From a virus, in IMG/VR virus record IMGVR_UViG_3300033149_002311, positions 1 through 64,000 of that record: a stretch of 64,000 bases of DNA; one strand, given 5' to 3'. This document shows, piece by piece, positions 1-64,000 of the stretch. The position numbers were made by a program, and so were the translations under genes. Each line of letters begins with the position of its first letter. Positions within the stretch are counted from its first letter, which is position 1. The notes below the pieces were generated by a model. The model was not told the DNA's origin and searched no databases. It saw only the letters and a program-made list of their open reading frames with translations.

Positions 1-1161
1 TGATTACATTTGTACTAATTATGGTATGCTGCAAAACGTTAAGGTGCTGAAATGAGAAACTTTATCGTAATCTGGGATAACGGCGTAGATAACACTGCCT
101 TTGGCCCATGGACAACGGAAGAAGCTGCCTACCGGTTCATCCTTAATAAGGCTACCGAGACATGGGACCAACTATTTGATGAACCCGCGAACCTTGATAA
201 CGAAGATCGCTTCTTTGAGAACCTTGAGCGCCGATCTGGAAACAAATTTACAATCGTACCGGTAATTCCGCCATGTGAACAACCCGAAGCTGAGGACGCA
301 TTTGAATTAAATATCATATCGATATCAAAATTTTGCATACAGAAACAACTTGAATTCGGTTGGTACATAAGTAATGGTGGAGGAACATACCTACGTAAAG
401 ATGGTACAACCGGAGGTACCACAGTGGATAAAAGTGGCACCTATGCTTATTGGCGTGTAAAACAAGAAGCTAAAGACTTCTTAAAGGAATGGGAGAAAAC
501 AACATGATCTTAACACGCGCACAAAGGGAAGCGGTTTATCACAAATATCAACAGAGCCCCGACGGGTCAAACACTTACAAACAATTCCGAAAACGTGTGC
601 TATATGGCCCTGATTACATTATGTTGCATTGGTGTGGTATGTGGCTTGGGATTGAAAAAGATGGTTATACGCATTCATAAGGGGAGCAAAAATGAAACAA
701 ACTGAACTGAGATTAACACCAGAAGAAGTGCAAAGTGGCTACAATCGCCAACAATCAGCAGAAGGTTTAATACTTCAACTACCAGATAGTCATAATAGTC
801 GCAACTCGTGGCTACTAAACTTTGGTAAAAAGGTTAAGGCTAGAGAACTTAGAGCGATACACCACTTACGCTTTAACCCGGTTTATGATGCCATCTGTGA
901 TGAACCACCGAAGGAGAGGAGTATGAAGAAAGTTAAAAATATGTACAAGATCCACGGCCTAACGACCGCCAACGGTGAACATAAAGGTCACAACACTAAC
1001 AAATTTTACGAAACGTATGAAGATGCGCTGGTAATGGCGAAAAAATGCGTCAAACAAAGAGGTAACAGTGTTGTGATTTACAAAGCAATTAACATAGTAG
1101 AATTACGTGATCAACCGATTATGGTCACACCCGTCGTCGAAGATGATTTGACCTAAGAGCC

Positions 1162-1190
1162 TTGACCCCCGACCCTCGCTATGATATAAT
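1162..1190 (+). promoter_or_regulatory. sigma70-type early promoter
   Basis: TTGACC-17bp-TATAAT with an extended TG; member of a repeated promoter family. Confidence 0.8.
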
Positions 1191-1242
1191 GGGGGTGCAG
1201 TCAAGAGATAACTTTTTAAACCAGAGACAAGAGGATAAACTT

Positions 1243-1704
1243 ATGAAATCAGGAACCGAAATTGTAGTTGATGGCAAGATTGCCGAATTTGTTTCAAAGA
1301 ATGGCGGTTGGGTCACAATCATCGATCACGCCGGTACAACACGCAAAGTTCGCAGTAGCAAAGTATCGCCGGTCACGACGAAAGTTGTAAAAGTTGAATC
1401 CAATGAAGATGAAGATGATCGTGTTCGCCTCTACCCCAAGATGGAGAATTACGTCAAGGGTCTGGGATCAACACCCAGCGGGCGCAGCACAATTGACATC
1501 GACGATGACGTTGCTGAGCAGCTTCGGGGCATGAATTTCGAGACCGCAGCCAAGGCTGTTGCCAAAGAAATGGTCGCCCTCGGTGAAAAAACCACAGCCG
1601 GTGAACTGATGGCGAAATATGAACACCTCAATCCGGGCATGCAACGCATGAACCTTGGTAACAAGCTCCGAGGTGCAATCAAACGCGCTGAAGAAGCAGG
1701 TTAA
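1243..1704 (+). CDS. Hypothetical protein, C-terminal paralogue of 28982-29395
   Basis: GAGGA RBS before ATG 1243; KYEHLNPGMQRMNLGNKLR resembles RYAHLGAGLQSMNLRNRMR. Confidence 0.75.
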   Translation: MKSGTEIVVDGKIAEFVSKNGGWVTIIDHAGTTRKVRSSKVSPVTTKVVKVESNEDEDDRVRLYPKMENYVKGLGSTPSGRSTIDIDDDVAEQLRGMNFETAAKAVAKEMVALGEKTTAGELMAKYEHLNPGMQRMNLGNKLRGAIKRAEEAG

Positions 1705-1713
1705 GTAATAACA

Positions 1714-1735
1714 GGGGCCGGGTAACTCCGGCCCC
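1714..1735 (+). terminator. GC-rich hairpin GGGGCCGG-GTAACT-CCGGCCCC without a U tract
   Basis: 8-bp perfect stem just after the stop at 1704; the same stem recurs at 52867-52886. Confidence 0.45.
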
Positions 1736-2703
1736 AAACTTGTAGGGGAAAGTAAATGGAAAGACCTCAATCAAACCGACACTTATTAGGCCCATGTTCT
1801 GATGGTATTTGCAAATTAGGTATTTATGCTAACAATGGGACCAGTAATTTGTTTCATGGCTGCAAGCCTAAACATAATCATCATATCACAAACCGAATTA
1901 AACCGGCCCGTGTTTGGCTTGATGAAGAAGGTTATATTTGTGCGGAGGTTGGTAAGAAGAATGAAATGCCAACCAGCGGTCAATTTGTAGCCATGTGGGA
2001 ATTTGATAACCAAATCTGGTCACGTACCCTCAAATGGGTTGATGATGTTTTAATGTTTCTAGACATCAAAACTAACGAATTTGTTGAAGATTCTTCATGG
2101 CCTAAATTTGACCCCGAAGATAATGTTAATCCTATTTACCATGTGATTGATCATGAATAAAATTCACTTTGCAGTCGAAGGGCGTAATGGTTATTGGGCC
2201 ATCGACGAATACCAGAACCCAAATGGCGACAAATATAGTGGCTGTATTCGGCATGTCGAATCCTTTGAAATACAAAAACAAGCTAATTCAGTTTGTAGCT
2301 ATTTGAATTATCTAGCTGACCAGATAAACAAAGCTAACAGATTCCTAAATCATGCAGAAAAAGGGATGCCACAGGATTGGTTGCTTGTTAGCGACATCAA
2401 ACAATTCTTAACCAGATATAGGGGATAAACAAATGCCAATAATCAAATGTATGGCCGATGATTGCCGGTGGAATAAAGATAATATTTGTGGTGCAGCAAT
2501 TGCCGAACTTATCTTCCGTGGGGGTGAGAATCCTGAATGCATATCCTTTGATAGCACACAACCGATGCCAAACGAAGCTATTACCCTTCTACAAGAGGCA
2601 CAAGCCACTTTACCAGATCAATGGCTTGCTAAACCTGAAGCAATTAAGGATTTAGTTAACAGAATTGATATCTTCCTGTCTAACCATAAATAGAGGTTTG
2701 CCA

Positions 2704-2925
2704 ATGGCCCCCGGATTTAATCCTTTACCAGTATTTATCCTATTTTTTATAATTATCACACTTTATATGGTCCCGTCAATAATAGCTTATGTATTAAAGC
2801 ATAAACATCGCAGCAATATATCGATAATTAACCTCATGCTTGGATGGACAATAATCGGGTGGTTTGCCTGTTTAATATATACCCTAGCATGCCTCTGGAA
2901 GGCTGATCTGTGCGACGAGATTTAG
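2704..2925 (+). CDS. Superinfection immunity-like membrane protein (T4 Imm family)
   Basis: LYMVPSIIA...INLMLGWTIIGWFACLIY matches the Imm_superinfect pattern. Confidence 0.8.
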   Translation: MAPGFNPLPVFILFFIIITLYMVPSIIAYVLKHKHRSNISIINLMLGWTIIGWFACLIYTLACLWKADLCDEI

Positions 2926-2960
2926 TAAAGAGGAGCCCCTCCCCGGCCCTCAGGTGGGTG

Positions 2961-3033
2961 GGATAGCTATATATGTGCCGGGGTATATCGCCGAGTGGCA
3001 AGGAGATACATCCCCGTGCGACGGAGACATACC
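2961..3033 (+). repeat. About 73 bp element repeated at 56053-56126
   Basis: Shared blocks ATAGCTATATATGT, GAGTGGC and TCCCCGTGCGACGGAGA at identical spacing. Confidence 0.85.
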
Positions 3034-3231
3034 GGTGATATCGATCGATAGGGTGGGTGGTGACCAGAAATACACTAAGCAAATGATAAGACCCCCATAC
3101 CTGTTACTAAATCTCGCATGCGTGAGCATTATACGCTACGCGCACCAGAGGCTGTCCGTAGTCACAAACTCCCTTAGAATCCAAGACATTTTCGAGACCT
3201 TAGCCATTTTGAATATCTGTTCCATGAAGTG

Positions 3232-3247
3232 TGTTTCACGTGAATCA
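3232..3247. promoter_or_regulatory. parS-like palindrome
   Basis: TGTTTCACGTGAATCA is 15/16 to the chromosomal parS consensus TGTTTCACGTGAAACA; half-sites TGTTTCACG at 3570 and 3583. Confidence 0.55.
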
Positions 3248-3510
3248 TTTGATATTAGATTGGATCTAAAATTTTCGGTTTAAATTAACATCTCAAAATT
3301 GCTTCGGGATTATTTTTAAAAATGGGTACAGCAGGGTCAATATCCGGGAATATACCCTGTCTGTCCATAATTATTTTGCGGACTGACTACCGTTTCCGGC
3401 TCTTAAAAAAAGAGATGACCCCCATTGGTTATTTTTAGGTCATATGGTCACCCTCGAACCCACTACGGACATATTCCTTGTCGTCCTCCGATTCTCAGGT
3501 AAAGATGGGA

Positions 3511-3539
3511 TTGACCTTACTGGCCGGACATGATATACT
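3511..3539 (+). promoter_or_regulatory. sigma70-type promoter of the primase gene
   Basis: TTGACC-17-TATACT with TG extension. Confidence 0.75.
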
Positions 3540-3619
3540 GCCTCGGCATACTCTCTGAGGTATCCGGAGTGTTTCACGAGTATGTTTCACGGGATTAATG
3601 ACATAGAGAAGAGGGCTTT

Positions 3620-5137
3620 ATGAAATATTTTATGGATCTTTTTGTTGCCAATACTGAAGTATTTGGGCAGTGGAATCCGAGTAATAAAGAGATGTTCGCG
3701 GTGAAGTCTAAACACCACGAAGAGCAGTTTAAGAATCATTTTAATGGGATCATGGGATTAGGTTTAGCACCTGTTATGAGTAACAATCATTGTTATTTCG
3801 GGGCTATTGATATTGACGCGCATGGTGATTTACCGGATATTGATATTATTGCTTTAGAGGCAAAGATCAGGGTCGCTGAATTACCGCTTGTGGCTTGCCA
3901 AAGTAAGTCTGGGGGCGCTCATTGTTACGTCTTTTTCGAGGAGCCTGTGCCAGCAGTTATGGTCCAGTTTTTATTGAGAACGTGGTGCAGACTTTTAGAT
4001 TATCCGGAGACCACGGAGATTTTTCCGGTACAAACAGTACTTGAGGAAGGTCAACAAGCTGGGTGGATAAATTTACCATACTTTAACAAAAATCAGCGGG
4101 TTGCAGCTAATGAAGGAAAATTACTTTCATATGAAGAATTTATCGAACTAGCACAGGCTAGAAGAATTAACCCAGATAATATTAGCGATGAAATGCTAAA
4201 ATCGTTTAAAGGAATCCCACCATGCCTACAATCGATGCTAACAAATGGTGTGGAGTCGGGTTATCGCAACCACGCCCTTTACAATTTTACAGTTTATCTA
4301 AAGCGGGCCTATCCCGGCCAGCATCGAGCAAAAGCTCGTAACATCAATGAACTTATTTTCGAACAACCACTATCAAGGCGGGAGGCTGAACGTACAATAG
4401 CATCGGCTTCCAAGCGGGATTATCTTTATAAATGCAAGGAAGAGCCCTGTAAAAGTTTATGTAATCCGGAGGAATGTATTGCTAGAGAATTTGGTATTGA
4501 TCCCGATGAAGATTTTAACAATGGGGAAGAACACCATTTTTCGAATCTCCGGAAGTATATTACTGACGAAACGCATGAATTTGTTGTCTGGGAACTTCAA
4601 TATGACGAACGAACAATAAAAATAAATAATGATGTCTTATCTGATTTCATGATGTTAAGGAAGGAAATCCTAAAACAGTTAGATGTAATGCTCCCCCCCA
4701 TGAAGGTAATGGAATGGACCAATATTCTAAATGATTTATTACAAACTCATACTAAGGAATTTGTGCCAGAAACGGCAACCATGGCTGGGCTGGTAAGAAC
4801 TCGGATGACGGAATTTATTCAAAAGGCCGATCTAGATAGTGATGGGACAAATAAAGATGACCGGGCATTGATTAATAGAGGTGTGCCGGTAGTTCAAGAA
4901 ATGGACGGGGTTCGTTCAGTGTGTTTCCGGGCACAAGACTTTGTTAGTTACCTAAAGAAAACTAGGGGTGAGGATATTAGGGGGTCGAATCTCTATCTTG
5001 CTTTAAGGGCAGCTGGTTTAAAGTCAAGGAGAATTCGTCTTGATGAAACTGGAGCTAAGACTAGTATATGGTATTTACCTATTGATGAGATGGTCCCAAT
5101 GGAATTGGGTGAGGATAATTTTCAATCAGAATATTAG
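3620..5137 (+). CDS. AEP-family DNA primase/polymerase with PriCT-like and Cys-rich domains
   Basis: AIDID and SKSGGAHCY catalytic motifs; GYRNHALYN PriCT-like segment; CKEEPCKSLCNPEEC. Confidence 0.85.
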   Translation: MKYFMDLFVANTEVFGQWNPSNKEMFAVKSKHHEEQFKNHFNGIMGLGLAPVMSNNHCYFGAIDIDAHGDLPDIDIIALEAKIRVAELPLVACQSKSGGAHCYVFFEEPVPAVMVQFLLRTWCRLLDYPETTEIFPVQTVLEEGQQAGWINLPYFNKNQRVAANEGKLLSYEEFIELAQARRINPDNISDEMLKSFKGIPPCLQSMLTNGVESGYRNHALYNFTVYLKRAYPGQHRAKARNINELIFEQPLSRREAERTIASASKRDYLYKCKEEPCKSLCNPEECIAREFGIDPDEDFNNGEEHHFSNLRKYITDETHEFVVWELQYDERTIKINNDVLSDFMMLRKEILKQLDVMLPPMKVMEWTNILNDLLQTHTKEFVPETATMAGLVRTRMTEFIQKADLDSDGTNKDDRALINRGVPVVQEMDGVRSVCFRAQDFVSYLKKTRGEDIRGSNLYLALRAAGLKSRRIRLDETGAKTSIWYLPIDEMVPMELGEDNFQSEY

Positions 5138-5536
5138 AAAAAATACATCCGTAGGATATATTTTGCTTTGAACCTACAGGGAGAAAAGTATGGCGGGACC
5201 AGATATAATAAGCAAACCAGAAATAATCATTATTGATGATGAAACTATTATCATCCGGAAAAGGGAATAAGATATGGCTGGTAATTATGATCAGGGGCGA
5301 TATACCAAAAGATAATGTACAAGAAAGGATGAGCAAATGAAAGAGTTATCAACAGACCGCAATGTGTTCGCTGATCATAACAATTACAGGCGCAAATATT
5401 TAAACTCGGGCGTGATGCGGAGAAAGATTTATTTTATAATTAAAATGAACAAATTTAGGGTCCCATCACCCAGTGAAATGGAAGACATACCCCAAACAAG
5501 GAACAGCAATGATAATTTTCAATCAGAATATTAGAA
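5114..5536 (+). repeat. 26-bp direct repeat GATAATTTTCAATCAGAATATTAGAA at 5114-5139 and 5511-5536
   Basis: Exact duplication of the primase 3' end; both ORFs end in DNFQSEY. Confidence 0.9.
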
Positions 5537-7982
5537 GAATGACTTGTGAGTTTTTAGGTAGACGGCTAAACTCAAATACTTTGATGTGGGAGTATTCAGA
5601 TGGTTCTGGTAGGTTGATTACTGAGGAAAAAAGAATACGGGTACTAGAGAGTATACATAGTCTGTCTGAGTTTAAGATTAGTGATAAAGTATATAAAGGT
5701 AATAACGGACTTAATGTTTTAGCAGAGCTACATATTAGCTAAGTATGAATATTGAAGAAGATGCGCCTATGAATTACCGAGGAGGTATACTCATGTTCAA
5801 TATTTTCAAAAAGAAAACGACTGAAGAAAAAATAATTAAGCTTAAGTGTGAGATCGCAGCGATGGAAAAGGAGATAGAAGTTCTTTGGAAAATTGAAACT
5901 AAAGGCGGTTATTTATTTGGTAAGCGTGATGAAATCATTTCCGTGGAAAAGAAATTGGCTTACAAGAAAAAGAAAATAGAATTATTACAATGTTAAGTAA
6001 AAGTGGAAAGGTTGAATGGAGTTGCCCTGAATGTGGATCAATTAAGATACAAGGGCCATTTATAATACTTGGGCAGCAATCTGGAGGATGTGGCCACTGC
6101 AATACTTGGTGGCCTTGGCGCTCAAGAATTAAAAAAAGTGTAAAGAAATTGCACAATGAAATTAGAAAGAGAGTGTTTTGTAACAGTTTGAAGGAGAAAT
6201 AGTTATGGCGGTAATGAATCAAAATACGAGTTATGAGAATATTTGTTCTTGCGGCAAACATTTTAAAGGTGATGCATTCCCAGACACCGAATTGATTCCT
6301 GATGAAGCCGGGTCAATTACTGGAAAGGATGGAACTAAAGGTCGGATAGAATGGGTGCCAGCGACAGTTAAAGATGGGTGTAAGGATTGCATATCACGAC
6401 TAGAAAAAGAAGTTGAGGAAAAATACTACGTAGAATTAGATGCTTTGCCTCTCGAAGAAAGAGTACGAAGAATCGAAAAGTGGATAAGGAATTTCAAGCA
6501 TCAAGAACAATGGTATGTGCCGCCACCTAGATATTGAGAAATAATATGAGTGCAGATACATTATGGAATTGGGATGTAAAGTGGGTAAATTTTAAATGAA
6601 TGATGCAGGTTTAATATTTATAGGATTCCCATTTCTTGTGGTTTTTTTAAGTTCAATTATGTGGTTAAGCCATAAATTAGTTGGGATCTTACCCTTGAAT
6701 TATATTCAGCAAACCAAGTGGGAAGATAGAATATTTTGTTTATTATTCATTATTTTTTGGATCGGCTTCGCATTTTTAGCAAAACTAATAGAGGGTTGAT
6801 AAGATGCCACAAATCGGGATGGAAGTAAATGAGAGTGTATGTTGTGATGATTGGCAAACAGGGATAGATGAGATAAATAGTTTTATTACATTGCAATCTA
6901 TACGATCAAGCCAACCAAATATCTACACCGGAAGGCCATTTTCATACTGCCCGTGGTGTGGGATTAGGAAAGCACCGCCAATGGTGGTGGATAAACATAA
7001 AATTATTGAACGCTGGGAATGTAATGGTTGTTATAGGGGGGTGGTAAGTATCCTTGTATAGTAGAAATACACGCTGATAATTCGCAAATTCTTGAACACT
7101 TAAAAGATGCTGATCGATTCGTACGAAAAATATGTGTCTGTGATAACAGCATAACAACTGATTGGGTACGTGTTGTTTGACTATCAGCGGTTGACTATCA
7201 TATCAGTGTGTGGTATGATAGGGTATAGAAAAGAGGGAGGGACAGATGAAATTATCCAGTGGTTTTGATTCACCAAAAGAATTAATAGGTTATTGTTCTA
7301 TTCATTGTGAGACACCGAGAGCACTGTTTAATGGCAGACAAATTAATGATATGATCATGCTTGCGGGATATCCAGATGACTTCCCAAGAGAGGTTGACCC
7401 CAACCTATGGATTTCTGCAAAGCAGCCGATGCAAGATTTGTGCGACTTAGCACTAAAAAGATGAAGGGTAAAATGAAAGCCGTATTAACGGTATACCACT
7501 TTATGTACCCCCAACATTTCTATTATTTGATGGGTAAAGGCATGGGTGTACGCTGGACTCCTTCGTGGTTTATTTTAAGTCCAGTTTTACGTAAAAATTG
7601 GGGAATGCTTATTTTATTATTTTGCTTAGCCGGTTGCAGCGATAAAGTTATACTTAGCTATGAATATACGGACGTCACCCCGATGGGTATTAAATATCGT
7701 GTAGATGCCGGGGCTGCTTCATTAGACGCCGATCGGTTGGATTATTACTTCGCGTCTGTGATGAATTGTGTTGGTCGATCATATGATCCAAATAATTTAT
7801 TAGTTATTTCCACAGTCAGGAATATTGATCCAGAACTAAGGGAACGTGATGTGGTTGTTATCAATGCAATTAATGCACGGGCCTTAACATATGCCATGTT
7901 GACGTATGAATTTGTATATGTAATAACAGGTAATGAATCCCTACGCTGTAGTGAAGTACCATTTGGTTATGCGAGGTATTAA
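5337..7982 (+). other. Cluster of small hypothetical genes (several CxxC proteins, membrane proteins and a lipoprotein-like ORF ending at 7982)
   Basis: Packed + strand ORFs; LAGC lipobox in the 7407-7982 ORF. Confidence 0.65.
7191..7219 (+). promoter_or_regulatory. sigma70-type promoter, nearest upstream of the cassette array
   Basis: TTGACT-17-TATGAT; TTGACTATCA is duplicated at 7177. Confidence 0.75.
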
Positions 7983-8093
7983 CATGAAAAGAGATGATCC
8001 AAGATTAGCAGATTATCTGGAGATCATGGAAGCGGAAGCACATCATGATCACGAAATTATTGAAGATGAGAATGGTTACAGTCGGATTTATCC

Positions 8094-8168
8094 TTATAAC
8101 GCCTGAATTAACGCGCTGGCGTAGCCAGTCGCAGCGAGGAACGAGCAATGTTTAATGATTTGTTATGT
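8094..8168 (+). repeat. attC 1
   Basis: TTATAAC...GTTATGT with inner CTGGCGTAGCCAG hairpin. Confidence 0.85.
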
Positions 8169-8420
8169 GTAAGGCACAATATACATCTTGTATGTATAGG
8201 TGGCTGTAGTGCACATAGAGATAATTGGTATTGCCCTGAGTGTGACAAAGAGAACGATTGTTTTAGGCACAACACGGAATATAAAAAGACCGAGTTTGAA
8301 CATGAGATAAATTGCAAAAAGGGTTTGTGGGGCGTAACCGCACCAACTAAAAAAGAAGCTGAGCGAGAAGCAAGGCATTATTTTCGGCAATATTTTAGTG
8401 ATGGTGAATACAACACATAA
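8148..8420 (+). CDS. Cassette 1 ORF, Cys-rich hypothetical protein
   Basis: GAGGA RBS and ATG lie inside attC 1; stop TAA lies inside ACATAAC. Confidence 0.65.
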   Translation: MFNDLLCVRHNIHLVCIGGCSAHRDNWYCPECDKENDCFRHNTEYKKTEFEHEINCKKGLWGVTAPTKKEAEREARHYFRQYFSDGEYNT

Positions 8421-8472
8421 CGGCTGAACTCAACCGCGAGCGCAGCGAGTCGCTTGGAGTGATTTGTTAGGT
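8415..8472 (+). repeat. attC 2
   Basis: ACATAAC...GTTAGGT. Confidence 0.85.
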
Positions 8473-8484
8473 ACGGAGGAGACA

Positions 8485-8784
8485 ATGAAAGAAGAAGAAT
8501 TAAGAGAGTGTGCTGTATGTGCTAATTGCGAAAAGAAAATAGGGCATACAGGTATGCCAATATTTCATAGAGTGAGCGTGCAAACATACGGCCTTGATGG
8601 CCACGCTATGCAACGACAAACAGGGATGGAAATGATAATGGGTGGCCATGTTGGTTTGGCTCAAGTTATGGGTGCAAACGAAGATTTAGCAACTGAGATT
8701 GGCGAGAAAGAAGAATTTACATTATGCGCTGATTGTTGGGTGAAAGAATTACCAATAGCTTCACTGGTTGAGTCTAGTACCTAA
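8485..8784 (+). CDS. Cassette 2 ORF, CxxC hypothetical protein
   Basis: GGAGGAG RBS; stop inside ACCTAAC. Confidence 0.8.
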   Translation: MKEEELRECAVCANCEKKIGHTGMPIFHRVSVQTYGLDGHAMQRQTGMEMIMGGHVGLAQVMGANEDLATEIGEKEEFTLCADCWVKELPIASLVESST

Positions 8785-8852
8785 CGATTAGCTATGCGGC
8801 TGGCGTAAGCCAGTCCGAGCGAGGAACGAACGGCATAAGCGGCTTGTTATAA
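8779..8852 (+). repeat. attC 3
   Basis: ACCTAAC...GTTATAA; same family as attC 1 and attC 12. Confidence 0.85.
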
Positions 8853-8871
8853 ATCAAACACAGGTGAAGGT

Positions 8872-9057
8872 ATGTCAAAAAATGTGAAATGCAAATGTGG
8901 TATTGAATCGATTTACGTTACTAGCACAGATAAAACTAAGGACGGGAAATATTACTGTATTAGAAAACCGCCAATATCAACTGAGCATGTTGGGCATTTG
9001 ATAACAACAGCTCCGGCAACCGCCTTTGTTGATGAACCGCATAGATGTGCGGATTGA
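8872..9057 (+). CDS. Cassette 3 ORF, hypothetical protein
   Basis: ORF fills the space between attC 3 and attC 4. Confidence 0.7.
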   Translation: MSKNVKCKCGIESIYVTSTDKTKDGKYYCIRKPPISTEHVGHLITTAPATAFVDEPHRCAD

Positions 9058-9058
9058 T

Positions 9059-9116
9059 TTATAACGACCGCGATAAGCTGTGAGCGTAGCGAATCAGCTT
9101 CATTAGCTTGTTATGT
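9059..9116 (+). repeat. attC 4
   Basis: TTATAAC...GTTATGT. Confidence 0.85.
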
Positions 9117-9126
9117 GTGGTAATTA

Positions 9127-9422
9127 ATGCAAATGAACGATAAAAATATAGGTGTTTTTGATTGTTGCAAATGCTTAAAGAGGTTTGAAATGGTAGCGGG
9201 ACCGCATGTCAAATGCCCGTTTTGTGAGCACGTTTATATCAAATGGATAAATAAATTATGAAGAATTACATAAAAACAATTTTAGAGCGCATTGTTAACT
9301 ACCGCACGGGTCCAGTAGCCTGGTGGGGATTCTGGAATCCTTTAAGTGGTATAGCTGGAGGATTATTTGGCGGGACGTTGATATGGATTGCTATTTACTT
9401 ATACTTAGCTTTTTACACATAA
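9127..9422 (+). CDS. Cassette 4, two small ORFs: 9127-9261 (44 aa, CxxC...CPFC) and 9258-9422 (54 aa, hydrophobic)
   Basis: Translated by hand (below the ORF-track cutoff); ATGA overlap; second stop lies inside ACATAAC. Confidence 0.65.
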
Positions 9423-9537
9423 CGTTAAAGCTGTGCTGCCTGCGGATTGAAACCACTGGAGAATATTATGGTAGACGAAGCCACTGAACAAGAATCAAAC
9501 GCCGAGGTAGCAGGTCAGAACCAGCGTGTTGTTATGC
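9417..9537 (+). repeat. attC 5 (long, 121 bp)
   Basis: ACATAAC...GTTATGC; arms CTGCCTGC / GCAGGTCAG. Confidence 0.8.
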
Positions 9538-9779
9538 GCCTTATTACCGAGACAGATCAACTCGAAGTCGGTAGAAAATATTGGGTAAAGGAAAAACACT
9601 TTGAGACAAGCATTGATAATATTAGGGTTTGTGAAGATCACCCCGAAGGTGGTAAGTATTTTGGACCGGGTAATACATGGGCTTCCGAAAGTAATCCACA
9701 GGCATTTAGGCGTTGGCATATCTACGGGCCAATTCCTGAGCTAACAAAGCCTGACTGGGACGAAATACTGGGCACATAA
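9468..9779 (+). CDS. Cassette 5 ORF, paralogue of the central domain of 15438-16118
   Basis: GGAGA RBS and ATG inside attC 5 (alternative ATG at 9534); LEVG..YW...KYFG...AF.RW.I.GPIP is shared. Confidence 0.75.
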   Translation: MVDEATEQESNAEVAGQNQRVVMRLITETDQLEVGRKYWVKEKHFETSIDNIRVCEDHPEGGKYFGPGNTWASESNPQAFRRWHIYGPIPELTKPDWDEILGT

Positions 9780-9843
9780 CATATTGAAATAAGCGGCACG
9801 AGCCGCAACGCGGCGATGGTCGCGCTTGATTGATTGGTTATGT
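9774..9843 (+). repeat. attC 6
   Basis: ACATAAC...GTTATGT; near-identical to attC 8. Confidence 0.85.
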
Positions 9844-9862
9844 TGCGACTATGGAGGAAGCA

Positions 9863-10144
9863 ATGGAAACAAAAACAGTGTTAGTTTTTACTGCCTGCAA
9901 ATGTTTGAAATGCGGGACAGTGAACGCATACCACCGTTGCGGGTGTTCGTGTTGGCCAAGCATCGGATTATTGCCACCCGATATAGAAAATTATCGAATG
10001 CAATATGGTTTTTTTATGGAAGGCAAAAAAATGCCTGACAACTTTATTTCATTCGATGAGGTTAAGGAACTTCTTACTAATGATAGGCAGGTATGGGGGC
10101 CGGATGGATTGCCTATTACATTGGCGGATTTTGATGACGCCTAA
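9863..10144 (+). CDS. Cassette 6 ORF, Cys-rich hypothetical protein
   Basis: GGAGG RBS; stop inside GCCTAAC. Confidence 0.75.
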   Translation: METKTVLVFTACKCLKCGTVNAYHRCGCSCWPSIGLLPPDIENYRMQYGFFMEGKKMPDNFISFDEVKELLTNDRQVWGPDGLPITLADFDDA

Positions 10145-10269
10145 CGATTAATTGAGGGGCGCACGATGGGCGAAAAACAAACTTTATGTACACGCGCAAA
10201 TATGAAACCGTGGGAAAAAATTGTTGAAACTGACGCAGAAAGTGCGTCCCCTCCAATGGCTGGTTATGC
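10139..10269 (+). repeat. attC 7 (long, 131 bp)
   Basis: GCCTAAC...GTTATGC; arms GAGGGGCGCAC / GTGCGTCCCCTC. Confidence 0.85.
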
Positions 10270-10435
10270 CTGGACAGGGTTGCCAATGGCCACATGCCCG
10301 CATTGTAATGTGGAATCACAGATTGATGATTACTACGAATTAAGTGCTGGGAGTACCTTCACATGCCCCGCATGCGAAAAGGAAATAGAAATTCTAGAGA
10401 GGCACGAAGTAGTAGAAATTAAAGTGAAGGCATAA
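10166..10435 (+). CDS. Cassette 7 ORF, zinc-ribbon protein (CPHC...CPAC)
   Basis: Stop inside GCATAAC; start uncertain (10166, 10256 or 10286). Confidence 0.7.
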   Translation: MGEKQTLCTRANMKPWEKIVETDAESASPPMAGYAWTGLPMATCPHCNVESQIDDYYELSAGSTFTCPACEKEIEILERHEVVEIKVKA

Positions 10436-10499
10436 CGGATGAAAATAAGCGGCACGAGCCGCATCGCGGCGAGGGTCGCGCTTGATTGATTGGTTAGGT
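10430..10499 (+). repeat. attC 8
   Basis: GCATAAC...GTTAGGT. Confidence 0.85.
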
Positions 10500-10520
10500 G
10501 CCTGCTTGGAGATAATTGTA

Positions 10521-10875
10521 ATGATAATAACATCGACTGAATTTGATAAAGCCATTGAAAAAGAATTAGACCGACTGACAAAAGAGAGCATAAATGCTTA
10601 CACGGAAACCGAAGAATTTTATGAGCGGCTTGAATTAGAAACACGAAAAGAACTTGCGGCCATAAATTCATTTTTCCTCTGGCGCTGGTGACGACAAACC
10701 TCTGCAATTATATGTCCATTCACCCACGATGGATGACGGGTGCAGAATTAACATCGAAACAATACTCGAAGATGATATAAATGAAATCAAAGAAGATGAT
10801 AACGAGCAACTTCGTTACATATTAAATCGACTCGAACTTATGGTTCAGAAGCTCAAAGCTCAAATAGGCACCTAA
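10521..10875 (+). pseudogene. Cassette 8 ORF, probably split by a +1 frameshift near 10670
   Basis: The first frame runs 10521-10691; the +1 frame is open 10666-10875 and ends inside ACCTAAC. Confidence 0.5.
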
Positions 10876-10934
10876 CGATTAAGTTAAAGGGTTGCGCCGC
10901 TTTTGCGCAATCCATTTTGAACGCCTTGTTATGT
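10870..10934 (+). repeat. attC 9
   Basis: ACCTAAC...GTTATGT; arms GGGTTGCGC / GCGCAATCC. Confidence 0.85.
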
Positions 10935-10958
10935 GCAAGGCAAACGCTGGGGATAGAA

Positions 10959-11204
10959 ATGAGTAAGATAGAAAAAGGCGTAATGATAATGAAAGACGGC
11001 AAGGCATGGGGTGAAACTTATGCAGACGGTCACAGCACTTCATACGGATGGATGGATGCAGAGTCAGCCCCAATTCATGACCCGAAATTTTGCAAGAAGG
11101 TTACAGATGTTACTTATGCGGGAAGTTATCTTATTCCTGAACTTAAAAAAGGAAAGTTAGTAGAAGTTGAGCGCGTGACAACCGTTAAAATTATTGGCAC
11201 ATAA
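10959..11204 (+). CDS. Cassette 9 ORF, hypothetical protein
   Basis: GGGGA RBS; stop inside ACATAAC. Confidence 0.8.
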   Translation: MSKIEKGVMIMKDGKAWGETYADGHSTSYGWMDAESAPIHDPKFCKKVTDVTYAGSYLIPELKKGKLVEVERVTTVKIIGT

Positions 11205-11257
11205 CGAAAAAGCTAACCCGCTGGCGTAGCCAGTCGGAATTGAGCGCCTGGTTATAT
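11199..11257 (+). repeat. attC 10
   Basis: ACATAAC...GTTATAT. Confidence 0.85.
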
Positions 11258-11268
11258 TGCGAGGCAGT

Positions 11269-11484
11269 ATGGAAATAGAAAAACTTGAACTTCCCAAACC
11301 CGAACGAAGGTGGCGTGAACAGCGTTGTGCGAGGATCACGCAATCTACTGGCACGGCCCACTTTGAGGGGAAGAAAAATCAATGCGGGCGCATGGCGCGA
11401 TTTAAACTTGAGGGCATCCCCTTTTGCACGCAACATGCTGGCGAAATGGCGCTGAAACACTTGATTAGTGAGAAAGCAATATAA
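11269..11484 (+). CDS. Cassette 10 ORF, C3H zinc-finger-like paralogue of 20814-21059
   Basis: C..MARFKLEGIPFCTQHAG versus C..YARYQIGDKYFCRKHAG. Confidence 0.8.
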   Translation: MEIEKLELPKPERRWREQRCARITQSTGTAHFEGKKNQCGRMARFKLEGIPFCTQHAGEMALKHLISEKAI

Positions 11485-11536
11485 CGACCAAGCTCACCCG
11501 AGAGCGTAGCGAATCGGGTGCAGTGATTGGTTATAT
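11479..11536 (+). repeat. attC 11
   Basis: ATATAAC...GTTATAT; arms CACCCGA / TCGGGTG. Confidence 0.85.
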
Positions 11537-11549
11537 TTTGGAGATAATT

Positions 11550-11753
11550 ATGGGATTTGATAGTGTTGACGAAGAAAAATTACAGCGTGATCTTGTGATG
11601 ATTAGGGCTGCGTTAACTATACAGGCGTTACAAATGCGTAATGAGATTTTTGCTGGAGGCGTAATGGATAAAGATACTTTTGACCAGGAATACTTGAACG
11701 GTATTGGTGAATACGAGCGCGAACTTGCCGAAAGAGAAGGTATAGAAATATAA
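11550..11753 (+). CDS. Cassette 11 ORF, hypothetical protein
   Basis: GGAG RBS; stop inside ATATAAC. Confidence 0.8.
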   Translation: MGFDSVDEEKLQRDLVMIRAALTIQALQMRNEIFAGGVMDKDTFDQEYLNGIGEYERELAEREGIEI

Positions 11754-11820
11754 CGATTAGCTATGCGGCTGGCGTAAGCCAGTCCGTGCGAAGCACGTAC
11801 TTTAACGATTAATTGGGGGA
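11748..11820 (+). repeat. Truncated attC 12 fused to a second attC left arm
   Basis: The left part matches attC 3 (TAACGATTAGCTATGCGGCTGGCGTAAGCCAGTCCG), then TAACGATTAATTGGGGG resembles the attC 7 left arm; no R' box. Confidence 0.75.
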
Positions 11821-11823
11821 CAT

Positions 11824-12072
11824 ATGATGAGTGAAGAAATGGTAGACATTGAACTAAATCTAGGTAAAGTGTGTGCTGATGAAATTAGTAAGATGACTAA
11901 AACGAAGTTAATTAATCGCCTAGTTGTGTCTGTATTACGCGGTAGGGTTCAAGATGAAACGGTAACTGATCTTGAAAGAGAAGTTGAAAATTTACAAGAA
12001 CGATTAAATAAGGCAAGGGATAATATCAAACAAGCCGAGGCCATGGTGATTGCTGCCATGGAACGATGGTGA
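11824..12072 (+). CDS. Coiled-coil hypothetical protein
   Basis: ORF with GGGGGA RBS. Confidence 0.7.
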   Translation: MMSEEMVDIELNLGKVCADEISKMTKTKLINRLVVSVLRGRVQDETVTDLEREVENLQERLNKARDNIKQAEAMVIAAMERW

Positions 12073-12755
12073 ATTATAAAATTATCCTAGATGAGCAGAA
12101 ATTATTGAATTTTATTGCTTGGTTACCTAATCTTGTAGAGGGTGAGTGTTATTATGTAAGCCTGTTTGCTCGAAAGAAGTATCATGTGAGCGCACAAAAT
12201 GATAAGTGTAATTGCAAGCGGTTTACGGCTACAGATAAAGGGTGGTTAATAAAGAAGATCAGGCAATTAGAAATACCAATAGGCCGATATTTCAATAAAA
12301 ATGGTACGCCGGTTCACAACGATGCATTGGCACTGTATATTTCCATCAACCCTCGAAGTTTTGCTGGTGCGCAGAAACGTCTTTTAATTCGTCTAGCAGA
12401 GGTGATAACTAGAGGTAATATAAATTTAAATCCAGCTTCCATGGCTTTAAGCGATATCCAACGATCTAAGAGCCGGACAGTTTTTGTAGATTTCGATTTC
12501 GATGATGTTCAATTTAATGATTTACCGGTATTAAAATACATTATCAATAGGGAAGCCTTTGATGTATTAAATACTAGGGGTGGTTTTCATTTATTAGTCA
12601 GACCAGATAAAGTCACTGAAGAGTTTAAAAATAATTGGTATAAAAATTTAACAGCTATCCCACAATGTGACGTAAGTGGCGATAACATGATCCCTATCGC
12701 TGGTTGCACACAAGGGGGTTATACGCCGTGGTTAGATTCGACTACTGGGGATTGA
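12066..12755 (+). CDS. Hypothetical protein with AEP/prim-pol-like motifs
   Basis: FVDFDFD and TRGGFHLL resemble AEP motifs I and II. Confidence 0.5.
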   Translation: MVNYKIILDEQKLLNFIAWLPNLVEGECYYVSLFARKKYHVSAQNDKCNCKRFTATDKGWLIKKIRQLEIPIGRYFNKNGTPVHNDALALYISINPRSFAGAQKRLLIRLAEVITRGNINLNPASMALSDIQRSKSRTVFVDFDFDDVQFNDLPVLKYIINREAFDVLNTRGGFHLLVRPDKVTEEFKNNWYKNLTAIPQCDVSGDNMIPIAGCTQGGYTPWLDSTTGD

Positions 12756-12780
12756 CTGATATGCTGATATATGATATAAT
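12752..12780 (+). promoter_or_regulatory. sigma70-type promoter
   Basis: TTGACT-17-TATAAT followed by an AGAGGAGAG RBS. Confidence 0.85.
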
Positions 12781-12969
12781 GGGCATATAGAGGAGAGAGT
12801 ACATGATAAAACGCTATATCATAATGACAGTATTTTCAGTCGCAATCCCAGCATGGATTGGTTTTATAATGGATGGTGATTGGCGGTCTGATCACGCTAT
12901 CGGACTGATGATTGGTTGCCTAATATGCACATGGGTGATACAACCTATAACAGATTTATTTAGGGGATC

Positions 12970-14184
12970 ATGGTGAAAATCTATGCAGAAGTCCTTGAAG
13001 AAACCGCTTTAGAACAGTTCAATCTGGCTATGGAACAACCATTTGTTCTCAATGGCGCTCTTATGCCTGATGCTCACACAGGTTATTCATTACCGATAGG
13101 TGCCGTAATAGCTACAGATAACATGATTTTACCTTCATGGGTTGGGTATGATATAGGGTGTGGTATGTGTGCCTTAAAGTTAGAAGGTATTGATATTAAT
13201 GGCATAAATGTTCATTTAAAAGAAATCTTCGATGAGATTTACCGGAGGATTCCTGTTGGATTCAATGTTAACGAGACTGAAACTGAATATAGCTCTGCTG
13301 GCCTTACTAATGCTGGGATGGTAATAGCTCAAAGAAAAAAGTATAAACAGGCTTTGGGTTCTTTGGGTGGAGGTAATCATTTTATTGAAATTGGTTATGA
13401 TGAAAATGATGAAATCTGGGTTGTAATTCACTCTGGTAGTCGGGGAGTTGGGCATGGTATCGCTACCCACTACATGACTGTAGCTTCCAGCGACCCTATA
13501 ACTCTTGAAGAAGAATTTGACGCCACACACAAAGACTTACTAAAACATAATCCAGGCCAGTACGAGAGCCATAAGGCCAGATATGTTGAGAGAAAAATGG
13601 GAAAGTTACGCCCAAAAGAAGGACATTATGGATTTAAAGCCGATTCTCAGGAAGGTAGAGATTATATTCAAGACCTTAATTGGGCGCTTGATTATGCCTT
13701 AATGAACCGTAGAACCATGATGGAACGTGTGATTGACTCGATTACTTGTTGTCTTAATTTATCTTGCTATGAGCTAGATTTTACTGTATTGATAAATCGA
13801 AATCACAATCATGCTGTTTACGATACTATGAAAGACTGGTGGGTTCATCGAAAAGGGGCTACACATGCTGAACTAGGTATGATGGGTGTTATCCCCGGAA
13901 ATATGCGGGATGGTAGTTTCATCGTAAGAGGTAAAGGAAATCCCGAATCATTGAATTCAAGCTCCCATGGTGCCGGACGGGTTTTAGGGAGAAAGGAAGC
14001 TAAAAGGGTCTTGAAGTTTGAGGACTTTCAAGACGTGATGGGCGGCGTGACTGCCTTGGTGACAGAAAAGACTCTAGATGAATCGCCGATGGCTTATAAG
14101 GATATTTTTGAGGTAATGAGACTACAGGAAGACTTGGTAGAAACCATCCATCACATCAGGCCAATCATAAACATTAAGGGTTAA
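12970..14184 (+). CDS. rtcB: RtcB RNA 3'-phosphate/5'-OH ligase
   Basis: MPDAH, VGYDIGCG, SLGGGNHFIE, HSGSRG, HNH, HRKGA, SHGAGR and DESPMAYK motifs. Confidence 0.95.
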   Translation: MVKIYAEVLEETALEQFNLAMEQPFVLNGALMPDAHTGYSLPIGAVIATDNMILPSWVGYDIGCGMCALKLEGIDINGINVHLKEIFDEIYRRIPVGFNVNETETEYSSAGLTNAGMVIAQRKKYKQALGSLGGGNHFIEIGYDENDEIWVVIHSGSRGVGHGIATHYMTVASSDPITLEEEFDATHKDLLKHNPGQYESHKARYVERKMGKLRPKEGHYGFKADSQEGRDYIQDLNWALDYALMNRRTMMERVIDSITCCLNLSCYELDFTVLINRNHNHAVYDTMKDWWVHRKGATHAELGMMGVIPGNMRDGSFIVRGKGNPESLNSSSHGAGRVLGRKEAKRVLKFEDFQDVMGGVTALVTEKTLDESPMAYKDIFEVMRLQEDLVETIHHIRPIINIKG

Positions 14185-15018
14185 ATAGAGGAAAGAGCAA
14201 TGGAAGTTAGATATTGTGAATTTACTGGTGATAGCAAAAAAGCGTGGGACGAAGTTCCTAGGAGAGTTTGTGAATACGCCGGGTTTTCGCATTGCATACT
14301 ACATGATACATCGATAAAAATAAGTGCTGATGGTTGGCGAGTATGTTGTGATAAATGTGAAACCCCAAAACAGGTAAAATTATCTTGCCCTGAATGTGAT
14401 GGCGGTATGTTCATATATGACGGGATTCATCATGAAGTACAGTGGGGCGGCAAGTGTAATAAGTGTGGATTTACATCAATGTTTGATAAAAAGCCACCAA
14501 TATCATGAGAAAAAAACGATCTAGAAAGGATTATGGTGGCGGCAGTGGGAAAAGTCACTTCGACAGTAGAATTTTCAGTGTGGTTATCTGGAGGCTGACA
14601 CATGGTATAAGAACCACTATCACATGGGGGGATTTTGGGGAGATTCATTTCGATGGAAAACATCCTGATTTAAATTCTGATAAAGCGTGTGTGGAACAAC
14701 TTACAGGTACTGAAATTTTAAGATTAATAGTTGATCGAGAGAAAGAAGCTTTTAGAAAGGGTGAAAATAGTAGGATAAATGAATTTAAGTCATTTTTAAG
14801 GATACGTTAATGTATAAATATTTAACCATCATTTTAATATACTTGTTAATTGCCGGATGTTCAGTAGAACCAACTGATAAGCAGTATACTAATGCACGAA
14901 CATGGTGTGACAATTTTGGGGGATTGAAAACGTTAAGTTTTAGTAATATCAGTGGATTACGCGTATGATGTATGGATAGTAAACTAATTATCGACGACAC
15001 CAGCAACTAGGATATATT

Positions 15019-15441
15019 ATGAAAAACTTATTAAGATTTGGTTCCGACCCAGCATTACATACAATCTGTGAGAATATACCCACTGATTATGATGTGGATA
15101 GCCTGCTTGATACCATGTGGGAAACTATGTATGGTCAGAAAGGCATCGGGTTAGCGGCCCCGCAAATAGGGCAGACTAAACGGGCCATAGTGATGCACGT
15201 TAAGGGTCTTAAGCTAGAATTAATCAATCCTATAATAACTAAGATGTATGGGGGTAAAACTACATCTAAGGAAGGATGCCTATCATTTCCCGGTAAACAG
15301 GTAAGCATGCTCCGCTATAAGCAGGTAGTAATAGAAGGTTATGACAGGAACTGGAAACCCATAAAAAGAAAACTTAAGGGCTTGGCCGCCATGTGCGCTC
15401 AACATGAAGTCGATCATCTCAACGGGGTTACTATAGCATGA
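15019..15441 (+). CDS. def: Peptide deformylase
   Basis: GIGLAAPQIG, EGCLS and QHEVDHLNG motifs; C-terminally short, as in phage PDFs. Confidence 0.95.
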   Translation: MKNLLRFGSDPALHTICENIPTDYDVDSLLDTMWETMYGQKGIGLAAPQIGQTKRAIVMHVKGLKLELINPIITKMYGGKTTSKEGCLSFPGKQVSMLRYKQVVIEGYDRNWKPIKRKLKGLAAMCAQHEVDHLNGVTIA

Positions 15442-18031
15442 ATATTTGGAAAAGCTTTTTTATTGCCCGAAAGAATAGGGCGGCTTTAGAAGAAATGGAA
15501 TACAACCGGATACTAACCGAGTTGGAAGAATTCTGTGCAATCGGTGAGCGCTTTCAATATCTAGGCATAACAATGTTATGCGTTGATTACGGGGTGGGTG
15601 ACCCTGACTTGGGGTGGAGACAAGGCATATTAGCTCAATATATTGATGGCAACGGGTTCTTTAAGATAAATTTTTTCCATTATGATCACCTGCCGATCCT
15701 AATCAAGGAAAACAATATAGGTAAAAGTCATTGGAAGGAGTCAGATGGCCAACCTCTAATCACGAACGAAAGTGAATTAGAGGTTGGCCATCTTTATTGG
15801 ATAAGGTGTAGGAACTTATCAACCCCTCCCTCTGTAGCTAGGTGTGATCAAGAAGAGGGTAATAAATATTTCGGTAATAAAGTGTGGGCCACTGAAGCAT
15901 TTGAAAGATGGGATATCGTAGGCCCAATCCCACAACCATCAGAATTCGATACATACCGCATCTGGAGTTTTGAACATGATGCATGGTGGAAGCCAGCCGG
16001 TTACGGTTATACACCAAATAAAGACGAGGCGGGTGTCTATAACTACCGCCAAGCTAAGAACATTTGCGATAACGCTAATTATGGTGGTAATACTTTTGAA
16101 GAAATGAGGAAAGTATAATGATGACTAATACAGAAAAGAAAATATTCGCAGCAGTAACGGTCTTTACGATAGTTGTTATCATACTAGTTGGTCAAATTTC
16201 AAATAAAATTGAGGGAGCTGGTGGCTTGCATGGTATCGCAGTATCGGTTGGGAAAGAGGCTAAAAGCATATTAAAGGAAATCAATGGTCCAGATTAAATT
16301 ATATGCCTGTAAAAAGTGTGGTTTCGAGAAGCGAATCGAGACTAATCACTATGGTGAATGTTACAGCCTTGGTCAATACAATTATTGCCCTAAGTGTAAA
16401 CGCGGCCCCGCTTGGAACAGTATGCATCCAACAACGTGGGTTTATAAGAGAAAAGTACAATGATCGATGCACCGGAAGATGGAACTAGGTATAGGACCCC
16501 TGATGGTCATACTGGAAAACTTAGCATAACTAGGCGTGAGCGAAAGTTGTGGAGCGATGGTAAATTAAAGACGGTCAGGGTGGTAGGTACTGATGGGTTA
16601 GTTAGAGTGTTTGATATCGAAGCATTAATTGAAGAGCCACCTCCACCAATTGAAGTTAACTTTAAAAGCGAGTTGCTTGATGCATTATCTACTTTATGTG
16701 CATGTAAGCGGTACAAAGAGAGAAATGGAAAAACACAGGATTACATTGCAGCAAGGGATAGGGCTTGGAAACGAGCATTTGAGCTAACAGGATTATGACC
16801 CTATCTTGTAGTTGTGATTTCGAGCCAGATGATAGTTATGATTGGTTTTGGGTGGGTCATAGTGATTTTATATCACTGGAAAGTAAAAGACGGAAACGGT
16901 GTTGCAGTTGTGAGAGTCCAATTGATGTCGGTTCTGATATAATAAAATTTTATAGGTTCAGGACTGCAAGAAATGACATCGAAGAACGTATATATGGTGA
17001 ATTTGTGCCTCTGGCCAGTCATTTCATGTGCGAGGGGTGTGCTGGATTGTATCTTGCCTTGGAAGAGTTGGGTTATGATTGTCTAGATATTAGTAAACCG
17101 ATGAGAGAATATATAGAGGAGTACAATAACTAATGGGTGCACAAATTAGATTATCCGTACAAGTGATGGATCGCCCAAGCTGCCATGATATATATATGGC
17201 TATCACGTTAGAAAGATCATTGGTAGAGGAAGCGTTTACACCAATAGATTTACCGGATAGAACTGCTGACGGGTTTGAAAGAGCAATTTGCACACCGACA
17301 CATAAGATTTTAAAAGTTAATATGAAGCGTGAAGAAGTGGCTAAGATGTTAACTGATAAAATCATTGGGATAATGGAAAGTAATGACACAATTATGGGGT
17401 ATAAAAAATGAATAATTTAATTAGAGTGGTGGTAAAAAATCCAGAACTGGACCTAATAACGGTATTTCTTGAAGATTTTGAACCCGGTAAAGGGAAGATA
17501 ACTATTGTATGTTTTGGTAAGGCGTGGACTGCTTATTGGGGTGGTATGAGCGGTGAAACAGTAGCTGAATTTTTCTGCAGTTGTGATACAAGTTATCTAT
17601 CTGGTTGTTTAAGCAATATCAGTAGCGAAGTTATTGATTACAGGGAAATTTCAGAGATTGTTGATGATGAGGTTGATCAGAACACGCTCATGCTATATAC
17701 CACTGAATTAGAGACTGCTTATGGGGGTGACTGGTGGCTAAACTTACCTCAGACACCAAACCCGGCATACACCTATCTTTGTAAAATCATCGAAGCAGTA
17801 CAGGAAGGTTTAAAAAGTGAATAAAATACAATTACTTGATATGCTCACTGAACAAGCTAAGCAATTTCGCAAAGATGTGGGCCATTACGAAAGAAATGCC
17901 CACATGTATTCAATCAATGAGGCACCATCGCAAGAAGCCATAGATGCGGTACTGGTTGGTTTCATTAATCATATCGGGATGGAGCAGGGAGTCGATTACG
18001 CGCTATATACGACCGATTTGACCACTGGTGA

Positions 18032-18060
18032 TTGACTGTGTATGTGACCTATGATATACT
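18032..18060 (+). promoter_or_regulatory. sigma70-type promoter
   Basis: TTGACT-17-TATACT followed by AGAGGAGAG. Confidence 0.85.
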
Positions 18061-21000
18061 ATAGATATAGAGGAGAGCGCATATGATACAGCATTCAGTA
18101 GGGGATAGAGTTTCACGTGAAATTGACATCTACGACCCTAAAAAAGGATTAAAATTAGGGGAAGTTATCAAACATTATTCACGACCACGGGAAAAATATG
18201 GTGATTGGTGGTTAGGTCCATATCCCAATTTATATGATGTTAAGTGGGATGATGGGAGTATTGGAAAAGCTTTTTTGCCACATGGAATCAACCCTGCATG
18301 AGCAAGTTATATCCAATTGAGACCGCACCTAAGGATGGTAGATTCATTCTACTGGCCGGGGATAGCGGTTATACAACAACTCCATTGCGATTCCAAGTAT
18401 GCAGGTATTATCCTGAATATCGGCCATTATCCCCGTGGGTGAATCATGCTAATGACAGTTTCGAAGATGGCGGTGGTCCACCTACACATTGGATGGAGTT
18501 ACCTCAATCATGAAAATATCAGCCGCCCATAAAATTGCTTTGATGATGGCATTAACAAGTTCAACCTATGGATTAATACCACCCACGCCAAAGAAAAAAG
18601 AAAAGAATCTCGGTAAAATGGCTGCAGCTGAAGAAAAGCGCAAGCGTAAGGCGGCTAAGAGGTTGGGGTTGTTAGGTAAAATGAAGCATGCCACCTATGT
18701 CGGCAATGACCCTCGATTAAAAAATAAAGAAGCATTAATTCGGGATAATGTGGAATTAGGCGCGGGCCATGTGCTGGTGCAATTTGATGCACGGCATCTA
18801 AAAGAAGCATTCAATTGGCACCCGTTTTTAAAATCAGAATTCAGGAATATTGAATAATGAAACAGGGAAAGTATGAAAGAAAGCTTTATTAAAGCGCATT
18901 AAAAATGCATGGGGTGATCGATTATTACATGCAAGAGGACAGGGTGATTGTAATTTATCTACCTTAGATTATGGAACATTAATCCATGAATATGTACATG
19001 CGAAGAAAGTACTAAATCATTTTATTCGTACATCTGTTGGATATAAATATGAATTATAAAATTCCGGATAATGAAGTAGAAAATCTATTATCAGTGTATT
19101 GGCAATTGCTAGGGGAAGTTGAGGGAAAAACTGACCCTAAAAAAGATATATTAAATGCTCGACTTGTAGAGGGTGCGCATGATGTACTTAACCGAGCCGG
19201 GATTACCGATAGTCGCCCGAGGTGGAAAAATAATGGCTAAGTTTGCGATAGGTGAAATTGCAATTATAATTAACTCCATCAATGCGGAGTTTATCGGGAT
19301 AGAATGTGAAGTTATATCGAATTTATTTAAAGCTTTCCCAGATAGACCAGCGGGGTATGTGATAAATATACCGGGGTTTAATCCATCAGATTATTATAAC
19401 AAAAAAAGATTTTTCGTAGAAGAGTATGCTATTAGAAAAAGATTTGAAGCGGGTAAATGGGAAGATTGTATTTGGAGACCAAATGAATTCAATAAAAACA
19501 GCCCCGAAAGACGGAACGTGGATAGTGTTACATCGCGAAAAATATAATATAATTATTGCACGTTGGGAAAATGAGCAGTGGAAAACAGCCAACGGTAAAC
19601 CCGTTGAGACACCAACTAATCAGGTGATAGGGTGGGAAAAGTTATGAAAAATGATAAAGTAAAACAGGCATTAAGTGCGCTGAATAATTGGTTTGGTAAG
19701 TCTGATGAATTAAAGGTCGTAATCAATTTACTTGAAGAAGCCCTAACCCCCGAGCCACGCTTTTATAAGAATCAGCCAGTGTTGGTAAGATGTAATGAAG
19801 GGAATGATTGGGTACAAGCAATTCTACGGAGAATTGACCATGACGGGTATCTTACTCACGCTGGTATTGGTTATCAACAATGCAAACCAGACCCCGATGC
19901 AGAAAGCATTATCAATTGGGTGGAATACACTGATGAGCAGCCAGGTATTATCTTATGTCCAGAAAACTGCCAGATTATTTCTATGGCTAAGACAGGCAGA
20001 ACAACTTTATTTGCATCAGGTGTGGATTTTAGGGCTAGGTTATCTGCAAATGTGGCCCGTTATACCATCATCCCATTACCAGAGTTCTTATCATGAGTGT
20101 TATAGAACATACAACTGAGGCCATACAGGAGTTAGCTATTAAATTTGAGTTGGCCGGTCAGGGGGAATTATTTAAATTATTAGATAGTGCTGCATTTCAG
20201 ATGCGAATGATGCGTGGTCAACTAGAAGAGGCCCTACCTGATCTCGAAGCGGGTATGTTTAGTAATCCAAATATTGAATTAATTGAAGCCATAAAAGGTA
20301 CTCTCAATGATTAAACTACTTCAATATAAAACAAAAGATGGTAATAATTTAACACTAGAAAATTCCCCAATAATTCTAGGCATTGAAATGTTGTTGATTT
20401 CATGCACTGAAGAAGAAAAGAAAGAAATCAGAGATAAATTAATTGTTGAGACAGCATAGTGGGCTGGATGATAGGGTATGATAGTAACTGGGGCAGGGAT
20501 GTCGGATATGGCGTCCCGGCCACGTGTGACCATCCCGACTGTACGGAGACCATCGATAGGGGCTTACCCTATGTGTGTGGTGGTCAGCCCCACGGAGGGG
20601 ACGAGGGATGTGGTCTCCATTTCTGTGGAAAGCACATGTACAATACTGGCCCCGACGGTGAGCAACAATGTGAAAGATGTGGTGAGGGTATAAAACCCTT
20701 CGAACCAAAGCCGGATGTACAGGAATGGATCAATTGGAAGTTAACTGATAATAGCTGGGAACAGTGGCGACAAGAAAACCCGGCTGATGTATTAATTTTA
20801 AGGGGAAGAACGAATGAAAATTAAAAAGTTATATGATACCCCCCATGAACTTACTAAATCAATACCAAAATGCGAAGCATTATTGTCGTCACAAACACTT
20901 AGGTTTTGGAGAGGTAGGAGCAGGTCTCAAAATAAAGAGGGAAGTAACATTTGCCAAAATTATGCTAGATATCAGATCGGTGATAAGTATTTTTGCAGAA

Positions 21001-24000
21001 AACATGCTGGATTGTACTTACTAGATAAATCTATAGAAGAACAAAATAATGAGCGGTAATTGTAAACGTGTGAGAGCATTGGACACTGTAGTTGTGGGCG
21101 CGAAGCAGAAACGTGGTTTCAAGTTAGTTGGGTGCAAAAAGTGTGGGTTACCAGCTGCGGCATATAAATTAATCGATACACGACTGGAATAGGATGATGA
21201 CTGATAAAACATGTTTAACCGATGGTAGTGAAATTACACCTGACCATAAAGAACTTAAAGAAAATGGTCAGCAAAAAGGTTATGTAGTTATCTGCCCAGA
21301 AGATCGCGCTAAGGGTTTTATTCGACCATTACGTAAAAGTTATATTCACAAAAAGTGCGGTGGTGTTACCACAATAGCCTTATCAATAGCTGAAACTTAT
21401 GCTCGCAATCCGAAATTCTATAGTGGTACATTCTGTACAACGTGCAATAATCATTTCCCATTGGATCAGTTTATTTGGGAGGATGGTGAGGCTGTAGGAT
21501 CATGAGTAATTTACCAGCCCCAGTACAGAATAATATGAGATGTATAGTACATAATTGTGAGAACCATGCCCATGAAGGGGCTGGCGTTGTACCGGTTATG
21601 GATGGCACACCTCATTTTATTTGCGGCCCGTGTTACACGTTCTTAATAACCAGTACCGGAATACATAGTCAATTATATAGGAACTCAAATAATGGACAAC
21701 AATGAATTAGATCGACGGGTTGTCGAAGCATTGGAATTAAATTCCTTCTTTATGATGGATGGTTCGATCCATGTTTACATGAAACCTGGAAGTGAGATAA
21801 TATTCAGTCCATCTACTGATAGTAAACAAGCAATAGATTTGCAAGAAAAATATGAAATCAATATCATTTTTATTACCAAAGATAGAATAAGGGCATCGAT
21901 ACCAGTGCTTCGCCCAACAAGTGACGGCCTTAGTAAATGGCGTGATTATATCTATTCAGAGGGATCAAATGTAAGGGAAGCTATTTGCAAAGTTATTGTA
22001 GAGAGGTATAATGAATAAAACACTTAATAATGAGGCTTGGCTTAGGGCTAATGAGGCCGAGATAAAAGAGGTGTTACCGGACACATGGACACATATTGCT
22101 AATTTAAGTATGATCCAAATTGGATTTAAATTAAAATTATTAGGTATTGATTGGCGTTCAGAAGAAGAATTTGGAAGTATAATGGCACGGGAACGTGGGG
22201 CATGAATTTTTCAACGGCAGCAATAAATGATTTTGCCAAAAAAGCCCGTAGGCATGATGGACAGTTCGCCATATATCAAACATTAATATTACTTCTAACT
22301 GAAGGGATAAAATTTAAAATAAATGACGTGGTGAAATTACAAAATTCTTCTCCACCCATAGAGAAGGAAATTATCAATGATTTACGTTTACCCTATCCTA
22401 TTACTATCATGGAGTATACGGCACCCACGGAAGAAGGCCCCCTCATGCACATTATCAATATTGGGGTAGATTCCAATTCTGGTAATCTTGATAGCGATGA
22501 GTTACATAAATTGTTCATGGCAACGGAGGTGGAAGATGGTTTTTCGGTGGTGTCCCTAACTTCGTCGGATGGTAATTGTTGGACATACCCACCAATAATG
22601 TTAAGTGCAGCTTATGATCAGGGTGGGCGCGGTCAATTGCGAGTGATCGCTAATGTATTCAGTGAAGATTTCATTCAAATGGGAATGAAACATTTAGGAT
22701 TGGGCCGGGACGAGACAATTTTACACTGTGGGGAAAAGATTCAACCTGAAATAAGTACGATGTATTGTTTAATGATGATGCTTTCATGCTCGAACATACA
22801 AGAAAATGTATTGTCTCTGTCACCGGTAAAATTAGCCAGAAATAAGAAAATTGAATCGAAGCGCAAAAAGGCCCCCTATTTTGAATACCGTGAGTTAGTA
22901 TTGAAGTTAAATCAAAAGAAACAACGGAGTCTCGATTCTGTTAGAAAGCATAAATCCCCTAAGCAACATACAAGGCGGGGTCATATCAGGCGTCTACAAA
23001 GTGGGGTAAATATATGGATTCATTCGTTTATAGTTGGTGATGCCATTAATGGTGTGATCCAAAAAGACTATAAGGTAATTCTATGAAAGACCATGAAATA
23101 GCTGAATTTGTGAATAGGCTTACTGCTATAGCTAAAGAGCATGGCAATAAGCAGTGTGTCCGTGAGTTAATATCTCAGGAAGTGGTTAAGTCAATAAAGA
23201 AATCCAAGACCGAGATAATGTGGGCTATCAATGGTGTTCACGGTTTGTATATTGGTACTTATCAAACTCGTAGGGATGCTATCAATGATCACGTCCGCGC
23301 CTTATTGGGTGATAAATGCCCAACTATATCACATGGTTGGGCGGCTCGCAAGAAAAATGGTGATGAAGCCGTTAAAGTTGAAATAAAGATAATAAAATGA
23401 CCCCAGTTAAACAAACAATTTCACATGACCCAGCCAATGGCTATTATGGTAATTGCGCCCAAGCATCATACGCTTCTCTTTTTGACCTACCCCTATCACA
23501 AGTACCGCATTTTGCTGAGGGTGCAGATAATACTAAAGAAGGTGGGGTAATATATGAGCGTAATTTATTAAATTGGTTAAGCACGATGGGATATAGTGCT
23601 GTAAGTTTCCAAGTAATACCTGAATATAGGGATTTATGGGTAGATTATATTATCAAAAGAACGGAATACCACCTAATCTCGGGTATGAGTCCAAGATTTC
23701 CAGATACTGGGCACCTTGTGGTTGGTAGAAATGGTGAAATAATACATGACCCACACCCATCAAATGATGGTTTATTACCACCAACTGATGATAACCCTTG
23801 GTATTTTGAGTTAATTGTGAAGAGGCTTTAATATGAGCGAATATAGACTAAAAATTATTAAACCAGAACTAGATTCAGTTATAACAGGGATTCCTTATTG
23901 TGAGAATGGCTTAATAAAAGGGGTGATAGTTCTACAAGAAAAAATAAAATTACCCCGTACCAATAAAATAGTGTGGGAAGACAGACCAATAATATTATAG

Positions 24001-24009
24001 GTATGATTA

Positions 24010-24038
24010 TTGTCAGTGATCCCCACATGTGATATACT
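24010..24038 (+). promoter_or_regulatory. sigma70-type promoter
   Basis: TTGTCA-17-TATACT with TG extension. Confidence 0.8.
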
Positions 24039-24062
24039 ATATATAGAGACTGGGAGAGAGAC

Positions 24063-24752
24063 ATGATACTTGATAAAATACGTAAAATTTTAGCCCGTGC
24101 TGATATCGATCGAAATGATAATGAGCATGAGCGGGAAATAGCACTCCGTCAAGCTAATGCATTATTGGCTAAACACGGCCTTTCAATGGCTGATGTTAAC
24201 GAAAGTAGTGATGAACTTGGTAAGGTGGGTCGTTCATCAGTTAGTGCCGGTCGTAATGTATGGATTGCAGGTGTTTACGATAAGGTGGCCGAGTTAAACC
24301 ATTGCCGGGTTATTCGTTCCACTACCAGCCATGGTCGTCAAGAAATTTGGATTATCGGTCGAAATTTACATGTAAATGTTGTAAAATTAATGGCCGAATA
24401 TCTCATAAAATCAATCAGACGGGAAGCGAAGATAAACAGGTACAACATAGTACAATTCGGCAGTGGTGCGTGGTCTGGTATTAGTCAGCAAGTTAAGCGT
24501 ATCCTTGCTGAAAATGCAAAAGGTAACATCGGTGGTGAAATAGTTGAGCCGGGTAAAGCCATGATTCTAGTTAATCAACATAAACAGTATATATCTGAAG
24601 CTAATAGCGCCATCACTAAATTTTTTGGTGGGTTCACGGAGGGTAAAAATTACCGTTCACGTGCCAGCAGTGATTATGATGCCGGGAAAGCTTATGGATC
24701 ATCTGTGAATCTTAATAAATCAATCAATAGTAATAAACAGAGATTAAATTAA
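24063..24752 (+). CDS. DUF2786-domain protein
   Basis: ILDKIRKILARA...EHEREIALRQANALLAKHGL N-terminus. Confidence 0.8.
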   Translation: MILDKIRKILARADIDRNDNEHEREIALRQANALLAKHGLSMADVNESSDELGKVGRSSVSAGRNVWIAGVYDKVAELNHCRVIRSTTSHGRQEIWIIGRNLHVNVVKLMAEYLIKSIRREAKINRYNIVQFGSGAWSGISQQVKRILAENAKGNIGGEIVEPGKAMILVNQHKQYISEANSAITKFFGGFTEGKNYRSRASSDYDAGKAYGSSVNLNKSINSNKQRLN

Positions 24753-25297
24753 TGATTAATCACGGGATAAAAAGTGCTAAGGCTCAAGGTCTTATCAATT
24801 ATGCTTGCCAGTATGCTGAAGAAGCGCACGGTGATCAAAAACGTAAGTATACGGGTGAACCTTATATCGTTCACCCAGTGGCCGTGGCTCAAATCGTATC
24901 TACCGTTACTGATGGTTGTGAATTAATAAGTGCTGCATTTTTACATGATGTTATTGAAGATACAGATAGAACTTATGATGACATTAAGAATGCCGGTTTT
25001 GGTGCGGGCATCGCTAATCTTGTATTGGAATTAACGGATATATCGAGGCCAGAAGACGGTAATCGCGCAACGCGTAAAGCTATTGACCGTATGCATTTGG
25101 CATCAGTATCATCACATGCCCAGACCATTAAATTAGCCGACTTAATTCACAACACGGAAAGCATATGTGAGTATGATCCAGGGTTTGCCAGAATTTACAT
25201 GCATGAAAAATTGCAATTATTGGGGATATTGACCCGTGGTGATGAAATGCTGTATAAGCAAGCATTGAATTTAGTTGAGGATTTCCATAGAATATGA
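24752..25297 (+). CDS. HD-domain (p)ppGpp hydrolase-like protein (SpoT/Mesh1 small alarmone hydrolase type)
   Basis: AHGDQKRKYTGEPYIVHP, LHDVIED and IKLADLIHN. Confidence 0.85.
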   Translation: MINHGIKSAKAQGLINYACQYAEEAHGDQKRKYTGEPYIVHPVAVAQIVSTVTDGCELISAAFLHDVIEDTDRTYDDIKNAGFGAGIANLVLELTDISRPEDGNRATRKAIDRMHLASVSSHAQTIKLADLIHNTESICEYDPGFARIYMHEKLQLLGILTRGDEMLYKQALNLVEDFHRI

Positions 25298-25509
25298 TTA
25301 ATGCATTTATCAATGCATTTAAAGTATTCCATAGGGTTGTGCTTTCATGCACAGCAGTGGAAGAAACGCGGACACCCGTAAATATCCGCGTAATTATAGA
25401 AAAATACAAATGGCCAATACTGCCTTGGGGGTCCTTGCCTCCCCCTGACACTTAGCTAGGGTAACGGGAACGGGGAAAAATTAAGAGAGAATTAGAGGGA
25501 AGTGTAATA

Positions 25510-28500
25510 ATGGAAATTGATAAAGTTTATAGAATCGATCATTCCCGTAAGGGTATTTTTATACTAAAAATCACCAGTCAGGATGACACATGGACTACTG
25601 GTGTGATTGTTGAAGGTAAGACCACCACCCTCAACCCAGCTAATTCATGCGGGGAAGGTGAAAAGGTGACTCTGCGTACTGCATTCATTCGGTCTGCCAA
25701 AGAAATAGGGCTTAAAGATCATGGCTAGTGTTAATGGACTGTCCGCTGGTTATGTGCCAGAGACCCCACCAGAACCGCCCAAGAAAAAGCGGAAACGTAA
25801 AAAGGCATTAGGGGGGCATACCTGCGAGGCTTGTGGTGAGGACTACACAGCCAAGGTATCTGTATTTTATACCCCTGATGAGCATGGTACTTATTGTCTG
25901 GGCTGTATGGCTTTCTTTGGGATGGGACAATGGGGAGCGGGTTGCACCAATGTTGATCCCAAGACCACAATCAAGAAGTTGGCTGAGATCAAGGAGGCCC
26001 AGTGGGCGATCATGTTGGCCAGTCGAAGGTTCGGCGGGGCCGTGTACAACACAATTGAATTGGGCTTTGGTGATGTGTTTAAGGTTACTAGAGTGGGGGG
26101 TAAATCGGGAGGTCCGAAGTGTACTTTGAAAGAAGCACATTCCCGCTTTAGCATTGATGTGGCTGTAGGGGAAGAGCGAGTTACCCTGTACCCACATGAA
26201 GTAGCAGCGATGCCCTTTTTGGATATACTGCAATTGAAAAATGGGGGGCTGTACGAAGAGAGTTTTGTGACCCCGGAAGACCAGGGGTATTTTAACCCCA
26301 CTAAAAAAGGAAAGGCTGAGATTATCGATACCTTTGGAGATAGATAATGAATAAGCATAAGGACTGTAAAAGAGGTTTCATCCAACTCTCAAGAGCTTGG
26401 TACGCAGATGCGTGTTTAAAGGGTATTGATGATATAACGATCGGTTTCTACCACCCGGAAGGTGGGACAACTGGGGAATTTTCGATTAAATGGGAAAAAC
26501 TAGGTGGTAAGGTGGTACCTAAACTCACTGCATTCGATGATGCTTGGGATGCTTTATTAAATTTTAAGGACTTACTGGAATTGATGGCTACTGTTGATAG
26601 TCAAAACATCACACCGAACGAATTCTGTATATTGTTAAGGTCTCTTGGCATTGAAGATAGAACGAAGGAAATAAGAAATTGAAAGGTATAATTATCACTA
26701 TATTACTAACAGCGTTTATTATTTGGTTATTCGAATCAGATATAGCATATATGGGGTGATCAATGGACGTTAATGAAATATTGATAGCGCGAAAACAACT
26801 GAATAAGGATATATGGGTATTGCTTAATGATTTTGAAAAAACAACTGGCATGGAAGTTAGTTGTGTGGATTTAACAAAGCATAAAGTTAAATTTGGGAGA
26901 GAAATTGTTGGGGGCGTGGGCGTGGAATTACAGTTATCTATTTATTTAAACCCAATACCTGATGACTCATTTAATAGGTAGTGGTTATCAGCAGCCCATG
27001 TCCGTGGTATACTATATAGAGGAGCGTATATGACTGATATCACAGATATCGATATTGGTAAATCCAACGAGCGTCTTGCTGCAGTTGAAGCTATGAGGCG
27101 TGATTATAATGCAATTGTTGAACAAGTTAAGATAGTAGCTAAGATTAGAAAGGCCAGTTTTGATGCCCACATCGAAGAGGGGTTTACGCCGGGACAGGCA
27201 TTAAGATTATGTCAATCAATGACAATATAAGGGGAGTGAAATGAATACAGAAAATATGATTAATGTAACACACCTAGACACACGTAAGTTGATTAAAAGT
27301 GTATATGAGATAAGTGTACCTGTAGGTATGGGGTTTCTTCAGGCAGTTGGTGGTAGTCTAAGTGACGAGGATACCGACGCGATCATCGCAGATGGTGGTA
27401 CAAGATTTTTTAATGGTCAGCGTTGTATCGTGTCGATGGATTATATCTATGGTCGTCAATGTAAATTTGGAATTTTTGAAGATGAACAAGGTGAACGTTG
27501 GATTAGAAATGAATGGTATGACCATACACCCACTCAACTTGAAAAATTACTGGAAATGGCGGCATCATGAACGCTAATATCGAGAAGATGCGAGAACTGG
27601 CCGAAGAAGATTTATCCAATCTGTCAAAAATAACCACGATTGAAGAATTAGGCGATTATATGAATTCATTAACTGATGATTTTATGTTAGTTATGAATGA
27701 AATTACCAACGGTGGGAAGATTAGCATCAGAATAATCGGCATGATATCTGATATCATGATACAATATAAATTCTTCTTTGAGGCATATTCTGAAAACAAA
27801 TCAGTGATCGAAATGGTCAGTGTGATAATGGCCAATAGACGTAAATTTCTAGAAGACGTATTCAAGGTGATGGAGGAGGATGCCAATGGGGTGTAATATG
27901 GAAAGCGTTATTCGGATAGATTATCAAATAAAAGAGTTGTAAGAGAAGAGGCAATTAATTATCGAGAAGGTTATTGATAAGTATTGCCCAGTGAAAATAG
28001 GTGACGTAGTTATAGTTAATGGTTATTCGTATGGAGGTAAAAGGATGGATATTGAGGTAGCAGCGGCTAAAACAAAGAGCCTTATTTATTCAAGGAGAGG
28101 GTCAGAAGCATTTGAAGTCTTTGAAAATTTCCCGCGCAAAAAATCCGCCCTCCTTCATGTGATGATATTACTGGATGCAGTTGAATCTGGGCAAAAGGTA
28201 GTGGGGGAAAAAGCTAACCGTTGGCTCGGGTGGTCGCAATGTGCTGCATATAATTCTGGTGTAGTTACTTTAGATGAAATGAAGCAAATTAATAATGAGG
28301 CATAGTATGTATATAACATATGATTGTTATTTTGAATTCAATGGAACAAAGACAGTTGTAAAGTCTAATAGGGGGATCAGTACCTTTAAAGACGGATTTT
28401 GGGTTACTGATTTACTTCAATTGTCGCAGAAATCATTAGATAATATATATTGGATACCACCCTCCAGAATATTACACATTACAAAAGTAAATGAACATTA

Positions 28501-29961
28501 AAATCGAATTACTTGATAGGGATGGTAACGTTCTTGCTACAACGGAAACGCCTAGTAATCATAAGCCCGTTGGGATGTATATTAATGGGGCTGCTAAAAT
28601 TTATCGCGCTCGATATACACTCGAAGGTTGCGTATCATATGGGTTAATAGAGCCTGAAACATTGGCCCGTGGTTATATAACCATTCACCCAGGACCAAAG
28701 GGATTTTTAGAATTCAATGAATCGCGATGAATTAATGAAATTATCCGCGGATAAGGCCCTTAAGGAGTTAGATTGGGATAGTATAGAATATTTATTTAAA
28801 CCAAGAAACATGGGTGCTCTGTTGTTGCGCCTTGATTTCGAAGGGTTTAAAAATAAAGTGTATGAGGCATTCGTTGATGATTCACCGACTGCCATGCCAC
28901 ACCGATTTAGAGGGCAATATTGGCCAGCATGGCATTCAGCGATCGAAGTAGAAGAATTCTACAGGGTAATTAAAGCTAAGCATGATGAATTATTGGGTCA
29001 TTGATAAACGCGATTTGAGCATTACCGGTCCGGTTAAATCCGTAGATCATGTTTCGAATATGGATTTTCACTTGGTAGTAATCACGAATTGGTATGATGT
29101 AAAAGCACAATTTACACCCACCCAAAAAGAAGATTTATTTGAAAAACTAAAAAATTCACGTAAATATCCCATGTGCATCGACCAAGCGATATTTTGGGCT
29201 CTACCGGGGAACAAGAAACCGAAAGCGATAAGGAGAGCCCCCACGACGACCGACAGTGCCACACTGGACGAGGTATATCGGCAGGCAGCGGGAGTCCTAG
29301 GAGAGCCAGAGAAGGCTCTCCGGGATAGATATGCACACCTAGGTGCTGGTCTACAGTCCATGAACCTCAGGAATAGGATGAGAAAGTATGATTAATGATT
29401 GGATTAATGGTGGTATCGAACTGGTTGGTGCATATTTCACGTGGATGAATGCTTGGGTATTATATAAAGATCGGGAAATAAAAGGTATATACTGGCCCGC
29501 TATGGCTTTTTTTGCATTTTGGGGCTTATGGAATCTTTATTATTACCCCAGCTTAGATCAGTGGGTGAGTTTCGCAGCAGGAATCGTATTAGTAGCAGGT
29601 AATTTAACTTGGGTAGTGATGGCTATTAATATTAAATATGGAATGTATGATTATATTTGGTGGCATTGGATTATAAAGGGTAATTTTTGGCATAAAAGGA
29701 TGAATTCCGCTTATTGGTACAATAGAACTAAAAATATAGATTCAGCGATAAGTTTATGTCAACAAAATCGTGATCGATATGAAAGATGTGAGGTTAAATA
29801 CGGCTGATATAACAATGGAAGATATGATCAAGCAGATTGCTAAAGGTAATAATATCGATCTAGATGTGGAAGCTATTAATACTATTAGGCGGTTGCGAAA
29901 TGAAGGTGATACCCATGCTGCTAATGTTATTGAAAGATTGCTTATGGAGTTAAAGAAATGA
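25510..29961 (+). other. Cluster of hypothetical genes (includes 25721-26347, 28982-29395 and membrane protein 29388-29807)
   Basis: Packed + strand ORFs. Confidence 0.7.
26985..27013 (+). promoter_or_regulatory. sigma70-type promoter
   Basis: TTATCA-17-TATACT followed by AGAGGAG. Confidence 0.7.
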
Positions 29962-30350
29962 TTTCAGCCTTAATGTGCCTAGCACTTAATATTTATTTTG
30001 AAGCGGCAGTTGAATCAATCCCCGGTAAATGGGCAGTCGGTCAAGTAGTTATTAATAGAGTTGAAAGTAGACGATACCCCGATACTATTTGTAAAGTTAT
30101 TAAACAATACAAACAGTTTTCGTGGTATTGGGATGGTAAGTCAGATAAACCAGATAAAAAATCAAAAGCTTGGAAGGATTCGTATAAAGTGGCTGAGATA
30201 TTGATATATAACCGGTATAATGACATCCACGATTTTTCTGAAGGGGCTAGTCATTATTATAACCCAAATATAGCTAGCCCTAATTGGCAAAATTCAGGAA
30301 AATTGACAACTGTTATAGGTAATCACGTTTTTAGAAGATTAAAATTATAA
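29958..30350 (+). CDS. Cell wall hydrolase (SleB/Hydrolase_2 family)
   Basis: CLALNIYFEA, VVINRV, YPDTICKVI, QFSW and IGNHVF. Confidence 0.92.
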   Translation: MISALMCLALNIYFEAAVESIPGKWAVGQVVINRVESRRYPDTICKVIKQYKQFSWYWDGKSDKPDKKSKAWKDSYKVAEILIYNRYNDIHDFSEGASHYYNPNIASPNWQNSGKLTTVIGNHVFRRLKL

Positions 30351-30359
30351 TCACACCCA

Positions 30360-30388
30360 TTGTCAGCGACATGTGGATGTGGTATACT
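30360..30388 (+). promoter_or_regulatory. sigma70-type promoter
   Basis: TTGTCA-17-TATACT. Confidence 0.8.
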
Positions 30389-31429
30389 AGCTTATAGGAG
30401 AGAGTGAGTATGGGAACTAATTATTACGTAGAAGCAGAAATTGGTGATGCATGCCCGGTGTGCAAACACCGTAAAGAAATTGAGAAAGAATTACATATTG
30501 GTAAGTCATCCAGGGGGTGGTGTTTCGCCCTGCACTCGATTCCCGAACTAGGTTTAACCAACTGGCATAATTGGCAAGTTTTTCTTAAAGATAAATCCAT
30601 TAAAAATGAATATAGAGAACAAATAACTCTCGATGAACTTTCAGATATCGTACTTAACAGAAGCCGCACTCCGTGTTGGGATCACCCACCACTTGCATAC
30701 ACTAGTTGGGAAAAATTCCATGAGTTAAATCATTCCATGGAAGGGCCGAATGGTATGATCCGTAGTGCGAGGAATGATGGCCACGGTGGTGATGAGCCTT
30801 GGGACTTATATGAGAATGAGTTTTGCTAATGAACAGACGCACCTTTTTAAAGTTGGTTGCTGGAGCTATCATTACTCCTTATGTCGTGCAAGCGAACATA
30901 CCGGAATATAAATCGGGGCCAGATGGTTATCTGAAAGTCTATATTAAAACTAGTGATGGTGAGTTTGTTTACGAAGCCCCTTATACAATGGAAATTAAAG
31001 AGAATGTAATAAAATTATTATCTATTGAAGATTTGGTTATACACCCCAAAAAAGAAATCTATGTTAGAAGCATATCGGTGTCCATCCCTGATGATTTCAA
31101 GCCATACACTCATAGGAAAAAATTATTACTATGGGACGGATTTACACCAGTATCGGCAGATAGTAGTCTAACTATAGAGTGGGAAACTAATGGTATCATG
31201 GAGATCGCAATATAGTGGCTAGTAAAGTCATAGATAAGATGGATGCTAATTTGGCAGAATTGATGTCTTGGGTCCCAGATGAATTACATCAAGCATTAAA
31301 GCAGGCATACGTGCTGGGGGCAAGAGAAGTTTATAAAAGCACAATAAATATGCAGACCCTTTATGAAGAGTATGATAATATGCTGAAAGGTAAATATCTG
31401 TGGGATAAGAAAGATTCGACGTAGAGTGG

Positions 31430-31458
31430 TTGTATAGTACATATGACTGTGATATACT
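31430..31458 (+). promoter_or_regulatory. sigma70-type promoter
   Basis: TTGTAT-17-TATACT followed by AGAGGAGAG. Confidence 0.75.
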
Positions 31459-31631
31459 ATATATAGAGGAGAGATTAATCATGAAGAAAGAAGCAACGCA
31501 TTTTCGAAAAGGTAAGACGATCCGTGGTCCTGAAGGTGATAAAACGTACCGATACCACAATGAAGCTAAACGTGCATCACGCGCCATCCAAAAGAGTGGT
31601 GGGATTTTACGTAATGTAGAGAAGTTCCCTA

Positions 31632-31886
31632 ATGTCGGTTAATATTATAAAATCGAATGGTGATCATGAAGCCAAAAAGTTTATCAACGTACCGACACTA
31701 CAGGAATTACAGGAATTAATCGGGGGTTATATTAAAATAATTTGTTTAGGTGGCAATAGACAAATGATTGTTGATGAAGATGGTTTACTTAAGGGTAAAC
31801 TAGCCAATCAGGAAGCATCTGCACTAGCAAAGCGTTTAATTGTCGGGGATATAGTTATTCTCGAGGGAAGTCATAGAATATTATGA
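31632..31886 (+). CDS. DUF3846-like protein
   Basis: TLQELQELIGGYI...IVDEDGLLKG..N..AS...IVGDIVI. Confidence 0.7.
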   Translation: MSVNIIKSNGDHEAKKFINVPTLQELQELIGGYIKIICLGGNRQMIVDEDGLLKGKLANQEASALAKRLIVGDIVILEGSHRIL

Positions 31887-32627
31887 ATCAGATGCAATTA
31901 CGAAGAGAGCGAGATGTAGTATTCATTGCATTAGAGAAAAAATCCCGGAATGGTGTAACCGTTAAAGATTTAATGGAAAGTAACTCTGAATTATTCAATA
32001 ACACCACCAACACCAGAGATTACATTAGAAATTTACGTAACAGGTGTGACTCGGTACAAGTAAGGATTCATCACAGTATAACGCATTATCATATAGCACC
32101 GAATTTATATGATATGTTTCATTTTAAACGGGAGAAAAGAGTATGAATTTGCACGATTTGGTATCAACACCACGTGGTAAAGGTAGAATAATAGCTTTAA
32201 GTGTCGATAAACGGGCTATCAGGGTCCGACATCCGGGTGCACGTGGTTATCGCGAATACCCAATGTCGGATGTAAGTGTGGTGCATAAAGCCAAGAAAAA
32301 AGACAAGTCTTGGAAGTTTAAGGTAATGAACAGTAGTGCCATTGATTGGGATTTGGTTATCGAAGACTTAAATCGTGACAATCCGATACAGTTGATCACA
32401 ATGAATGAACAGCGGTACGTGGCTGTGCACCATACTCTATTTATGAAAGCCGATGATATCGATATGACGTTGCCTGCAGGTTTGACATCCATTGAATTGA
32501 AGGGTGCTACTATTTTTATTACTCCCGGCCATTTCTCGGCATGGGTGGACTGGGCTAGAAAAGTGAAGTCTGCTAAATGGGTGAATCGCAACCCATGTAC
32601 TGTTGAAATTTCAATGCCAAGTATCTA

Positions 32628-33218
32628 ATGGAGATCGATAATTTCTTAAGTTTTATTGACAGGGGTGAAATCCCACCAAAACCACCGGGGTGCACCATGA
32701 TGGGGCGACAAGGGTTGGATATCGGTTTTGATGGTCGATCTGAATGCATAAAGCGTGGGATGTGGGCTATTGTTGAAAGACAGTGGGTGAGGAAGTTAGC
32801 CGAATGGATCGATGGCCGTAATTGTCTTGAAGTAATGGCTGGGGCCGGTTGGTTAGCAAAAGCCTTAGATGATGAAGGGGTGGGTATAATTGCTACTGAT
32901 GATTATTCGTGGGATGGGAATCAACATCCTGTGAATATGACTAGGGTGCACCCAGTACAGTGCACCCCGGCCATCGACGTGGTGGCATCCCCCGAGCCCG
33001 ACGTGCTCATCATCTCATGGCCCCCCTATGGCAGTAGCGATATTATCGACATATGCTCCCGATGGGGTCCTGATCGCCCGATAGTATATATCGGGGAAGA
33101 GGGCGGGTGTAATGCGCCCGAGGAATTTTTTGATAATTTTGAGATAACGGGTCCGGACATTCATCTACCGCAATGGTACGGTCTGCATGATCAAATTATG
33201 ATAGGGCATTATAAATGA
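32628..33218 (+). CDS. Class I SAM-dependent methyltransferase-like protein
   Basis: LEVMAGAGW SAM-binding motif and SWPPY. Confidence 0.7.
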   Translation: MEIDNFLSFIDRGEIPPKPPGCTMMGRQGLDIGFDGRSECIKRGMWAIVERQWVRKLAEWIDGRNCLEVMAGAGWLAKALDDEGVGIIATDDYSWDGNQHPVNMTRVHPVQCTPAIDVVASPEPDVLIISWPPYGSSDIIDICSRWGPDRPIVYIGEEGGCNAPEEFFDNFEITGPDIHLPQWYGLHDQIMIGHYK

Positions 33219-33374
33219 ATGATCAGGAATTTGACCGTATTATTGCTAAGGTTGATGAAAGTCTTAACGAAGAAAATCAAGCTAGATTCAGGGCCATGGA
33301 CCGAGAAGTGCAAAAAATAGTAGTGTGGGATATGTTAGACCATAAAATTATTGATTTTAATGTGGGGCATTGAA

Positions 33375-34439
33375 ATGTTAAGTAAATCATATGAATTATC
33401 GCTGTCAAAGAACTACGTCAATCATTGGGGTATGGTGGAGGGTGTGCGTGAATTGTTGCAGAATGCCATTGATAGTGACTCACCGTTTGAGTGGGAACTT
33501 GATGATGGTAAGTTGTTATTACACTCCCGATTCAGTAAGTTAGAGCCAAGAACGTTATTACTCGGTTCATCATCTAAAACGGATGACCCTGATTCTATCG
33601 GTAATTTCGGTGAGGGTTATAAGATCGCTATGTTAGTATTAACCCGGTTGGGTTATGATATGAAGATATATAATGGTCGAAACACTTGGGTACCAGAATT
33701 CCGCTTTAATCGCAAGTATGAGTCTGATATGTTATATGTGGTTTCATCATCCGCCAGTGTTATTAATGAAGGCGTAACGTTTGAAGTATCGGGTCTGTCC
33801 GATTTTGATATAGACCAGATAAAAGATATGTGCCTACATCTGCAAGACGACATCGGTGAGATTAAACAGACCAATTATGGTAGGATTTTAATCAATAAAC
33901 CGGGGCGTTTATATGTTGGTGGTTTGTTCATCTGTAACACTGAATTAAAATATGGATATGACATCGATCCGAAGCATATCACACTGGAACGAGATCGCCA
34001 AACAGTTAGCAACTGGGATTTACAAAAACTTACCACTAAGATGTGGTTTGAAACCAGTGATATGGACTTAGTAGTAAGCCTGATTGAGGCCAATTTAGAT
34101 GATGTAGGTTATGCTGATTGGGGCACACCTGAAGTAATAAAGGATGCCTGTTATAGGCATTTTAGAGCCAAGTGTCCCGAGGAAGTTATAGCTAAGGATC
34201 AGGCAGAACTTGAAGCCTTAGTGGAAAGAGGTATGAAGGTATATGTATCCAGTGGTTATTATGGGAATATAGTTAAGAGTACCTCTGCATATCGGGCCGA
34301 TGTTAAGGGTTATAAGTTAAACATCAGCATCAATCAGGAAATGGAAGAATGGTTTAAAAAGAATAGACGATATATGCGGCGACATGCTATAGTGGCTTTT
34401 AAGAAATTATTGCTGGAGTCTAAGAAATGGAAACGATAG
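33375..34439 (+). CDS. GHKL (HATPase/HSP90-like) ATPase
   Basis: RELLQNAIDS and SIGNFGEGYK motifs. Confidence 0.8.
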   Translation: MLSKSYELSLSKNYVNHWGMVEGVRELLQNAIDSDSPFEWELDDGKLLLHSRFSKLEPRTLLLGSSSKTDDPDSIGNFGEGYKIAMLVLTRLGYDMKIYNGRNTWVPEFRFNRKYESDMLYVVSSSASVINEGVTFEVSGLSDFDIDQIKDMCLHLQDDIGEIKQTNYGRILINKPGRLYVGGLFICNTELKYGYDIDPKHITLERDRQTVSNWDLQKLTTKMWFETSDMDLVVSLIEANLDDVGYADWGTPEVIKDACYRHFRAKCPEEVIAKDQAELEALVERGMKVYVSSGYYGNIVKSTSAYRADVKGYKLNISINQEMEEWFKKNRRYMRRHAIVAFKKLLLESKKWKR

Positions 34440-34823
34440 ATTTCAAAAAAGGCATGCCAGTTCGGCATATACCACCGCACGTTAATGGAGATGAAAATCA
34501 TTCAGATTGTGAGAATGGCATAGTTTCCTCGATAAATGATAAGTGGGTATTTGTAAAGTATGATAATTTGTGTTGTAATATGGTAACGGGGGATGAACCA
34601 TACACTGCGCAGGCTACTAGCCCTGAGAATTTGATAATAAGAAAAAAAGCAAGAATATTGAAGGATGATATTATCAGCAGATTCATGGCCGGGGAAATTG
34701 GTATTTTATTAAAGAATGATTTTGATAAATATGATTACTTTGTTCAGTTGCCACCTGTTATGTTAAATGGAGAAGAAATACATAGGTCTTATTATTTTTA
34801 TAAAGACGAGGTTGAATTAATTA

Positions 34824-36506
34824 ATGAGTGATGTAAAAATTGAGTATGATGATAAGAAAGGTAGGTTCATTATCTCAAGTCCACCGTGGGATGTAGAACG
34901 GGCGAGGTCAATACCTAATCGTCGTTGGAATAAGAAAAATCGAGTGTGGTATGCCCCTGCCCTGCGGGCAAATGCAAAGTATATTCTAGAAGTCTATAAA
35001 AGGGATGCCGATTTTTCACCCGAAGCATTGCTGGCCCTAGCAAATGCTGTGTTGCCAAAACAAATAGACAAAAAGAATGCCTTCCCATCATGGTATAATT
35101 ATAAAACTAAACCGTTTAATCATCAAAAAAAGGCAGTGGAAGCAATACACCCTGTGAATCATTCCGCGTTGTTCTGCGAACAAGGTACAGGGAAGTCAAA
35201 AATAGCTATTGATAGTTATACTGCACGGGCTATGCAAGGTAATATAAATGCAGTCTTAGTCGTTTGTCCGGTGTGTGTTCGGGATAATTGGATGAATGAA
35301 ATTGATGTACACTGTCCGATTGAGCACTCATCAATGGTGCTGGATACGAAGAAAATCAAAAAAGTCCAAGAATGGATGGTGGATGAGAAGGGATTTAAAT
35401 GGTTAATGGTAGGTGTTGAATCATTGGCGCAGGGTAGAGCATATGAATATGCGGAAAAATTTATGCTTATGCACACTGCAGGTATGCCTGTTGATGAGTC
35501 ATCGCGCATAAAGAATTTTAAGGCAACAAGGTCTGAACGGTGTGTGTCGTTAGGGTTAATGTCTAATTATCGAATGTTAATGACTGGAACTCCGATAACT
35601 CAAGGTATCCATGATTTATATATGCAGTTTGAATTTCTTGATTCACAAATTATTAGTATCGGTGATTATTATTCATTTAGAAATCGATATGTAATTATGG
35701 GTGGCTTTGAAGATCGGCAAATTGTCGGTTATCAAAACGTTGAAGAATTAATGGATTACGTTAAACCATTTACATTTTATGCTCAGAAAAAAGATGTTCT
35801 CGATTTACCAGAAAAGTTGTATACTAAACGTATAATAAAAATGTCATCCGTTCAGGCAAAAGCTTATAAAGAACTTAATGGAAAGGGCAAGGAAACAATT
35901 ATTAATGGCACATTAATTGAAATAGAGCACGTTCTAGAGAAAATGTTACGTTTGCAGCAGATCGTCGGCGGTTTTTACCCCACGGAGTTTGTTGATGTTA
36001 TTACCGGAAAGATCAAAGGTGATACTAAATCATTACCGGGTAAGAACCCCAAACTTGAAGAATTATTATTAGTAGCAGAAGAAATAGCGGGGTCAGCTGT
36101 AATTTGGGCCAGATATCGCCATGAGATAAAAATTATCGCAGACGCTCTACGGGAGAAGTATGGTGAGGATACCGTCGTTGAATACCATGGTGGGATTGAC
36201 TATGATCAGCGGGTTCAGAATGTAAAAGATTATGAATCAGGTAAGAAAAGGTGGTTTGTTGGTAATCAGAGTGCGGGTGGTATTGGTATTAATCTAGTAT
36301 ATGGTAATACTATGATTTATTATAGTAATACATTTTCACTTGAGGAACGTTTACAAAGTGAAGATAGATCACATCGCATTGGTCAAAAGAATGATGTATT
36401 ATATATCGATTTAATGATGGAAGATTCGATAGACTTCGATATAGTGGAGGCCATTAGATTGAAGTGTGATATGGCGGACTACGTTAAGAGTAAGTTAGCA
36501 TCATGA
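34824..36506 (+). CDS. SNF2-family helicase
   Basis: EQGTGKS, VDESSRIKN, MTGTP, GGIGINL and QSEDRSHRIGQ. Confidence 0.93.
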   Translation: MSDVKIEYDDKKGRFIISSPPWDVERARSIPNRRWNKKNRVWYAPALRANAKYILEVYKRDADFSPEALLALANAVLPKQIDKKNAFPSWYNYKTKPFNHQKKAVEAIHPVNHSALFCEQGTGKSKIAIDSYTARAMQGNINAVLVVCPVCVRDNWMNEIDVHCPIEHSSMVLDTKKIKKVQEWMVDEKGFKWLMVGVESLAQGRAYEYAEKFMLMHTAGMPVDESSRIKNFKATRSERCVSLGLMSNYRMLMTGTPITQGIHDLYMQFEFLDSQIISIGDYYSFRNRYVIMGGFEDRQIVGYQNVEELMDYVKPFTFYAQKKDVLDLPEKLYTKRIIKMSSVQAKAYKELNGKGKETIINGTLIEIEHVLEKMLRLQQIVGGFYPTEFVDVITGKIKGDTKSLPGKNPKLEELLLVAEEIAGSAVIWARYRHEIKIIADALREKYGEDTVVEYHGGIDYDQRVQNVKDYESGKKRWFVGNQSAGGIGINLVYGNTMIYYSNTFSLEERLQSEDRSHRIGQKNDVLYIDLMMEDSIDFDIVEAIRLKCDMADYVKSKLAS

Positions 36507-36877
36507 TATGTGATTATTGCAAAAATAAGGTTAAATTAGTTAGGGGCGTCGCGGTATACCCATACCGGCCTGATTTATATAATAAAAAGTTTTATTTTTG
36601 TGAGCCATGTGATGCTTATGTTGGAACACACCCAAATGGCAAACCGTTAGGTAGGTTAGCTAACGCGGAACTGAGAAAATGGAAAAGTAAGGCGCATGCT
36701 GCGTTTGACCCCCTATGGGATAGGAAGATGATCAAGGATTCATGCTCTAAAACTAAAGCAAGAAAGGCCGGGTATAAGTGGTTAGCTAAAGAATTAGGTA
36801 TTAATTATAAGGATTGTCATATAGGTATGTTTGATATAGGTATGTGTAAAAAAGCGGTGGAGGTCTGTATTAAATAA
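36503..36877 (+). CDS. DUF3268 zinc-finger protein
   Basis: CDYC, CEPCDAYVGTH, PLGRLANAELR, AHAAFDPLW and CHIGMFD. Confidence 0.85.
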   Translation: MICDYCKNKVKLVRGVAVYPYRPDLYNKKFYFCEPCDAYVGTHPNGKPLGRLANAELRKWKSKAHAAFDPLWDRKMIKDSCSKTKARKAGYKWLAKELGINYKDCHIGMFDIGMCKKAVEVCIK

Positions 36878-36882
36878 GGGGG

Positions 36883-36911
36883 TTGACAGCCCCATACCCA
36901 TATGCTATACT
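36883..36911 (+). promoter_or_regulatory. sigma70-type promoter
   Basis: TTGACA-17-TATACT followed by a GGAGG RBS. Confidence 0.88.
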
Positions 36912-37580
36912 ATGGGTATAGGAGGTGATACCATGAACGTAATACAACGGGTTAAGATCGAGGGGCATATTTTCAAGCAATTAAATTTCCCTATTTTCCC
37001 ACAGGGTTACGAATTACGGTGGACAGCTTGTGATAAGAAAGGTAAACCATTGCGTGATGGTAAATCTTATAAAAGTTTGGATGAGGTTGTTGAAAATGTG
37101 CATTGATTGGAAGCAATTAGCACAATCTGCTGGTTATAAGTCTTTAAAAGCTACGTATATTAAAGCGGCGCAATCTGCTGGTAAGCGTAAAAATCCAATG
37201 AGAAAAAAAGATGAACTTCTTAAACATTTTAATTGGGTGATATGTCGGGTCAAGCATTATGCTTATTATACTGGTAAGTCTGCAGAAGAAATTCTCAATG
37301 ATTGGGAAGTAAAACGTACTTATTGCTGGTTAAATTACTACCAAGATTGTGCACAGCCTAAATTTCACTCAAATAGTAAAAAACAGATAGGTATTAAGGG
37401 ATTAAGAAAGCACTATAAAAAAGACAGTTGGTATAGAAATGATCCCGCAGCTAGGGCAGCGCGAGTATGTAGTGCTATCAGTGACATTCAAATGAGGCGC
37501 TCAACGAAGACTAAGTCCCGTTGGGGTAGTTTACGTAAAAAGTGCGCAGTGAAGCACCGAGAATATTTAAGTAATCATGG

Positions 37581-37609
37581 TTGACACTGCACTCCATATC
37601 ATGGTACCA
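37581..37609 (+). promoter_or_regulatory. sigma70-type promoter ahead of an ORF-free region
   Basis: TTGACA-17-TACCAT with TG extension. Confidence 0.7.
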
Positions 37610-37614
37610 TATAT

Positions 37615-37825
37615 ATACATCTGTAAGCCAGTTGCATGAAGGGAAAACGCGGTAAGAAGTAAGGAGTTAAGTCCTAAAACTTATTGCAAGTACCAGATTA
37701 GAAGGGGAGGTTGGGTTAAACTTAAATAACACTCAACTATCCTTCTTTGTGAAGACTCTATAAATCGTTTTTGTCAATACCTTTAGGGCTAACGTGTTTA
37801 CAGTTCAATTGGCAGGGTAGGCATT
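37615..37825 (+). ncRNA. Candidate structured RNA or leader
   Basis: Own promoter, no ORF in the track, and several stems (37649-37687, 37700-37746, end pairings). Confidence 0.45.
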
Positions 37826-38154
37826 AACAATAATTAAACAAAGAGAAAAGAGATGGCTAACACAACTGATTTAATGATTGCATGTTTTGATGAAGATAAT
37901 ATAATTTTAGGGATATCTAAAAAGACTGGGGTATTTTTTGAAAAAGTTTCTAATGGGGGAAAATCAGGTGGCCCGAAATCTCTTTCAATTGAGGCTTACG
38001 GGGCCTGCTACAGAAGTCTCGGTAAAGAACGGATAAATGAAGTAATTAAAGCTTTTAAAGAAGCTGATTTCCAATTTCCGGAAAATGCCGTATTAATTAT
38101 TGATGACGACAACGATGTATTTTCCGGCGTAGTACCATATTTGAATATCGACGA

Positions 38155-38183
38155 TTGACAGTATGATCCCTATGTGATATCAT
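38155..38183 (+). promoter_or_regulatory. sigma70-type promoter of the replication operon
   Basis: TTGACA-17-TATCAT with TG extension. Confidence 0.8.
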
Positions 38184-38214
38184 AGAGGTCAGGTCAGAGA
38201 ATAGAGGTGATACA

Positions 38215-38980
38215 GTGTCAAAGGTTTTTATTACACAGGAAGGTAATCATAATTACACCGAGGCTCAGGAGTTTGGGGAAGTAATTTTTTTAACATCGAG
38301 CGAATTCAGCCCGATACCGACATCTCTGAAAAATAGTGATATTATTAAAGAAATTCGGAAAAACATGTCCGATTACATTCCTGGTATTGATTATATCATG
38401 CCTTCCGGTTCACCGATAGCAATTGGTGTTACATTTATGATTGCACGGGAAAAGGGAGCAACTGTTAACATTTTAAAGTGGGATAATCACTACAGACGTT
38501 ATAATAGCATTATTGTTAAAATAGACTAGAGAGGAAGCAAAAATGTCAGAAGAACTGGTGTACCCCGAATACAATAATCTGTCGGCTGCGAATTTAGCCC
38601 GACACATGAAAACCGTTCGAGCAGACTTAGATGATGCTGATGTAATTAAAAAGAAATTGCAGAAACGGTTTGATTTCTTACGTTTACAAGCAATCCCCAC
38701 CGCCATGGAAGATGAAGGTTTAAGTAACTTTAAACTAGATGGTATTGGTCGAATCGGTTTAACATCTGACATTTATGCTAGTATCGTTTCTGGTAAAAAA
38801 GTGGACGCCTATAAGTGGCTAAAAGATAATAAACATGGTGATCTGATTCAACCAACTGTTAATGCGTCGTCATTAAAAGCGGCTATCAAGCAGATTTTGA
38901 AGAAAGGTGAAGAGGTCTTGCCGGAGGAGTTATTCAAGATAACTCCGTTCTCCCGAGCAAGTATTACCAAAGCAAGTTAA
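38215..38980 (+). CDS. Two replication-module hypothetical proteins (38215-38529, 38543-38980)
   Basis: Good RBSs; the second has the AYKWLKDN.HGDLIQPTVNASSLKA pattern often found next to phage SSB genes. Confidence 0.7.
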
Positions 38981-39045
38981 CCCTATCAACCCGTTGCGTG
39001 GTGGGGCTGAAGTACGAAAATCGCAACAGAACAGAGGAAAGTTAA

Positions 39046-39795
39046 ATGACAACGGCGAAGAAAAAAGAAGTAGCAGTCACTGGCAATACATTGCCTTCTT
39101 ACATCAAGCAAAACGAGACCGCCCGTGGTTCCGAGAATGTGGGTTCCGAAGATTTGGTAATCCCGCGAATCGAAATCGTGCAGGCACTATCACCGGCTCG
39201 TAAGAAGAAGGACCCCGGTTACATCGAGGGTGCAGAAGAGGGCATGCTGTTCAATAGCCTGACTCGTGAGTTATATGGTACTGAACTTATGATTGTCCCG
39301 GTAATGTTCAAGAAAGAGTACCTAGTATGGAAAGATCGTGACCAAGGTGGTGGTTTCCGGGGTGCTTTCCCGAACAAGGCCGAGGCTGAAGCGCGGGCTG
39401 TGGAGGTTAAGACTGAAGAAAAAGCCGATGCTGAAGCAGTTGAAACTGCACAGCATTTCGTAATGATTGGCCATGCTGACGGTCGCATTGAAGAAGCAGT
39501 ATTGTCGATGTCGCGCACCAAGCTGAAAATCAGCCGTGCACTGAATAGCCTGATTCGCCTTAATGAGGGTGATCGATTCAGCCGGGTATACCGTCTGGGG
39601 GTTGTTGAAGAAACAAATTCCAAGAATCAGTCATTTTTTAACTATTCGATCTCCAATGTGGGCTTCCCAGTTGAGGCCGTTTACAACAAGGCTGAGGATA
39701 TGTATGAGTCCGTTGTGAGTGGGGATGTGAGCGTTGAAGCTGATCGTAGCTTCGAGGGTGAAGTTAAAACAGAAACGGAGGGTTCTGAGTACTAA
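39046..39795 (+). CDS. Putative single-stranded DNA-binding protein
   Basis: GSENV..EDL.IPRIEIVQALSP N-terminus, acidic tail with aromatic end, replication context. Confidence 0.65.
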   Translation: MTTAKKKEVAVTGNTLPSYIKQNETARGSENVGSEDLVIPRIEIVQALSPARKKKDPGYIEGAEEGMLFNSLTRELYGTELMIVPVMFKKEYLVWKDRDQGGGFRGAFPNKAEAEARAVEVKTEEKADAEAVETAQHFVMIGHADGRIEEAVLSMSRTKLKISRALNSLIRLNEGDRFSRVYRLGVVEETNSKNQSFFNYSISNVGFPVEAVYNKAEDMYESVVSGDVSVEADRSFEGEVKTETEGSEY

Positions 39796-39805
39796 AGAAA
39801 TTAGA

Positions 39806-39869
39806 CGGGCTAGTTGGTTGCAATCGGGTTGCCATTTCGAAGATAACCCGATTGCAACCAACTAGCCCG
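39806..39869. repeat. Perfect 25-bp inverted repeat with a 14-nt loop
   Basis: CGGGCTAGTTGGTTGCAATCGGGTT / AACCCGATTGCAACCAACTAGCCCG. Confidence 0.95.
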
Positions 39870-39878
39870 CGTAATTTT

Positions 39879-39954
39879 TGGTAACGACAATTTGAGCCAT
39901 TGAAATACAAGTGAGGCTTCGCGTACATACGCAAATAGAAGATTGTCGTTACCA
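39879..39954 (+). ncRNA. Candidate small multibranch RNA
   Basis: TGGTAACGACAAT / ATTGTCGTTACCA 13-bp stem enclosing two hairpins; flanked by T runs. Confidence 0.55.
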
Positions 39955-39960
39955 TTTTTT

Positions 39961-40120
39961 GGCGTGGTAGCTCAGTTGGTAGAGCAGCTACACTCTTAAT
40001 CAATACTTGTCCCTTAAAATAACTTATTCGGTGTAGTTAGCCAGAGTCTAAAGGACCGGCGAATAAGAGTTTCCACTTTTAATGGGTTGGTCGGAAGTTC
40101 GAATCTTCCCCACGCCGCCA
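39961..40120 (+). ncRNA. tRNA(Lys)-like RNA with an inserted Ro-binding (Y RNA) stem
   Basis: Acceptor GGCGTGG/CCACGCC plus G-CCA; D arm GCTCAGTTGGTAGAGC; T arm GGAAG-TTCGAAT-CTTCC; CTTTTAA loop; insert has CTTGTCC...GGACCGG. Confidence 0.8.
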
Positions 40121-40134
40121 TTTTTAAAGAGTAT

Positions 40135-40202
40135 TGCGGGTCGGATGATTGAGCGTTATCACTTTGGATGCTAATCCGCTCAGTCGTTTAAATTAATCCG
40201 CA
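40135..40202 (+). ncRNA. Small Y-RNA-like hairpin RNA
   Basis: TGCGG/CCGCA ends; ATGATTGAGCG/CGCTCAGTCGT stem; apical CA-CTTTGGA-TG anticodon-like loop. Confidence 0.55.
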
Positions 40203-40209
40203 TCTTTAT

Positions 40210-40371
40210 GCAGTGTGTAGCTCAGCGGTTAGAGCAAAAGTGTAAAAATTCGTTTTCAAATACTTGCCCACTCAGTTGCGATCAGTCGCATGGTTAGCAA
40301 CAAAGGGGCCGATAGATTACGATAATCGGGAACTTTAGGTCGCTGGTTCGAATCCAGTCACGCTGCCACCA
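40210..40371 (+). ncRNA. tRNA-like RNA whose anticodon loop is replaced by a Ro-binding stem
   Basis: CAGTGTG/CACGCTG acceptor plus CCACCA; D arm; AAAGT/ACTTT stem; T arm GCTGG-TTCGAAT-CCAGT; insert has CTTGCCC...GGGCCGA. Confidence 0.8.
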
Positions 40372-40383
40372 ATTTTTAGTTAT

Positions 40384-40479
40384 ATGGACCGGAGTTTAAG
40401 ATCATCATGGACAGCGGCATTGGGGTTTCGTAGCTCCTTCTTTCTTCGGAAAGTAAATTCTTAAACAACACTAGTCCAT
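40384..40479 (+). ncRNA. Y RNA-like RNA in conventional orientation
   Basis: ATGGACCGG...CTAGTCCAT terminal stem, GTTTAAGA/TCTTAAAC upper stem; directly upstream of Ro60. Confidence 0.7.
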
Positions 40480-40501
40480 TATTTTATTAAGGAGAAGAGA
40501 G

Positions 40502-42079
40502 ATGCAAAATATGCAAGATCATTATAGCACTAAAGAAACGCCCCAGTCTGAAAAGATTCCGGGCAGTAACCAAGTGCAAAATAACGCTGGTGGTTTCAGT
40601 TTTGCTATGAATTGTTGGGCACGATTAAATCAATTTTTAATTCTAGGTTCATCCGGTGGGACGTACTACGTTAATGAAAAGAAGTTAACTATTGATAATG
40701 CTGAGGCTGTTCGCGAATGTATCAAGGCCGACGGTGTTCGTACAGTTAATACTATCGTTGAAATCAGTGATGCTGGCCGTGCGCCCAAGAATGATCCTGC
40801 TCTTTTTGCTCTTGCTATGTGTACCAAGTTTGGTGATGTGGAAACACGCCGCACCGCTTATGCTGCATTGCCTAAGGTAGCTAGAATCGGAACACATCTG
40901 TTTAACTTCGTGGCTTATCGCGAGGCTTTTGGTGGTTGGGGCCGTGGAATGCGGAATGCCGTTGCCAAGTGGTATCAAGATAAGGACTTAGGTAAACTGG
41001 CCTATCAAATGATCAAGTACCAACAGCGTGATGGCTGGTCTCACCGGGATTTGTTGAGACTGTCCCATCCGAAGACCGATGATGCCAGTCGGAACGCCCT
41101 ATATGCTTATGCTGTAGGTAAGCAATCTGAGGCCGAATTACCAAGTATCGTTAAGGCGTTTGAAATTGCTAAGCACACGGAGACTGCTAAAGAAATGGTT
41201 TATTTGATCAGCGAGCACGGTTTAACTCGTGAAATGATTCCCACCCAGTTCTTATCGGACCCTCTGATATGGGAGGCATTGTTGGAAAAAATGCCACTGA
41301 TGGCTATGATCCGGAATCTGGGTAATTTATCAAAATGTGGGCTATTAAAGCCTATGTCACAGGCTGCTAATACTGTGGTCTCCCGGCTCATGGACGGTAC
41401 TGCCCTGCAGCGCTCACGGATACACCCTATATCAGTACTGGCGGCACTGACGACGTACGGGGGAGGGCAGGGAGTGCGTGGGAATGGTACATGGACACCA
41501 GTACCACAGGTGGTAGATGCACTGGATGACGCTTTCTATTTATCATTCGGCAACATCGAATGCACTGGGAAACGATTTCTGCTGGGTATCGATGTTTCAG
41601 GTTCAATGACCTTTAGTTCAAGTAGAATTGCGGGATTGGCTAATATTACAGCAAATGTAGCAGCGGCTGCAATGGCTATGGTAACTGCGCGATCCGAAAG
41701 CCAATATTATGCCATGGGTTTTTCGGATGAATTTCGTGATTTAGGTATTACGCCGCGAATGCGACTTGATCAGGTGATACGGAAAACACGATCACAATCC
41801 TTCGGACGAACCGATTGCGCATTGCCGATGTTATGGGCTGAGAAAAACAATATTAAAGTTAATACATTTGTAATCTACACTGATAGTGAAACATGGGCAG
41901 GCCGGATACACCCACCCCAAGCATTAGATTCATATCGTCAGAAAATGGGAATCGGCGCAAAGTTAGTTGTAGTAGGTATGACATCAAATGGATTTAGCAT
42001 CGCTGACCCCTCTGATGCTGGAATGTTGGATGTGGTCGGATTTGACACGGCAACACCCAACATAATCAGTAATTTTTAA
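40502..42079 (+). CDS. Ro60/TROVE-domain RNA-binding protein (Rsr-like)
   Basis: QVQNNAGGFSF, FLILGSSGGTYY, KYQQRDGWSHRDLLRLSHPK, MPLMAMIRNLG, vWA DVSGSM and TDSETW. Confidence 0.95.
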   Translation: MQNMQDHYSTKETPQSEKIPGSNQVQNNAGGFSFAMNCWARLNQFLILGSSGGTYYVNEKKLTIDNAEAVRECIKADGVRTVNTIVEISDAGRAPKNDPALFALAMCTKFGDVETRRTAYAALPKVARIGTHLFNFVAYREAFGGWGRGMRNAVAKWYQDKDLGKLAYQMIKYQQRDGWSHRDLLRLSHPKTDDASRNALYAYAVGKQSEAELPSIVKAFEIAKHTETAKEMVYLISEHGLTREMIPTQFLSDPLIWEALLEKMPLMAMIRNLGNLSKCGLLKPMSQAANTVVSRLMDGTALQRSRIHPISVLAALTTYGGGQGVRGNGTWTPVPQVVDALDDAFYLSFGNIECTGKRFLLGIDVSGSMTFSSSRIAGLANITANVAAAAMAMVTARSESQYYAMGFSDEFRDLGITPRMRLDQVIRKTRSQSFGRTDCALPMLWAEKNNIKVNTFVIYTDSETWAGRIHPPQALDSYRQKMGIGAKLVVVGMTSNGFSIADPSDAGMLDVVGFDTATPNIISNF

Positions 42080-42084
42080 GGCTT

Positions 42085-42153
42085 TGGTGCGGAATCGGAA
42101 CTAATCAACTTTGCGTACCCTATGTGCAGGGTTATTACAAAGGTTCCGCACCA
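42085..42153 (+). terminator. Long hairpin followed by T5 after Ro60 (terminator or a further small RNA)
   Basis: TGGTGCGGAA/TTCCGCACCA plus inner AACTTTGC/GCAGGGTT. Confidence 0.55.
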
Positions 42154-42464
42154 TTTTTCTACATAGAGAAGAGTATGAATAACATTGTTGATATAAATAG
42201 TATCATTCTAGACCCTCGATTATCACGCGTTGGTATATTTGCAATACCAGTGAGTATGCTGCGATTAAAATTGGATGTTGTGATAGAATTGATGAGCGGT
42301 ATGGTGATATTAGAGGCTAAACCTGAAATTGATACTGGTTTAACTTGGTATACAGCTGTAGCCCCTCATTTATTCGATGAATTAACTGAAAATCATGCAA
42401 TCCCGATCTATGATATCGCAGAAAGATTGGATGGTTTATGGGAATTCCACAGGAGAATAACGTA

Positions 42465-42716
42465 ATGAAAGCAGCTAATTTAAAACAGAATATTAATGGT
42501 GGTGTATTTAGTGACTTAAAAAGTATTCTAAATACTTATAACCTTGAAAGTGTGGCAGAATTGGCTGGCTGTGCACATGGCACATTATATAATTGGATGA
42601 CTGGGAGGACCAAATCACCACGACTGTGTACAATTATTAAAGTGGCTAAGGCCGTGGGTTGCGAATTGAAATTAACCCAATTAAGTAGAACCCCGACCCT
42701 GAGGATAGTGAAATGA
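42465..42716 (+). CDS. HTH (XRE-like) DNA-binding protein
   Basis: VAELAGCAHGTLYNWMTGRTKSPRLCTIIKVAKAVG. Confidence 0.8.
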   Translation: MKAANLKQNINGGVFSDLKSILNTYNLESVAELAGCAHGTLYNWMTGRTKSPRLCTIIKVAKAVGCELKLTQLSRTPTLRIVK

Positions 42717-43320
42717 AAACGATCCATGAATACCCACTATCCCCTGGATTTAATTCCGTCATATTACCAGCTGGTGCAAAAATATTAACAGTGCATGAAC
42801 AACACGGCGGCATTAACGTGTGGGCTGAGATTGATACAGACAGGGAATTAACAAGTATAATTTTCAATGTCTATGGTACCGGGCATGAAATCAATGTTGA
42901 AAATTCAAAATATATCGGTACCATATTTATGGATAATGGTTACAAAGTGTGGCATGTCTACAAAGGTTAACAAAGGAGAAAGACACATGAACTGGGAAAA
43001 AGTAGAAGATAATATAACTAGCGGCCCAATGGGTCTTTTTAAATGGGTAGCAATACTTGCGGTATTGATGGGTATTTTATTTGGTGGAATTAGTTTTATT
43101 ATGAAACCGGCAAGCATGGCCATTGATCGTGTAGTGATGAAGCATAGCTTTCAATATCGTGAAGGGATGGAACAGCGAGGCGCAATTCTTGAGGCAAGCA
43201 TTATAGAGATTGATATTGCCTTGCAAAGTAATCCAGAAAATCGCCAAGATTTAATCAATCAAAAGCGTATTTTAACCGCTCAGTTACGAGCAATCACTAT
43301 AAATAAATAAAGGGGAAGTT

Positions 43321-43875
43321 ATGAAAAAGTTAATTATCTTTATGGCTATTATATTGGCTCTTGTTGGGTGTAATGCTAATGATTCTCAAAGCACGAAGAT
43401 TGCTCAATCTGTAGAGCGGCAACAGTCACAATATGCTACTGGGCAGCCAGTGCCAGCATATGACTGGAGTTTAGAGCGTGACTTGGTTATCCAGTTATAT
43501 AATATTCGCAATATGAAAGCACTAACACATTCTGTTTGGCGTAGCGATCGCGGCTTAGTCGAGGGCGATTGCGCAAGCATCGGGTTTGGCATCCCTTATG
43601 ACACCAGCTTAACAAATCCACTTGTTGCTACCGACGAAGATCAAAATGGATATAGCAACAACGCACTAACATCAATCGAACAGCCGGAGCCTAATGGCAT
43701 ATTTGCCAGTAAAAATACCTCAGCAACATGGGTAATGTGCGCCGGTGACACTGGAATGATTGAACCGGTTTATATCGAAACGAAGGTAACTGTTTATCCA
43801 TATTCGGTAAAAGTTGATTATGCTAATAACCGAGTCACTAAATCTGGAAAAGCCAGTGTTACTCTAAAAAGATAA
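43321..43875 (+). CDS. Putative lipoprotein, preceded by membrane protein 42987-43310
   Basis: Signal peptide with LVGC lipobox. Confidence 0.75.
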   Translation: MKKLIIFMAIILALVGCNANDSQSTKIAQSVERQQSQYATGQPVPAYDWSLERDLVIQLYNIRNMKALTHSVWRSDRGLVEGDCASIGFGIPYDTSLTNPLVATDEDQNGYSNNALTSIEQPEPNGIFASKNTSATWVMCAGDTGMIEPVYIETKVTVYPYSVKVDYANNRVTKSGKASVTLKR

Positions 43876-43933
43876 TCCATATGAAAAAATTTATAAACGG
43901 AACTAGGAGTGATCGGCCCGTAGGAGGTGTAAT

Positions 43934-45349
43934 ATGAAAGCTTACGCCATCTACGGGCCACCGTGACCGGGTACCGGGAAAACTACTGAATTAATTAGAA
44001 TTCAGAGGGATATCATAAAACAGGGTCGAAACCCGAAGCATATAGCTTTTTTATCACATACCAAAACGGCTGCTGCAGAAATAGTTGGTAGAGCCCCAGA
44101 AGGTGAGAGGGCGGGTCATGCATCTACAATACATAGTATGGTATATAGATTATGTGGTATCAGCAATGGCCAAGTAATTGACATCGATAAATTAAAGGAA
44201 TTCAGTAAGTTGGTTCACGTTCCTATTGTAGGCCGAGGACCAGAGGTAGAAGAGGTTGAAATTGGTGACGAATTTTTAGCAATTTATGATCTTTCTAGGG
44301 CTAAAATCGAGAGTCCGGAAGTAACATATGCAAATTCCCATAGGCCGGGGTCATTCGCTTTATTTACTAAATTCCACACAGCATATGAGGAATGGAAAAA
44401 GACGTACGGATATGTCGATTTTACCGACATGCTTCAAAAGTATATAGATAAGCCGATCAATCACAATATTGCTATTTTCATAATTGATGAGGCTCAAGAC
44501 TTGTCACCCCTGCAATGGAAAGTTATCGATGAAATGGCCAAATGGGCCTATCATATTATTATTTCAGGTGATGATGACCAAGCGGTATTCTATTGGGGTG
44601 GTGCCGATCCACAAGGGATGGTTAAATTTGAAAAGAAATATAAGGCCAAGCGGAAAATACTGGCGCAATCATGGCGCATACCGTTAGTGGTCCATAATTT
44701 GGCAAATAAAATAATTAATCCCATTAAAAATCGTGTTGAAAAAGAATACAAACCACGTGATGAAGAGGGTAAATTATTTAGACATTCTACATTTATGACG
44801 GTTCCGTTGGAAGGTAACATTCTAATTTTATTTAGAAATCACTCCATTAGAAAGGATATGGAAGAAATCATTATCGACCACGCACTCCCATATAAAGTTA
44901 GATCAGGCATGCCGGGGTTGCTTCAAAATCGATATGCCAATGCTATACGAAAATGGAAAAAATTGATGGATGAAGGGTCATTAACTGATAAAGATGCCTC
45001 AGCAATAAGGAGGTGTGCCTACCCACACACTGCTCAATATTTAGCTGATAAAAATTTTACTAAATTATCAACGATGACATGGCAAAAAGCACTAAAGATA
45101 CCGCATTGGATGTTAGACTATTACAATAAGATTGATTTTGATATAGAGCCGAAAATTGAATTATCAAGTATACACGGTGCTAAGGGCCATGAATCAGACG
45201 TGGTGGTGGTGAATACAGGTATGACACAACGAACCGTGGAATCAGCAGTAAAAGACCCGGATTCTGAAGCTAGGGTCTGGTATGTAGCGGTGACTAGAGC
45301 TAAACACGAATTACATATTGTAGAAGGGGAGAGTGGGTATTTATTATGA
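43934..45349 (+). CDS. UvrD/Rep-like SF1 helicase with an in-frame TGA inside Walker A
   Basis: GGAGG RBS and ATG 43934; reads YGPP*PGTGKTT, FLSHTKTAAAE, STIHS, IDEAQD, GDDDQ, QSWR, HGAKGHE, YVAVTRAK in one frame. Confidence 0.85.
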
Positions 45350-46239
45350 AACAATATCTTGAATTATGTAAAAAAACGATGGAAAATGGTATTAGAAAAA
45401 CTAATCGTACCGGTATTGACCACATTGGTTACACTGGTGATATGATGAAATTCGATCTATCTAAAGGATTCCCGGCGGTAACCACCAAGAAGCTGGCCTT
45501 CAAATCTGTAGTGGCCGAAATGCTGGGATTCTTGCGCGGGTACGATAATGCTGCTGACTTTCGAGCCCTTGGTTGCAAGGTATGGGATATGAATGCCAAC
45601 GAAAATCAGCAGTGGTTAAACAATGAAAACCGAAAAGGTGAGGACGATCTTGGCCGTATTTATGGCGTACAGGGCAGACGATATAAGAAAATTAATGTTT
45701 TCAAGGACACTAAAGTATTTCCATCGGGTGGCGTGACTACTGTCGAGACTCAGGAAATTGATCAGTTGCGTATGGTGTATGACGACCTACGGCAAGGTAT
45801 CGACAACCGTCGCGAAATTGTTACCCACTGGAATCCGGGAGAAATGGATATGATGGCCCTACCTCCTTGCCACATGTTCTACCAGTTCGGCATTCATGGT
45901 GACAAGCTTAACCTGTCCATGTATCAGCGTAGCTGTGATGTACCCCTTGGCATACCCTTCAACATTGCCGGTTATACGTGGCTGTTGAGCGTGATGGCGC
46001 GGATCACTGGACATGTTCCGGGTGAATTTACTCACTTCATGCACGACATTCACATCTATGAAAACCAGATGGATGATATGCATATTCAGATTGCGCGCGA
46101 GCCGTTCAGATTGCCACGGATGCATATGAACCCCAATATCAAGACGTTGGAGGATTTAGAGACGTGGACCACACCCGATGATTTTCGTTTATTGAATTAC
46201 CAGCATCATGAGCATATTAAGTATGCATTTGCAGTATAA
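45346..46239 (+). CDS. thyA: Thymidylate synthase
   Basis: TTKKL, MALPPCH, YQRSCDVPLGIPFN and HIYEN. Confidence 0.95.
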   Translation: MKQYLELCKKTMENGIRKTNRTGIDHIGYTGDMMKFDLSKGFPAVTTKKLAFKSVVAEMLGFLRGYDNAADFRALGCKVWDMNANENQQWLNNENRKGEDDLGRIYGVQGRRYKKINVFKDTKVFPSGGVTTVETQEIDQLRMVYDDLRQGIDNRREIVTHWNPGEMDMMALPPCHMFYQFGIHGDKLNLSMYQRSCDVPLGIPFNIAGYTWLLSVMARITGHVPGEFTHFMHDIHIYENQMDDMHIQIAREPFRLPRMHMNPNIKTLEDLETWTTPDDFRLLNYQHHEHIKYAFAV

Positions 46240-46755
46240 ATGGTGGAACAATCAAAACTAGAATCGAAAATTGAATCAAGTGTAAATATTGCGAGTGGAT
46301 TTTTAATTTCATTAGCAGTTTGGGCATTGATCATTAGACCTTTGATTAGGTATGGATATTTAACGATTGATGATAAAGTAATTATTGTTTCAATCTTTAC
46401 TGTCACGTCATGGTTGCGCTCATATTTTTGGAGAAGATTTTTTGCTAGAGGATTTCACAAAGTAATACATAAATTTTTAAAAAAGTGGGTGAGGTTAAAT
46501 TGATAACACTGATCATCACAATTTTGATAATTATTGCAATATTTTTTGCCCAACGATTAGACCCTTTTATAGCTGGCTTAATGGCCGTTGTACCAATAAA
46601 AATAATAGCTACTGCCTTATTTACCTCTAAGCATGGGGGAGAAGAACATTTAGTAATAGCTATAAAAGGGATGTTGATTGGTCAGTTTGTTTGGGGTTTT
46701 ATTTTACTTATAACATATATATATATAATTAATAATCTATTAGGAGGGAAATAAA

Positions 46756-47022
46756 ATGGGATATGATAATACAAATTCTGGATCATTATTCAAGAATGAC
46801 AAGCGGGAAAAAGAAACACACCCAACACACACAGGCACTATCGATATTGAAGGTAAAGAATATTGGCTTTCTGCTTGGGTAATGGAAGTAAAAAACAAGG
46901 ATAGTAAAATATTCGGGCAGAAATTCTTTTCACTGAGGGTTAAGCCAAAAGAAGCTGGTGGCGGCACACCCAGTAGCCCAATAAATAATGATTTCGACCC
47001 ATCGGAAGATATACCATTTTAA
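46756..47022 (+). CDS. DUF736-like small OB-fold protein
   Basis: YDNTNSGSLFKND...YWLSAW...FFSL...DIPF tail. Confidence 0.7.
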   Translation: MGYDNTNSGSLFKNDKREKETHPTHTGTIDIEGKEYWLSAWVMEVKNKDSKIFGQKFFSLRVKPKEAGGGTPSSPINNDFDPSEDIPF

Positions 47023-47048
47023 TATTTAGAATGTAAGGAGTTAGAGAA

Positions 47049-47386
47049 ATGGATATAGAAGATATCGCAAAAGTAGCTCATGAAGTTAATCGCGCTTATT
47101 GTATCTCAATCGGTGATAATAGTCAACAATCTTGGGAATGTTCACCGGAATGGCAGAAAAAAGTGCTATAAATGGTGTAGAATTTCATTTAAAGAACCCA
47201 GATGCCACACCAGAAGGTAGCCATAATAGTTGGCTGGAAGAAAAAATTAAGGATGGGTGGGTGCATGGTGAGGTAAAAGATCCCAATGCTAAAACACACC
47301 CGTGTATTAGGATATATGATAAACTACCCCAGGAACAACGGTCCAAGGATTATATATTTTCTTGCATAGTTAAGGAACTAAAATAA
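47049..47386 (+). pseudogene. RyR-domain phage protein with a -1 frameshift at an A6 run (47157-47162)
   Basis: MDIEDIAKVAHEVNRAYC...PEWQKK continues in the -1 frame as SAINGV...SHNSWLEEKIKDGW...KTHPC. Confidence 0.75.
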
Positions 47387-48069
47387 TGAATTTAAACGAA
47401 GATATTGTCATTATCGATACCGAGACTACTGGCGTTGACAGTGAAAAAGATAAAGTAATTGAAATCGCCGCTATTCGGGTATCATCCGACTGGGAAATTA
47501 TTGATACTTTTGAACAATTAATAAACCCCGAAATGGACATCCCACCAGAAGCAAGTGCGGTGCACCATTTAACTGCGCGTGATGTGGTCGGTAAGCCAAC
47601 GATGTCCGATGTATACCGAGACTTAGTGATATTCATCGGAAGCACTACTTTAGTAGCTCATAATGCTGAATTTGATTCAGGAATGTTACCTAAATTAGAT
47701 AATGATTGGTTGTGTACGTTGCGACTATCCCGACATTTATGGCCAGAGCAATCACATAAGATGCAATCACTCCGATATTGGTTAGGTTTAATTGATATTG
47801 ATCTAAAAGGTTTAGCACCGCATCGAGCGCTTGCTGACATCTTAGTTACCTTAGAAGTGTTTAAAATGATGGTTAAAAGTTGTGATGGTAAAACAGTTGG
47901 CGAAATGATCGAGTTTGCCAACAGTCCGATCGATGTTAAAATTATGCCATTTGGTAAACATCGCGGTGAGCCGTTAGTTGCTGTGCCACAGGGTTATAAA
48001 TCATGGGCTTTAAAGAATATTGGTGATATGGACCCCGATTTAAGGACATCAATAGAGAAATCAATGTAG
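47386..48069 (+). CDS. DEDDh 3'-5' exonuclease (exodeoxyribonuclease X-like)
   Basis: IDTETTG, VAHNAEFD, HRALAD and C-terminal MPFGKHRG. Confidence 0.9.
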   Translation: MNLNEDIVIIDTETTGVDSEKDKVIEIAAIRVSSDWEIIDTFEQLINPEMDIPPEASAVHHLTARDVVGKPTMSDVYRDLVIFIGSTTLVAHNAEFDSGMLPKLDNDWLCTLRLSRHLWPEQSHKMQSLRYWLGLIDIDLKGLAPHRALADILVTLEVFKMMVKSCDGKTVGEMIEFANSPIDVKIMPFGKHRGEPLVAVPQGYKSWALKNIGDMDPDLRTSIEKSM

Positions 48070-48085
48070 AAACTTAAAGACTATA

Positions 48086-48114
48086 TTGACTAGATAGTGG
48101 GCATGTGATATAAT
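48086..48114 (+). promoter_or_regulatory. sigma70-type promoter of the DNA polymerase gene
   Basis: TTGACT-17-TATAAT. Confidence 0.8.
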
Positions 48115-48123
48115 GGGGATACA

Positions 48124-49956
48124 ATGAATTTTCCTAATTTAAGTAATTATCCTTGTATCTCTCTGGACACAGAGACAACTGGATTAAAATTTTGGGTAGA
48201 TAAAGTGTTCGGTATATCAATATCAACACCTGATGGTAAAGATTATTATTGGGATATAAGACAGACACCGAAAGTTATACCGTGGTTAAATAATGAATTA
48301 AAAAGAGTAAAATTAATAATATTCGCTAATGCTAAATTTGATATGCACATGCTCCGGGAAATTGGGGTCCATGTGCCGGAAGATAAAGTTGATGATGTTA
48401 TAATCAGAGCAGCTTTAATTGATGAGCATTTATTGGCATATAATCTGGATTATCTCGGTAAAAAGTATCTTGGTGTGGGTAAAACCGAAGAAATATGGGA
48501 TGATCTAGCTAGGATGTTTGGTGGTAGGGCCACCCGGAACGTGCAAGCAGAAAATTTGCAACGAGCACCGGTAGAATTAGTAAGTAAATATGCCAAACAA
48601 GACACGCGTGTGACATTAGATCTATGGGTATACCAACAACCGATCATTGAAGAACAAGAATTAGTAAAAGTTCATAAATTAGAGTGTGATTTAATACCGG
48701 CACTCCTTGATATGGAATACCGAGGAGTTAGAATTAACGTTGATAAAGTTGAGCAGACAATCGATGAAGTTACTATATTGATTGATGACCAACAGAAAGA
48801 TTTAAACAAGACGGCTGGGTTTATGGTTAATCCCAACCCCAGTGGTAGCATTCACAAATTATTTGAACCAAAACAAGATAGTGAGGGCACTTGGATAGCT
48901 AATGATGGAACTAGGTTAGTAAAAACCGGAGCAGGGAAAGCGTCAATTAATGCCGACGCGTTGAGAGCAATGAAACACCCCGCCGCCTCTAAGATTTTAT
49001 CGTTACGTAAATTGCTTAAGACCCGAGACACATTCCTTAAGGGCCATATTTTAGGCCATCATCACAATGGCATCATTCATTGTAATTACAATCAGACAAA
49101 AAGCGATAATGACCTAGGAACAGGAACAGGCCGTTTAAGTGTAAATAGCCCAGCTCTCCAGCAAATTCATAAAAGAGACAAAGCAATTGCCAGTATTGTC
49201 CGGGCTCTGTTTTTGCCGGATGAAGGACAGCAATGGAATTGTCGCGATTGGTCACAGATGGATTTTCGGGTTGCCGGTCATTATGTTAACGCCGAAGCAT
49301 TGAATATAGCGTATGCTAATGATCCCGATGCCGATTTTCACCAAATGATTGCTGATATGACTGGTATACCCAGATCACCAGAGGGAGGTAATCCTCTAAA
49401 CGCCAAGCAAATAAACTTAGGATTACTATTTGGCATGGGCAGCGGTAAACTAGCTGCCGAGATGGGACTACCATATACCCTTGCATCATTTGAAAAAAAT
49501 GGTAAAAAGCACACCTATTTAAAGCCCGGACCCGAAGCCATGGAAATATTCGATAATTATCACGGTAAATTCCCGGAATTTAAGACTATGTTAGGTAAGG
49601 CATCTAGTATAGCAAAATCTCGCGGTTATGTAAAAACTATCATGGGCAGGCGTTTAAGATTTCCCGGTGGAAATTTTACACATAAAGCGGGAGGTGTTAT
49701 ATTTCAAGGATCAGCTGCAGATGCTTTAAAATTGAAAATAATTGAGATATATAATTTTTTAAAAGGAACTGAGGGTAGATTGCTGCTAAACGTGCATGAT
49801 GAGATGGACTGTAGTGTACCTAAAGATGATGTAAAATTAGATGCGGGGATTAAAGAGATAATGGAGACGTTTGATTCTAATTCCCTGATACACTTCAGGG
49901 TCCCGATTCGATCTGACAGCGGAATCGGTCCCGACTGGTGGCAAGCTAGCAAATGA
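48124..49956 (+). CDS. dpoZ: Family A DNA polymerase, DpoZ-like
   Basis: Exonuclease DTETTG; TGRLS, DWSQMDFR, AKQINLGLLFG, KAGGVIFQGSAAD, VHDE; near purZ. Confidence 0.85.
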   Translation: MNFPNLSNYPCISLDTETTGLKFWVDKVFGISISTPDGKDYYWDIRQTPKVIPWLNNELKRVKLIIFANAKFDMHMLREIGVHVPEDKVDDVIIRAALIDEHLLAYNLDYLGKKYLGVGKTEEIWDDLARMFGGRATRNVQAENLQRAPVELVSKYAKQDTRVTLDLWVYQQPIIEEQELVKVHKLECDLIPALLDMEYRGVRINVDKVEQTIDEVTILIDDQQKDLNKTAGFMVNPNPSGSIHKLFEPKQDSEGTWIANDGTRLVKTGAGKASINADALRAMKHPAASKILSLRKLLKTRDTFLKGHILGHHHNGIIHCNYNQTKSDNDLGTGTGRLSVNSPALQQIHKRDKAIASIVRALFLPDEGQQWNCRDWSQMDFRVAGHYVNAEALNIAYANDPDADFHQMIADMTGIPRSPEGGNPLNAKQINLGLLFGMGSGKLAAEMGLPYTLASFEKNGKKHTYLKPGPEAMEIFDNYHGKFPEFKTMLGKASSIAKSRGYVKTIMGRRLRFPGGNFTHKAGGVIFQGSAADALKLKIIEIYNFLKGTEGRLLLNVHDEMDCSVPKDDVKLDAGIKEIMETFDSNSLIHFRVPIRSDSGIGPDWWQASK

Positions 49957-50396
49957 CAACTCGATCAGAGGCTAAAGAGGCGGGATCAAAAAGATATCAT
50001 GGTTGTCCGTGCATCAGGTGTAATAAAACCGAAAAATATACATCTAACGGAGGGTGTATAATTTGTAAGGCGGCTAGAAGAATAAAATACCACAGCGAGA
50101 ACAAAGCGAAGGAAAAAATTCGTAGAAGAAAATATTATCAAGCCAATAAAAGAACTGAAATAGCTAACCGATCGGCATATGGTAGACGTAGAATTGAAAG
50201 ACAAGCCACACCACCATGGGCCAGTAAGAAGATTATGATAAAATTATATAGAGAGGGACATCTATCGGGTATGCATGTTGATCATATCATACCTTTAACT
50301 AATAATATGGTGTGTGGTTTACATTGGGAAGAAAACATGCAATTATTAACCCCGGAAGCGAATATAGCCAAGGGTAATAAATTTATAGAGGATTAG
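49953..50396 (+). CDS. HNH endonuclease
   Basis: HVDHIIPL...VCGLH..N...N..KGN. Confidence 0.85.
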   Translation: MTTRSEAKEAGSKRYHGCPCIRCNKTEKYTSNGGCIICKAARRIKYHSENKAKEKIRRRKYYQANKRTEIANRSAYGRRRIERQATPPWASKKIMIKLYREGHLSGMHVDHIIPLTNNMVCGLHWEENMQLLTPEANIAKGNKFIED

Positions 50397-50758
50397 TAAA
50401 TGAGTCATGAGGATTGGCTGAAAGATAAAGGTGAAATCTATTTGGATTATACTTTCGATGAGATTAAGCGAAAATGGAATGGTAGGATTATAGCATATAA
50501 AGGCCATGTTATATTATATGAAACTGAAGGACATAATGATGAAGAGTGTGTTAAAGATGCTCTAAAACTGATATTTGATGAAATCAACGAGGAATTAAGT
50601 GATGGCGGAGAAATTGAAAACCTGTCGTGTTTGCAAAGATGATTTCGAGGTGAAAACTGGATTCTACCCATCCAGAGCTAAAAGGTATGATTGGATTTGC
50701 AAAGGCTGCTCCGGAATTAAACAAAAAGATTGGCGTAAAAATAAAAAGGGGGTTGGTG

Positions 50759-50965
50759 ATGAAAGTGTGCCCGTTCTGCCAAAGTAAAGATTTAATAATG
50801 CTCAATGTTCCGTTCAGTGAGAAACGTTATGTTAAATGTAATAAATGCGGGGGTAGCGGCCCTATAGCACTTGATAAAGCAATGGCTGAGAAAAAGTGGG
50901 ATTACCGACCAATACCACAGAGAATAGAAATGGGTATACTTAAAGGGGAAAGTGACAATGGATAA
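50759..50965 (+). CDS. Lar-like zinc-ribbon protein
   Basis: KVCPFC...VKCNKCGGSGP...A...W. Confidence 0.6.
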   Translation: MKVCPFCQSKDLIMLNVPFSEKRYVKCNKCGGSGPIALDKAMAEKKWDYRPIPQRIEMGILKGESDNG

Positions 50966-52001
50966 AAGAGTAACATTAATTTGCGATCTACAATTTGGGT
51001 CGACTGGTAAGGGCTTAATTGCAGGCTATATTGCTGAACGTGATGCACCTGACACCATCGTTACAGCGTGGGGAAGCAACTCAGGTCACACATATATTGA
51101 TGGTAATGGTCGAAAATTCGTGCACACTATGTTAGGTAATGGTATCGTATCTCCATGCTTAAACAAAGTTATGATCGGCCCCGGTTCGTTGATCAACCCA
51201 GACAACTTGATTAAAGAAATCGGTCAGTGTGAAGACGTAATTGCTGGTGCTGATATCATGATCCATCCGCATGCTGCAGTGATTACCGATAAACATGTCG
51301 ATATCGAAAATAACACAATGACCGGGATTGGTAGTACTAAAAAAGGCGTCGGGGCAGCATTAATTCAAAAGATACAACGAGACCCAAAGGATATGAATAC
51401 GGCGGTGAAAATGCTTGACAATTCACCCTTGGGTCAATTCGTGGTATCATCAGAGCAATATAATGCCGCATTAGATTCATCACACAACATCTTAATAGAG
51501 GGGGCACAAGGGTTTTCATTGGGAATTAATAGCGGTTTCTATCCTTATGTTACCAGTCGAGAATGTACCCCCGCTCAGATTGCTACAGATTCCGGTGTTC
51601 CCATCGGTTGGTTAACAAATATCATTGGTTGTATGCGTACTTTCCCGATCCGAGTTGCTAATCGATATGATGAAGACGGGAAACAAATCGGTTGGAGCGG
51701 GCCACATTATTCTGATCAAAAGGAAATTACATTTGAAAGTATCGGGGTAGAGCCTGAATTAACAACCGTTACGCAACTCCCACGGCGTGTATTCACTTTT
51801 TCAAAGAAACAGACCAAGGAAGCAATGCGAATGTGCCGCCCTACTGAAATATTCGTAAATTTCATGAACTACATAGACGATCCCGACAGTAGGGAAGAAC
51901 TAATTCGAGACATTAATGGCCAATGTAGAAAACAAGGTGGTAATGGCGTCGTATATCTAGGTTATGGGCCAACAGTTAACGATATAAGGGAGCAAAAATA
52001 A
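50952..52001 (+). CDS. purZ: PurZ, N6-succino-2-amino-dAMP synthase
   Basis: PurA fold with DLQFGSTGKG (Ser in place of the PurA GDEGKG Asp), IGSTKKG, EGAQG, RTFPIRVA and TTVTQLPRRV. Confidence 0.93.
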   Translation: MTMDKRVTLICDLQFGSTGKGLIAGYIAERDAPDTIVTAWGSNSGHTYIDGNGRKFVHTMLGNGIVSPCLNKVMIGPGSLINPDNLIKEIGQCEDVIAGADIMIHPHAAVITDKHVDIENNTMTGIGSTKKGVGAALIQKIQRDPKDMNTAVKMLDNSPLGQFVVSSEQYNAALDSSHNILIEGAQGFSLGINSGFYPYVTSRECTPAQIATDSGVPIGWLTNIIGCMRTFPIRVANRYDEDGKQIGWSGPHYSDQKEITFESIGVEPELTTVTQLPRRVFTFSKKQTKEAMRMCRPTEIFVNFMNYIDDPDSREELIRDINGQCRKQGGNGVVYLGYGPTVNDIREQK

Positions 52002-52336
52002 TGGTAACTAAAAAGCAAGGATTAAAGTTTGATGAGGGCAAGCCCCGTTATGATTTAATTCCATATGACGCTATTGATGAAGTTACCCAAATCTTAACCA
52101 TGGGTTCTGAAAAGTATGGTGATCGTAATTGGGAGCTGGGTATTAATGCTGGCCGTTTATTCCGTGCCGGTGTGGGCCATTTAATTGCTTGGTGGCGTAA
52201 AAAGGGTCCTGATGAAGAAAGTAATAGATCACACTTGGCCCATGCCGCTTGTTGTGTTTTAATGTTGCTCGCCCAAGAATTACGTAAAATGGATAAATTT
52301 GATGATCGACCGGAAGGCGGTAAATATGGATCATAA
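52001..52336 (+). CDS. dATP/dGTP diphosphohydrolase-domain protein (DUF5664)
   Basis: GLKFDEGKPRYDLIP...GSEKYGDRNWE...HLAHAACC. Confidence 0.85.
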   Translation: MVTKKQGLKFDEGKPRYDLIPYDAIDEVTQILTMGSEKYGDRNWELGINAGRLFRAGVGHLIAWWRKKGPDEESNRSHLAHAACCVLMLLAQELRKMDKFDDRPEGGKYGS

Positions 52337-52664
52337 AATATTGGCGGAGGGTGATATTGGTATGTTACAGGAGCAAATTGCTTCTTGGGCCAATGAAATA
52401 TTCCCTGATCGAACGGTATTTAACGCAACGACAAAACTAATTCTAGAGGAGATACCTGAATGGTTACGAGACCAAAGTGATCCCCATGAATATGCTGATT
52501 TGGTAATCTTAATCTTAGATATAGCTTACCTTAAAGGCATTGATGTAAAAAAGGCGGTGTTAGAAAAGATGGAAATTAACCGCCAACGAAAGTGGGAAAG
52601 AAACCCGGAAACCGGATTTATGAACCACATTAAACCAAAGAAAGAGGAGCAAGAAAATGAGTGA
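52326..52664 (+). CDS. mazZ: MazZ-like (DUF550) (d)GTP pyrophosphohydrolase
   Basis: WANEIFP, EEIPE, EYADLVILILD, KMEINRQRKW; next to purZ. Confidence 0.8.
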   Translation: MDHKILAEGDIGMLQEQIASWANEIFPDRTVFNATTKLILEEIPEWLRDQSDPHEYADLVILILDIAYLKGIDVKKAVLEKMEINRQRKWERNPETGFMNHIKPKKEEQENE

Positions 52665-52860
52665 TAATAAGCAGAAAAAAGCAGATCTTCGATCTGTGAT
52701 TAAAGAAGCGAATGCAATAGTCAAAGAACTGAAGGCCGAAGCAACGGCCAAACGTAAAGTTGCAGCGGCTGCTAATAAGGAACTTAAGGTAGCTATGAAG
52801 GCCGTTGACAAGGCAGTGAAGACCAAAGAGAGTCTAGCTGGTCGTTTAGCAAAGTTGTAA
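52657..52860 (+). CDS. Small Lys/Ala-rich basic protein
   Basis: Composition; followed by the GC hairpin at 52867-52886. Confidence 0.7.
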   Translation: MSDNKQKKADLRSVIKEANAIVKELKAEATAKRKVAAAANKELKVAMKAVDKAVKTKESLAGRLAKL

Positions 52861-53133
52861 AGTTGCGGGGCCGGGAGACCGGCCCCAATATTAAGGGGGG
52901 TTTGAAATGGCTGGATCATTAAATCATATCGTAAACGACGATGGCACTTTCACCATGGATTTTATTGAGAATCTTGGTGACGCCCACGAAGCATTGGAAG
53001 AATGTTACCAGCTTATATACATATTAGCTGACGGGAATACTGAAAAGGTATCTAAAGCCTGTAATCTTATAGGAGTAGTCAATCCTTGGGAGATAGAATT
53101 TCCAGATGAACAACCAAAAGCACCAATGAAAAT

Positions 53134-53631
53134 ATGACACACACAGAGTTAACACTGAGAGCAGAGAAATGGTTAAAGAGCCAAGGATGTGGTATAGTGT
53201 TTCGTGATGAATTTAAGGCAAATACACATAATGGGGAGCAACCAGACGGAATTGGCTGGCGTGACGGGCTATCTATATTAATCGAATGTAAAACATCCCG
53301 TTCAGATTTTCTCGCAGACAAGAATAAAAAATTTAGGCGGAAGGCTGATACTGGGATGGGTGACTGGCGATTTTATATGTGCCCACCAGACGTTATTAAA
53401 ATTGATGATCTTCCCACTGGCTGGGGTCTGCTTTATATATTACCAAAGCAAATAAAAAAGATACATGGTGTCCCTAGTAATTGCCATTGGTGGAACAAAA
53501 AACCATTTGAAGGAAACAAAAGATGTGAAACACAGATGATGTACTCAGCACTAAGGAGAATAGTGGTTCGAGGCCACTTTGACTTGATTTATGAGAAACT
53601 TGGCCAGCGACCATGTGATGTGCCTGATTAG
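53134..53631 (+). CDS. PD-(D/E)XK nuclease-like protein (MmcB-like)
   Basis: EQPDGIGW...LIECKTSRSDFLAD. Confidence 0.65.
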   Translation: MTHTELTLRAEKWLKSQGCGIVFRDEFKANTHNGEQPDGIGWRDGLSILIECKTSRSDFLADKNKKFRRKADTGMGDWRFYMCPPDVIKIDDLPTGWGLLYILPKQIKKIHGVPSNCHWWNKKPFEGNKRCETQMMYSALRRIVVRGHFDLIYEKLGQRPCDVPD

Positions 53632-54191
53632 GTATGGGGGTGTATGATGGATGAAAGAATGGTTGAAGAAACACGCAGCGGGTCGCTAACAAAAGCAGGT
53701 AAGGAACATATTGACTCCAATGATTTGTTGTGTGCGGAATTACCAACCCCAGATTGGATGATAGTTTTTGATGATGCTGATATGAAACCAGAAGTATTCA
53801 CCGATCACTTTGCCGCCCAAAAACGATTTAAAGCGCTAGCTAATAATTGGAGCTGCCATCTATTTCAACGGGTTGAGAGTACATAATAGTTTTAGATGAT
53901 GCTGATTTCTTATTATAAATAGAATTTGTGATATTAAGGGGAATAGAGAATGTCTAGATCGATGAAATCACCTAGAGAGAAGTATATGAATGATCCCGAA
54001 TATCATCATTTGGTCCACACTCTTGAGGGTATGATTGAGTCTGCGCGATTTACACCATCTGAATTAAGGGAGGCTTGCGTGTTAGCAAGTATAAATTATG
54101 AAATGCGACATATCAGAGAGCATCACATTGAACCTAGGGTTGAGGATGCTTTACATACATTAGACAGATGGGCTGATGGGAGGGGGCGTTA

Positions 54192-54779
54192 ATGGAAATC
54201 ACAATTAAAGATATTTTAAGAACCGGGCATGTTACCAGATGGCAAATTGTTCGCACCGCTCGACAACAAACACTGGCTGAGCACCTTTATCTAGTAACTA
54301 TGCTAAGTCTGGAAATAGCAGAATTAATTAATCTAGGTCCATTACCTGATAATGAGAAAATCAAATTAATGAACTGGTCATTGAACCATGACGTTCCAGA
54401 AGTAATTACCGGTGATGTTGCAACACCGATGAAGAAGATGATCAAAAGCAAATGTAATGAAGACCCATTTGATATCCTTGATCGCCAGATGTATGAGGTA
54501 TATGGTGATGCTAAAGATGCAATATCTGGAACCTATATCGAGGCTGTGGTTAAATTAGCAGATATCATGGATGGTATTGTATTTCTTAGCACTGAAGGTA
54601 TGGGTGACCATGCATCCTATGTCCGATCGTGCTTGGTGAATACTCTAGGTAGAAATATCCAAGTGGCCAAAGCTAAATGGCCGATCCATGATTGGTTAAG
54701 TATTTTAGATTTATTGGGAAATCTAGCTCAAAATAACAATGTCAGCCAAATCGAATTCGAGAATCTGCATCGTGGATGA
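54192..54779 (+). CDS. datZ: DatZ-like HD-domain dATP triphosphohydrolase
   Basis: VTRWQIVRTARQQTLAEH, HDVPEVITGD, VKLAD; lies in the purZ cluster. Confidence 0.85.
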   Translation: MEITIKDILRTGHVTRWQIVRTARQQTLAEHLYLVTMLSLEIAELINLGPLPDNEKIKLMNWSLNHDVPEVITGDVATPMKKMIKSKCNEDPFDILDRQMYEVYGDAKDAISGTYIEAVVKLADIMDGIVFLSTEGMGDHASYVRSCLVNTLGRNIQVAKAKWPIHDWLSILDLLGNLAQNNNVSQIEFENLHRG

Positions 54780-55185
54780 GAGTACATTTTGGGATTACCT
54801 ACGGAAGGGGATGAAGGGGTACTGGCATGTTCAACGTCATGAGGATAAATTAACGCTGGGTATACCCGATGTGTCGTTTGGCATCGGTGGTGGTGGTGGT
54901 TGGATTGAATTGAAATATCTCCACGAATGGCCCAAAATGGTTAATACGGTAGTCAGTATTGATCATTACACTTCTGAGCAGAGGAGGTGGTTGCGTAACA
55001 GGGGTAGATACAACCAGAATTGTTGGTTATTTTTAAGAGTTGGTAAAGATGAATTCATGTTGTTTGATTGGCAGCAAGCCCAAATGGTTGGGCAGTTAAC
55101 CAAACGCGAATTAATTGTGCAGTGCGACCACATATGGTCTGGGAAAATTGATTTCCAAGCATTAGTAAAGATATTATCAAGTTGA
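54739..55185 (+). CDS. VRR-NUC / Holliday junction resolvase-like nuclease
   Basis: ES.FW, GIPDV, WIELK and EQRRWL. Confidence 0.8.
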   Translation: MSAKSNSRICIVDESTFWDYLRKGMKGYWHVQRHEDKLTLGIPDVSFGIGGGGGWIELKYLHEWPKMVNTVVSIDHYTSEQRRWLRNRGRYNQNCWLFLRVGKDEFMLFDWQQAQMVGQLTKRELIVQCDHIWSGKIDFQALVKILSS

Positions 55186-55722
55186 TATTATCTTCTGCCT
55201 AGTACCGAACCACCACAAGATAATAGTACTGGTTATATAAAGGATTACGAGGATAATTTGTTGAACCAGCGCTAAGGCCATATCTTTATCGATAACACCA
55301 TCCAAACCACCGACCAATTCCATTAATTGCGTGTAAATAAGAGTAGTTAATATGGTCATGTAAATGGTCATACTGGGTCTAATCATACCGCGAAAAAAAT
55401 CAACCATTATCATAAAAAATTTACCAACTGTACCAAGTTTGCTGGGGTCGGAATAGGTAGCTTTATCATTAGATTGGGACTGTGTGAAAGCTTGCATCTC
55501 TGATAGGTTTATTTTAACATCACCCTCAACCTTTGCTAATTCCATTTTAAGGTTAGCTTCTAATTCCATACTATCTTGTTTTAAACCTTCCATTTTTTCA
55601 TCATGATCGAAGATTAATTTTTGCTTTTTAATTTCACCAAACAAACTAATACCAGCTCCAAGCAATCCGGTGGTGCCACCTGAAATGATGGCTCCTAATG
55701 CATCACCTAAAAAATCAAACAT
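55177..55722 (-). CDS. Holin-like membrane protein
   Basis: RGMIRP, hydrophobic helices and WWFGTR C-terminus; lysis context. Confidence 0.65.
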   Translation of the reverse strand: MFDFLGDALGAIISGGTTGLLGAGISLFGEIKKQKLIFDHDEKMEGLKQDSMELEANLKMELAKVEGDVKINLSEMQAFTQSQSNDKATYSDPSKLGTVGKFFMIMVDFFRGMIRPSMTIYMTILTTLIYTQLMELVGGLDGVIDKDMALALVQQIILVILYITSTIILWWFGTRQKIIST

Positions 55723-55790
55723 ATCAATATTTCCTTTAAAAAGCACCACCCGGACGCGGGGAGGGTGTTCCGGGTGGTGAAGTCATACAA

Positions 55791-55979
55791 CTATTTACCG
55801 GCTTTAGCTACAGCATCTTTAACAAAAATCAATGCCAGCCCACCGAATATACTTTGTAACATAAGGTTAACATCTATGGTTCCAGTAATATATGCACTGA
55901 TAGAACCAACTATCGCCGTCATCCCTGTCCAATTACTTTTACTAGATAAGAAGGTGGATAGATTTTGATCAAACTTCAT
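55791..55979 (-). CDS. Small two-TM protein (holin-like)
   Basis: AGGAG RBS and two hydrophobic segments. Confidence 0.6.
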   Translation of the reverse strand: MKFDQNLSTFLSSKSNWTGMTAIVGSISAYITGTIDVNLMLQSIFGGLALIFVKDAVAKAGK

Positions 55980-56124
55980 AACAATCTCCTATATTAAGTT
56001 AAATTTGGCCCTGATATTAATTCGTCCCCTGCCCTCCTTCTTATTAACCTATGGAATAGCTATATATGTACCTATATACATCTCAGAGTGGCGGGGATGT
56101 ACCTCCCCGTGCGACGGAGATATA

Positions 56125-56664
56125 TCAACCATGCATATCAAGGAGTGCCGCAGCGAGTGCCGTACACCCGACGTATCTACGCTCTTCAATCATATCCGCA
56201 TGGTGCACAAATTCTGGTTCCACAATAATTGCTGGGCAATGAGTAGCCCTTAAAAAATAATCTGGCCCTTTAGCAGGATTCATCTGGTACCAACCCTGTT
56301 TGACACCCCTAGATGGTGGCCAAATGTAGCGCATAGATTCCTGTATATATTCGGCAATAATCTCACCTTTGGAACTACCGGGACAATATAAAGTTTCGCT
56401 ACCCTCCCCGATGTGAGTGCCATGAGAGTTGATAGCGCTATTAAAATGAATCTCAACAGCAATATCACCATCATCCGGGTTATGATTATTTATAAAGGTA
56501 ACTTTACTAGTTAATGATATTGGCGGAACAGCTATGGATGCTTGACCAAGTAAATCAACAAGTAAATCCCGCCATTTCATAGCCTCCTTCCACTCAGTGA
56601 AATTATCAAAGCTTGCACCTTGTTTACGTTCATAATGTCCCGCACTTACAAAAATCATATTCAT
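56125..56664 (-). CDS. N-acetylmuramoyl-L-alanine amidase (Amidase_3) endolysin
   Basis: SAGH, TEW, EIHFNS, GSETLY and PAIIVEPEF. Confidence 0.9.
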   Translation of the reverse strand: MNMIFVSAGHYERKQGASFDNFTEWKEAMKWRDLLVDLLGQASIAVPPISLTSKVTFINNHNPDDGDIAVEIHFNSAINSHGTHIGEGSETLYCPGSSKGEIIAEYIQESMRYIWPPSRGVKQGWYQMNPAKGPDYFLRATHCPAIIVEPEFVHHADMIEERRYVGCTALAAALLDMHG

Positions 56665-57385
56665 ACCACCGTTGGTGCTGTTGTAGTTAATGATAGGCTA
56701 ACTGCAGGTATACTAACTGGATTGTCGACAATAGCAGTTGGAGCAGTTAAATTAATCGCTATATCAGCAGGTGGGATGTCTTCCATTTTGACCAAATTGC
56801 CATCACTAGCATATCTCCAGTTGGTACCATCACTATACGCGATGGGAGTATTAACATTATCGGATATTACTACCAATTGCCATTGATATAGGGCAGCATT
56901 AGGTAGGTTAGCCCATGAATATGTTGGTTTTGCTCTAATAATACCTAAAGTTACTTTTTTTGTTTCATCTGCTGAAATATCGACAATAGCAAACTCATCA
57001 TTGAAATCTGGTATTGCAACAGCTGGTAAATCTGATATTTTAATGGCGGTCATGATACTGCCGGTGCAGTTGTTAACATAACTAAATCTATTGTAGGGGG
57101 TCTTAAAGCGAGTATCGTACCATCTGACATGCGACGCCAGTCTATGCCATCACTATAAACAATAGATCGATTATCAGCACTAGGGCCGTTAATGTCATCA
57201 GTTACGATCGCTAGATGCCATTGGTAGGTAGCTTCATCACCTAGACCAGATATAGTTACAGCATCTAATGTTCGAATTTGATCAATCGTCATCTTCTTCG
57301 AAATACCACTTTGAGCGACTATAAATGCATCCGTAAGTGCAACTTCGGTAACCGCTGTTAAATTTGATATTTTTGTTGAAGCCAT
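56661..57385 (-). CDS. Two paralogous small tail-associated proteins (56661-57053, 57050-57385)
   Basis: Both have KIS.L.AV, YQW.L..V.D and YSDG..WR..SDG. Confidence 0.7.
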
Positions 57386-57396
57386 TATATATCCCC

Positions 57397-58350
57397 TTAT
57401 GCATCAACTATCAATAGATTCAATGCCCACCCAACAGCCCCAGAACCGCCATCACCAGCAACCCCCAAACCACTGCCACCACTGCTGCCAGTGACAGTGT
57501 TAGTACCAGCATCGGTAATGGATCGCCCAACTTTTATAATTGCACCACCAGCACCTCCCCCACCGCCACCACCACCACCACCACCCACAATACCGTTTGA
57601 GCCACCAGCCCCGCTGGCATTAATCACAGCGGCGGCATCGATAATAATACTAGGGGCTATGAGAATAATGGGTCCACCACCCTTACCACCCGCACCACCC
57701 GCACCACCGGATGAATCATCATAGATACTACCTCCATAACCGCCCCTACCACCCGCACCACCAGAAAGGATTGCTGGGAGGGTTTCTAAAGCCGATATTT
57801 TACCTCTGGTGGTGGTATTGGTGCCACCAGCGCCACCATTACCACCACTGAGACTTCCGGGGGCACCGAGAGTACCACCTATAGCATCATATACTCCAAA
57901 TTGCCCAGGGAAGCCCGAATTACCATCGTTATAGAAAGTGCCACCACCGCCGCCACCACCGCCGCCACCACCACCAATAGCTCCACCATTACTTAATTCG
58001 TAACTTTTATCAGTACCTCGACAATTTATATTACCATTGATGATGATAGAAGTAGAAGCTCTGATAATTACAGGGGCGTCAAACGCAACTGCTACACTGG
58101 CATCAATAGTAAATGTGGTACATTGATATAAACCACCTGCAACGCTGCCATTTACAGAATGAGTTATAGCGCCATCAGATTGATCACCAAAATTCATTAA
58201 CCACGGATTGAATCTATGCCAAATATTAGGGGCACCATCAGCAGCCTCTGCGGTAGCTATATGGTTATTACGCAACCACGTTATTAAAGTTGTGGTGATA
58301 GGACTTTCTGGATCAATATCAGAATCTGGAATAGCATTGAAATCGGTCAT
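57397..58350 (-). CDS. Glycine-rich tail fibre-like protein
   Basis: Poly-Gly tracts; tail module. Confidence 0.7.
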   Translation of the reverse strand: MTDFNAIPDSDIDPESPITTTLITWLRNNHIATAEAADGAPNIWHRFNPWLMNFGDQSDGAITHSVNGSVAGGLYQCTTFTIDASVAVAFDAPVIIRASTSIIINGNINCRGTDKSYELSNGGAIGGGGGGGGGGGGTFYNDGNSGFPGQFGVYDAIGGTLGAPGSLSGGNGGAGGTNTTTRGKISALETLPAILSGGAGGRGGYGGSIYDDSSGGAGGAGGKGGGPIILIAPSIIIDAAAVINASGAGGSNGIVGGGGGGGGGGGAGGAIIKVGRSITDAGTNTVTGSSGGSGLGVAGDGGSGAVGWALNLLIVDA

Positions 58351-58359
58351 ATTTTTTCC

Positions 58360-60438
58360 TTACAAAATTTTATAGGCTTCATCACCATTAGCAAAATAGC
58401 CACTATCGGGGGCTATCCAAGCATATGCACTTTTTTGTTCATCACTGGCACCATTGATGATTATAGCATCCTCTAATAAAATAAAATCACCAATCTCAGT
58501 TAATAGAGCATCACCATCTTGTTTTAAAACGGTATCCCCTGAATAATCTGGAAGCGTATCAGGGCCGATATAGCCATACTTACCTGTGAAATTAAATTCT
58601 TGAGCTAGATATTCATATATGGTTCCAGATTCTATTTGTCTTTTTTCGATAACCAACATATCTAAACTAATATCAAGACCACTGGCATCCTGCATAAGTC
58701 TAGTAGTTAAAGTAATAAAATCCCCTGTCTCTACTTCATCCTTGGCATCCAAACGAAATTTAGCTAGTCTAGGTGTTTCTGACAATAGGGATAAGGTACG
58801 CCCAGCTATTTGTAAAACTAAACCAGCCCCCCCACTAGCATTTAACCACCTTGATTCTATCCTTCTACGTCTAGTTTCGTCATATTTATCAGCACTTTCT
58901 GTATCAGAATCCACCTGTATATATAAATTTCTGTAATTAACTATATCAGTATTAGTGTAATCCCTAATAGCATAATACATCCAAAATTGACTTACACGTA
59001 ATTTAGGTTCATGCCAAATCTTTATGGAGTTAGCTAAAATATTATCATTGTCATTAATGGAGATAGTAGTCGTTATAGGTGCGAAAGCTTTTAATTTAAT
59101 TTCTTGTTCGCTATCGGCCCACCACACATACATTAAGTTCTGTTGAACTAACTCTTTAACAAGTTTATTGATACCAGTCGGTTCTGATATTATAGCAGTT
59201 AAATTGTTTGAAGACAATAATGTATTTTTCTCAACAGCCCAATCAGTAGATGGTATATAAGATGATGGTATATCTGTATAATTCATATAGAGGTCTTCAA
59301 CTATATCAACAACATTAACGTTTTCATAAGCTAAACACAACTGAACTGAATCACCGGCATCATGACTGTCTAGAGCGGTGCCCCATGTTTGCCTAGTTAA
59401 TCCACTTAAAATATCATTAGTATTATCTGTGAAATATATTATCTCTGAATTTATTCTAACATAACCACTTTTACCATACTCAATAGAAAAATTATTACCG
59501 GGAACCAGATATATTGAAGTATCTGTACTTAAAAAATCAACATCTAAAGTTCCTTTCGATGGTGCGGGGGCAAACGATCTATCATCATCCGCTAATTTTA
59601 ATATATCTTTAGCAATTATAGATACTCTACCATTACTATCAGGACCAGTGATCTTTTCTATTATATATACCCTGGCATTAAAGTTTGTTATATCAAAAAG
59701 ACCATTAACTAAATAACCATCATAATAAGTTAATGTGCGGCCTTGATAATAAGTATTTCTGGTTACAAATTTACCCCAAAATGTTCCTCTTTCATAGGCA
59801 TTATAAGAACGATTTAATGCATATTTATCAACCCCACGATCATGGTGGGGAAAATCAATACAATTTATAGAAATAGATGCGCGATTACCCAACCCACCTG
59901 CAATATCGATTTTAGGTGGTGTAGCTGAAATCCTATCTAATGTAGGCACAGCGATACCGAGGCCAGCTTCATCCCAGATATCTGCTGGGAAATCAGCCGT
60001 GACGCCAGTTACCCATATCTCATTTTCAGTAGGACTTCCATTGTAATTAGCTACGTCCTGACAATTGGATCGCGTATTATAACAGGCATCCGGCCTGTTA
60101 ATAAGTACATAAGTACTAGTTACATCAGGCTGTATTACCCAATTATCCGCAACTGTAACTATTTTAGTACCATTGTCGTTCGCCGTAATTCTACCTTCTT
60201 GCCCAGCCCCTGTTCCACCAGAAATATAAACAACATAGCCAATTAGGGTATCATCACCAAAAGAGTCACTAGCAGATATCGTAATAGTGTTAACTCCACC
60301 AGCTTGAGCAGTCCCAGATGCTTCCCTACCTACGGCACATTCATCCCTGCCATATGTACGAGTACAGTAATCCAAAGATAGTTTTATGGCGGGGAATGGT
60401 GTGCGCCCTACCACGGATTTTTCTGAACTATAACTCAT
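58360..60438 (-). CDS. Tail tip/hub protein
   Basis: 692 aa; lies downstream of the tape measure and the distal-tail-like gene. Confidence 0.7.
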   Translation of the reverse strand: MSYSSEKSVVGRTPFPAIKLSLDYCTRTYGRDECAVGREASGTAQAGGVNTITISASDSFGDDTLIGYVVYISGGTGAGQEGRITANDNGTKIVTVADNWVIQPDVTSTYVLINRPDACYNTRSNCQDVANYNGSPTENEIWVTGVTADFPADIWDEAGLGIAVPTLDRISATPPKIDIAGGLGNRASISINCIDFPHHDRGVDKYALNRSYNAYERGTFWGKFVTRNTYYQGRTLTYYDGYLVNGLFDITNFNARVYIIEKITGPDSNGRVSIIAKDILKLADDDRSFAPAPSKGTLDVDFLSTDTSIYLVPGNNFSIEYGKSGYVRINSEIIYFTDNTNDILSGLTRQTWGTALDSHDAGDSVQLCLAYENVNVVDIVEDLYMNYTDIPSSYIPSTDWAVEKNTLLSSNNLTAIISEPTGINKLVKELVQQNLMYVWWADSEQEIKLKAFAPITTTISINDNDNILANSIKIWHEPKLRVSQFWMYYAIRDYTNTDIVNYRNLYIQVDSDTESADKYDETRRRRIESRWLNASGGAGLVLQIAGRTLSLLSETPRLAKFRLDAKDEVETGDFITLTTRLMQDASGLDISLDMLVIEKRQIESGTIYEYLAQEFNFTGKYGYIGPDTLPDYSGDTVLKQDGDALLTEIGDFILLEDAIIINGASDEQKSAYAWIAPDSGYFANGDEAYKIL

Positions 60439-61235
60439 GAACGAAGTCCCATTAATTGCATCCCTAAGGTCATCGTATTAGGTCTATCAAATTTGGGGGG
60501 CATCGGAAAGCCATCCATCCAACAAAACACAGCGTCATCATAATCAGGATTCCATGAATACCAAAATGGTTTTACTTCGGCATGATCTATGAACGTGCTC
60601 CAGTCATCACGAGCAAATGCTAATGTTTGAATTGTAAATGATAAACTAAATTTAACACCCTTCCTTATAATTGATCGACCTATAAATTGACCACCCTCTG
60701 AAGTTTGATTTATTATCTTATCCATCCGGGATTCTTTAGGTAACATAGCCCCTGAGCCTACGGCGCGATCCATTTCTAAGGATGCTCCAATTGATGCTAC
60801 CCCGATAGCACTAGCTGCACCTGTGGAAGTAATTTTAAGACGCCAATATCTGGCAGAAGTTAGAGTAAAAACATTAAAAATTGGACTGCTATCAACCGGT
60901 GTTACCAAATCACCTATATCAACAATACTAGCAGAAAAATTATCCGTGCTGTACTGACATTGAATGGTAGCAGCATTATCAAATAAAGTGTGGGCAGCTA
61001 TACCAAAAAAATCAGCCGGTCTAGCTGATCCATAGTCAACTGTTAAATAAACCACCCCCGCAGCATTTGCCTTCCAATAATCATAAGTATTCCAATCATA
61101 GGCATTTTCCTTGGGGAAACCGGTGGCCTCACTAGTGACTGTTACTGTCCCAGTGGTAAAGAAGTTTTCGTATCCGAATTTTGGTTTAGCCACGTTAAGT
61201 TCCTTCCCAAATCTTACTAGATGAGCTGTTTGCAT
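60435..61235 (-). CDS. Distal tail-like protein with a discoidin/CBM-like domain (likely GTG start at 61193)
   Basis: TVDYGSAR...ARYWRLKIT; position in the tail module. Confidence 0.6.
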   Translation of the reverse strand: MQTAHLVRFGKELNVAKPKFGYENFFTTGTVTVTSEATGFPKENAYDWNTYDYWKANAAGVVYLTVDYGSARPADFFGIAAHTLFDNAATIQCQYSTDNFSASIVDIGDLVTPVDSSPIFNVFTLTSARYWRLKITSTGAASAIGVASIGASLEMDRAVGSGAMLPKESRMDKIINQTSEGGQFIGRSIIRKGVKFSLSFTIQTLAFARDDWSTFIDHAEVKPFWYSWNPDYDDAVFCWMDGFPMPPKFDRPNTMTLGMQLMGLRS

Positions 61236-62490
61236 CAGCTATGATTAAGCAACCATCATTACCTTCCACTGCTGCTACTTGTGGGCCCAATGTACCTAAA
61301 TTTGACCACGTTATACCATCAACTGAAGTTTGATACATACCAAAGTCACCCGATGCTATCCACCCAGTACCATAATAGGCTATATTTCTATGGTGCTTAC
61401 CTGATACGGGTTTTTCGTTTTGGGCCTGTCTCTCAGTCCAAGTAACTCCATTAATGCTAGTAAGTATTTGACCAAGACTACCGACAGCAACCCATAAATT
61501 GTTCGCATAAAGCATACCAAACATGATACCTGAAATATTACGCCAACCTTGAGTCCATGAAACACCATTATCTGACGAATAAGCTTGCCAATTTGTTGTT
61601 AATGTCCAATTCCCAGCCCCGTCTGTAGCAACTGAAGCACCAGCAGTGCCCGTGCCCGTATTACCCCAAGTTAATCCATCATCGATAGATATCCTGGCAT
61701 TACCTATATATGGTGCAACCCACACACCATTACCATAAGTTATGTTTCGTATACGATTAACCGAGGTTACTGTATCTACAAGAGTCCAAGTGTTACCGAT
61801 ATCCGTAGATCGGAATATCCAGTTAGTTGTACCGTCGGTGCAAGTGGTTATCCATGTACCTGCTCCATTTGATTCCACAATATAAGTAATTTGATCAGCC
61901 GACATAATTTGTGGCAATGATACTGTTGGAACCCAAGTAGATCGATCAGTTGATTTCCACATTACTAATACCGCTGCGATCATCCATGTACCGGTTGAAA
62001 CGTCAAATGCTATGTCATATTGGGACGCTTCAGACGGTGTTGATGGAGTTCTGTCAGTAAATGTAAACACCGTTGGTATGGTACATGTTGTGAAACGTGT
62101 CATCACAAATGCACCAGAACCTTCTAACGACATCGACACAGTTTCTTCTGCAGTGTGTTCACCACCCCTAACAAAGGAAGTTATAGCAAAATTACCGGAA
62201 AGAATATCACCATTTTCAAATACTACTTGCATCGATAAGATATTCCTATTATAACAGGCATCCTCAATAAATTGCGCCGCTGCATCACCAGTGAATATTC
62301 CAGAACCAGATGCTGAAATCGATCTGGTGCCCAATCCATCAGGGTTAAGTTCTCTCCAATCATTAGAATCAAGATTTGTAATTTCTATTGTTTCATTATT
62401 GATAGTAATAGTTTTAGAGCGTAAGGCACCTATAGTCGTCATCGTACCACTGATATCAACTTGTAATAACAAATTTCTACCTTTTGCCAT
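61195..62490 (-). CDS. Tail tube-like (TP901-1 type) domain fused to a BNR/beta-propeller domain
   Basis: KGRNLLLQV...LRSKTITINNETIEIT...SISASGSGIF...SMSLEGSG followed by S.DG.TW repeats. Confidence 0.75.
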   Translation of the reverse strand: MAKGRNLLLQVDISGTMTTIGALRSKTITINNETIEITNLDSNDWRELNPDGLGTRSISASGSGIFTGDAAAQFIEDACYNRNILSMQVVFENGDILSGNFAITSFVRGGEHTAEETVSMSLEGSGAFVMTRFTTCTIPTVFTFTDRTPSTPSEASQYDIAFDVSTGTWMIAAVLVMWKSTDRSTWVPTVSLPQIMSADQITYIVESNGAGTWITTCTDGTTNWIFRSTDIGNTWTLVDTVTSVNRIRNITYGNGVWVAPYIGNARISIDDGLTWGNTGTGTAGASVATDGAGNWTLTTNWQAYSSDNGVSWTQGWRNISGIMFGMLYANNLWVAVGSLGQILTSINGVTWTERQAQNEKPVSGKHHRNIAYYGTGWIASGDFGMYQTSVDGITWSNLGTLGPQVAAVEGNDGCLIIADANSSSSKIWEGT

Positions 62491-63998
62491 TACGCAACAC
62501 CTATACTGGCTATAGTTGCGCCATCTGCTATTTCATCATTAATCTTATCGATTAAACGGCGAATGGCACTTTTACTAATTAAGTCATCATCATCACCTAA
62601 ATTAATCCTAAGATCAACCGCCCCCGCCCCGCCCGCACCCACAGTAGTGGGGGCAGCTATTGTTGGGGCGGTTGGCGCTGCAACAGAAGCACCACCACCA
62701 CCACCACCACCACCGCCCCCGCCGCCGCCTACTACCCTTAATTGTTGGGCACCCTGGAGTGCAGCACCCGCAGCTAAAGCTAAATTAACGGGATAAAACG
62801 GGGTAGCATGCAAAGCAAGCATTATAGCCTGCGCAGTAGATGCTATTATACCGGCACGTGCAAATAATTTTTGTTGAGCATTCATTTTCGCACCAGCTTT
62901 ACCTGACAATGATGCTAAGGCATTAAAAATGTTAGCTGCGGCACCCAATCCAGCAGTTAGCATAAATCGGCGGGTATTTTCACCCTCTTGTGTAATTCTA
63001 TTTTTATTTTTTTGGTATTCATCTTCCAGCAGTAATAATCTTTCTTTACCTTCCCCCTCTATCAATTCTTGTTCGGTGAAAGCGTCAGTAACTATTTGAA
63101 CACGCTGGTTATAATTTAATGCTAGTAAATCCAATTCACTCAATAATGATTCATCTAATGCTGCAAGTCGGCTGGCGACTGTTTCAGGATCGAGACCTCC
63201 TAAAGCTTCTTTGCGGGTAATACTAGTCAAGGCTTCTTGGTATTCCTCTTCTAATTCTATCATTTTAGCTTTAGCGGCTGTTATATTTATAATTTGAAGA
63301 GCAAGAGCATTAGTAATTATAGCAGTTTGCTCATTGTAACCGAGAGCTAACAACTGCTTTTCGTTCATCATAGATCTATCAAGTTCTGCAAGTCGACTGG
63401 TTGCCATTTCCTTAGTAGTATCACTTAAGGCAACCTTTTGATTTTCAAATGCCTGAATAGTTTCTATTAACCTATTTATGACTTCTTTTTGTGGGCCACT
63501 TAGGGATAACAACGATGCCTTATACTGCAATATCTGAACATTGGTATTACCTAATGTAGCAATTTGTTTTTCTAAAGAAGCCTGAAATTTATCGTTCGCT
63601 TCTTTTATTTTATTCGCCGCAGCTACGTCTTCATCTACTTTTCTTTGCGCTTTTACTTTTTTAGGACCTTCCGCTGCTAGTTTTCTCAACTCTCTTCTAA
63701 GTTTGATTTCTTTTCTAAGAGCCTCCTCCATAGCTTTGGATTTTTTAAAATCATTACTGATACCAGTTCTAGTTAAAAAGTTTGCTTCTGTAAAGGCTTT
63801 CCTTTGTTCCGCCAGCTGAAAAGTCACCATCCTATGCTGACCGACCAATTCTTCGAGGCTGAGATCGGAATATGCTTTGGTACTACCGATTAGTGATTTT
63901 AAGCCTGCATTAATAGAATCAGATACGGATTTAAGGGATCCAAGGGCACCACTATTCTTTATCACTTGTTCAGTGAATTTACTCATTCTCTCATTCAT
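62490..63998 (-). CDS. Tape measure protein, C-terminal part (probably continues past the window)
   Basis: Long helical Ala/Leu/Glu/Lys-rich ORF with a Gly-rich C-terminus, upstream of the tail tip genes. Confidence 0.8.
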   Translation of the reverse strand: MNERMSKFTEQVIKNSGALGSLKSVSDSINAGLKSLIGSTKAYSDLSLEELVGQHRMVTFQLAEQRKAFTEANFLTRTGISNDFKKSKAMEEALRKEIKLRRELRKLAAEGPKKVKAQRKVDEDVAAANKIKEANDKFQASLEKQIATLGNTNVQILQYKASLLSLSGPQKEVINRLIETIQAFENQKVALSDTTKEMATSRLAELDRSMMNEKQLLALGYNEQTAIITNALALQIINITAAKAKMIELEEEYQEALTSITRKEALGGLDPETVASRLAALDESLLSELDLLALNYNQRVQIVTDAFTEQELIEGEGKERLLLLEDEYQKNKNRITQEGENTRRFMLTAGLGAAANIFNALASLSGKAGAKMNAQQKLFARAGIIASTAQAIMLALHATPFYPVNLALAAGAALQGAQQLRVVGGGGGGGGGGGGGASVAAPTAPTIAAPTTVGAGGAGAVDLRINLGDDDDLISKSAIRRLIDKINDEIADGATIASIGVA

Positions 63999-64000
63999 TG

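What the first reader, a model, noticed from the sequence alone, without database searches (positions are those of the whole stretch)
8094..11820. A phage carrying an integron cassette array: 11 attC sites, no integrase in the window
Seen: 11 imperfect palindromes run from an AAC-ending R'' box to a GTT-starting R' box (8094, 8415, 8779, 9059, 9417, 9774, 10139, 10430, 10870, 11199, 11479), plus a truncated twelfth at 11748. For 9 of 11 cassettes the GTTNNNN at the cassette start is the exact reverse complement of the R'' at its end (GTTAGGT/ACCTAAC, GTTATAA/TTATAAC, GTTATGC/GCATAAC, GTTATAT/ATATAAC, etc.). The other two have 1 and 2 mismatches. In 10 of 11 cassettes the stop codon is the TAA of R''. 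Established: this is what IntI-mediated insertion of circular cassettes at G/TT leaves behind; integrons are regarded as bacterial chromosome or plasmid elements. Inference: the phage borrows a host (or out-of-window) IntI to gain and shuffle early genes, expressed from the phage promoter at 7191.
Basis: partly seen in the sequence, partly recalled or inferred. Interest (0 to 1): 0.95.

Follow-up and report, generated by a model that had tools for sequence, protein, structure and literature searches.

The report
Integron cassette array in a phage
A large uncultured phage carries eleven small early genes, each packaged as an integron-type gene cassette with a folding recombination site but no integrase; phages with such arrays were first published in 2023, so this is a big new example, with its genes facing the opposite way to bacterial cassettes.

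Summary
Eleven hairpin sites and a truncated twelfth lie at 8094-11800, all on the + strand. Nine match a covariance model built only from other viral contigs (seven at E <= 0.0014). That model family also detects class 1 attC sites in plasmids, and the attC sites of Pseudoalteromonas phage H101, which Qi et al. 2023 showed to be IntI1 substrates.

The boxes flanking each gene pair with each other (9 of 11 pair 6-9 bases beyond AAC/GTT; 0 of 100,000 permutations match this). The two boxes of one site do not pair. This is the mark of cassette recombination.

No integron integrase or other tyrosine recombinase is in the 89-kb record (estimated 79% complete).

The gene-sense strand is the attC bottom strand. 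The genes are therefore reversed relative to bacterial cassettes, and the predicted crossover is AA/C at each stop codon, not G/TT on that strand.

Four viral contigs with the same site type carry true IntI. This scan has noted phage arrays with reversed cassettes before, on other DNA.

The parts
7191..7219 (+). Sigma-70-like promoter (TTGACT, 17 nt, TATGAT, with TG). It is the nearest strong promoter-like site upstream of the array.
   Evidence: 10 of 12 matches, second best of the 17 sites in 6000-13500. It is a consensus match only; function is inferred.
8094..8168 (+). attC site a, 75 nt, with a two-part terminal structure. 5' box TTATAAC, 3' box GTTATGT.
   Evidence: R1 scores 28.6 bits (E 2.9e-4) in the whole-record search. 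R2, built without window sequences, scores 17.8 bits (E 0.13). The bulged T is at position 16 from the 3' end. A similar long variant occurs in L016.
8100..8420 (+). Cassette 1 (321 bp): hairpin a plus ORF 8148-8420 (90 aa).
   Evidence: The flanking boxes pair 6 bases beyond the core. The ORF ends at the box TAA. No Pfam or PHROG match.
8415..8472 (+). attC site b, 58 nt. Terminal loop GCGCAGC, bulged G at position 16.
   Evidence: R2 scores 61.2 bits, E 8.6e-12. R1 scores 65.2 bits on + and 8.2 on -.
8421..8784 (+). Cassette 2 (364 bp): hairpin b plus ORF 8485-8784 (99 aa).
   Evidence: Box run 6. An identical protein is recorded on 7 contigs and a 76% relative on 1. A 36% relative lies next to the array of L106.
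8779..8852 (+). attC site c, 74 nt, with a two-part terminal structure and bulged A at position 16.
   Evidence: R1 scores 22.7 bits, E 0.008. R2 scores 15.1 bits, E 0.53. Its 5' half recurs at 11751-11800 with 92% identity.
8785..9064 (+). Cassette 3 (280 bp): hairpin c plus ORF 8872-9057 (61 aa). The stop is a TGA just before the box.
   Evidence: Box run 9; ORF.
9059..9116 (+). attC site d, 58 nt. Loop GCGTAGC, bulged C at position 16.
   Evidence: R2 scores 62.2 bits, E 5e-12.
9065..9422 (+). Cassette 4 (358 bp): hairpin d plus two overlapping ORFs, 9127-9261 (44 aa) and 9258-9422 (54 aa).
   Evidence: Box run 6; ORFs.
9417..9537 (+). Long candidate site e (121 nt). The ATG of the next ORF (9468) lies inside its loop.
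   Evidence: The minimum-energy fold pairs the two boxes and an outer stem, but z is -0.29. No model hit. Weakly supported.
9423..9779 (+). Cassette 5 (357 bp): ORF 9468-9779 (103 aa).
   Evidence: Box run 3, with 1 mismatch in the 7-mer. A paralogue with 43% identity lies at 15756-15950 outside the array.
9774..9843 (+). attC site f, 70 nt, bulged G at position 16. It is 90% identical to site h.
   Evidence: R2 scores 26.1 bits, E 0.0014. R1 scores 26.5 on + and 10.6 on -. The repeat is family D3.
9780..10144 (+). Cassette 6 (365 bp): ORF 9863-10144 (93 aa).
   Evidence: Box run of only 1, with 2 mismatches in the 7-mer. This is the worst-fitting cassette.
10139..10269 (+). Long candidate site g (131 nt). 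It has a 14/16-nt outer stem with extra bases on the 3' arm. The ATG of ORF 10166 lies inside its loop.
   Evidence: The stem appears in the folds (z -1.17). R1 gives only 9.6 bits at 10228-10269. Weakly supported.
10145..10435 (+). Cassette 7 (291 bp): ORF 10166-10435 (89 aa), a zinc-ribbon-like protein.
   Evidence: Box run 6. It has weak zinc-ribbon matches below the Pfam cut-offs, and phrog_16376 at E 6e-6.
10430..10499 (+). attC site h, 70 nt, bulged G at position 16.
   Evidence: R2 scores 31.2 bits, E 8.9e-5.
10436..10875 (+). Cassette 8 (440 bp): ORFs 10521-10691 and 10729-10875. These may be one frame-shifted gene.
   Evidence: Box run 8; ORFs.
10870..10934 (+). attC site i, 65 nt, bulged G at position 16.
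   Evidence: R2 scores 34.1 bits, E 1.9e-5.
10876..11204 (+). Cassette 9 (329 bp): ORF 10959-11204 (81 aa).
   Evidence: Box run 6.
11199..11257 (+). attC site j, 59 nt. Loop GCGTAGC, bulged G at position 16.
   Evidence: R2 scores 53.8 bits, E 4.8e-10.
11205..11484 (+). Cassette 10 (280 bp): ORF 11269-11484 (71 aa).
   Evidence: Box run 7.
11479..11536 (+). attC site k, 58 nt. Loop GCGTAGC, bulged C at position 16.
   Evidence: R2 scores 68.5 bits, E 1.7e-13. R1 scores 70.8 on + and 8.1 on -.
11485..11753 (+). Cassette 11 (269 bp): ORF 11550-11753 (67 aa).
   Evidence: Box run 6 against the box of the truncated site.
11748..11815 (+). Eroded right end of the array. It holds a truncated copy of site c (5' box, 5' arm and loop only), followed by a second AAC box with the first 13 nt of a g-type site.
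   Evidence: families D2 (92%) and D5 (78%). R1 scores 9.3 bits. No 3' arm and no GTT box.

Best explanation
Window 8100-11753 is an integron-type cassette array without an integrase (a CALIN). It sits in the early region of a large phage of virulent type. Each of the eleven units consists of the C of an AAC box, a folding attC site, a ribosome-binding site, one or two small ORFs, and a TAA that is itself part of the next AAC box.

The gene-sense + strand is the attC bottom strand, the strand that integron integrases fold and cut. The predicted crossover is therefore between AA and C right after each stop codon, and each hairpin travels with the gene that follows it.

I infer that the array was built and shuffled by an IntI-type integrase acting on the folded single strand. 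The record does not encode that enzyme. It would have to come in trans, from a host chromosomal integron or from a co-infecting temperate phage that carries intI; such phages exist with the same site type. Otherwise the array is a fossil of an intI-bearing ancestor.

The genes face the opposite way to bacterial cassettes. I infer this is because they are transcribed by read-through from phage promoters at the far end of the array (such as 7191), not from an integron Pc promoter.

Shown: the sites, their structure, their family membership, the hybrid boxes, the strand, and the absence of a recombinase. Inferred: the enzyme, when it acted, and how the genes are expressed.
For: 1. Family membership.
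- Model R2, built from 42 sites of other IMG/VR contigs, was run over the 64-kb window on both strands with filters off. It finds 9 of the 11 full sites, all on +. Seven have E <= 0.0014 (26-68 bits) and two are weak (17.8 and 15.1 bits). Only one other hit appears, at chance level (E 4.7).
- R1 finds 9 hits in the whole record, and all 9 lie in the array.
- R1 also hits 3 of the 5 expected attC sites in two class 1 plasmid integrons (47.7, 45.7 and 38.1 bits).
- R1 hits three sites of Pseudoalteromonas phage H101 at 57-60 bits. Qi et al. 2023 recombined that phage's attC sites with IntI1.

2. Structure. On 46 aligned sites, 85.9% of cells pair against 75.7% in shuffles (0 of 500 reach it). 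Covariation is 0.289 against 0.120 (0 of 500). Controls with the 3' partner slid by 1-3 columns pair only 27-40%. All 9 short window sites carry a single bulged base at position 16 from the 3' end; it is G in 5. This matches the bottom-strand description in Nivina 2016.

3. Strand.
- In the class 1 controls the model hits the strand on which intI1 is + and the resistance genes are -.
- In 77 intI-bearing viral loci, 44 of 44 hits lie on the intI strand, and 40 of those 44 are upstream of intI.
- In the window, + scores are 26-71 bits against 5-11 on -.

4. Recombination signature. Cassette-wise box pairing beats every one of 100,000 permutations. Across 21 arrays the mean run is 4.31 cassette-wise (n=71), 2.05 site-wise (n=92) and 1.76 for other pairs (n=8301).

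5. The hairpin travels with the downstream gene.
- In H101, two copies of the same upstream ORF are followed from AAC onward by different hairpins.
- In L039, different upstream ORFs are followed from AAC onward by an identical, unusual hairpin and the same downstream sequence.
- In the window, similarity between sites c and l starts at TAAC.
- Two ORF starts lie inside long sites.

6. True IntI with the same site type. 4 of 4 tested recombinases from records G034, G040, G020 and G022 score 372-408 bits on TIGR02249, whose cut-off is 265. They sit next to terminase or primase genes.

7. The cassette ORFs have a GC content of 0.409 against 0.404 for the genome, so they look native to the phage.
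Against: - No IntI and no other tyrosine recombinase is in the record (0 hits), and no attI was recognised. Activity in this phage is therefore unproven.
- Folding energies of the five sites tested are no better than shuffles. The minimum-energy folds of the nine short sites often miss the expected hairpin.
- The two long sites are not found by the models, and two short sites score weakly.
- Only 3 of 12 5' boxes fit the strict RYYYAAC consensus. 9 of 12 have A at the third position.
- Cassettes 5 and 6 break the complementarity rule.
- In one group of near-identical sites (L005, L012, L033, L068, L111, L115) the exchange points fall inside the hairpin. Ordinary homologous recombination therefore also shuffles such arrays, and could have contributed here.
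- No close relative of this phage could be fetched, so no gain or loss of any cassette in this particular array has been seen.
- The four named relatives have no such sites (0 of 4).
Confidence: 0.8

Rival explanations
1. The phage picked up a stretch of a bacterial chromosomal integron by illegitimate recombination or imprecise excision. Qi et al. describe this for Vibrio anguillarum phages. On this reading the array is passive cargo.
For: The same loop type (GAGCGTAGCGA[A/G]TC) occurs in at least 120 bacterial genome stretches from many phyla. Qi et al. 2023 report phage capture of chromosomal integron fragments (passages).
Against: - All eleven cassettes carry their ORFs on the attC bottom strand. 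Bacterial sites of this type mostly have ORFs on the other strand. For ORFs ending at the box TAA, the bacterial count is 6 same-strand to 16 opposite, against 18 to 2 in viral contigs (Fisher 4e-5). For the longest flanking ORF, the counts are 6 to 63 against 21 to 5 (2e-11).
- The GC content of the cassette ORFs equals that of the phage.
- One cassette gene has a paralogue elsewhere in the phage.
- The one cassette protein searched has only 2 relatives among 5.8 billion proteins, and neither carries a bacterial name.
Confidence: 0.06
2. The hairpins are phage intergenic elements (RNA stabilisers, attenuators or recombination hot spots) that spread small early genes by homologous recombination. 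This would resemble the promoter-stem-loop cassettes of T4-type phages. The likeness to attC would then be convergent.
For: Exchange points fall inside the hairpin in the homogeneous group of contigs. The sites are intergenic, co-oriented with the genes and would be transcribed. No integrase is in the record.
Against: - A model built from these sites detects class 1 attC sites strand-specifically.
- The bulged base sits at the canonical position 16 in 9 of 9 short sites.
- The window's arms pair within a site while its boxes pair across the gene. That places the exchange points at the boxes, not in the hairpins.
- Sites of the same family in phage H101 are IntI1 substrates.
- No T-run follows the hairpins on the + strand.
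Confidence: 0.07
3. The array is served by a recombinase of the phage's own that lies in the part of the genome missing from the record. This could be intI or a small Xer-type enzyme, as earlier notes of this scan reported for other phage arrays.
For: CheckV puts the record at 79% complete. 286 IMG/VR stretches encode IntI relatives. In 4 of 4 records examined, intI lies directly downstream of an array of the same site type.
Against: In those records intI directly follows the last cassette. Here the array is followed by ordinary phage genes (ORFs 11824-12072 and 12066-12755, then rtcB) and by an eroded site. Of the 16 records that hold this site type and are at least 90% complete, only 2 have any tyrosine recombinase.
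Confidence: 0.1
4. The array is an assembly chimera joined at about 8.1 and 11.8 kb.
For: The array GC is 0.43 against 0.40 in the flanks. Read continuity could not be checked.
Against: - The excess GC lies in the hairpins (0.489); the ORFs are at 0.409.
- GC skew runs unbroken through the array (0.20-0.26).
- Phage genes lie on both sides on the same strand: a primase at 3620-5137 and rtcB at 12970-14184.
- Uncultured relatives with 69-70% identical RtcB carry sites of the same kind.
Confidence: 0.02

Closest known systems
CALINs (clusters of attC sites lacking an integrase) in virulent phages, above all Pseudoalteromonas phage H101 (Qi, Rajabal, Ghaly, Tetu and Gillings 2023, Front Microbiol, PMC9892861)
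   Same: Both have the same attC sub-family; one H101 site is in my model, and three score 57-60 bits. Both have no integrase. Both hold small ORFs of unknown function. Both have the ORFs on the strand that the model reads as the bottom strand; all 16 annotated CDS in the H101 stretch are +. Two H101 attC sites were tested with IntI1 x attI1, and the only one of the six phage sites that failed came from another phage.
   Different: The window has eleven full sites plus remnants, against 3 strong and 1 weak model hit in H101. The phage lineage differs: this one is distantly like Grimontviridae (RtcB 48-50%), while H101 is a Shandongvirus. The paper's main text does not discuss gene orientation relative to the attC strand.
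attC sites of class 1 mobile integrons (aadA2 and aadA5 cassettes)
   Same: Length is 57-60 nt. Both have AAC and GTT boxes, a 5-nt unpaired spacer, a bulged G at position 16 and a T at position 23, and a GCGTAGC or GCGCAGC terminal loop. My phage-built model detects them.
   Different: In class 1 integrons the genes lie on the strand opposite the one the model hits, next to intI1, attI1 and Pc. Here the genes lie on the hit strand, and intI, attI and Pc are all absent.
Sedentary chromosomal integrons of marine Gammaproteobacteria and other bacteria
   Same: Both are long arrays of small cassettes of unknown function. The same loop type occurs in Rheinheimera, Simiduia, Oceanisphaera, Pseudoalteromonas and others.
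   Different: Those arrays are chromosomal, linked to intI, and mostly have classical gene orientation. Their sites are as a rule homogeneous within an array (recalled), while the window's sites are heterogeneous in length (58-131 nt) and sequence.
Promoter-early stem-loop (PeSL) cassettes of T4-type phages
   Same: In both, small early genes in a plastic region are bounded by repeated stem-loop elements and shuffled between phages.
   Different: As I recall them, PeSL elements are an early promoter plus a terminator and move by homologous recombination. The window's elements have attC architecture, carry no promoter, and have exchange points at AAC boxes.

Membership tests
Integron attC site | A conserved AAC triplet in the 5' box of the bottom strand and GTT in the 3' box (consensus RYYYAAC ... 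GTTRRRY) | tested here: met
   AAC and GTT are present in 11 of 11 full sites (asserted). Only 3 of 12 5' boxes fit the strict RYYYAAC 7-mer; 9 of 12 have A at the third position. Nivina 2016 says only the triplet is conserved among all sites.
Integron attC site | An imperfect hairpin made of an R box, an unpaired central spacer of about 5 nt, an L box and a variable terminal structure | tested here: met
   9 of 11 full sites align end to end to a covariance model with this structure. Covariation supports the L helix: 6 of its 9 pairs change on both sides. Folding energy alone is not significant. The two long sites are not covered by the model.
Integron attC site | An extrahelical base in L'' of the bottom strand at position 16, usually G | tested here: met
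   All 9 short sites have a single bulge at position 16, counted from the 3' end of the + strand: G in 5, C in 2, T in 1 and A in 1 (alignments). The same count gives G16 and T23 in the aadA2 attC control, and Nivina 2016 uses those names for attCaadA7.
Integron attC site | A second extrahelical base further in (T23 or T24) | tested here: inconclusive
   By hand, from the alignments, T is at 23 in sites b, d and k and at 24 in site j. In the other five short sites the inner part differs and I could not assign it.
Integron attC site | Detection together with undisputed attC sites by one sequence-and-structure model, strand-specifically | tested here: met
   R1 hits the class 1 attC sites of the aadA2, gcuF-like and aadA5 cassettes on the bottom strand (47.7, 38.1 and 45.7 bits, against at most 9.6 on the other strand). 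It misses or barely sees the two dfrA attC sites.
Integron attC site | A match to the IntegronFinder or HattCI attC models | not tested
   Neither program is available here. Rfam holds no attC family, and its scan gave 6 chance-level hits.
Integron attC site | Recombination by an integron integrase as a folded bottom strand | not testable with these tools
   This needs the bench assay. Sites of the same family in phage H101 passed it according to Qi et al. 2023.
Integron gene cassette array | Hybrid sites: the box after a gene pairs with the box before that gene, not with its partner in the same site | tested here: met
   9 of 11 cassettes pair at least 6 bases beyond the core. No site does so within itself (0 of 11). 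0 of 100,000 permutations match this.
Complete integron | An integron integrase gene (IntI, TIGR02249) next to the array | tested here: not met
   0 matches to TIGR02249 and 0 to PF00589 in the 89,264-bp record, searched in six frames. The record is estimated to be 79% complete.
Complete integron | An attI site and a Pc promoter at the integrase end of the array | tested here: inconclusive
   The right end holds only eroded attC remnants. I had no model of attI to search with.
CALIN | Two or more attC sites close together with no integron integrase nearby | tested here: met
   Nine model-supported sites lie within 3.5 kb, spaced 280-656 bp apart, and there is no integrase.
Classical cassette (bacterial integron) | The ORF lies on the attC top strand, with the attC downstream of the ORF inside the cassette | tested here: not met
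   All cassette ORFs are on the + strand, which is the bottom strand. The hairpin goes with the downstream ORF. ORF starts lie inside two long sites.

The most novel reading that the evidence does not exclude
Phages keep an integron cassette pool of their own, in which genes lie on the attC bottom strand, the reverse of bacterial cassettes. An integrase still inserts these cassettes in the usual orientation relative to attI. They are then transcribed by read-through from phage early promoters at the far end of the array, not from Pc. Temperate phages that carry intI next to terminase or primase genes would be the workshops of this pool. Integrase-less lytic phages like this one, which also encodes a PurZ-like enzyme and so may have a 2-aminoadenine genome, would draw on the pool in trans during co-infection or in hosts with chromosomal integrons, swapping small early (possibly counter-defence) genes.
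Probability: 0.35. Interest if true: 0.8.

Novelty: new member of a known kind. Interest (0 to 1): 0.5.

Why it matters
Integron cassettes are best known as the vehicle of antibiotic resistance and, more recently, of anti-phage defence in bacteria. This array shows the same machinery organising about a dozen early genes of a large lytic-type phage. The array is several times longer than the one published phage example I could inspect, Pseudoalteromonas phage H101.

Two points could interest specialists:
- The genes lie on the strand that the integrase folds. Cassette orientation relative to the promoter is thus inverted compared with bacteria, and the same holds in H101, a published and experimentally tested phage.
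- The same attC sub-family links integrase-less phages, intI-bearing phage contigs and class 1 resistance cassettes. This gives a concrete route for gene traffic between them.

If phage early genes are exchanged this way, cassette arrays would be a good place to look for new counter-defence genes.

Tried and rejected
- Rfam scan of 6000-14000 at E <= 10. It gave 6 chance-level hits, and Rfam has no attC family.
- Megablast of 7000-12500 against named phages. No match.
- A scan of my own for TAAC ... GTTA pairs enclosing a minimum-energy hairpin. It was insensitive and recovered only 4 of the 9 short sites. It did reveal the long site at 10139 and one unrelated candidate at 82413-82468, which the models do not support.
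- Minimum-energy folds of both strands of nine sites and fold z-scores of five sites. Energies do not set the sites apart from shuffles, so I do not use them as support.
- A partner box for the first site. GTTATAGGG at about 7030 fits with 1 mismatch in 9, but it lies inside an ORF with no hairpin. I estimate about a 0.1 chance of such a match within 1.1 kb, so I dropped it.
- A 9-bp inverted repeat between 11802-11811 and about 11905-11916. It might mark a further degenerate long site around the start of ORF 11824. I did not resolve this.
- Near relatives of this phage:
  - Viral contigs searched with the 229-aa protein after the array gave two distant loci.
  - Viral contigs searched with RtcB gave two loci at 69-70% identity.
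  - Metagenome contigs gave three distant loci.
  - As a result I could not observe any cassette gained or lost in this very array.
- Public sequencing runs for 7500-12500. None was listed.
- Gene orientation in 24 high-GC intI-bearing loci by longest open frame. The result was 63 unclear, 13 same strand and 9 opposite. The measure fails at high GC, so I make no claim beyond G022 (two cassette genes with PHROG matches on the site strand) and the start signals seen after sites in G034, G020 and G040.
- The rule that the hairpin goes with the downstream gene does not hold in the homogeneous group L005/L012/L033/L068/L111/L115, where the breaks fall inside the hairpin.
- Cassette functions. Of the 9 cassette proteins scanned in Pfam and 10 in PHROGs, only one matched anything, a zinc-ribbon-like protein.

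Full report
**What the window is.** The window is the first 64 kb of an IMG/VR virus record of 89,264 bp, classed as linear and estimated 79% complete. It is a phage. PHROG matches include a primase (3620-5137), helicases, a family A DNA polymerase (48124-49956), a PurZ-like adenylosuccinate synthetase (50952-52001), a Ro60-like RNA-binding protein, a tail fibre and a tape measure. Its RtcB (12970-14184) is 48-50% identical to that of Proteus phages J3S, Privateer and YP1 and of Cronobacter phage vB_CsaP_009. J3S, Privateer and vB_CsaP_009 are classed in Grimontviridae. Genes run on the + strand up to about 55 kb, with an unbroken positive GC skew.

- In 9 of 11 cassettes the 7-mer after one site is the exact reverse complement of the 7-mer before the next. 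The other two show 1 and 2 mismatches.
- 10 of 11 cassettes stop at the TAA inside the box.
Beyond the AAC/GTT core, the boxes flanking a gene pair for 6,6,9,6,3,1,6,8,6,7,6 consecutive bases. The two boxes of one site pair for only 2,1,1,2,3,4,1,1,1,2,5.
- Re-pairing the boxes at random reached the observed 9 of 11 runs of >=6 in 0 of 100,000 permutations.

- 59 distinct sequences also had a GTT box at the right distance.
- About 53 of the 59 show the full layout by eye; I set aside L010, L045, L050, L082, L089 and L109 as chance.
- I aligned 42 of these with 4 window sites. On that alignment the hairpin I wrote down pairs in 85.9% of cells, against 75.7% in shuffles (0 of 500 reach it).
- Covariation is 0.289 against 0.120 (0 of 500). 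With the 3' partner slid by 1-3 columns, only 27-40% of cells pair.
- Six of the nine L-helix pairs change on both sides. The outer three R-box pairs are unpaired in 37-57% of sites, which is what hybrid boxes predict.

**Model searches confine the sites to the array.**
- Model R1 was built from that alignment. It finds 9 hits in the whole record, all on the + strand between 8094 and 11536.
- Model R2 was built without any window sequence. It finds the same nine: seven at E <= 0.0014 (26.1-68.5 bits) and two weakly (17.8 and 15.1 bits). Its only other hit is at chance level.
- The two long sites, 9417-9537 and 10139-10269, are not found by the models. They rest on their boxes and an outer stem.
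- Folding energies of the five sites tested are not better than shuffles (z -0.06 to -1.17). I do not count energy as support.

**The sites are integron attC sites.** Three independent links show this.
- Class 1 controls. I fetched two class 1 integrons from plasmids, oriented with intI1 on + and the resistance genes on -. R1 hit the attC sites of aadA2 (47.7 bits), a gcuF-like cassette (38.1) and aadA5 (45.7), all on the + strand. The same places scored at most 9.6 bits on the - strand. R1 missed or barely saw the two longer dfrA attC sites, so it detects 3 of 5. The aadA2 attC even shares the GCGTAGC terminal loop.
- Phage H101. Locus L028 is 100% identical to Pseudoalteromonas phage H101. 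This is one of three virulent phages from which Qi et al. 2023 each took two attC sites; IntI1 recombined 5 of those 6 into attI1 (section 3.4 read). R1 scores three H101 sites at 57-60 bits.
- True IntI beside the same site type. Among 50 IMG/VR records that hold this site type, 8 have a tyrosine recombinase. I tested the best match of four records, and 4 of 4 are true integron integrases (TIGR02249 372-408 bits, cut-off 265). They lie next to large-terminase genes (G034, G020) or, in G022, a few kb downstream of a phage primase gene with the cassette array in between. I did not test the other recombinase matches against TIGR02249.

**Which strand is which.** Nivina et al. 2016 (passages read) describe the bottom strand as 5'-RYYYAAC ... 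GTTRRRY-3', with the extrahelical bases near L'' and a G at position 16.
- Counted from the 3' end of the + strand, all 9 short window sites have their single bulged base at position 16: G in 5, C in 2, T in 1 and A in 1.
- The same count gives G16 and T23 in the aadA2 control.
- In the class 1 controls the model hits the strand that carries intI1, not the cassette genes.
- In 77 further intI-bearing viral loci, 44 of 44 hits at E <= 0.01 are on the intI strand, and 40 of the 44 lie upstream of intI. These 77 are the best 80 of 286 IntI relatives found, minus the three records already studied.

The + strand of the window is therefore the bottom strand, and every cassette gene lies on it. This is the reverse of the classical arrangement.

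**The reversed arrangement is common among viral contigs.**
- In H101 all 16 annotated CDS of the stretch lie on the hit strand.
- Among sites of this loop type, ORFs ending at the box TAA lie on the written strand versus the opposite strand 18:2 in viral contigs and 6:16 in bacterial genomes (Fisher 4e-5).
- By longest flanking ORF the counts are 21:5 against 6:63 (2e-11). Many cases were unclear in both measures.

**Where the cassettes begin and end.** Both possible crossover points, at the 5' box or at the 3' box, predict the same box complementarity, so other evidence is needed. Four lines agree.
- Integron chemistry cuts the bottom strand at AA/C of the 5' box.
- In H101, two copies of one ORF run identically up to the AAC and are then followed by different hairpins. 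In L039, two different ORFs are followed from the AAC onward by an identical and unusual hairpin and the same downstream sequence.
- In the window, the similarity between the 8779 site and its truncated copy at 11748 starts at TAAC. The same is true for 10142 and 11803.
- The start codons of ORFs 9468 and 10166 lie inside the two long sites. One relative (L137, 17698-17768) shows the same arrangement.

Each hairpin therefore belongs to the gene after it. The eleven units measure 269-440 bp.

One group of contigs with nearly identical sites (L005, L012, L033, L068, L111, L115) behaves differently. There the 5' arm follows the upstream gene and the 3' arm follows the downstream gene. I read this as ordinary homologous recombination between look-alike sites, acting on top of site-specific exchange.

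**What is missing.**
- The record has no match to TIGR02249 or PF00589 in six frames.
- The right end of the array is eroded. It holds a half site followed by the first 13 nt of another, then ordinary phage genes. In the intI-bearing records, by contrast, intI follows the last cassette directly.
- Named relatives have no such sites: 0 of 4 for J3S, vB_CsaP_009, Privateer and Salmonella phage Arash. An uncultured relative with 69% identical RtcB has 7, at another place in its genome. A second uncultured relative has a single site directly upstream of rtcB.
No public sequencing run was listed. Turnover in this particular array and read continuity therefore remain unshown.

**Cargo and expression.**
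- The cassette ORFs have the phage's own GC content (0.409 against 0.404). The array's higher GC comes from the hairpins (0.489).
- One cassette gene has a 43% identical paralogue outside the array, at 15756-15950.
- Of the cassette proteins scanned (9 in Pfam, 10 in PHROGs), only one matches anything, a zinc-ribbon-like protein.
- The promoter-like site at 7191 is among the best in the region. No + strand terminator-like site coincides with an attC. Read-through transcription is plausible but untested.

**Comparison with what is known.**
- Phage CALINs are in print. Qi et al. 2023 screened 10,705 phage genomes and found 3 complete integrons, one In0 and 17 CALINs.
- Three full-text searches found no other paper on attC arrays in phages. 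One 2026 survey of Acinetobacter phages found none (passages read).
- The main text of Qi et al. does not discuss gene orientation relative to the attC strand.
- Earlier notes of this scan report phage arrays with reversed cassettes and no integrase on other DNA (e1-5971010), and arrays beside small Xer-type recombinases (e1-5729963 and others). I looked for such an enzyme here and found none.

**Verdict.** This is a real array, bigger than H101's, and a new member of a published kind: an integrase-less attC cassette array in a phage. The claims of novelty and of the crossover side were not. The reversed gene orientation, which this phage shares with H101 and many viral contigs, is the part most worth following up.

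Noticed in passing
window 50952-52001 (with 48124-49956): The ORF matches phrog_1211, the PurZ-type adenylosuccinate synthetase (E 2e-92), and lies beside a family A DNA polymerase. The phage may replace adenine with 2-aminoadenine. If so, the AAC cores of its attC sites would be modified in virion DNA, and how an integrase would handle that is unknown.
   Followed up: partly
window 40502-42079 and 12970-14184: A Ro60-like RNA-binding protein (phrog_850, E 8e-87) and an RtcB RNA ligase are encoded in the same phage. This fits the RNA-repair or decoy module that another first-stage note describes.
   Followed up: no
L135 (record G022, 43,323 bp with direct terminal repeats), locus 11182-15073, minus strand: This apparently complete phage carries a true integron. 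Six attC sites are followed by intI on the same strand. Its cassettes include a PAPS-reductase-like gene (phrog_424) and a phrog_872 gene, both on the attC bottom strand. The record holds two further tyrosine recombinases.
   Followed up: partly
IMG/VR, loci L268-L347: 286 viral-contig stretches encode relatives of integron integrase. The best 80 are 46-100% identical to the query IntI (the 100% locus is the query's own record). Most are high-GC contigs of 6-68 kb. IntI in viral contigs therefore seems far commoner than the 4 cases among 10,705 cultured phage genomes in print, unless many of these contigs are misclassified bacterial DNA.
   Followed up: partly
L005, L012, L033, L058, L068, L101, L111, L115 (related IMG/VR contigs): The same few cassettes occur in different orders and copy numbers; one cassette is present twice in L033. 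Exchange points often fall inside the near-identical hairpins. This looks like homologous recombination between attC sites.
   Followed up: partly
L137 16956-20950 and L136 2404-2473: Two uncultured relatives (RtcB 69-70% identical) carry attC sites at other genomic places. One has an array of at least six sites about 6 kb downstream of rtcB, with cassette-wise box pairing of up to 10 nt by eye. One of its units is 2.4 kb and multi-gene, with a promoter-like stretch. The other relative has a single self-complementary site directly upstream of rtcB.
   Followed up: partly
window 8415-8472, 9059-9116, 11199-11257, 11479-11536 and most family members: The terminal loop is GCGTAGC (GCGCAGC in one site). 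This is the same as in the aadA2 attC. As I recall it, it has the form of the very stable d(GCGNAGC) DNA mini-hairpin. That would favour folding of the single strand as DNA.
   Followed up: no
window 15756-15950: A paralogue of cassette gene 9468-9779 (43% identity over 72 aa) lies outside the array with no attC beside it. A cassette gene may have been fixed in the backbone, or a backbone gene may have been recruited into a cassette.
   Followed up: partly

Follow-up and report, generated by a model that had tools for sequence, protein, structure and literature searches.

The locus considered here raises the question of how a helicase can be produced from a gene whose Walker A motif is interrupted by a stop codon. 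It lies in a stretch of 64,000 nucleotides (the window), positions 1 to 64,000 of the IMG/VR virus record IMGVR_UViG_3300033149_002311, whose full length is 89,264 bp; the features described below between 43881 and 45349 are on the plus strand. A programmed in-frame hop of peptidyl-tRNAPro across the stop codon (a 'stop-hop') is the probable answer, since an insert of this type, behind the same hairpin, is retained by about 50 relatives that have diverged.

The interrupted reading frame

The helicase frame runs from ATG 43934-43936 to the stop TGA 45347-45349, and is interrupted by an in-frame TGA (43964..43966), followed by C, which is the stop proposed to be skipped. The first coding segment (43934..43963), the ATG plus nine codons, is translated as MKAYAIYGPP and provides the strand preceding the P-loop together with the first three Walker A residues; P0123, P0004 and P0124, which are relatives without the insert, begin with an identical peptide. 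Its last codon, CCG (43961..43963), the second of a Pro-Pro pair, is the putative take-off codon, occupying the P site once the stop occupies the A site, while the CCG at 43967..43969 is the putative landing codon, where the same peptidyl-tRNAPro would re-pair with no second decoding. The second coding segment (43970..45349) resumes with GGT ACC GGG AAA ACT, encodes GTGKTT and the remainder of a UvrD-like SF1 helicase, as indicated by Pfam, solved relatives and dN/dS, and is open for 460 codons to the terminal TGA. The sequence-only reading had already described a CCG-TGA-CCG signature within the Walker A of an otherwise intact gene, and both points were borne out: omission of TGACCG gives the canonical GPPGTGKT, the DNA as written giving GPP-TGA-P-GTGKT. 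In fact, a Walker A of the form GxxxxGK[ST] contiguous in one frame is absent from the window, the motif becoming contiguous only when the 6 nt are skipped.

The gene product is a UvrD/Rep/PcrA-like SF1 helicase, with an N-terminal UvrD-helicase/AAA_19 ATPase domain and a C-terminal UvrD_C domain. The Pfam matches were UvrD-helicase (PF00580, 1.9e-21), AAA_19 (PF13245, 9.5e-14) and UvrD_C (PF13361, 3.4e-10), and the best solved relatives in the PDB were UvrD (4c2u), PcrA (1pjr) and Rep (1uaa). It shares its Pfam domains with these helicases, but is shorter (about 470 aa) and has its Walker A broken at the DNA level. Its stop codon TGA overlaps the start of a thymidylate synthase gene as ATGA.

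An alternative code, with TGA standing for Trp or Gly, was ruled out, since TGA terminates 36 of the 101 ORFs in the whole record that are at least 120 aa long, the helicase included; it is also contradicted by the TAG and TAA found at the same site in relatives and by the nearest relative, which has no such codon. Neither the window nor the whole record contains any tRNA, suppressor or other. Moreover, the 89,264-bp record was scanned for a codon, a stop and a second codon matching the first in a dinucleotide, all behind a hairpin with a folding energy of at most -18 kcal/mol. Six matches were obtained, and a long downstream frame was present only at the helicase (460 codons, the others having 15 or fewer); no other convincing hop site was found in the record.

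The stop could also divide the gene in two, giving a 10-residue leader peptide and, by downstream re-initiation, the helicase. A 403-aa ORF is indeed callable from ATG 44138 (gene call P0003), and L189, one of the relatives, has an ATGATG overlapping its stop. Nevertheless, this truncated product would be devoid of any Walker A, and the stretch from the stop to 44138 is conserved as protein. Furthermore, a hop is favoured over re-initiation because ATG, GTG and TTG are all absent in the window from the in-frame stop to codon 68 (43967 to 44138), and because the strand preceding the P-loop, like the opening residues of Walker A, is encoded before the stop. A split gene is, on this evidence, barely credible.

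Recurrence of the insert in diverged helicases

The relative L003 (94% identical) is without precisely these 6 nt, and of the three relatives that stand closest (94, 83 and 78% identical) none has the insert. All insert-free homologues among the matches listed read GPPG[TS]GKT without a break, and phage PMBT28 has YGPPGTGKS at the corresponding site. No near-identical phage was found in GenBank by megablast, the tblastn matches being 40% identical or less. Five GenBank phages (PMBT28, DSL-LC04, Meiothermus MMP7, Thermus Riverbug and 023Pt_psg01), taken from 104, 76 and 74 matched records, were inspected; all were canonical or without the motif, so that no cultured carrier of the cassette was found among them. 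A protein-based search with the locus gave no match in metagenome contigs and L003 alone in viral contigs.

A wider view was obtained by scanning collections of viral, metagenome and genome sequences for the pattern. An insert at exactly the same spot was found in 49 distinct helicase contexts, from independent samples and three collections, although these are not phylogenetically independent, representing roughly 10 lineages with many contexts from one clade. The insert-bearing helicases extend down to 27% identity with that of the window, and the tree contains a deep clade of 10 rows, every one of which bears the insert. The first inserted triplet is a stop in 48 of the 49 (TAG 20, TGA 16, TAA 12), the exception being L026, in which TGG takes its place and a 469-codon frame is open. 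In an unbiased NNN scan a stop was present in all seven helicase-context loci, the four loci with sense codons being non-helicases. The leader, of 10 residues in the window and from 10 to more than 30 in relatives, shows no conservation beyond [FY]GPP.

The take-off codon is CCG, CCA or CCT in all 49 contexts, and never CCC. The landing triplets are CCN (30), CTN (17), TCG (1) and ACA (1), with C[C/T]N standing before the resuming GGN in 47 of the 49; with G-U pairs permitted, an NGG anticodon could accept CCN, CUN and UCG alike. CCC is found at 0 of 56 take-off or landing positions, yet it accounts for 111 of the 528 Pro codons in these ORFs. Unmatched take-off and landing pairs also occur (CCG/CCA 8, CCG/CTG 7, CCG/CTA 5, CCG/TCG 1). 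The ACA triplet belongs to L176, whose insert is of 13 nt, and is a misfit with re-pairing.

Of the 49 contexts, 44 have an insert of 6 nt and the other five one of 7, 8 or 13 nt; each of these five has an intact frame of 463-600 aa downstream, in another frame (for instance, CCG TAA T CCT GGT in L182 and L193, CCG TAA TT TCG GGG in L180, and L189). These lengths bear directly on programmed readthrough, by which a near-cognate tRNA would decode the stop to give a P-loop GPP-X-P-GTGKT, the stop keeping expression low. The 44 in-frame inserts are compatible with this process as well as with a hop, UGA-C is a leaky stop context, and the TGG copy of L026, with its intact frame, would, if functional, indicate that a two-residue extension of the P-loop may be tolerated. 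Nevertheless, the genes with 7-, 8- and 13-nt inserts could not be decoded in that way, and a tolerated insert predicts common sense codons, found in none of the seven helicase loci of the NNN scan and in 1 of the 49 contexts overall. Readthrough would place Pro or Leu, two chemically dissimilar residues, next to the decoded stop; as RNA both triplets are C-pyrimidine-N, fitting anticodon pairing. In addition, the readthrough stimulators known to us are located 3' of the stop, whereas the conserved element here is 5' of it, and the unbroken GPPG[TS]GKT of every insert-free homologue among the matches listed also speaks against an extended P-loop. Readthrough is therefore regarded as unlikely.

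Downstream of the stop, dN/dS values were 0.03-0.28 overall, 0.11-0.28 (at dS above 1) for pairs in which both members bear the insert, and 0.030 (at dS about 1) for the window against L003, its nearest relative. The downstream frames are under purifying selection. This finding weighs against the gene having been inactivated by a 6-nt insertion, or the insert being an assembly artefact, a very improbable explanation in spite of the record being a metagenome assembly, 79% complete, and of the three closest relatives being insert-free. In fact, the 460-codon frame is intact, the same type of insert recurs in the 49 contexts, drawn from three collections and from samples independent of one another, and an assembly error is disfavoured because a truncated 403-aa call identical to that of the window (P0003) is on record from 7 contigs. 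A second truncated 403-aa call, P0005, 78% identical, is also on record. Further damage is found in one related lineage (L020/L032/L039), with a second in-frame TAG and an altered Walker B, so that some copies may be decaying.

The hairpin upstream of the take-off codon

A 5' stem-loop (43915..43959) precedes the take-off codon, as supported by folding, by an equivalent stem in insert-bearing relatives and by covariation. Its outer stem is of 9 bp, GGCCCGTAG (43915-43923) being exactly complementary to CTACGGGCC (43951-43959), and its inner stem of 7 bp, GGTGTAA (43926-43932) pairing with TTACGCC (43942-43948) through one G-U pair among the seven, just as had been read from the letters. The 9-nt loop (43933-43941) holds the ATG, and the Shine-Dalgarno sequence AGGAGG (43922-43927) is in the 5' arm. 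The 3' arm consists of helicase codons 3-9, and 1 nt separates the end of the hairpin from the take-off CCG. Folding of 43905-43985 gave -35 kcal/mol (z = -3.98), and none of 200 shuffles was as stable. No Rfam family matched within 43700-44200 at E up to 1.

A candidate upstream ORF of 18 codons (43881..43937), proposed from the sequence only, crosses the 5' arm of the hairpin. It starts 5 nt past the stop of the preceding gene and its own TGA overlaps the helicase ATG (ATGA). The ORF shows no conservation among relatives, and its translation may be coupled to that of the helicase and open the hairpin.

The hairpin accompanies the insert. A stem-loop ending 0-2 nt 5' to the take-off codon was present in 49 of 49 insert contexts and in 4 of 63 insert-free homologues among the matches listed, an association which also argues against inactivation or artefact. 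The mean fold energy was -25.5 kcal/mol for the 49 insert contexts versus -7.2 kcal/mol for the controls among the matches listed, and the mean z-score was -4.3 for the first 22 contexts versus +0.3 for the controls among the matches listed (Mann-Whitney p = 5e-12). Moreover, compensatory pair changes were observed in the stem, with covariation at positions -1, -7, -8, -10, -12 and -13. The sequence-only reading had seen in this element a hairpin burying the ribosome-binding site. In the window the Shine-Dalgarno sequence and the ATG are certainly buried; nevertheless, in relatives with leaders of 19 to 30 codons the hairpin is entirely within the coding sequence and still ends 0-2 nt before the take-off codon, and this position and spacing link its conserved role to the hop site, and not to ribosome binding.

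A conserved stem-loop 3' of the take-off codon (an A-site or take-off stem-loop) was also considered, and had no clear support. In the window the stem on that side has 4 bp only (CCGG/CCGG), and in the family at large folding of 36 nt counted from the take-off codon gave -5.7 kcal/mol in insert contexts, which have a higher GC content, versus -3.7 kcal/mol in the controls among the matches listed.

A strong hairpin in the nascent RNA abutting a short direct repeat, CCG ... CCG, would also be compatible with removal of the 6 nt at the RNA level, either through a realignment of the polymerase, induced by the hairpin, that takes it from one CCG to the next, or by processing. Such removal is distinctly improbable. 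The take-off and landing triplets often differ, a mismatch tolerated by tRNA wobble but not by an RNA 3' end on DNA, and the window has no U-tract or homopolymer run. Furthermore, RNA-level removal would make a stop unnecessary, yet one is present in 48 of the 49 contexts, and the periodicity found is that of codons.

Proposed mechanism and known systems

The programmed bypass originally suggested thus gains support from several sides: the insert in 49 diverged contexts, the use of all three stops, the Pro-like landing triplets, the gaps that are not multiples of three in some relatives, the covarying 5' stem-loop and the purifying selection downstream. According to the mechanism proposed, initiation at ATG 43934 would be followed by synthesis of MKAYAIYGPP, and the ribosome would pause with peptidyl-tRNAPro on CCG 43961-43963 in the P site and the stop in the A site, in a poorly terminating Pro-Pro-UGA-C context. 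Some ribosomes would escape termination, the tRNA unpairing, the mRNA moving by 6 nt and the same tRNA re-pairing at CCG 43967-43969. Decoding would then restart at GGT, one proline having been obtained from nine nucleotides, and the product would have the canonical GPPGTGKT P-loop. The 3' arm of the hairpin (about 10-12 nt, abutting the take-off codon) would be kept open inside the ribosome at take-off, and could afterwards re-zip with the 5' arm, which has already exited, favouring forward movement, as proposed for T4 gene 60. Since a stem abutting the P-site codon could not be fully formed at take-off, this role is conjectural. In the window, the same hairpin would additionally occlude the Shine-Dalgarno sequence and the ATG. 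The anatomy of the locus, its recurrence, the covariation, the selection and the gaps in relatives that are not multiples of three are what the sequences show; that a hop takes place, how efficient it is, what the hairpin does and what regulatory purpose there may be are deduced from them.

As regards its purpose, the insert could provide a low or tunable helicase output, a limit on output having been the proposal of the sequence-only reading. It could also be a tolerated indel that shields the conserved DNA of Walker A against an HNH homing endonuclease encoded nearby. In this respect, an HNH_3 gene lies immediately upstream in 4 of 20 insert-bearing loci versus 0 of 56 controls among the matches listed; no HNH gene is found beside the helicase of the window, the upstream ORF (43321-43875) having no HNH match. 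If the link holds, the idea developed for gene 60, in which bypass makes an endonuclease-immunity indel harmless, would reach a second gene family.

On balance, we favour the view that these loci are a family of programmed in-frame stop-hops, the first from nature. Three elements would together cause a skip of 6 nt (sometimes 7 or 8) in the Walker A of phage SF1 helicases: a 10-12-bp stem-loop directly against the take-off codon, a stall at Pro-Pro-stop and, for landing, a triplet pairable with the tRNAPro anticodon, the indel possibly being spread by HNH endonucleases and altering the DNA of the P-loop but not the protein. Such a conserved and very short cassette, with many natural variants, would offer a minimal and readily mutated system for asking how a peptidyl-tRNA leaves one codon and pairs again, what is gained from a 5' stem-loop and how stalling at Pro-Pro-stop is put to use. 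There are also implications for annotation, as gene callers give these helicases as truncated proteins without Walker A (such as the 403-aa P0003) or as pseudogenes.

To our knowledge, few recoding events are as rare as translational bypassing, for which the short list of accepted natural cases consists of T4 gene 60 and its homologues, the yeast mitochondrial inserts and some candidates. In synthetic stop-hops the level of hopping is reportedly about 1%. These were obtained in E. coli by Weiss, Dunn, Atkins and Gesteland (1987), with matched codons placed around a stop, and low-level hopping was attributed to a peptidyl-tRNA re-pairing 6 nt downstream, so that 9 nt yield one amino acid, the trigger being a slow-to-decode codon in the A site (PMC5009743). 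According to this 2016 review, the main one in the field, stop hops are not known to occur naturally (PMC5009743), and a full-text literature search, covering mostly work outside subscription journals and main texts without supplements, found neither a helicase bypass nor a natural stop hop. The synthetic sites were engineered and without stimulators, whereas the helicase signature is natural, is kept across about 10 lineages, relies on Pro codons following a Pro-Pro pair and comes in every case with a 5' stem-loop.

Several traits are shared with T4 gene 60, as depicted in those portions of the literature that describe its cassette: matched take-off and landing codons, a stop directly 3' of the take-off codon, a 5' stem-loop formed from exiting mRNA, and a site within a conserved motif, in a phage gene of DNA metabolism (10.1101/2022.08.31.505936, 10.1101/2024.12.09.627546). 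In gene 60, pairing of the exiting mRNA in the 5' stem-loop is suggested to drive forward bypassing (PMC5009743, 10.1101/2024.12.09.627546). In addition, gene 60 is associated with a mobile cassette of MobA (HNH) (10.1101/2022.08.31.505936, 10.1101/2024.12.09.627546), and an HNH gene lies immediately upstream of some insert-bearing helicases, although the window, unlike the gene 60 cassette, has no recognisable HNH neighbour. There are differences as well. The gap is of 6 nt (rarely 7, 8 or 13) in the helicases versus 50 nt in gene 60, the sequences are unrelated and the gene is a different one; the hopping tRNA would be that of Pro instead of Gly; and the 5' stem stands 0-2 nt from the take-off codon, compared with 9 nt in gene 60 (10.1101/2024.12.09.627546). 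No clear conserved counterpart of the gene 60 take-off stem-loop was found in the helicase family. Moreover, the nascent peptide at the hop in the window is of only 10 residues, unlike the gene 60 signal, and so short a leader would leave no room there for a long nascent-peptide signal.

A further comparison is offered by the terminase of Streptomyces phage phiHau3, for which candidates for a 10-nt bypass triggered by UUA have been described (PMC10732093). According to the portion of that work dealing with these candidates, the trigger is a rare sense codon and not a stop, the gaps are frame-shifting, 3 of 100 genes are concerned and the gene family is another one (PMC10732093). Nevertheless, both cases present a short gap in a conserved phage ATPase gene and a 5' stem-loop as the proposed stimulator, and in both the argument proceeds mainly by comparison with insert-free homologues (PMC10732093).

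The helicase gene and its interrupted Walker A motif

The window comes from an 89,264-bp linear IMG/VR viral record (79% complete, 40% GC), in which a 472-codon frame from the ATG at 43934 corresponds to a UvrD-like superfamily 1 helicase (Pfam: UvrD-helicase, 1.9e-21, AAA_19 and UvrD_C), the nearest solved structures being UvrD, PcrA and Rep. Its neighbours are a primase-like gene, a DNA polymerase and a thymidylate synthase, the last of which (45346-46239, Pfam 2e-88) shares an ATGA overlap with the helicase stop codon. As the sequence-only reading had described, a TGA between two CCG codons is seen at 43964-66, where it forms codon 11 (local translation MKAYAIYGPP-TGA-PGTGKTT), and deletion of TGACCG indeed gives back the Walker A motif GPPGTGKT. 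Since the window holds no ATG, GTG or TTG between this stop and 44138, conventional gene calling gives a 403-aa protein lacking the Walker A motif, and exactly this call (P0003) is recorded on 7 contigs, the longest of 89,631 bp. A second truncated call, P0005, also of 403 aa and 78% identical to the window helicase, starts at the same internal Met; it comes from a 3,696-bp contig and shares a 90% cluster with the full-length 470-aa protein P0124. The coding sequence 5' of the stop supplies the pre-P-loop strand and the initial residues of Walker A, and that 3' of it the remainder, so that one polypeptide must span the site.

The six bases are absent from the sole near relative in IMG/VR (L003, 94% amino-acid identity), whose site reads GGG CCA CCC GGC ACT GGG; homology between the two begins exactly at the ATG, and upstream of it L003 has no complementary 5' arm. 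The database proteins P0004 (83% identical) and P0124 (78%) have the N-termini MKAYAIYGPPGTGKT, and the helicase of Salmonella phage PMBT28 (40% identical) has YGPPGTGKS. Comparison of the window with L003 gave a dN/dS of 0.030 at a dS of about 1.0, which indicates old lineages and a frame under strong constraint 3' of the stop. Pairs of helicases both carrying the insert gave dN/dS values of 0.11-0.28 (dS > 1).

Recurrence and history of the insert

A stop between matched codons is also present in homologues, the insert being carried by 49 distinct helicase contexts after duplicate removal, many of them phylogenetically non-independent. A degenerate YGPP-stop-PGTGKT scan found CCG TGA CCG at codon 11 in a second viral contig, L005, whose helicase is only 27% identical to that of the window. 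When the middle codon was left free (NNN), 11 loci were obtained, with a stop (TGA, TAG or TAA) in 7 of 7 helicase contexts and a sense codon at 4 loci, all chance matches outside helicases. The metagenome collection yielded 23 loci (21 helicases with a stop, one with TGG, L026, and one chance match) and the GTDB genomes 4, three being helicases with TAG, on contigs binned to MAGs of Bryobacteraceae, Elusimicrobia and Gemmataceae, and one a chance match. A GSGKT variant added 6 helicase loci and a variable-gap pattern 33 new loci, 4 of them non-helicase, with 2 left uncounted, one a truncated duplicate and the other lying too close to the end of its locus. The canonical insert-free pattern is much more frequent (at least 120 matches). 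Across the 49 contexts, the first inserted triplet is TAG (20), TGA (16), TAA (12) or TGG (1), and 44 contexts have 6 extra nt, two have 7, two have 8 and one has 13.

A FastTree phylogeny comprising 16 insert-bearing and 63 insert-free helicases (79 in all), which predates the later-fetched loci, requires at least 6 trait changes, 3 of them forced by well-supported branches, the 63 insert-free rows being among the matches listed. The insert occurs in all 10 rows of one deep clade, and the window helicase is nested within insert-free relatives; the tree thus implies that the cassette has persisted for long in certain lineages, whereas others have acquired or lost it. Some insert-bearing copies look damaged: a Bryobacteraceae MAG contig (L020/L032/L039) has a second in-frame TAG 73 codons past the proposed hop site, at a position that is Trp in relatives, and DEAR instead of DEAQ in Walker B, and is probably a decaying copy, while L030 shows a local disturbance of frame.

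HNH_3 endonuclease genes lie directly upstream of the insert-bearing helicase in L005 (9577-10140, minus strand), L022 (10425-10862, minus), L024 (68-511) and L025 (4183-4674), that is, among the upstream ORFs of 4 of 20 insert-bearing loci as against 0 of 56 controls among the matches listed, the linked loci representing only about two independent lineages. Weaker HNH matches were obtained in L027, L028 and L033, and the upstream ORF of the window itself (phrog_24725) carries no nuclease signature. In L005 the HNH stop codon falls within the hairpin 5' arm, 4 nt 5' of the helicase ATG. According to one preprint, the T4 bypass insert shields DNA from the adjacent MobA endonuclease (bioRxiv 10.1101/2022.08.31.505936), and by analogy it is plausible that the helicase insert arose as a similar protection. 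Large insertions past the GDDDQ motif were also observed in L006 (helicase 2382-5195, minus strand), L018 and L023, with a sub-threshold Pfam Intein_splicing match in L006 (E 1.1e-7, 32.2 bits, cutoff 35.8); selfish elements seem to target helicases of this family frequently.

The hairpin beside the proposed take-off codon

The hairpin proposed for the window is borne out by folding: 43915-23 pairs with 43951-59 and 43926-32 with 43942-48 (-35 kcal/mol, z = -3.98), the stem ending 1 nt before the first CCG. Its supposed burial of the RBS and ATG holds in the window, where the 5' arm contains the SD and the loop the ATG, but not as a general feature. The 5' arm is part of the untranslated leader, over the SD or ATG, in the window, L005 and L006, whereas a leader of 19 to 30 codons encloses the entire hairpin in L008, L013, L166 and the large 'AEETREFRIFGPP' clade. 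A candidate 18-codon ORF (43881-43937), starting 5 nt past the preceding gene's stop, crosses the 5' arm and ends in a TGA overlapping the helicase ATG (ATGA); it could provide translational coupling and hairpin opening.

For comparison, the 60 nt ending immediately before the take-off codon were folded in each context and control. A fold of -14 kcal/mol or lower with a terminal helix ending 0-2 nt 5' of that codon was found in 49 of 49 contexts and in 4 of the 63 insert-free homologues among the matches listed; mean energies were -25.5 and -7.2 kcal/mol, respectively, and the mean z-score was -4.3 for the first 22 contexts versus +0.3 for the listed controls (Mann-Whitney p = 5e-12). Each stem position from -2 to -11 takes part in a pair in 42-49 of the 49 contexts, and several pair types, double changes included, occur at positions -1, -7, -8, -10, -12 and -13 (at -1, for example, G-C 20, A-U 9 and C-G 4). 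The constant property is placement relative to the take-off codon, which ties the hairpin to the proposed hop site. The 3' arm measures about 10-12 nt, close to the mRNA stretch from the P site to the ribosome exit; at take-off, the 5' arm would then have left the ribosome with the 3' arm still within it, and re-zipping of the arms would favour forward sliding of the mRNA. No conserved 3' stem-loop was found across contexts in the folding comparison.

A probable hop across the stop, and comparison with known systems

Taken together, the three stops, the out-of-frame inserts, the pairing landing triplets, the 5' stem and the constrained downstream frame support the programmed bypassing first proposed for this gene, and a hop of peptidyl-tRNAPro across the stop is the probable reading. 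Plain readthrough, in which the stop would be decoded as an amino acid, is unlikely. The three stops are interchangeable, so that what is conserved is a stop rather than a reassigned codon; in the window genome TGA acts as an ordinary stop, and the whole record contains no tRNA genes. In five contexts the insert length is not divisible by three, and each of these inserts is followed by a long intact helicase ORF in another frame: L182 and L193 (CCG TAA T CCT GGT, 489 aa downstream), L180 (CCG TAA TT TCG GGG, 600 aa), L189 (CCA TGA TG CCG GGC, an 8-nt variant near 5696 on the minus strand, 463 aa) and L176 (13 nt after a CCT take-off codon, near 3868). In three of these four forms, pairing with a proline anticodon is possible for the triplet 5' of the Gly codon at which decoding would resume. 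The exception is L176, whose last triplet, ACA, does not fit re-pairing; were the ribosome to slip +1, from CCU to CUU, GPPDGKTGTGKT would result instead. For L189 only, whose stop overlaps the ATGATG of the downstream frame, termination and re-initiation is an alternative.

The landing triplets also speak against readthrough. Take-off codons are CCG (35), CCA (9) or CCT (5), and the triplet 5' of the resuming GGN is CCG (15), CCA (12), CCT (3), CTA (8), CTG (7), CTT (2), TCG (1) or ACA (1). CCN, CUN and UCG encode Pro, Leu and Ser, which are chemically unrelated, yet an NGG anticodon can pair with every one of them, given G-U pairing. CCC, which accounts for 21% of the Pro codons of the insert-bearing ORFs and is the codon normally found one position 5', occurs at 0 of 56 take-off or landing positions, counts that are phylogenetically non-independent; this absence fits a single tRNAPro species reading both sites. 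A possible point for readthrough is L026 (contig BBPE01000030.1, near 6641), the sole context with a sense codon (TGG) for the stop, which keeps the hairpin and a 469-codon open frame; it could reflect a recent mutation, an error or tolerance of a lengthened P-loop. Removal of the insert at the RNA level is slightly less probable still, and decay, artefact or a split gene jointly take up the rest.

A full-text literature search found no description of helicase bypass, and neither 'helicase' nor 'Walker' occurs in a preprint of 2022 that deals with homologues of gene 60 (bioRxiv 10.1101/2022.08.31.505936). Atkins and colleagues (2016, PMC5009743) report in a review that in-frame stop hopping has been shown with synthetic constructs, and of natural cases they state that 'no occurrences are known'. 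There is also a likeness to T4 gene 60, whose 5' stem-loop, according to a further preprint (bioRxiv 10.1101/2024.12.09.627546), lies 9 nt to the 5' side of the take-off codon, in contrast to 0-2 nt in the helicase contexts, and is proposed to drive forward sliding, the same role that the helicase hairpin would play.
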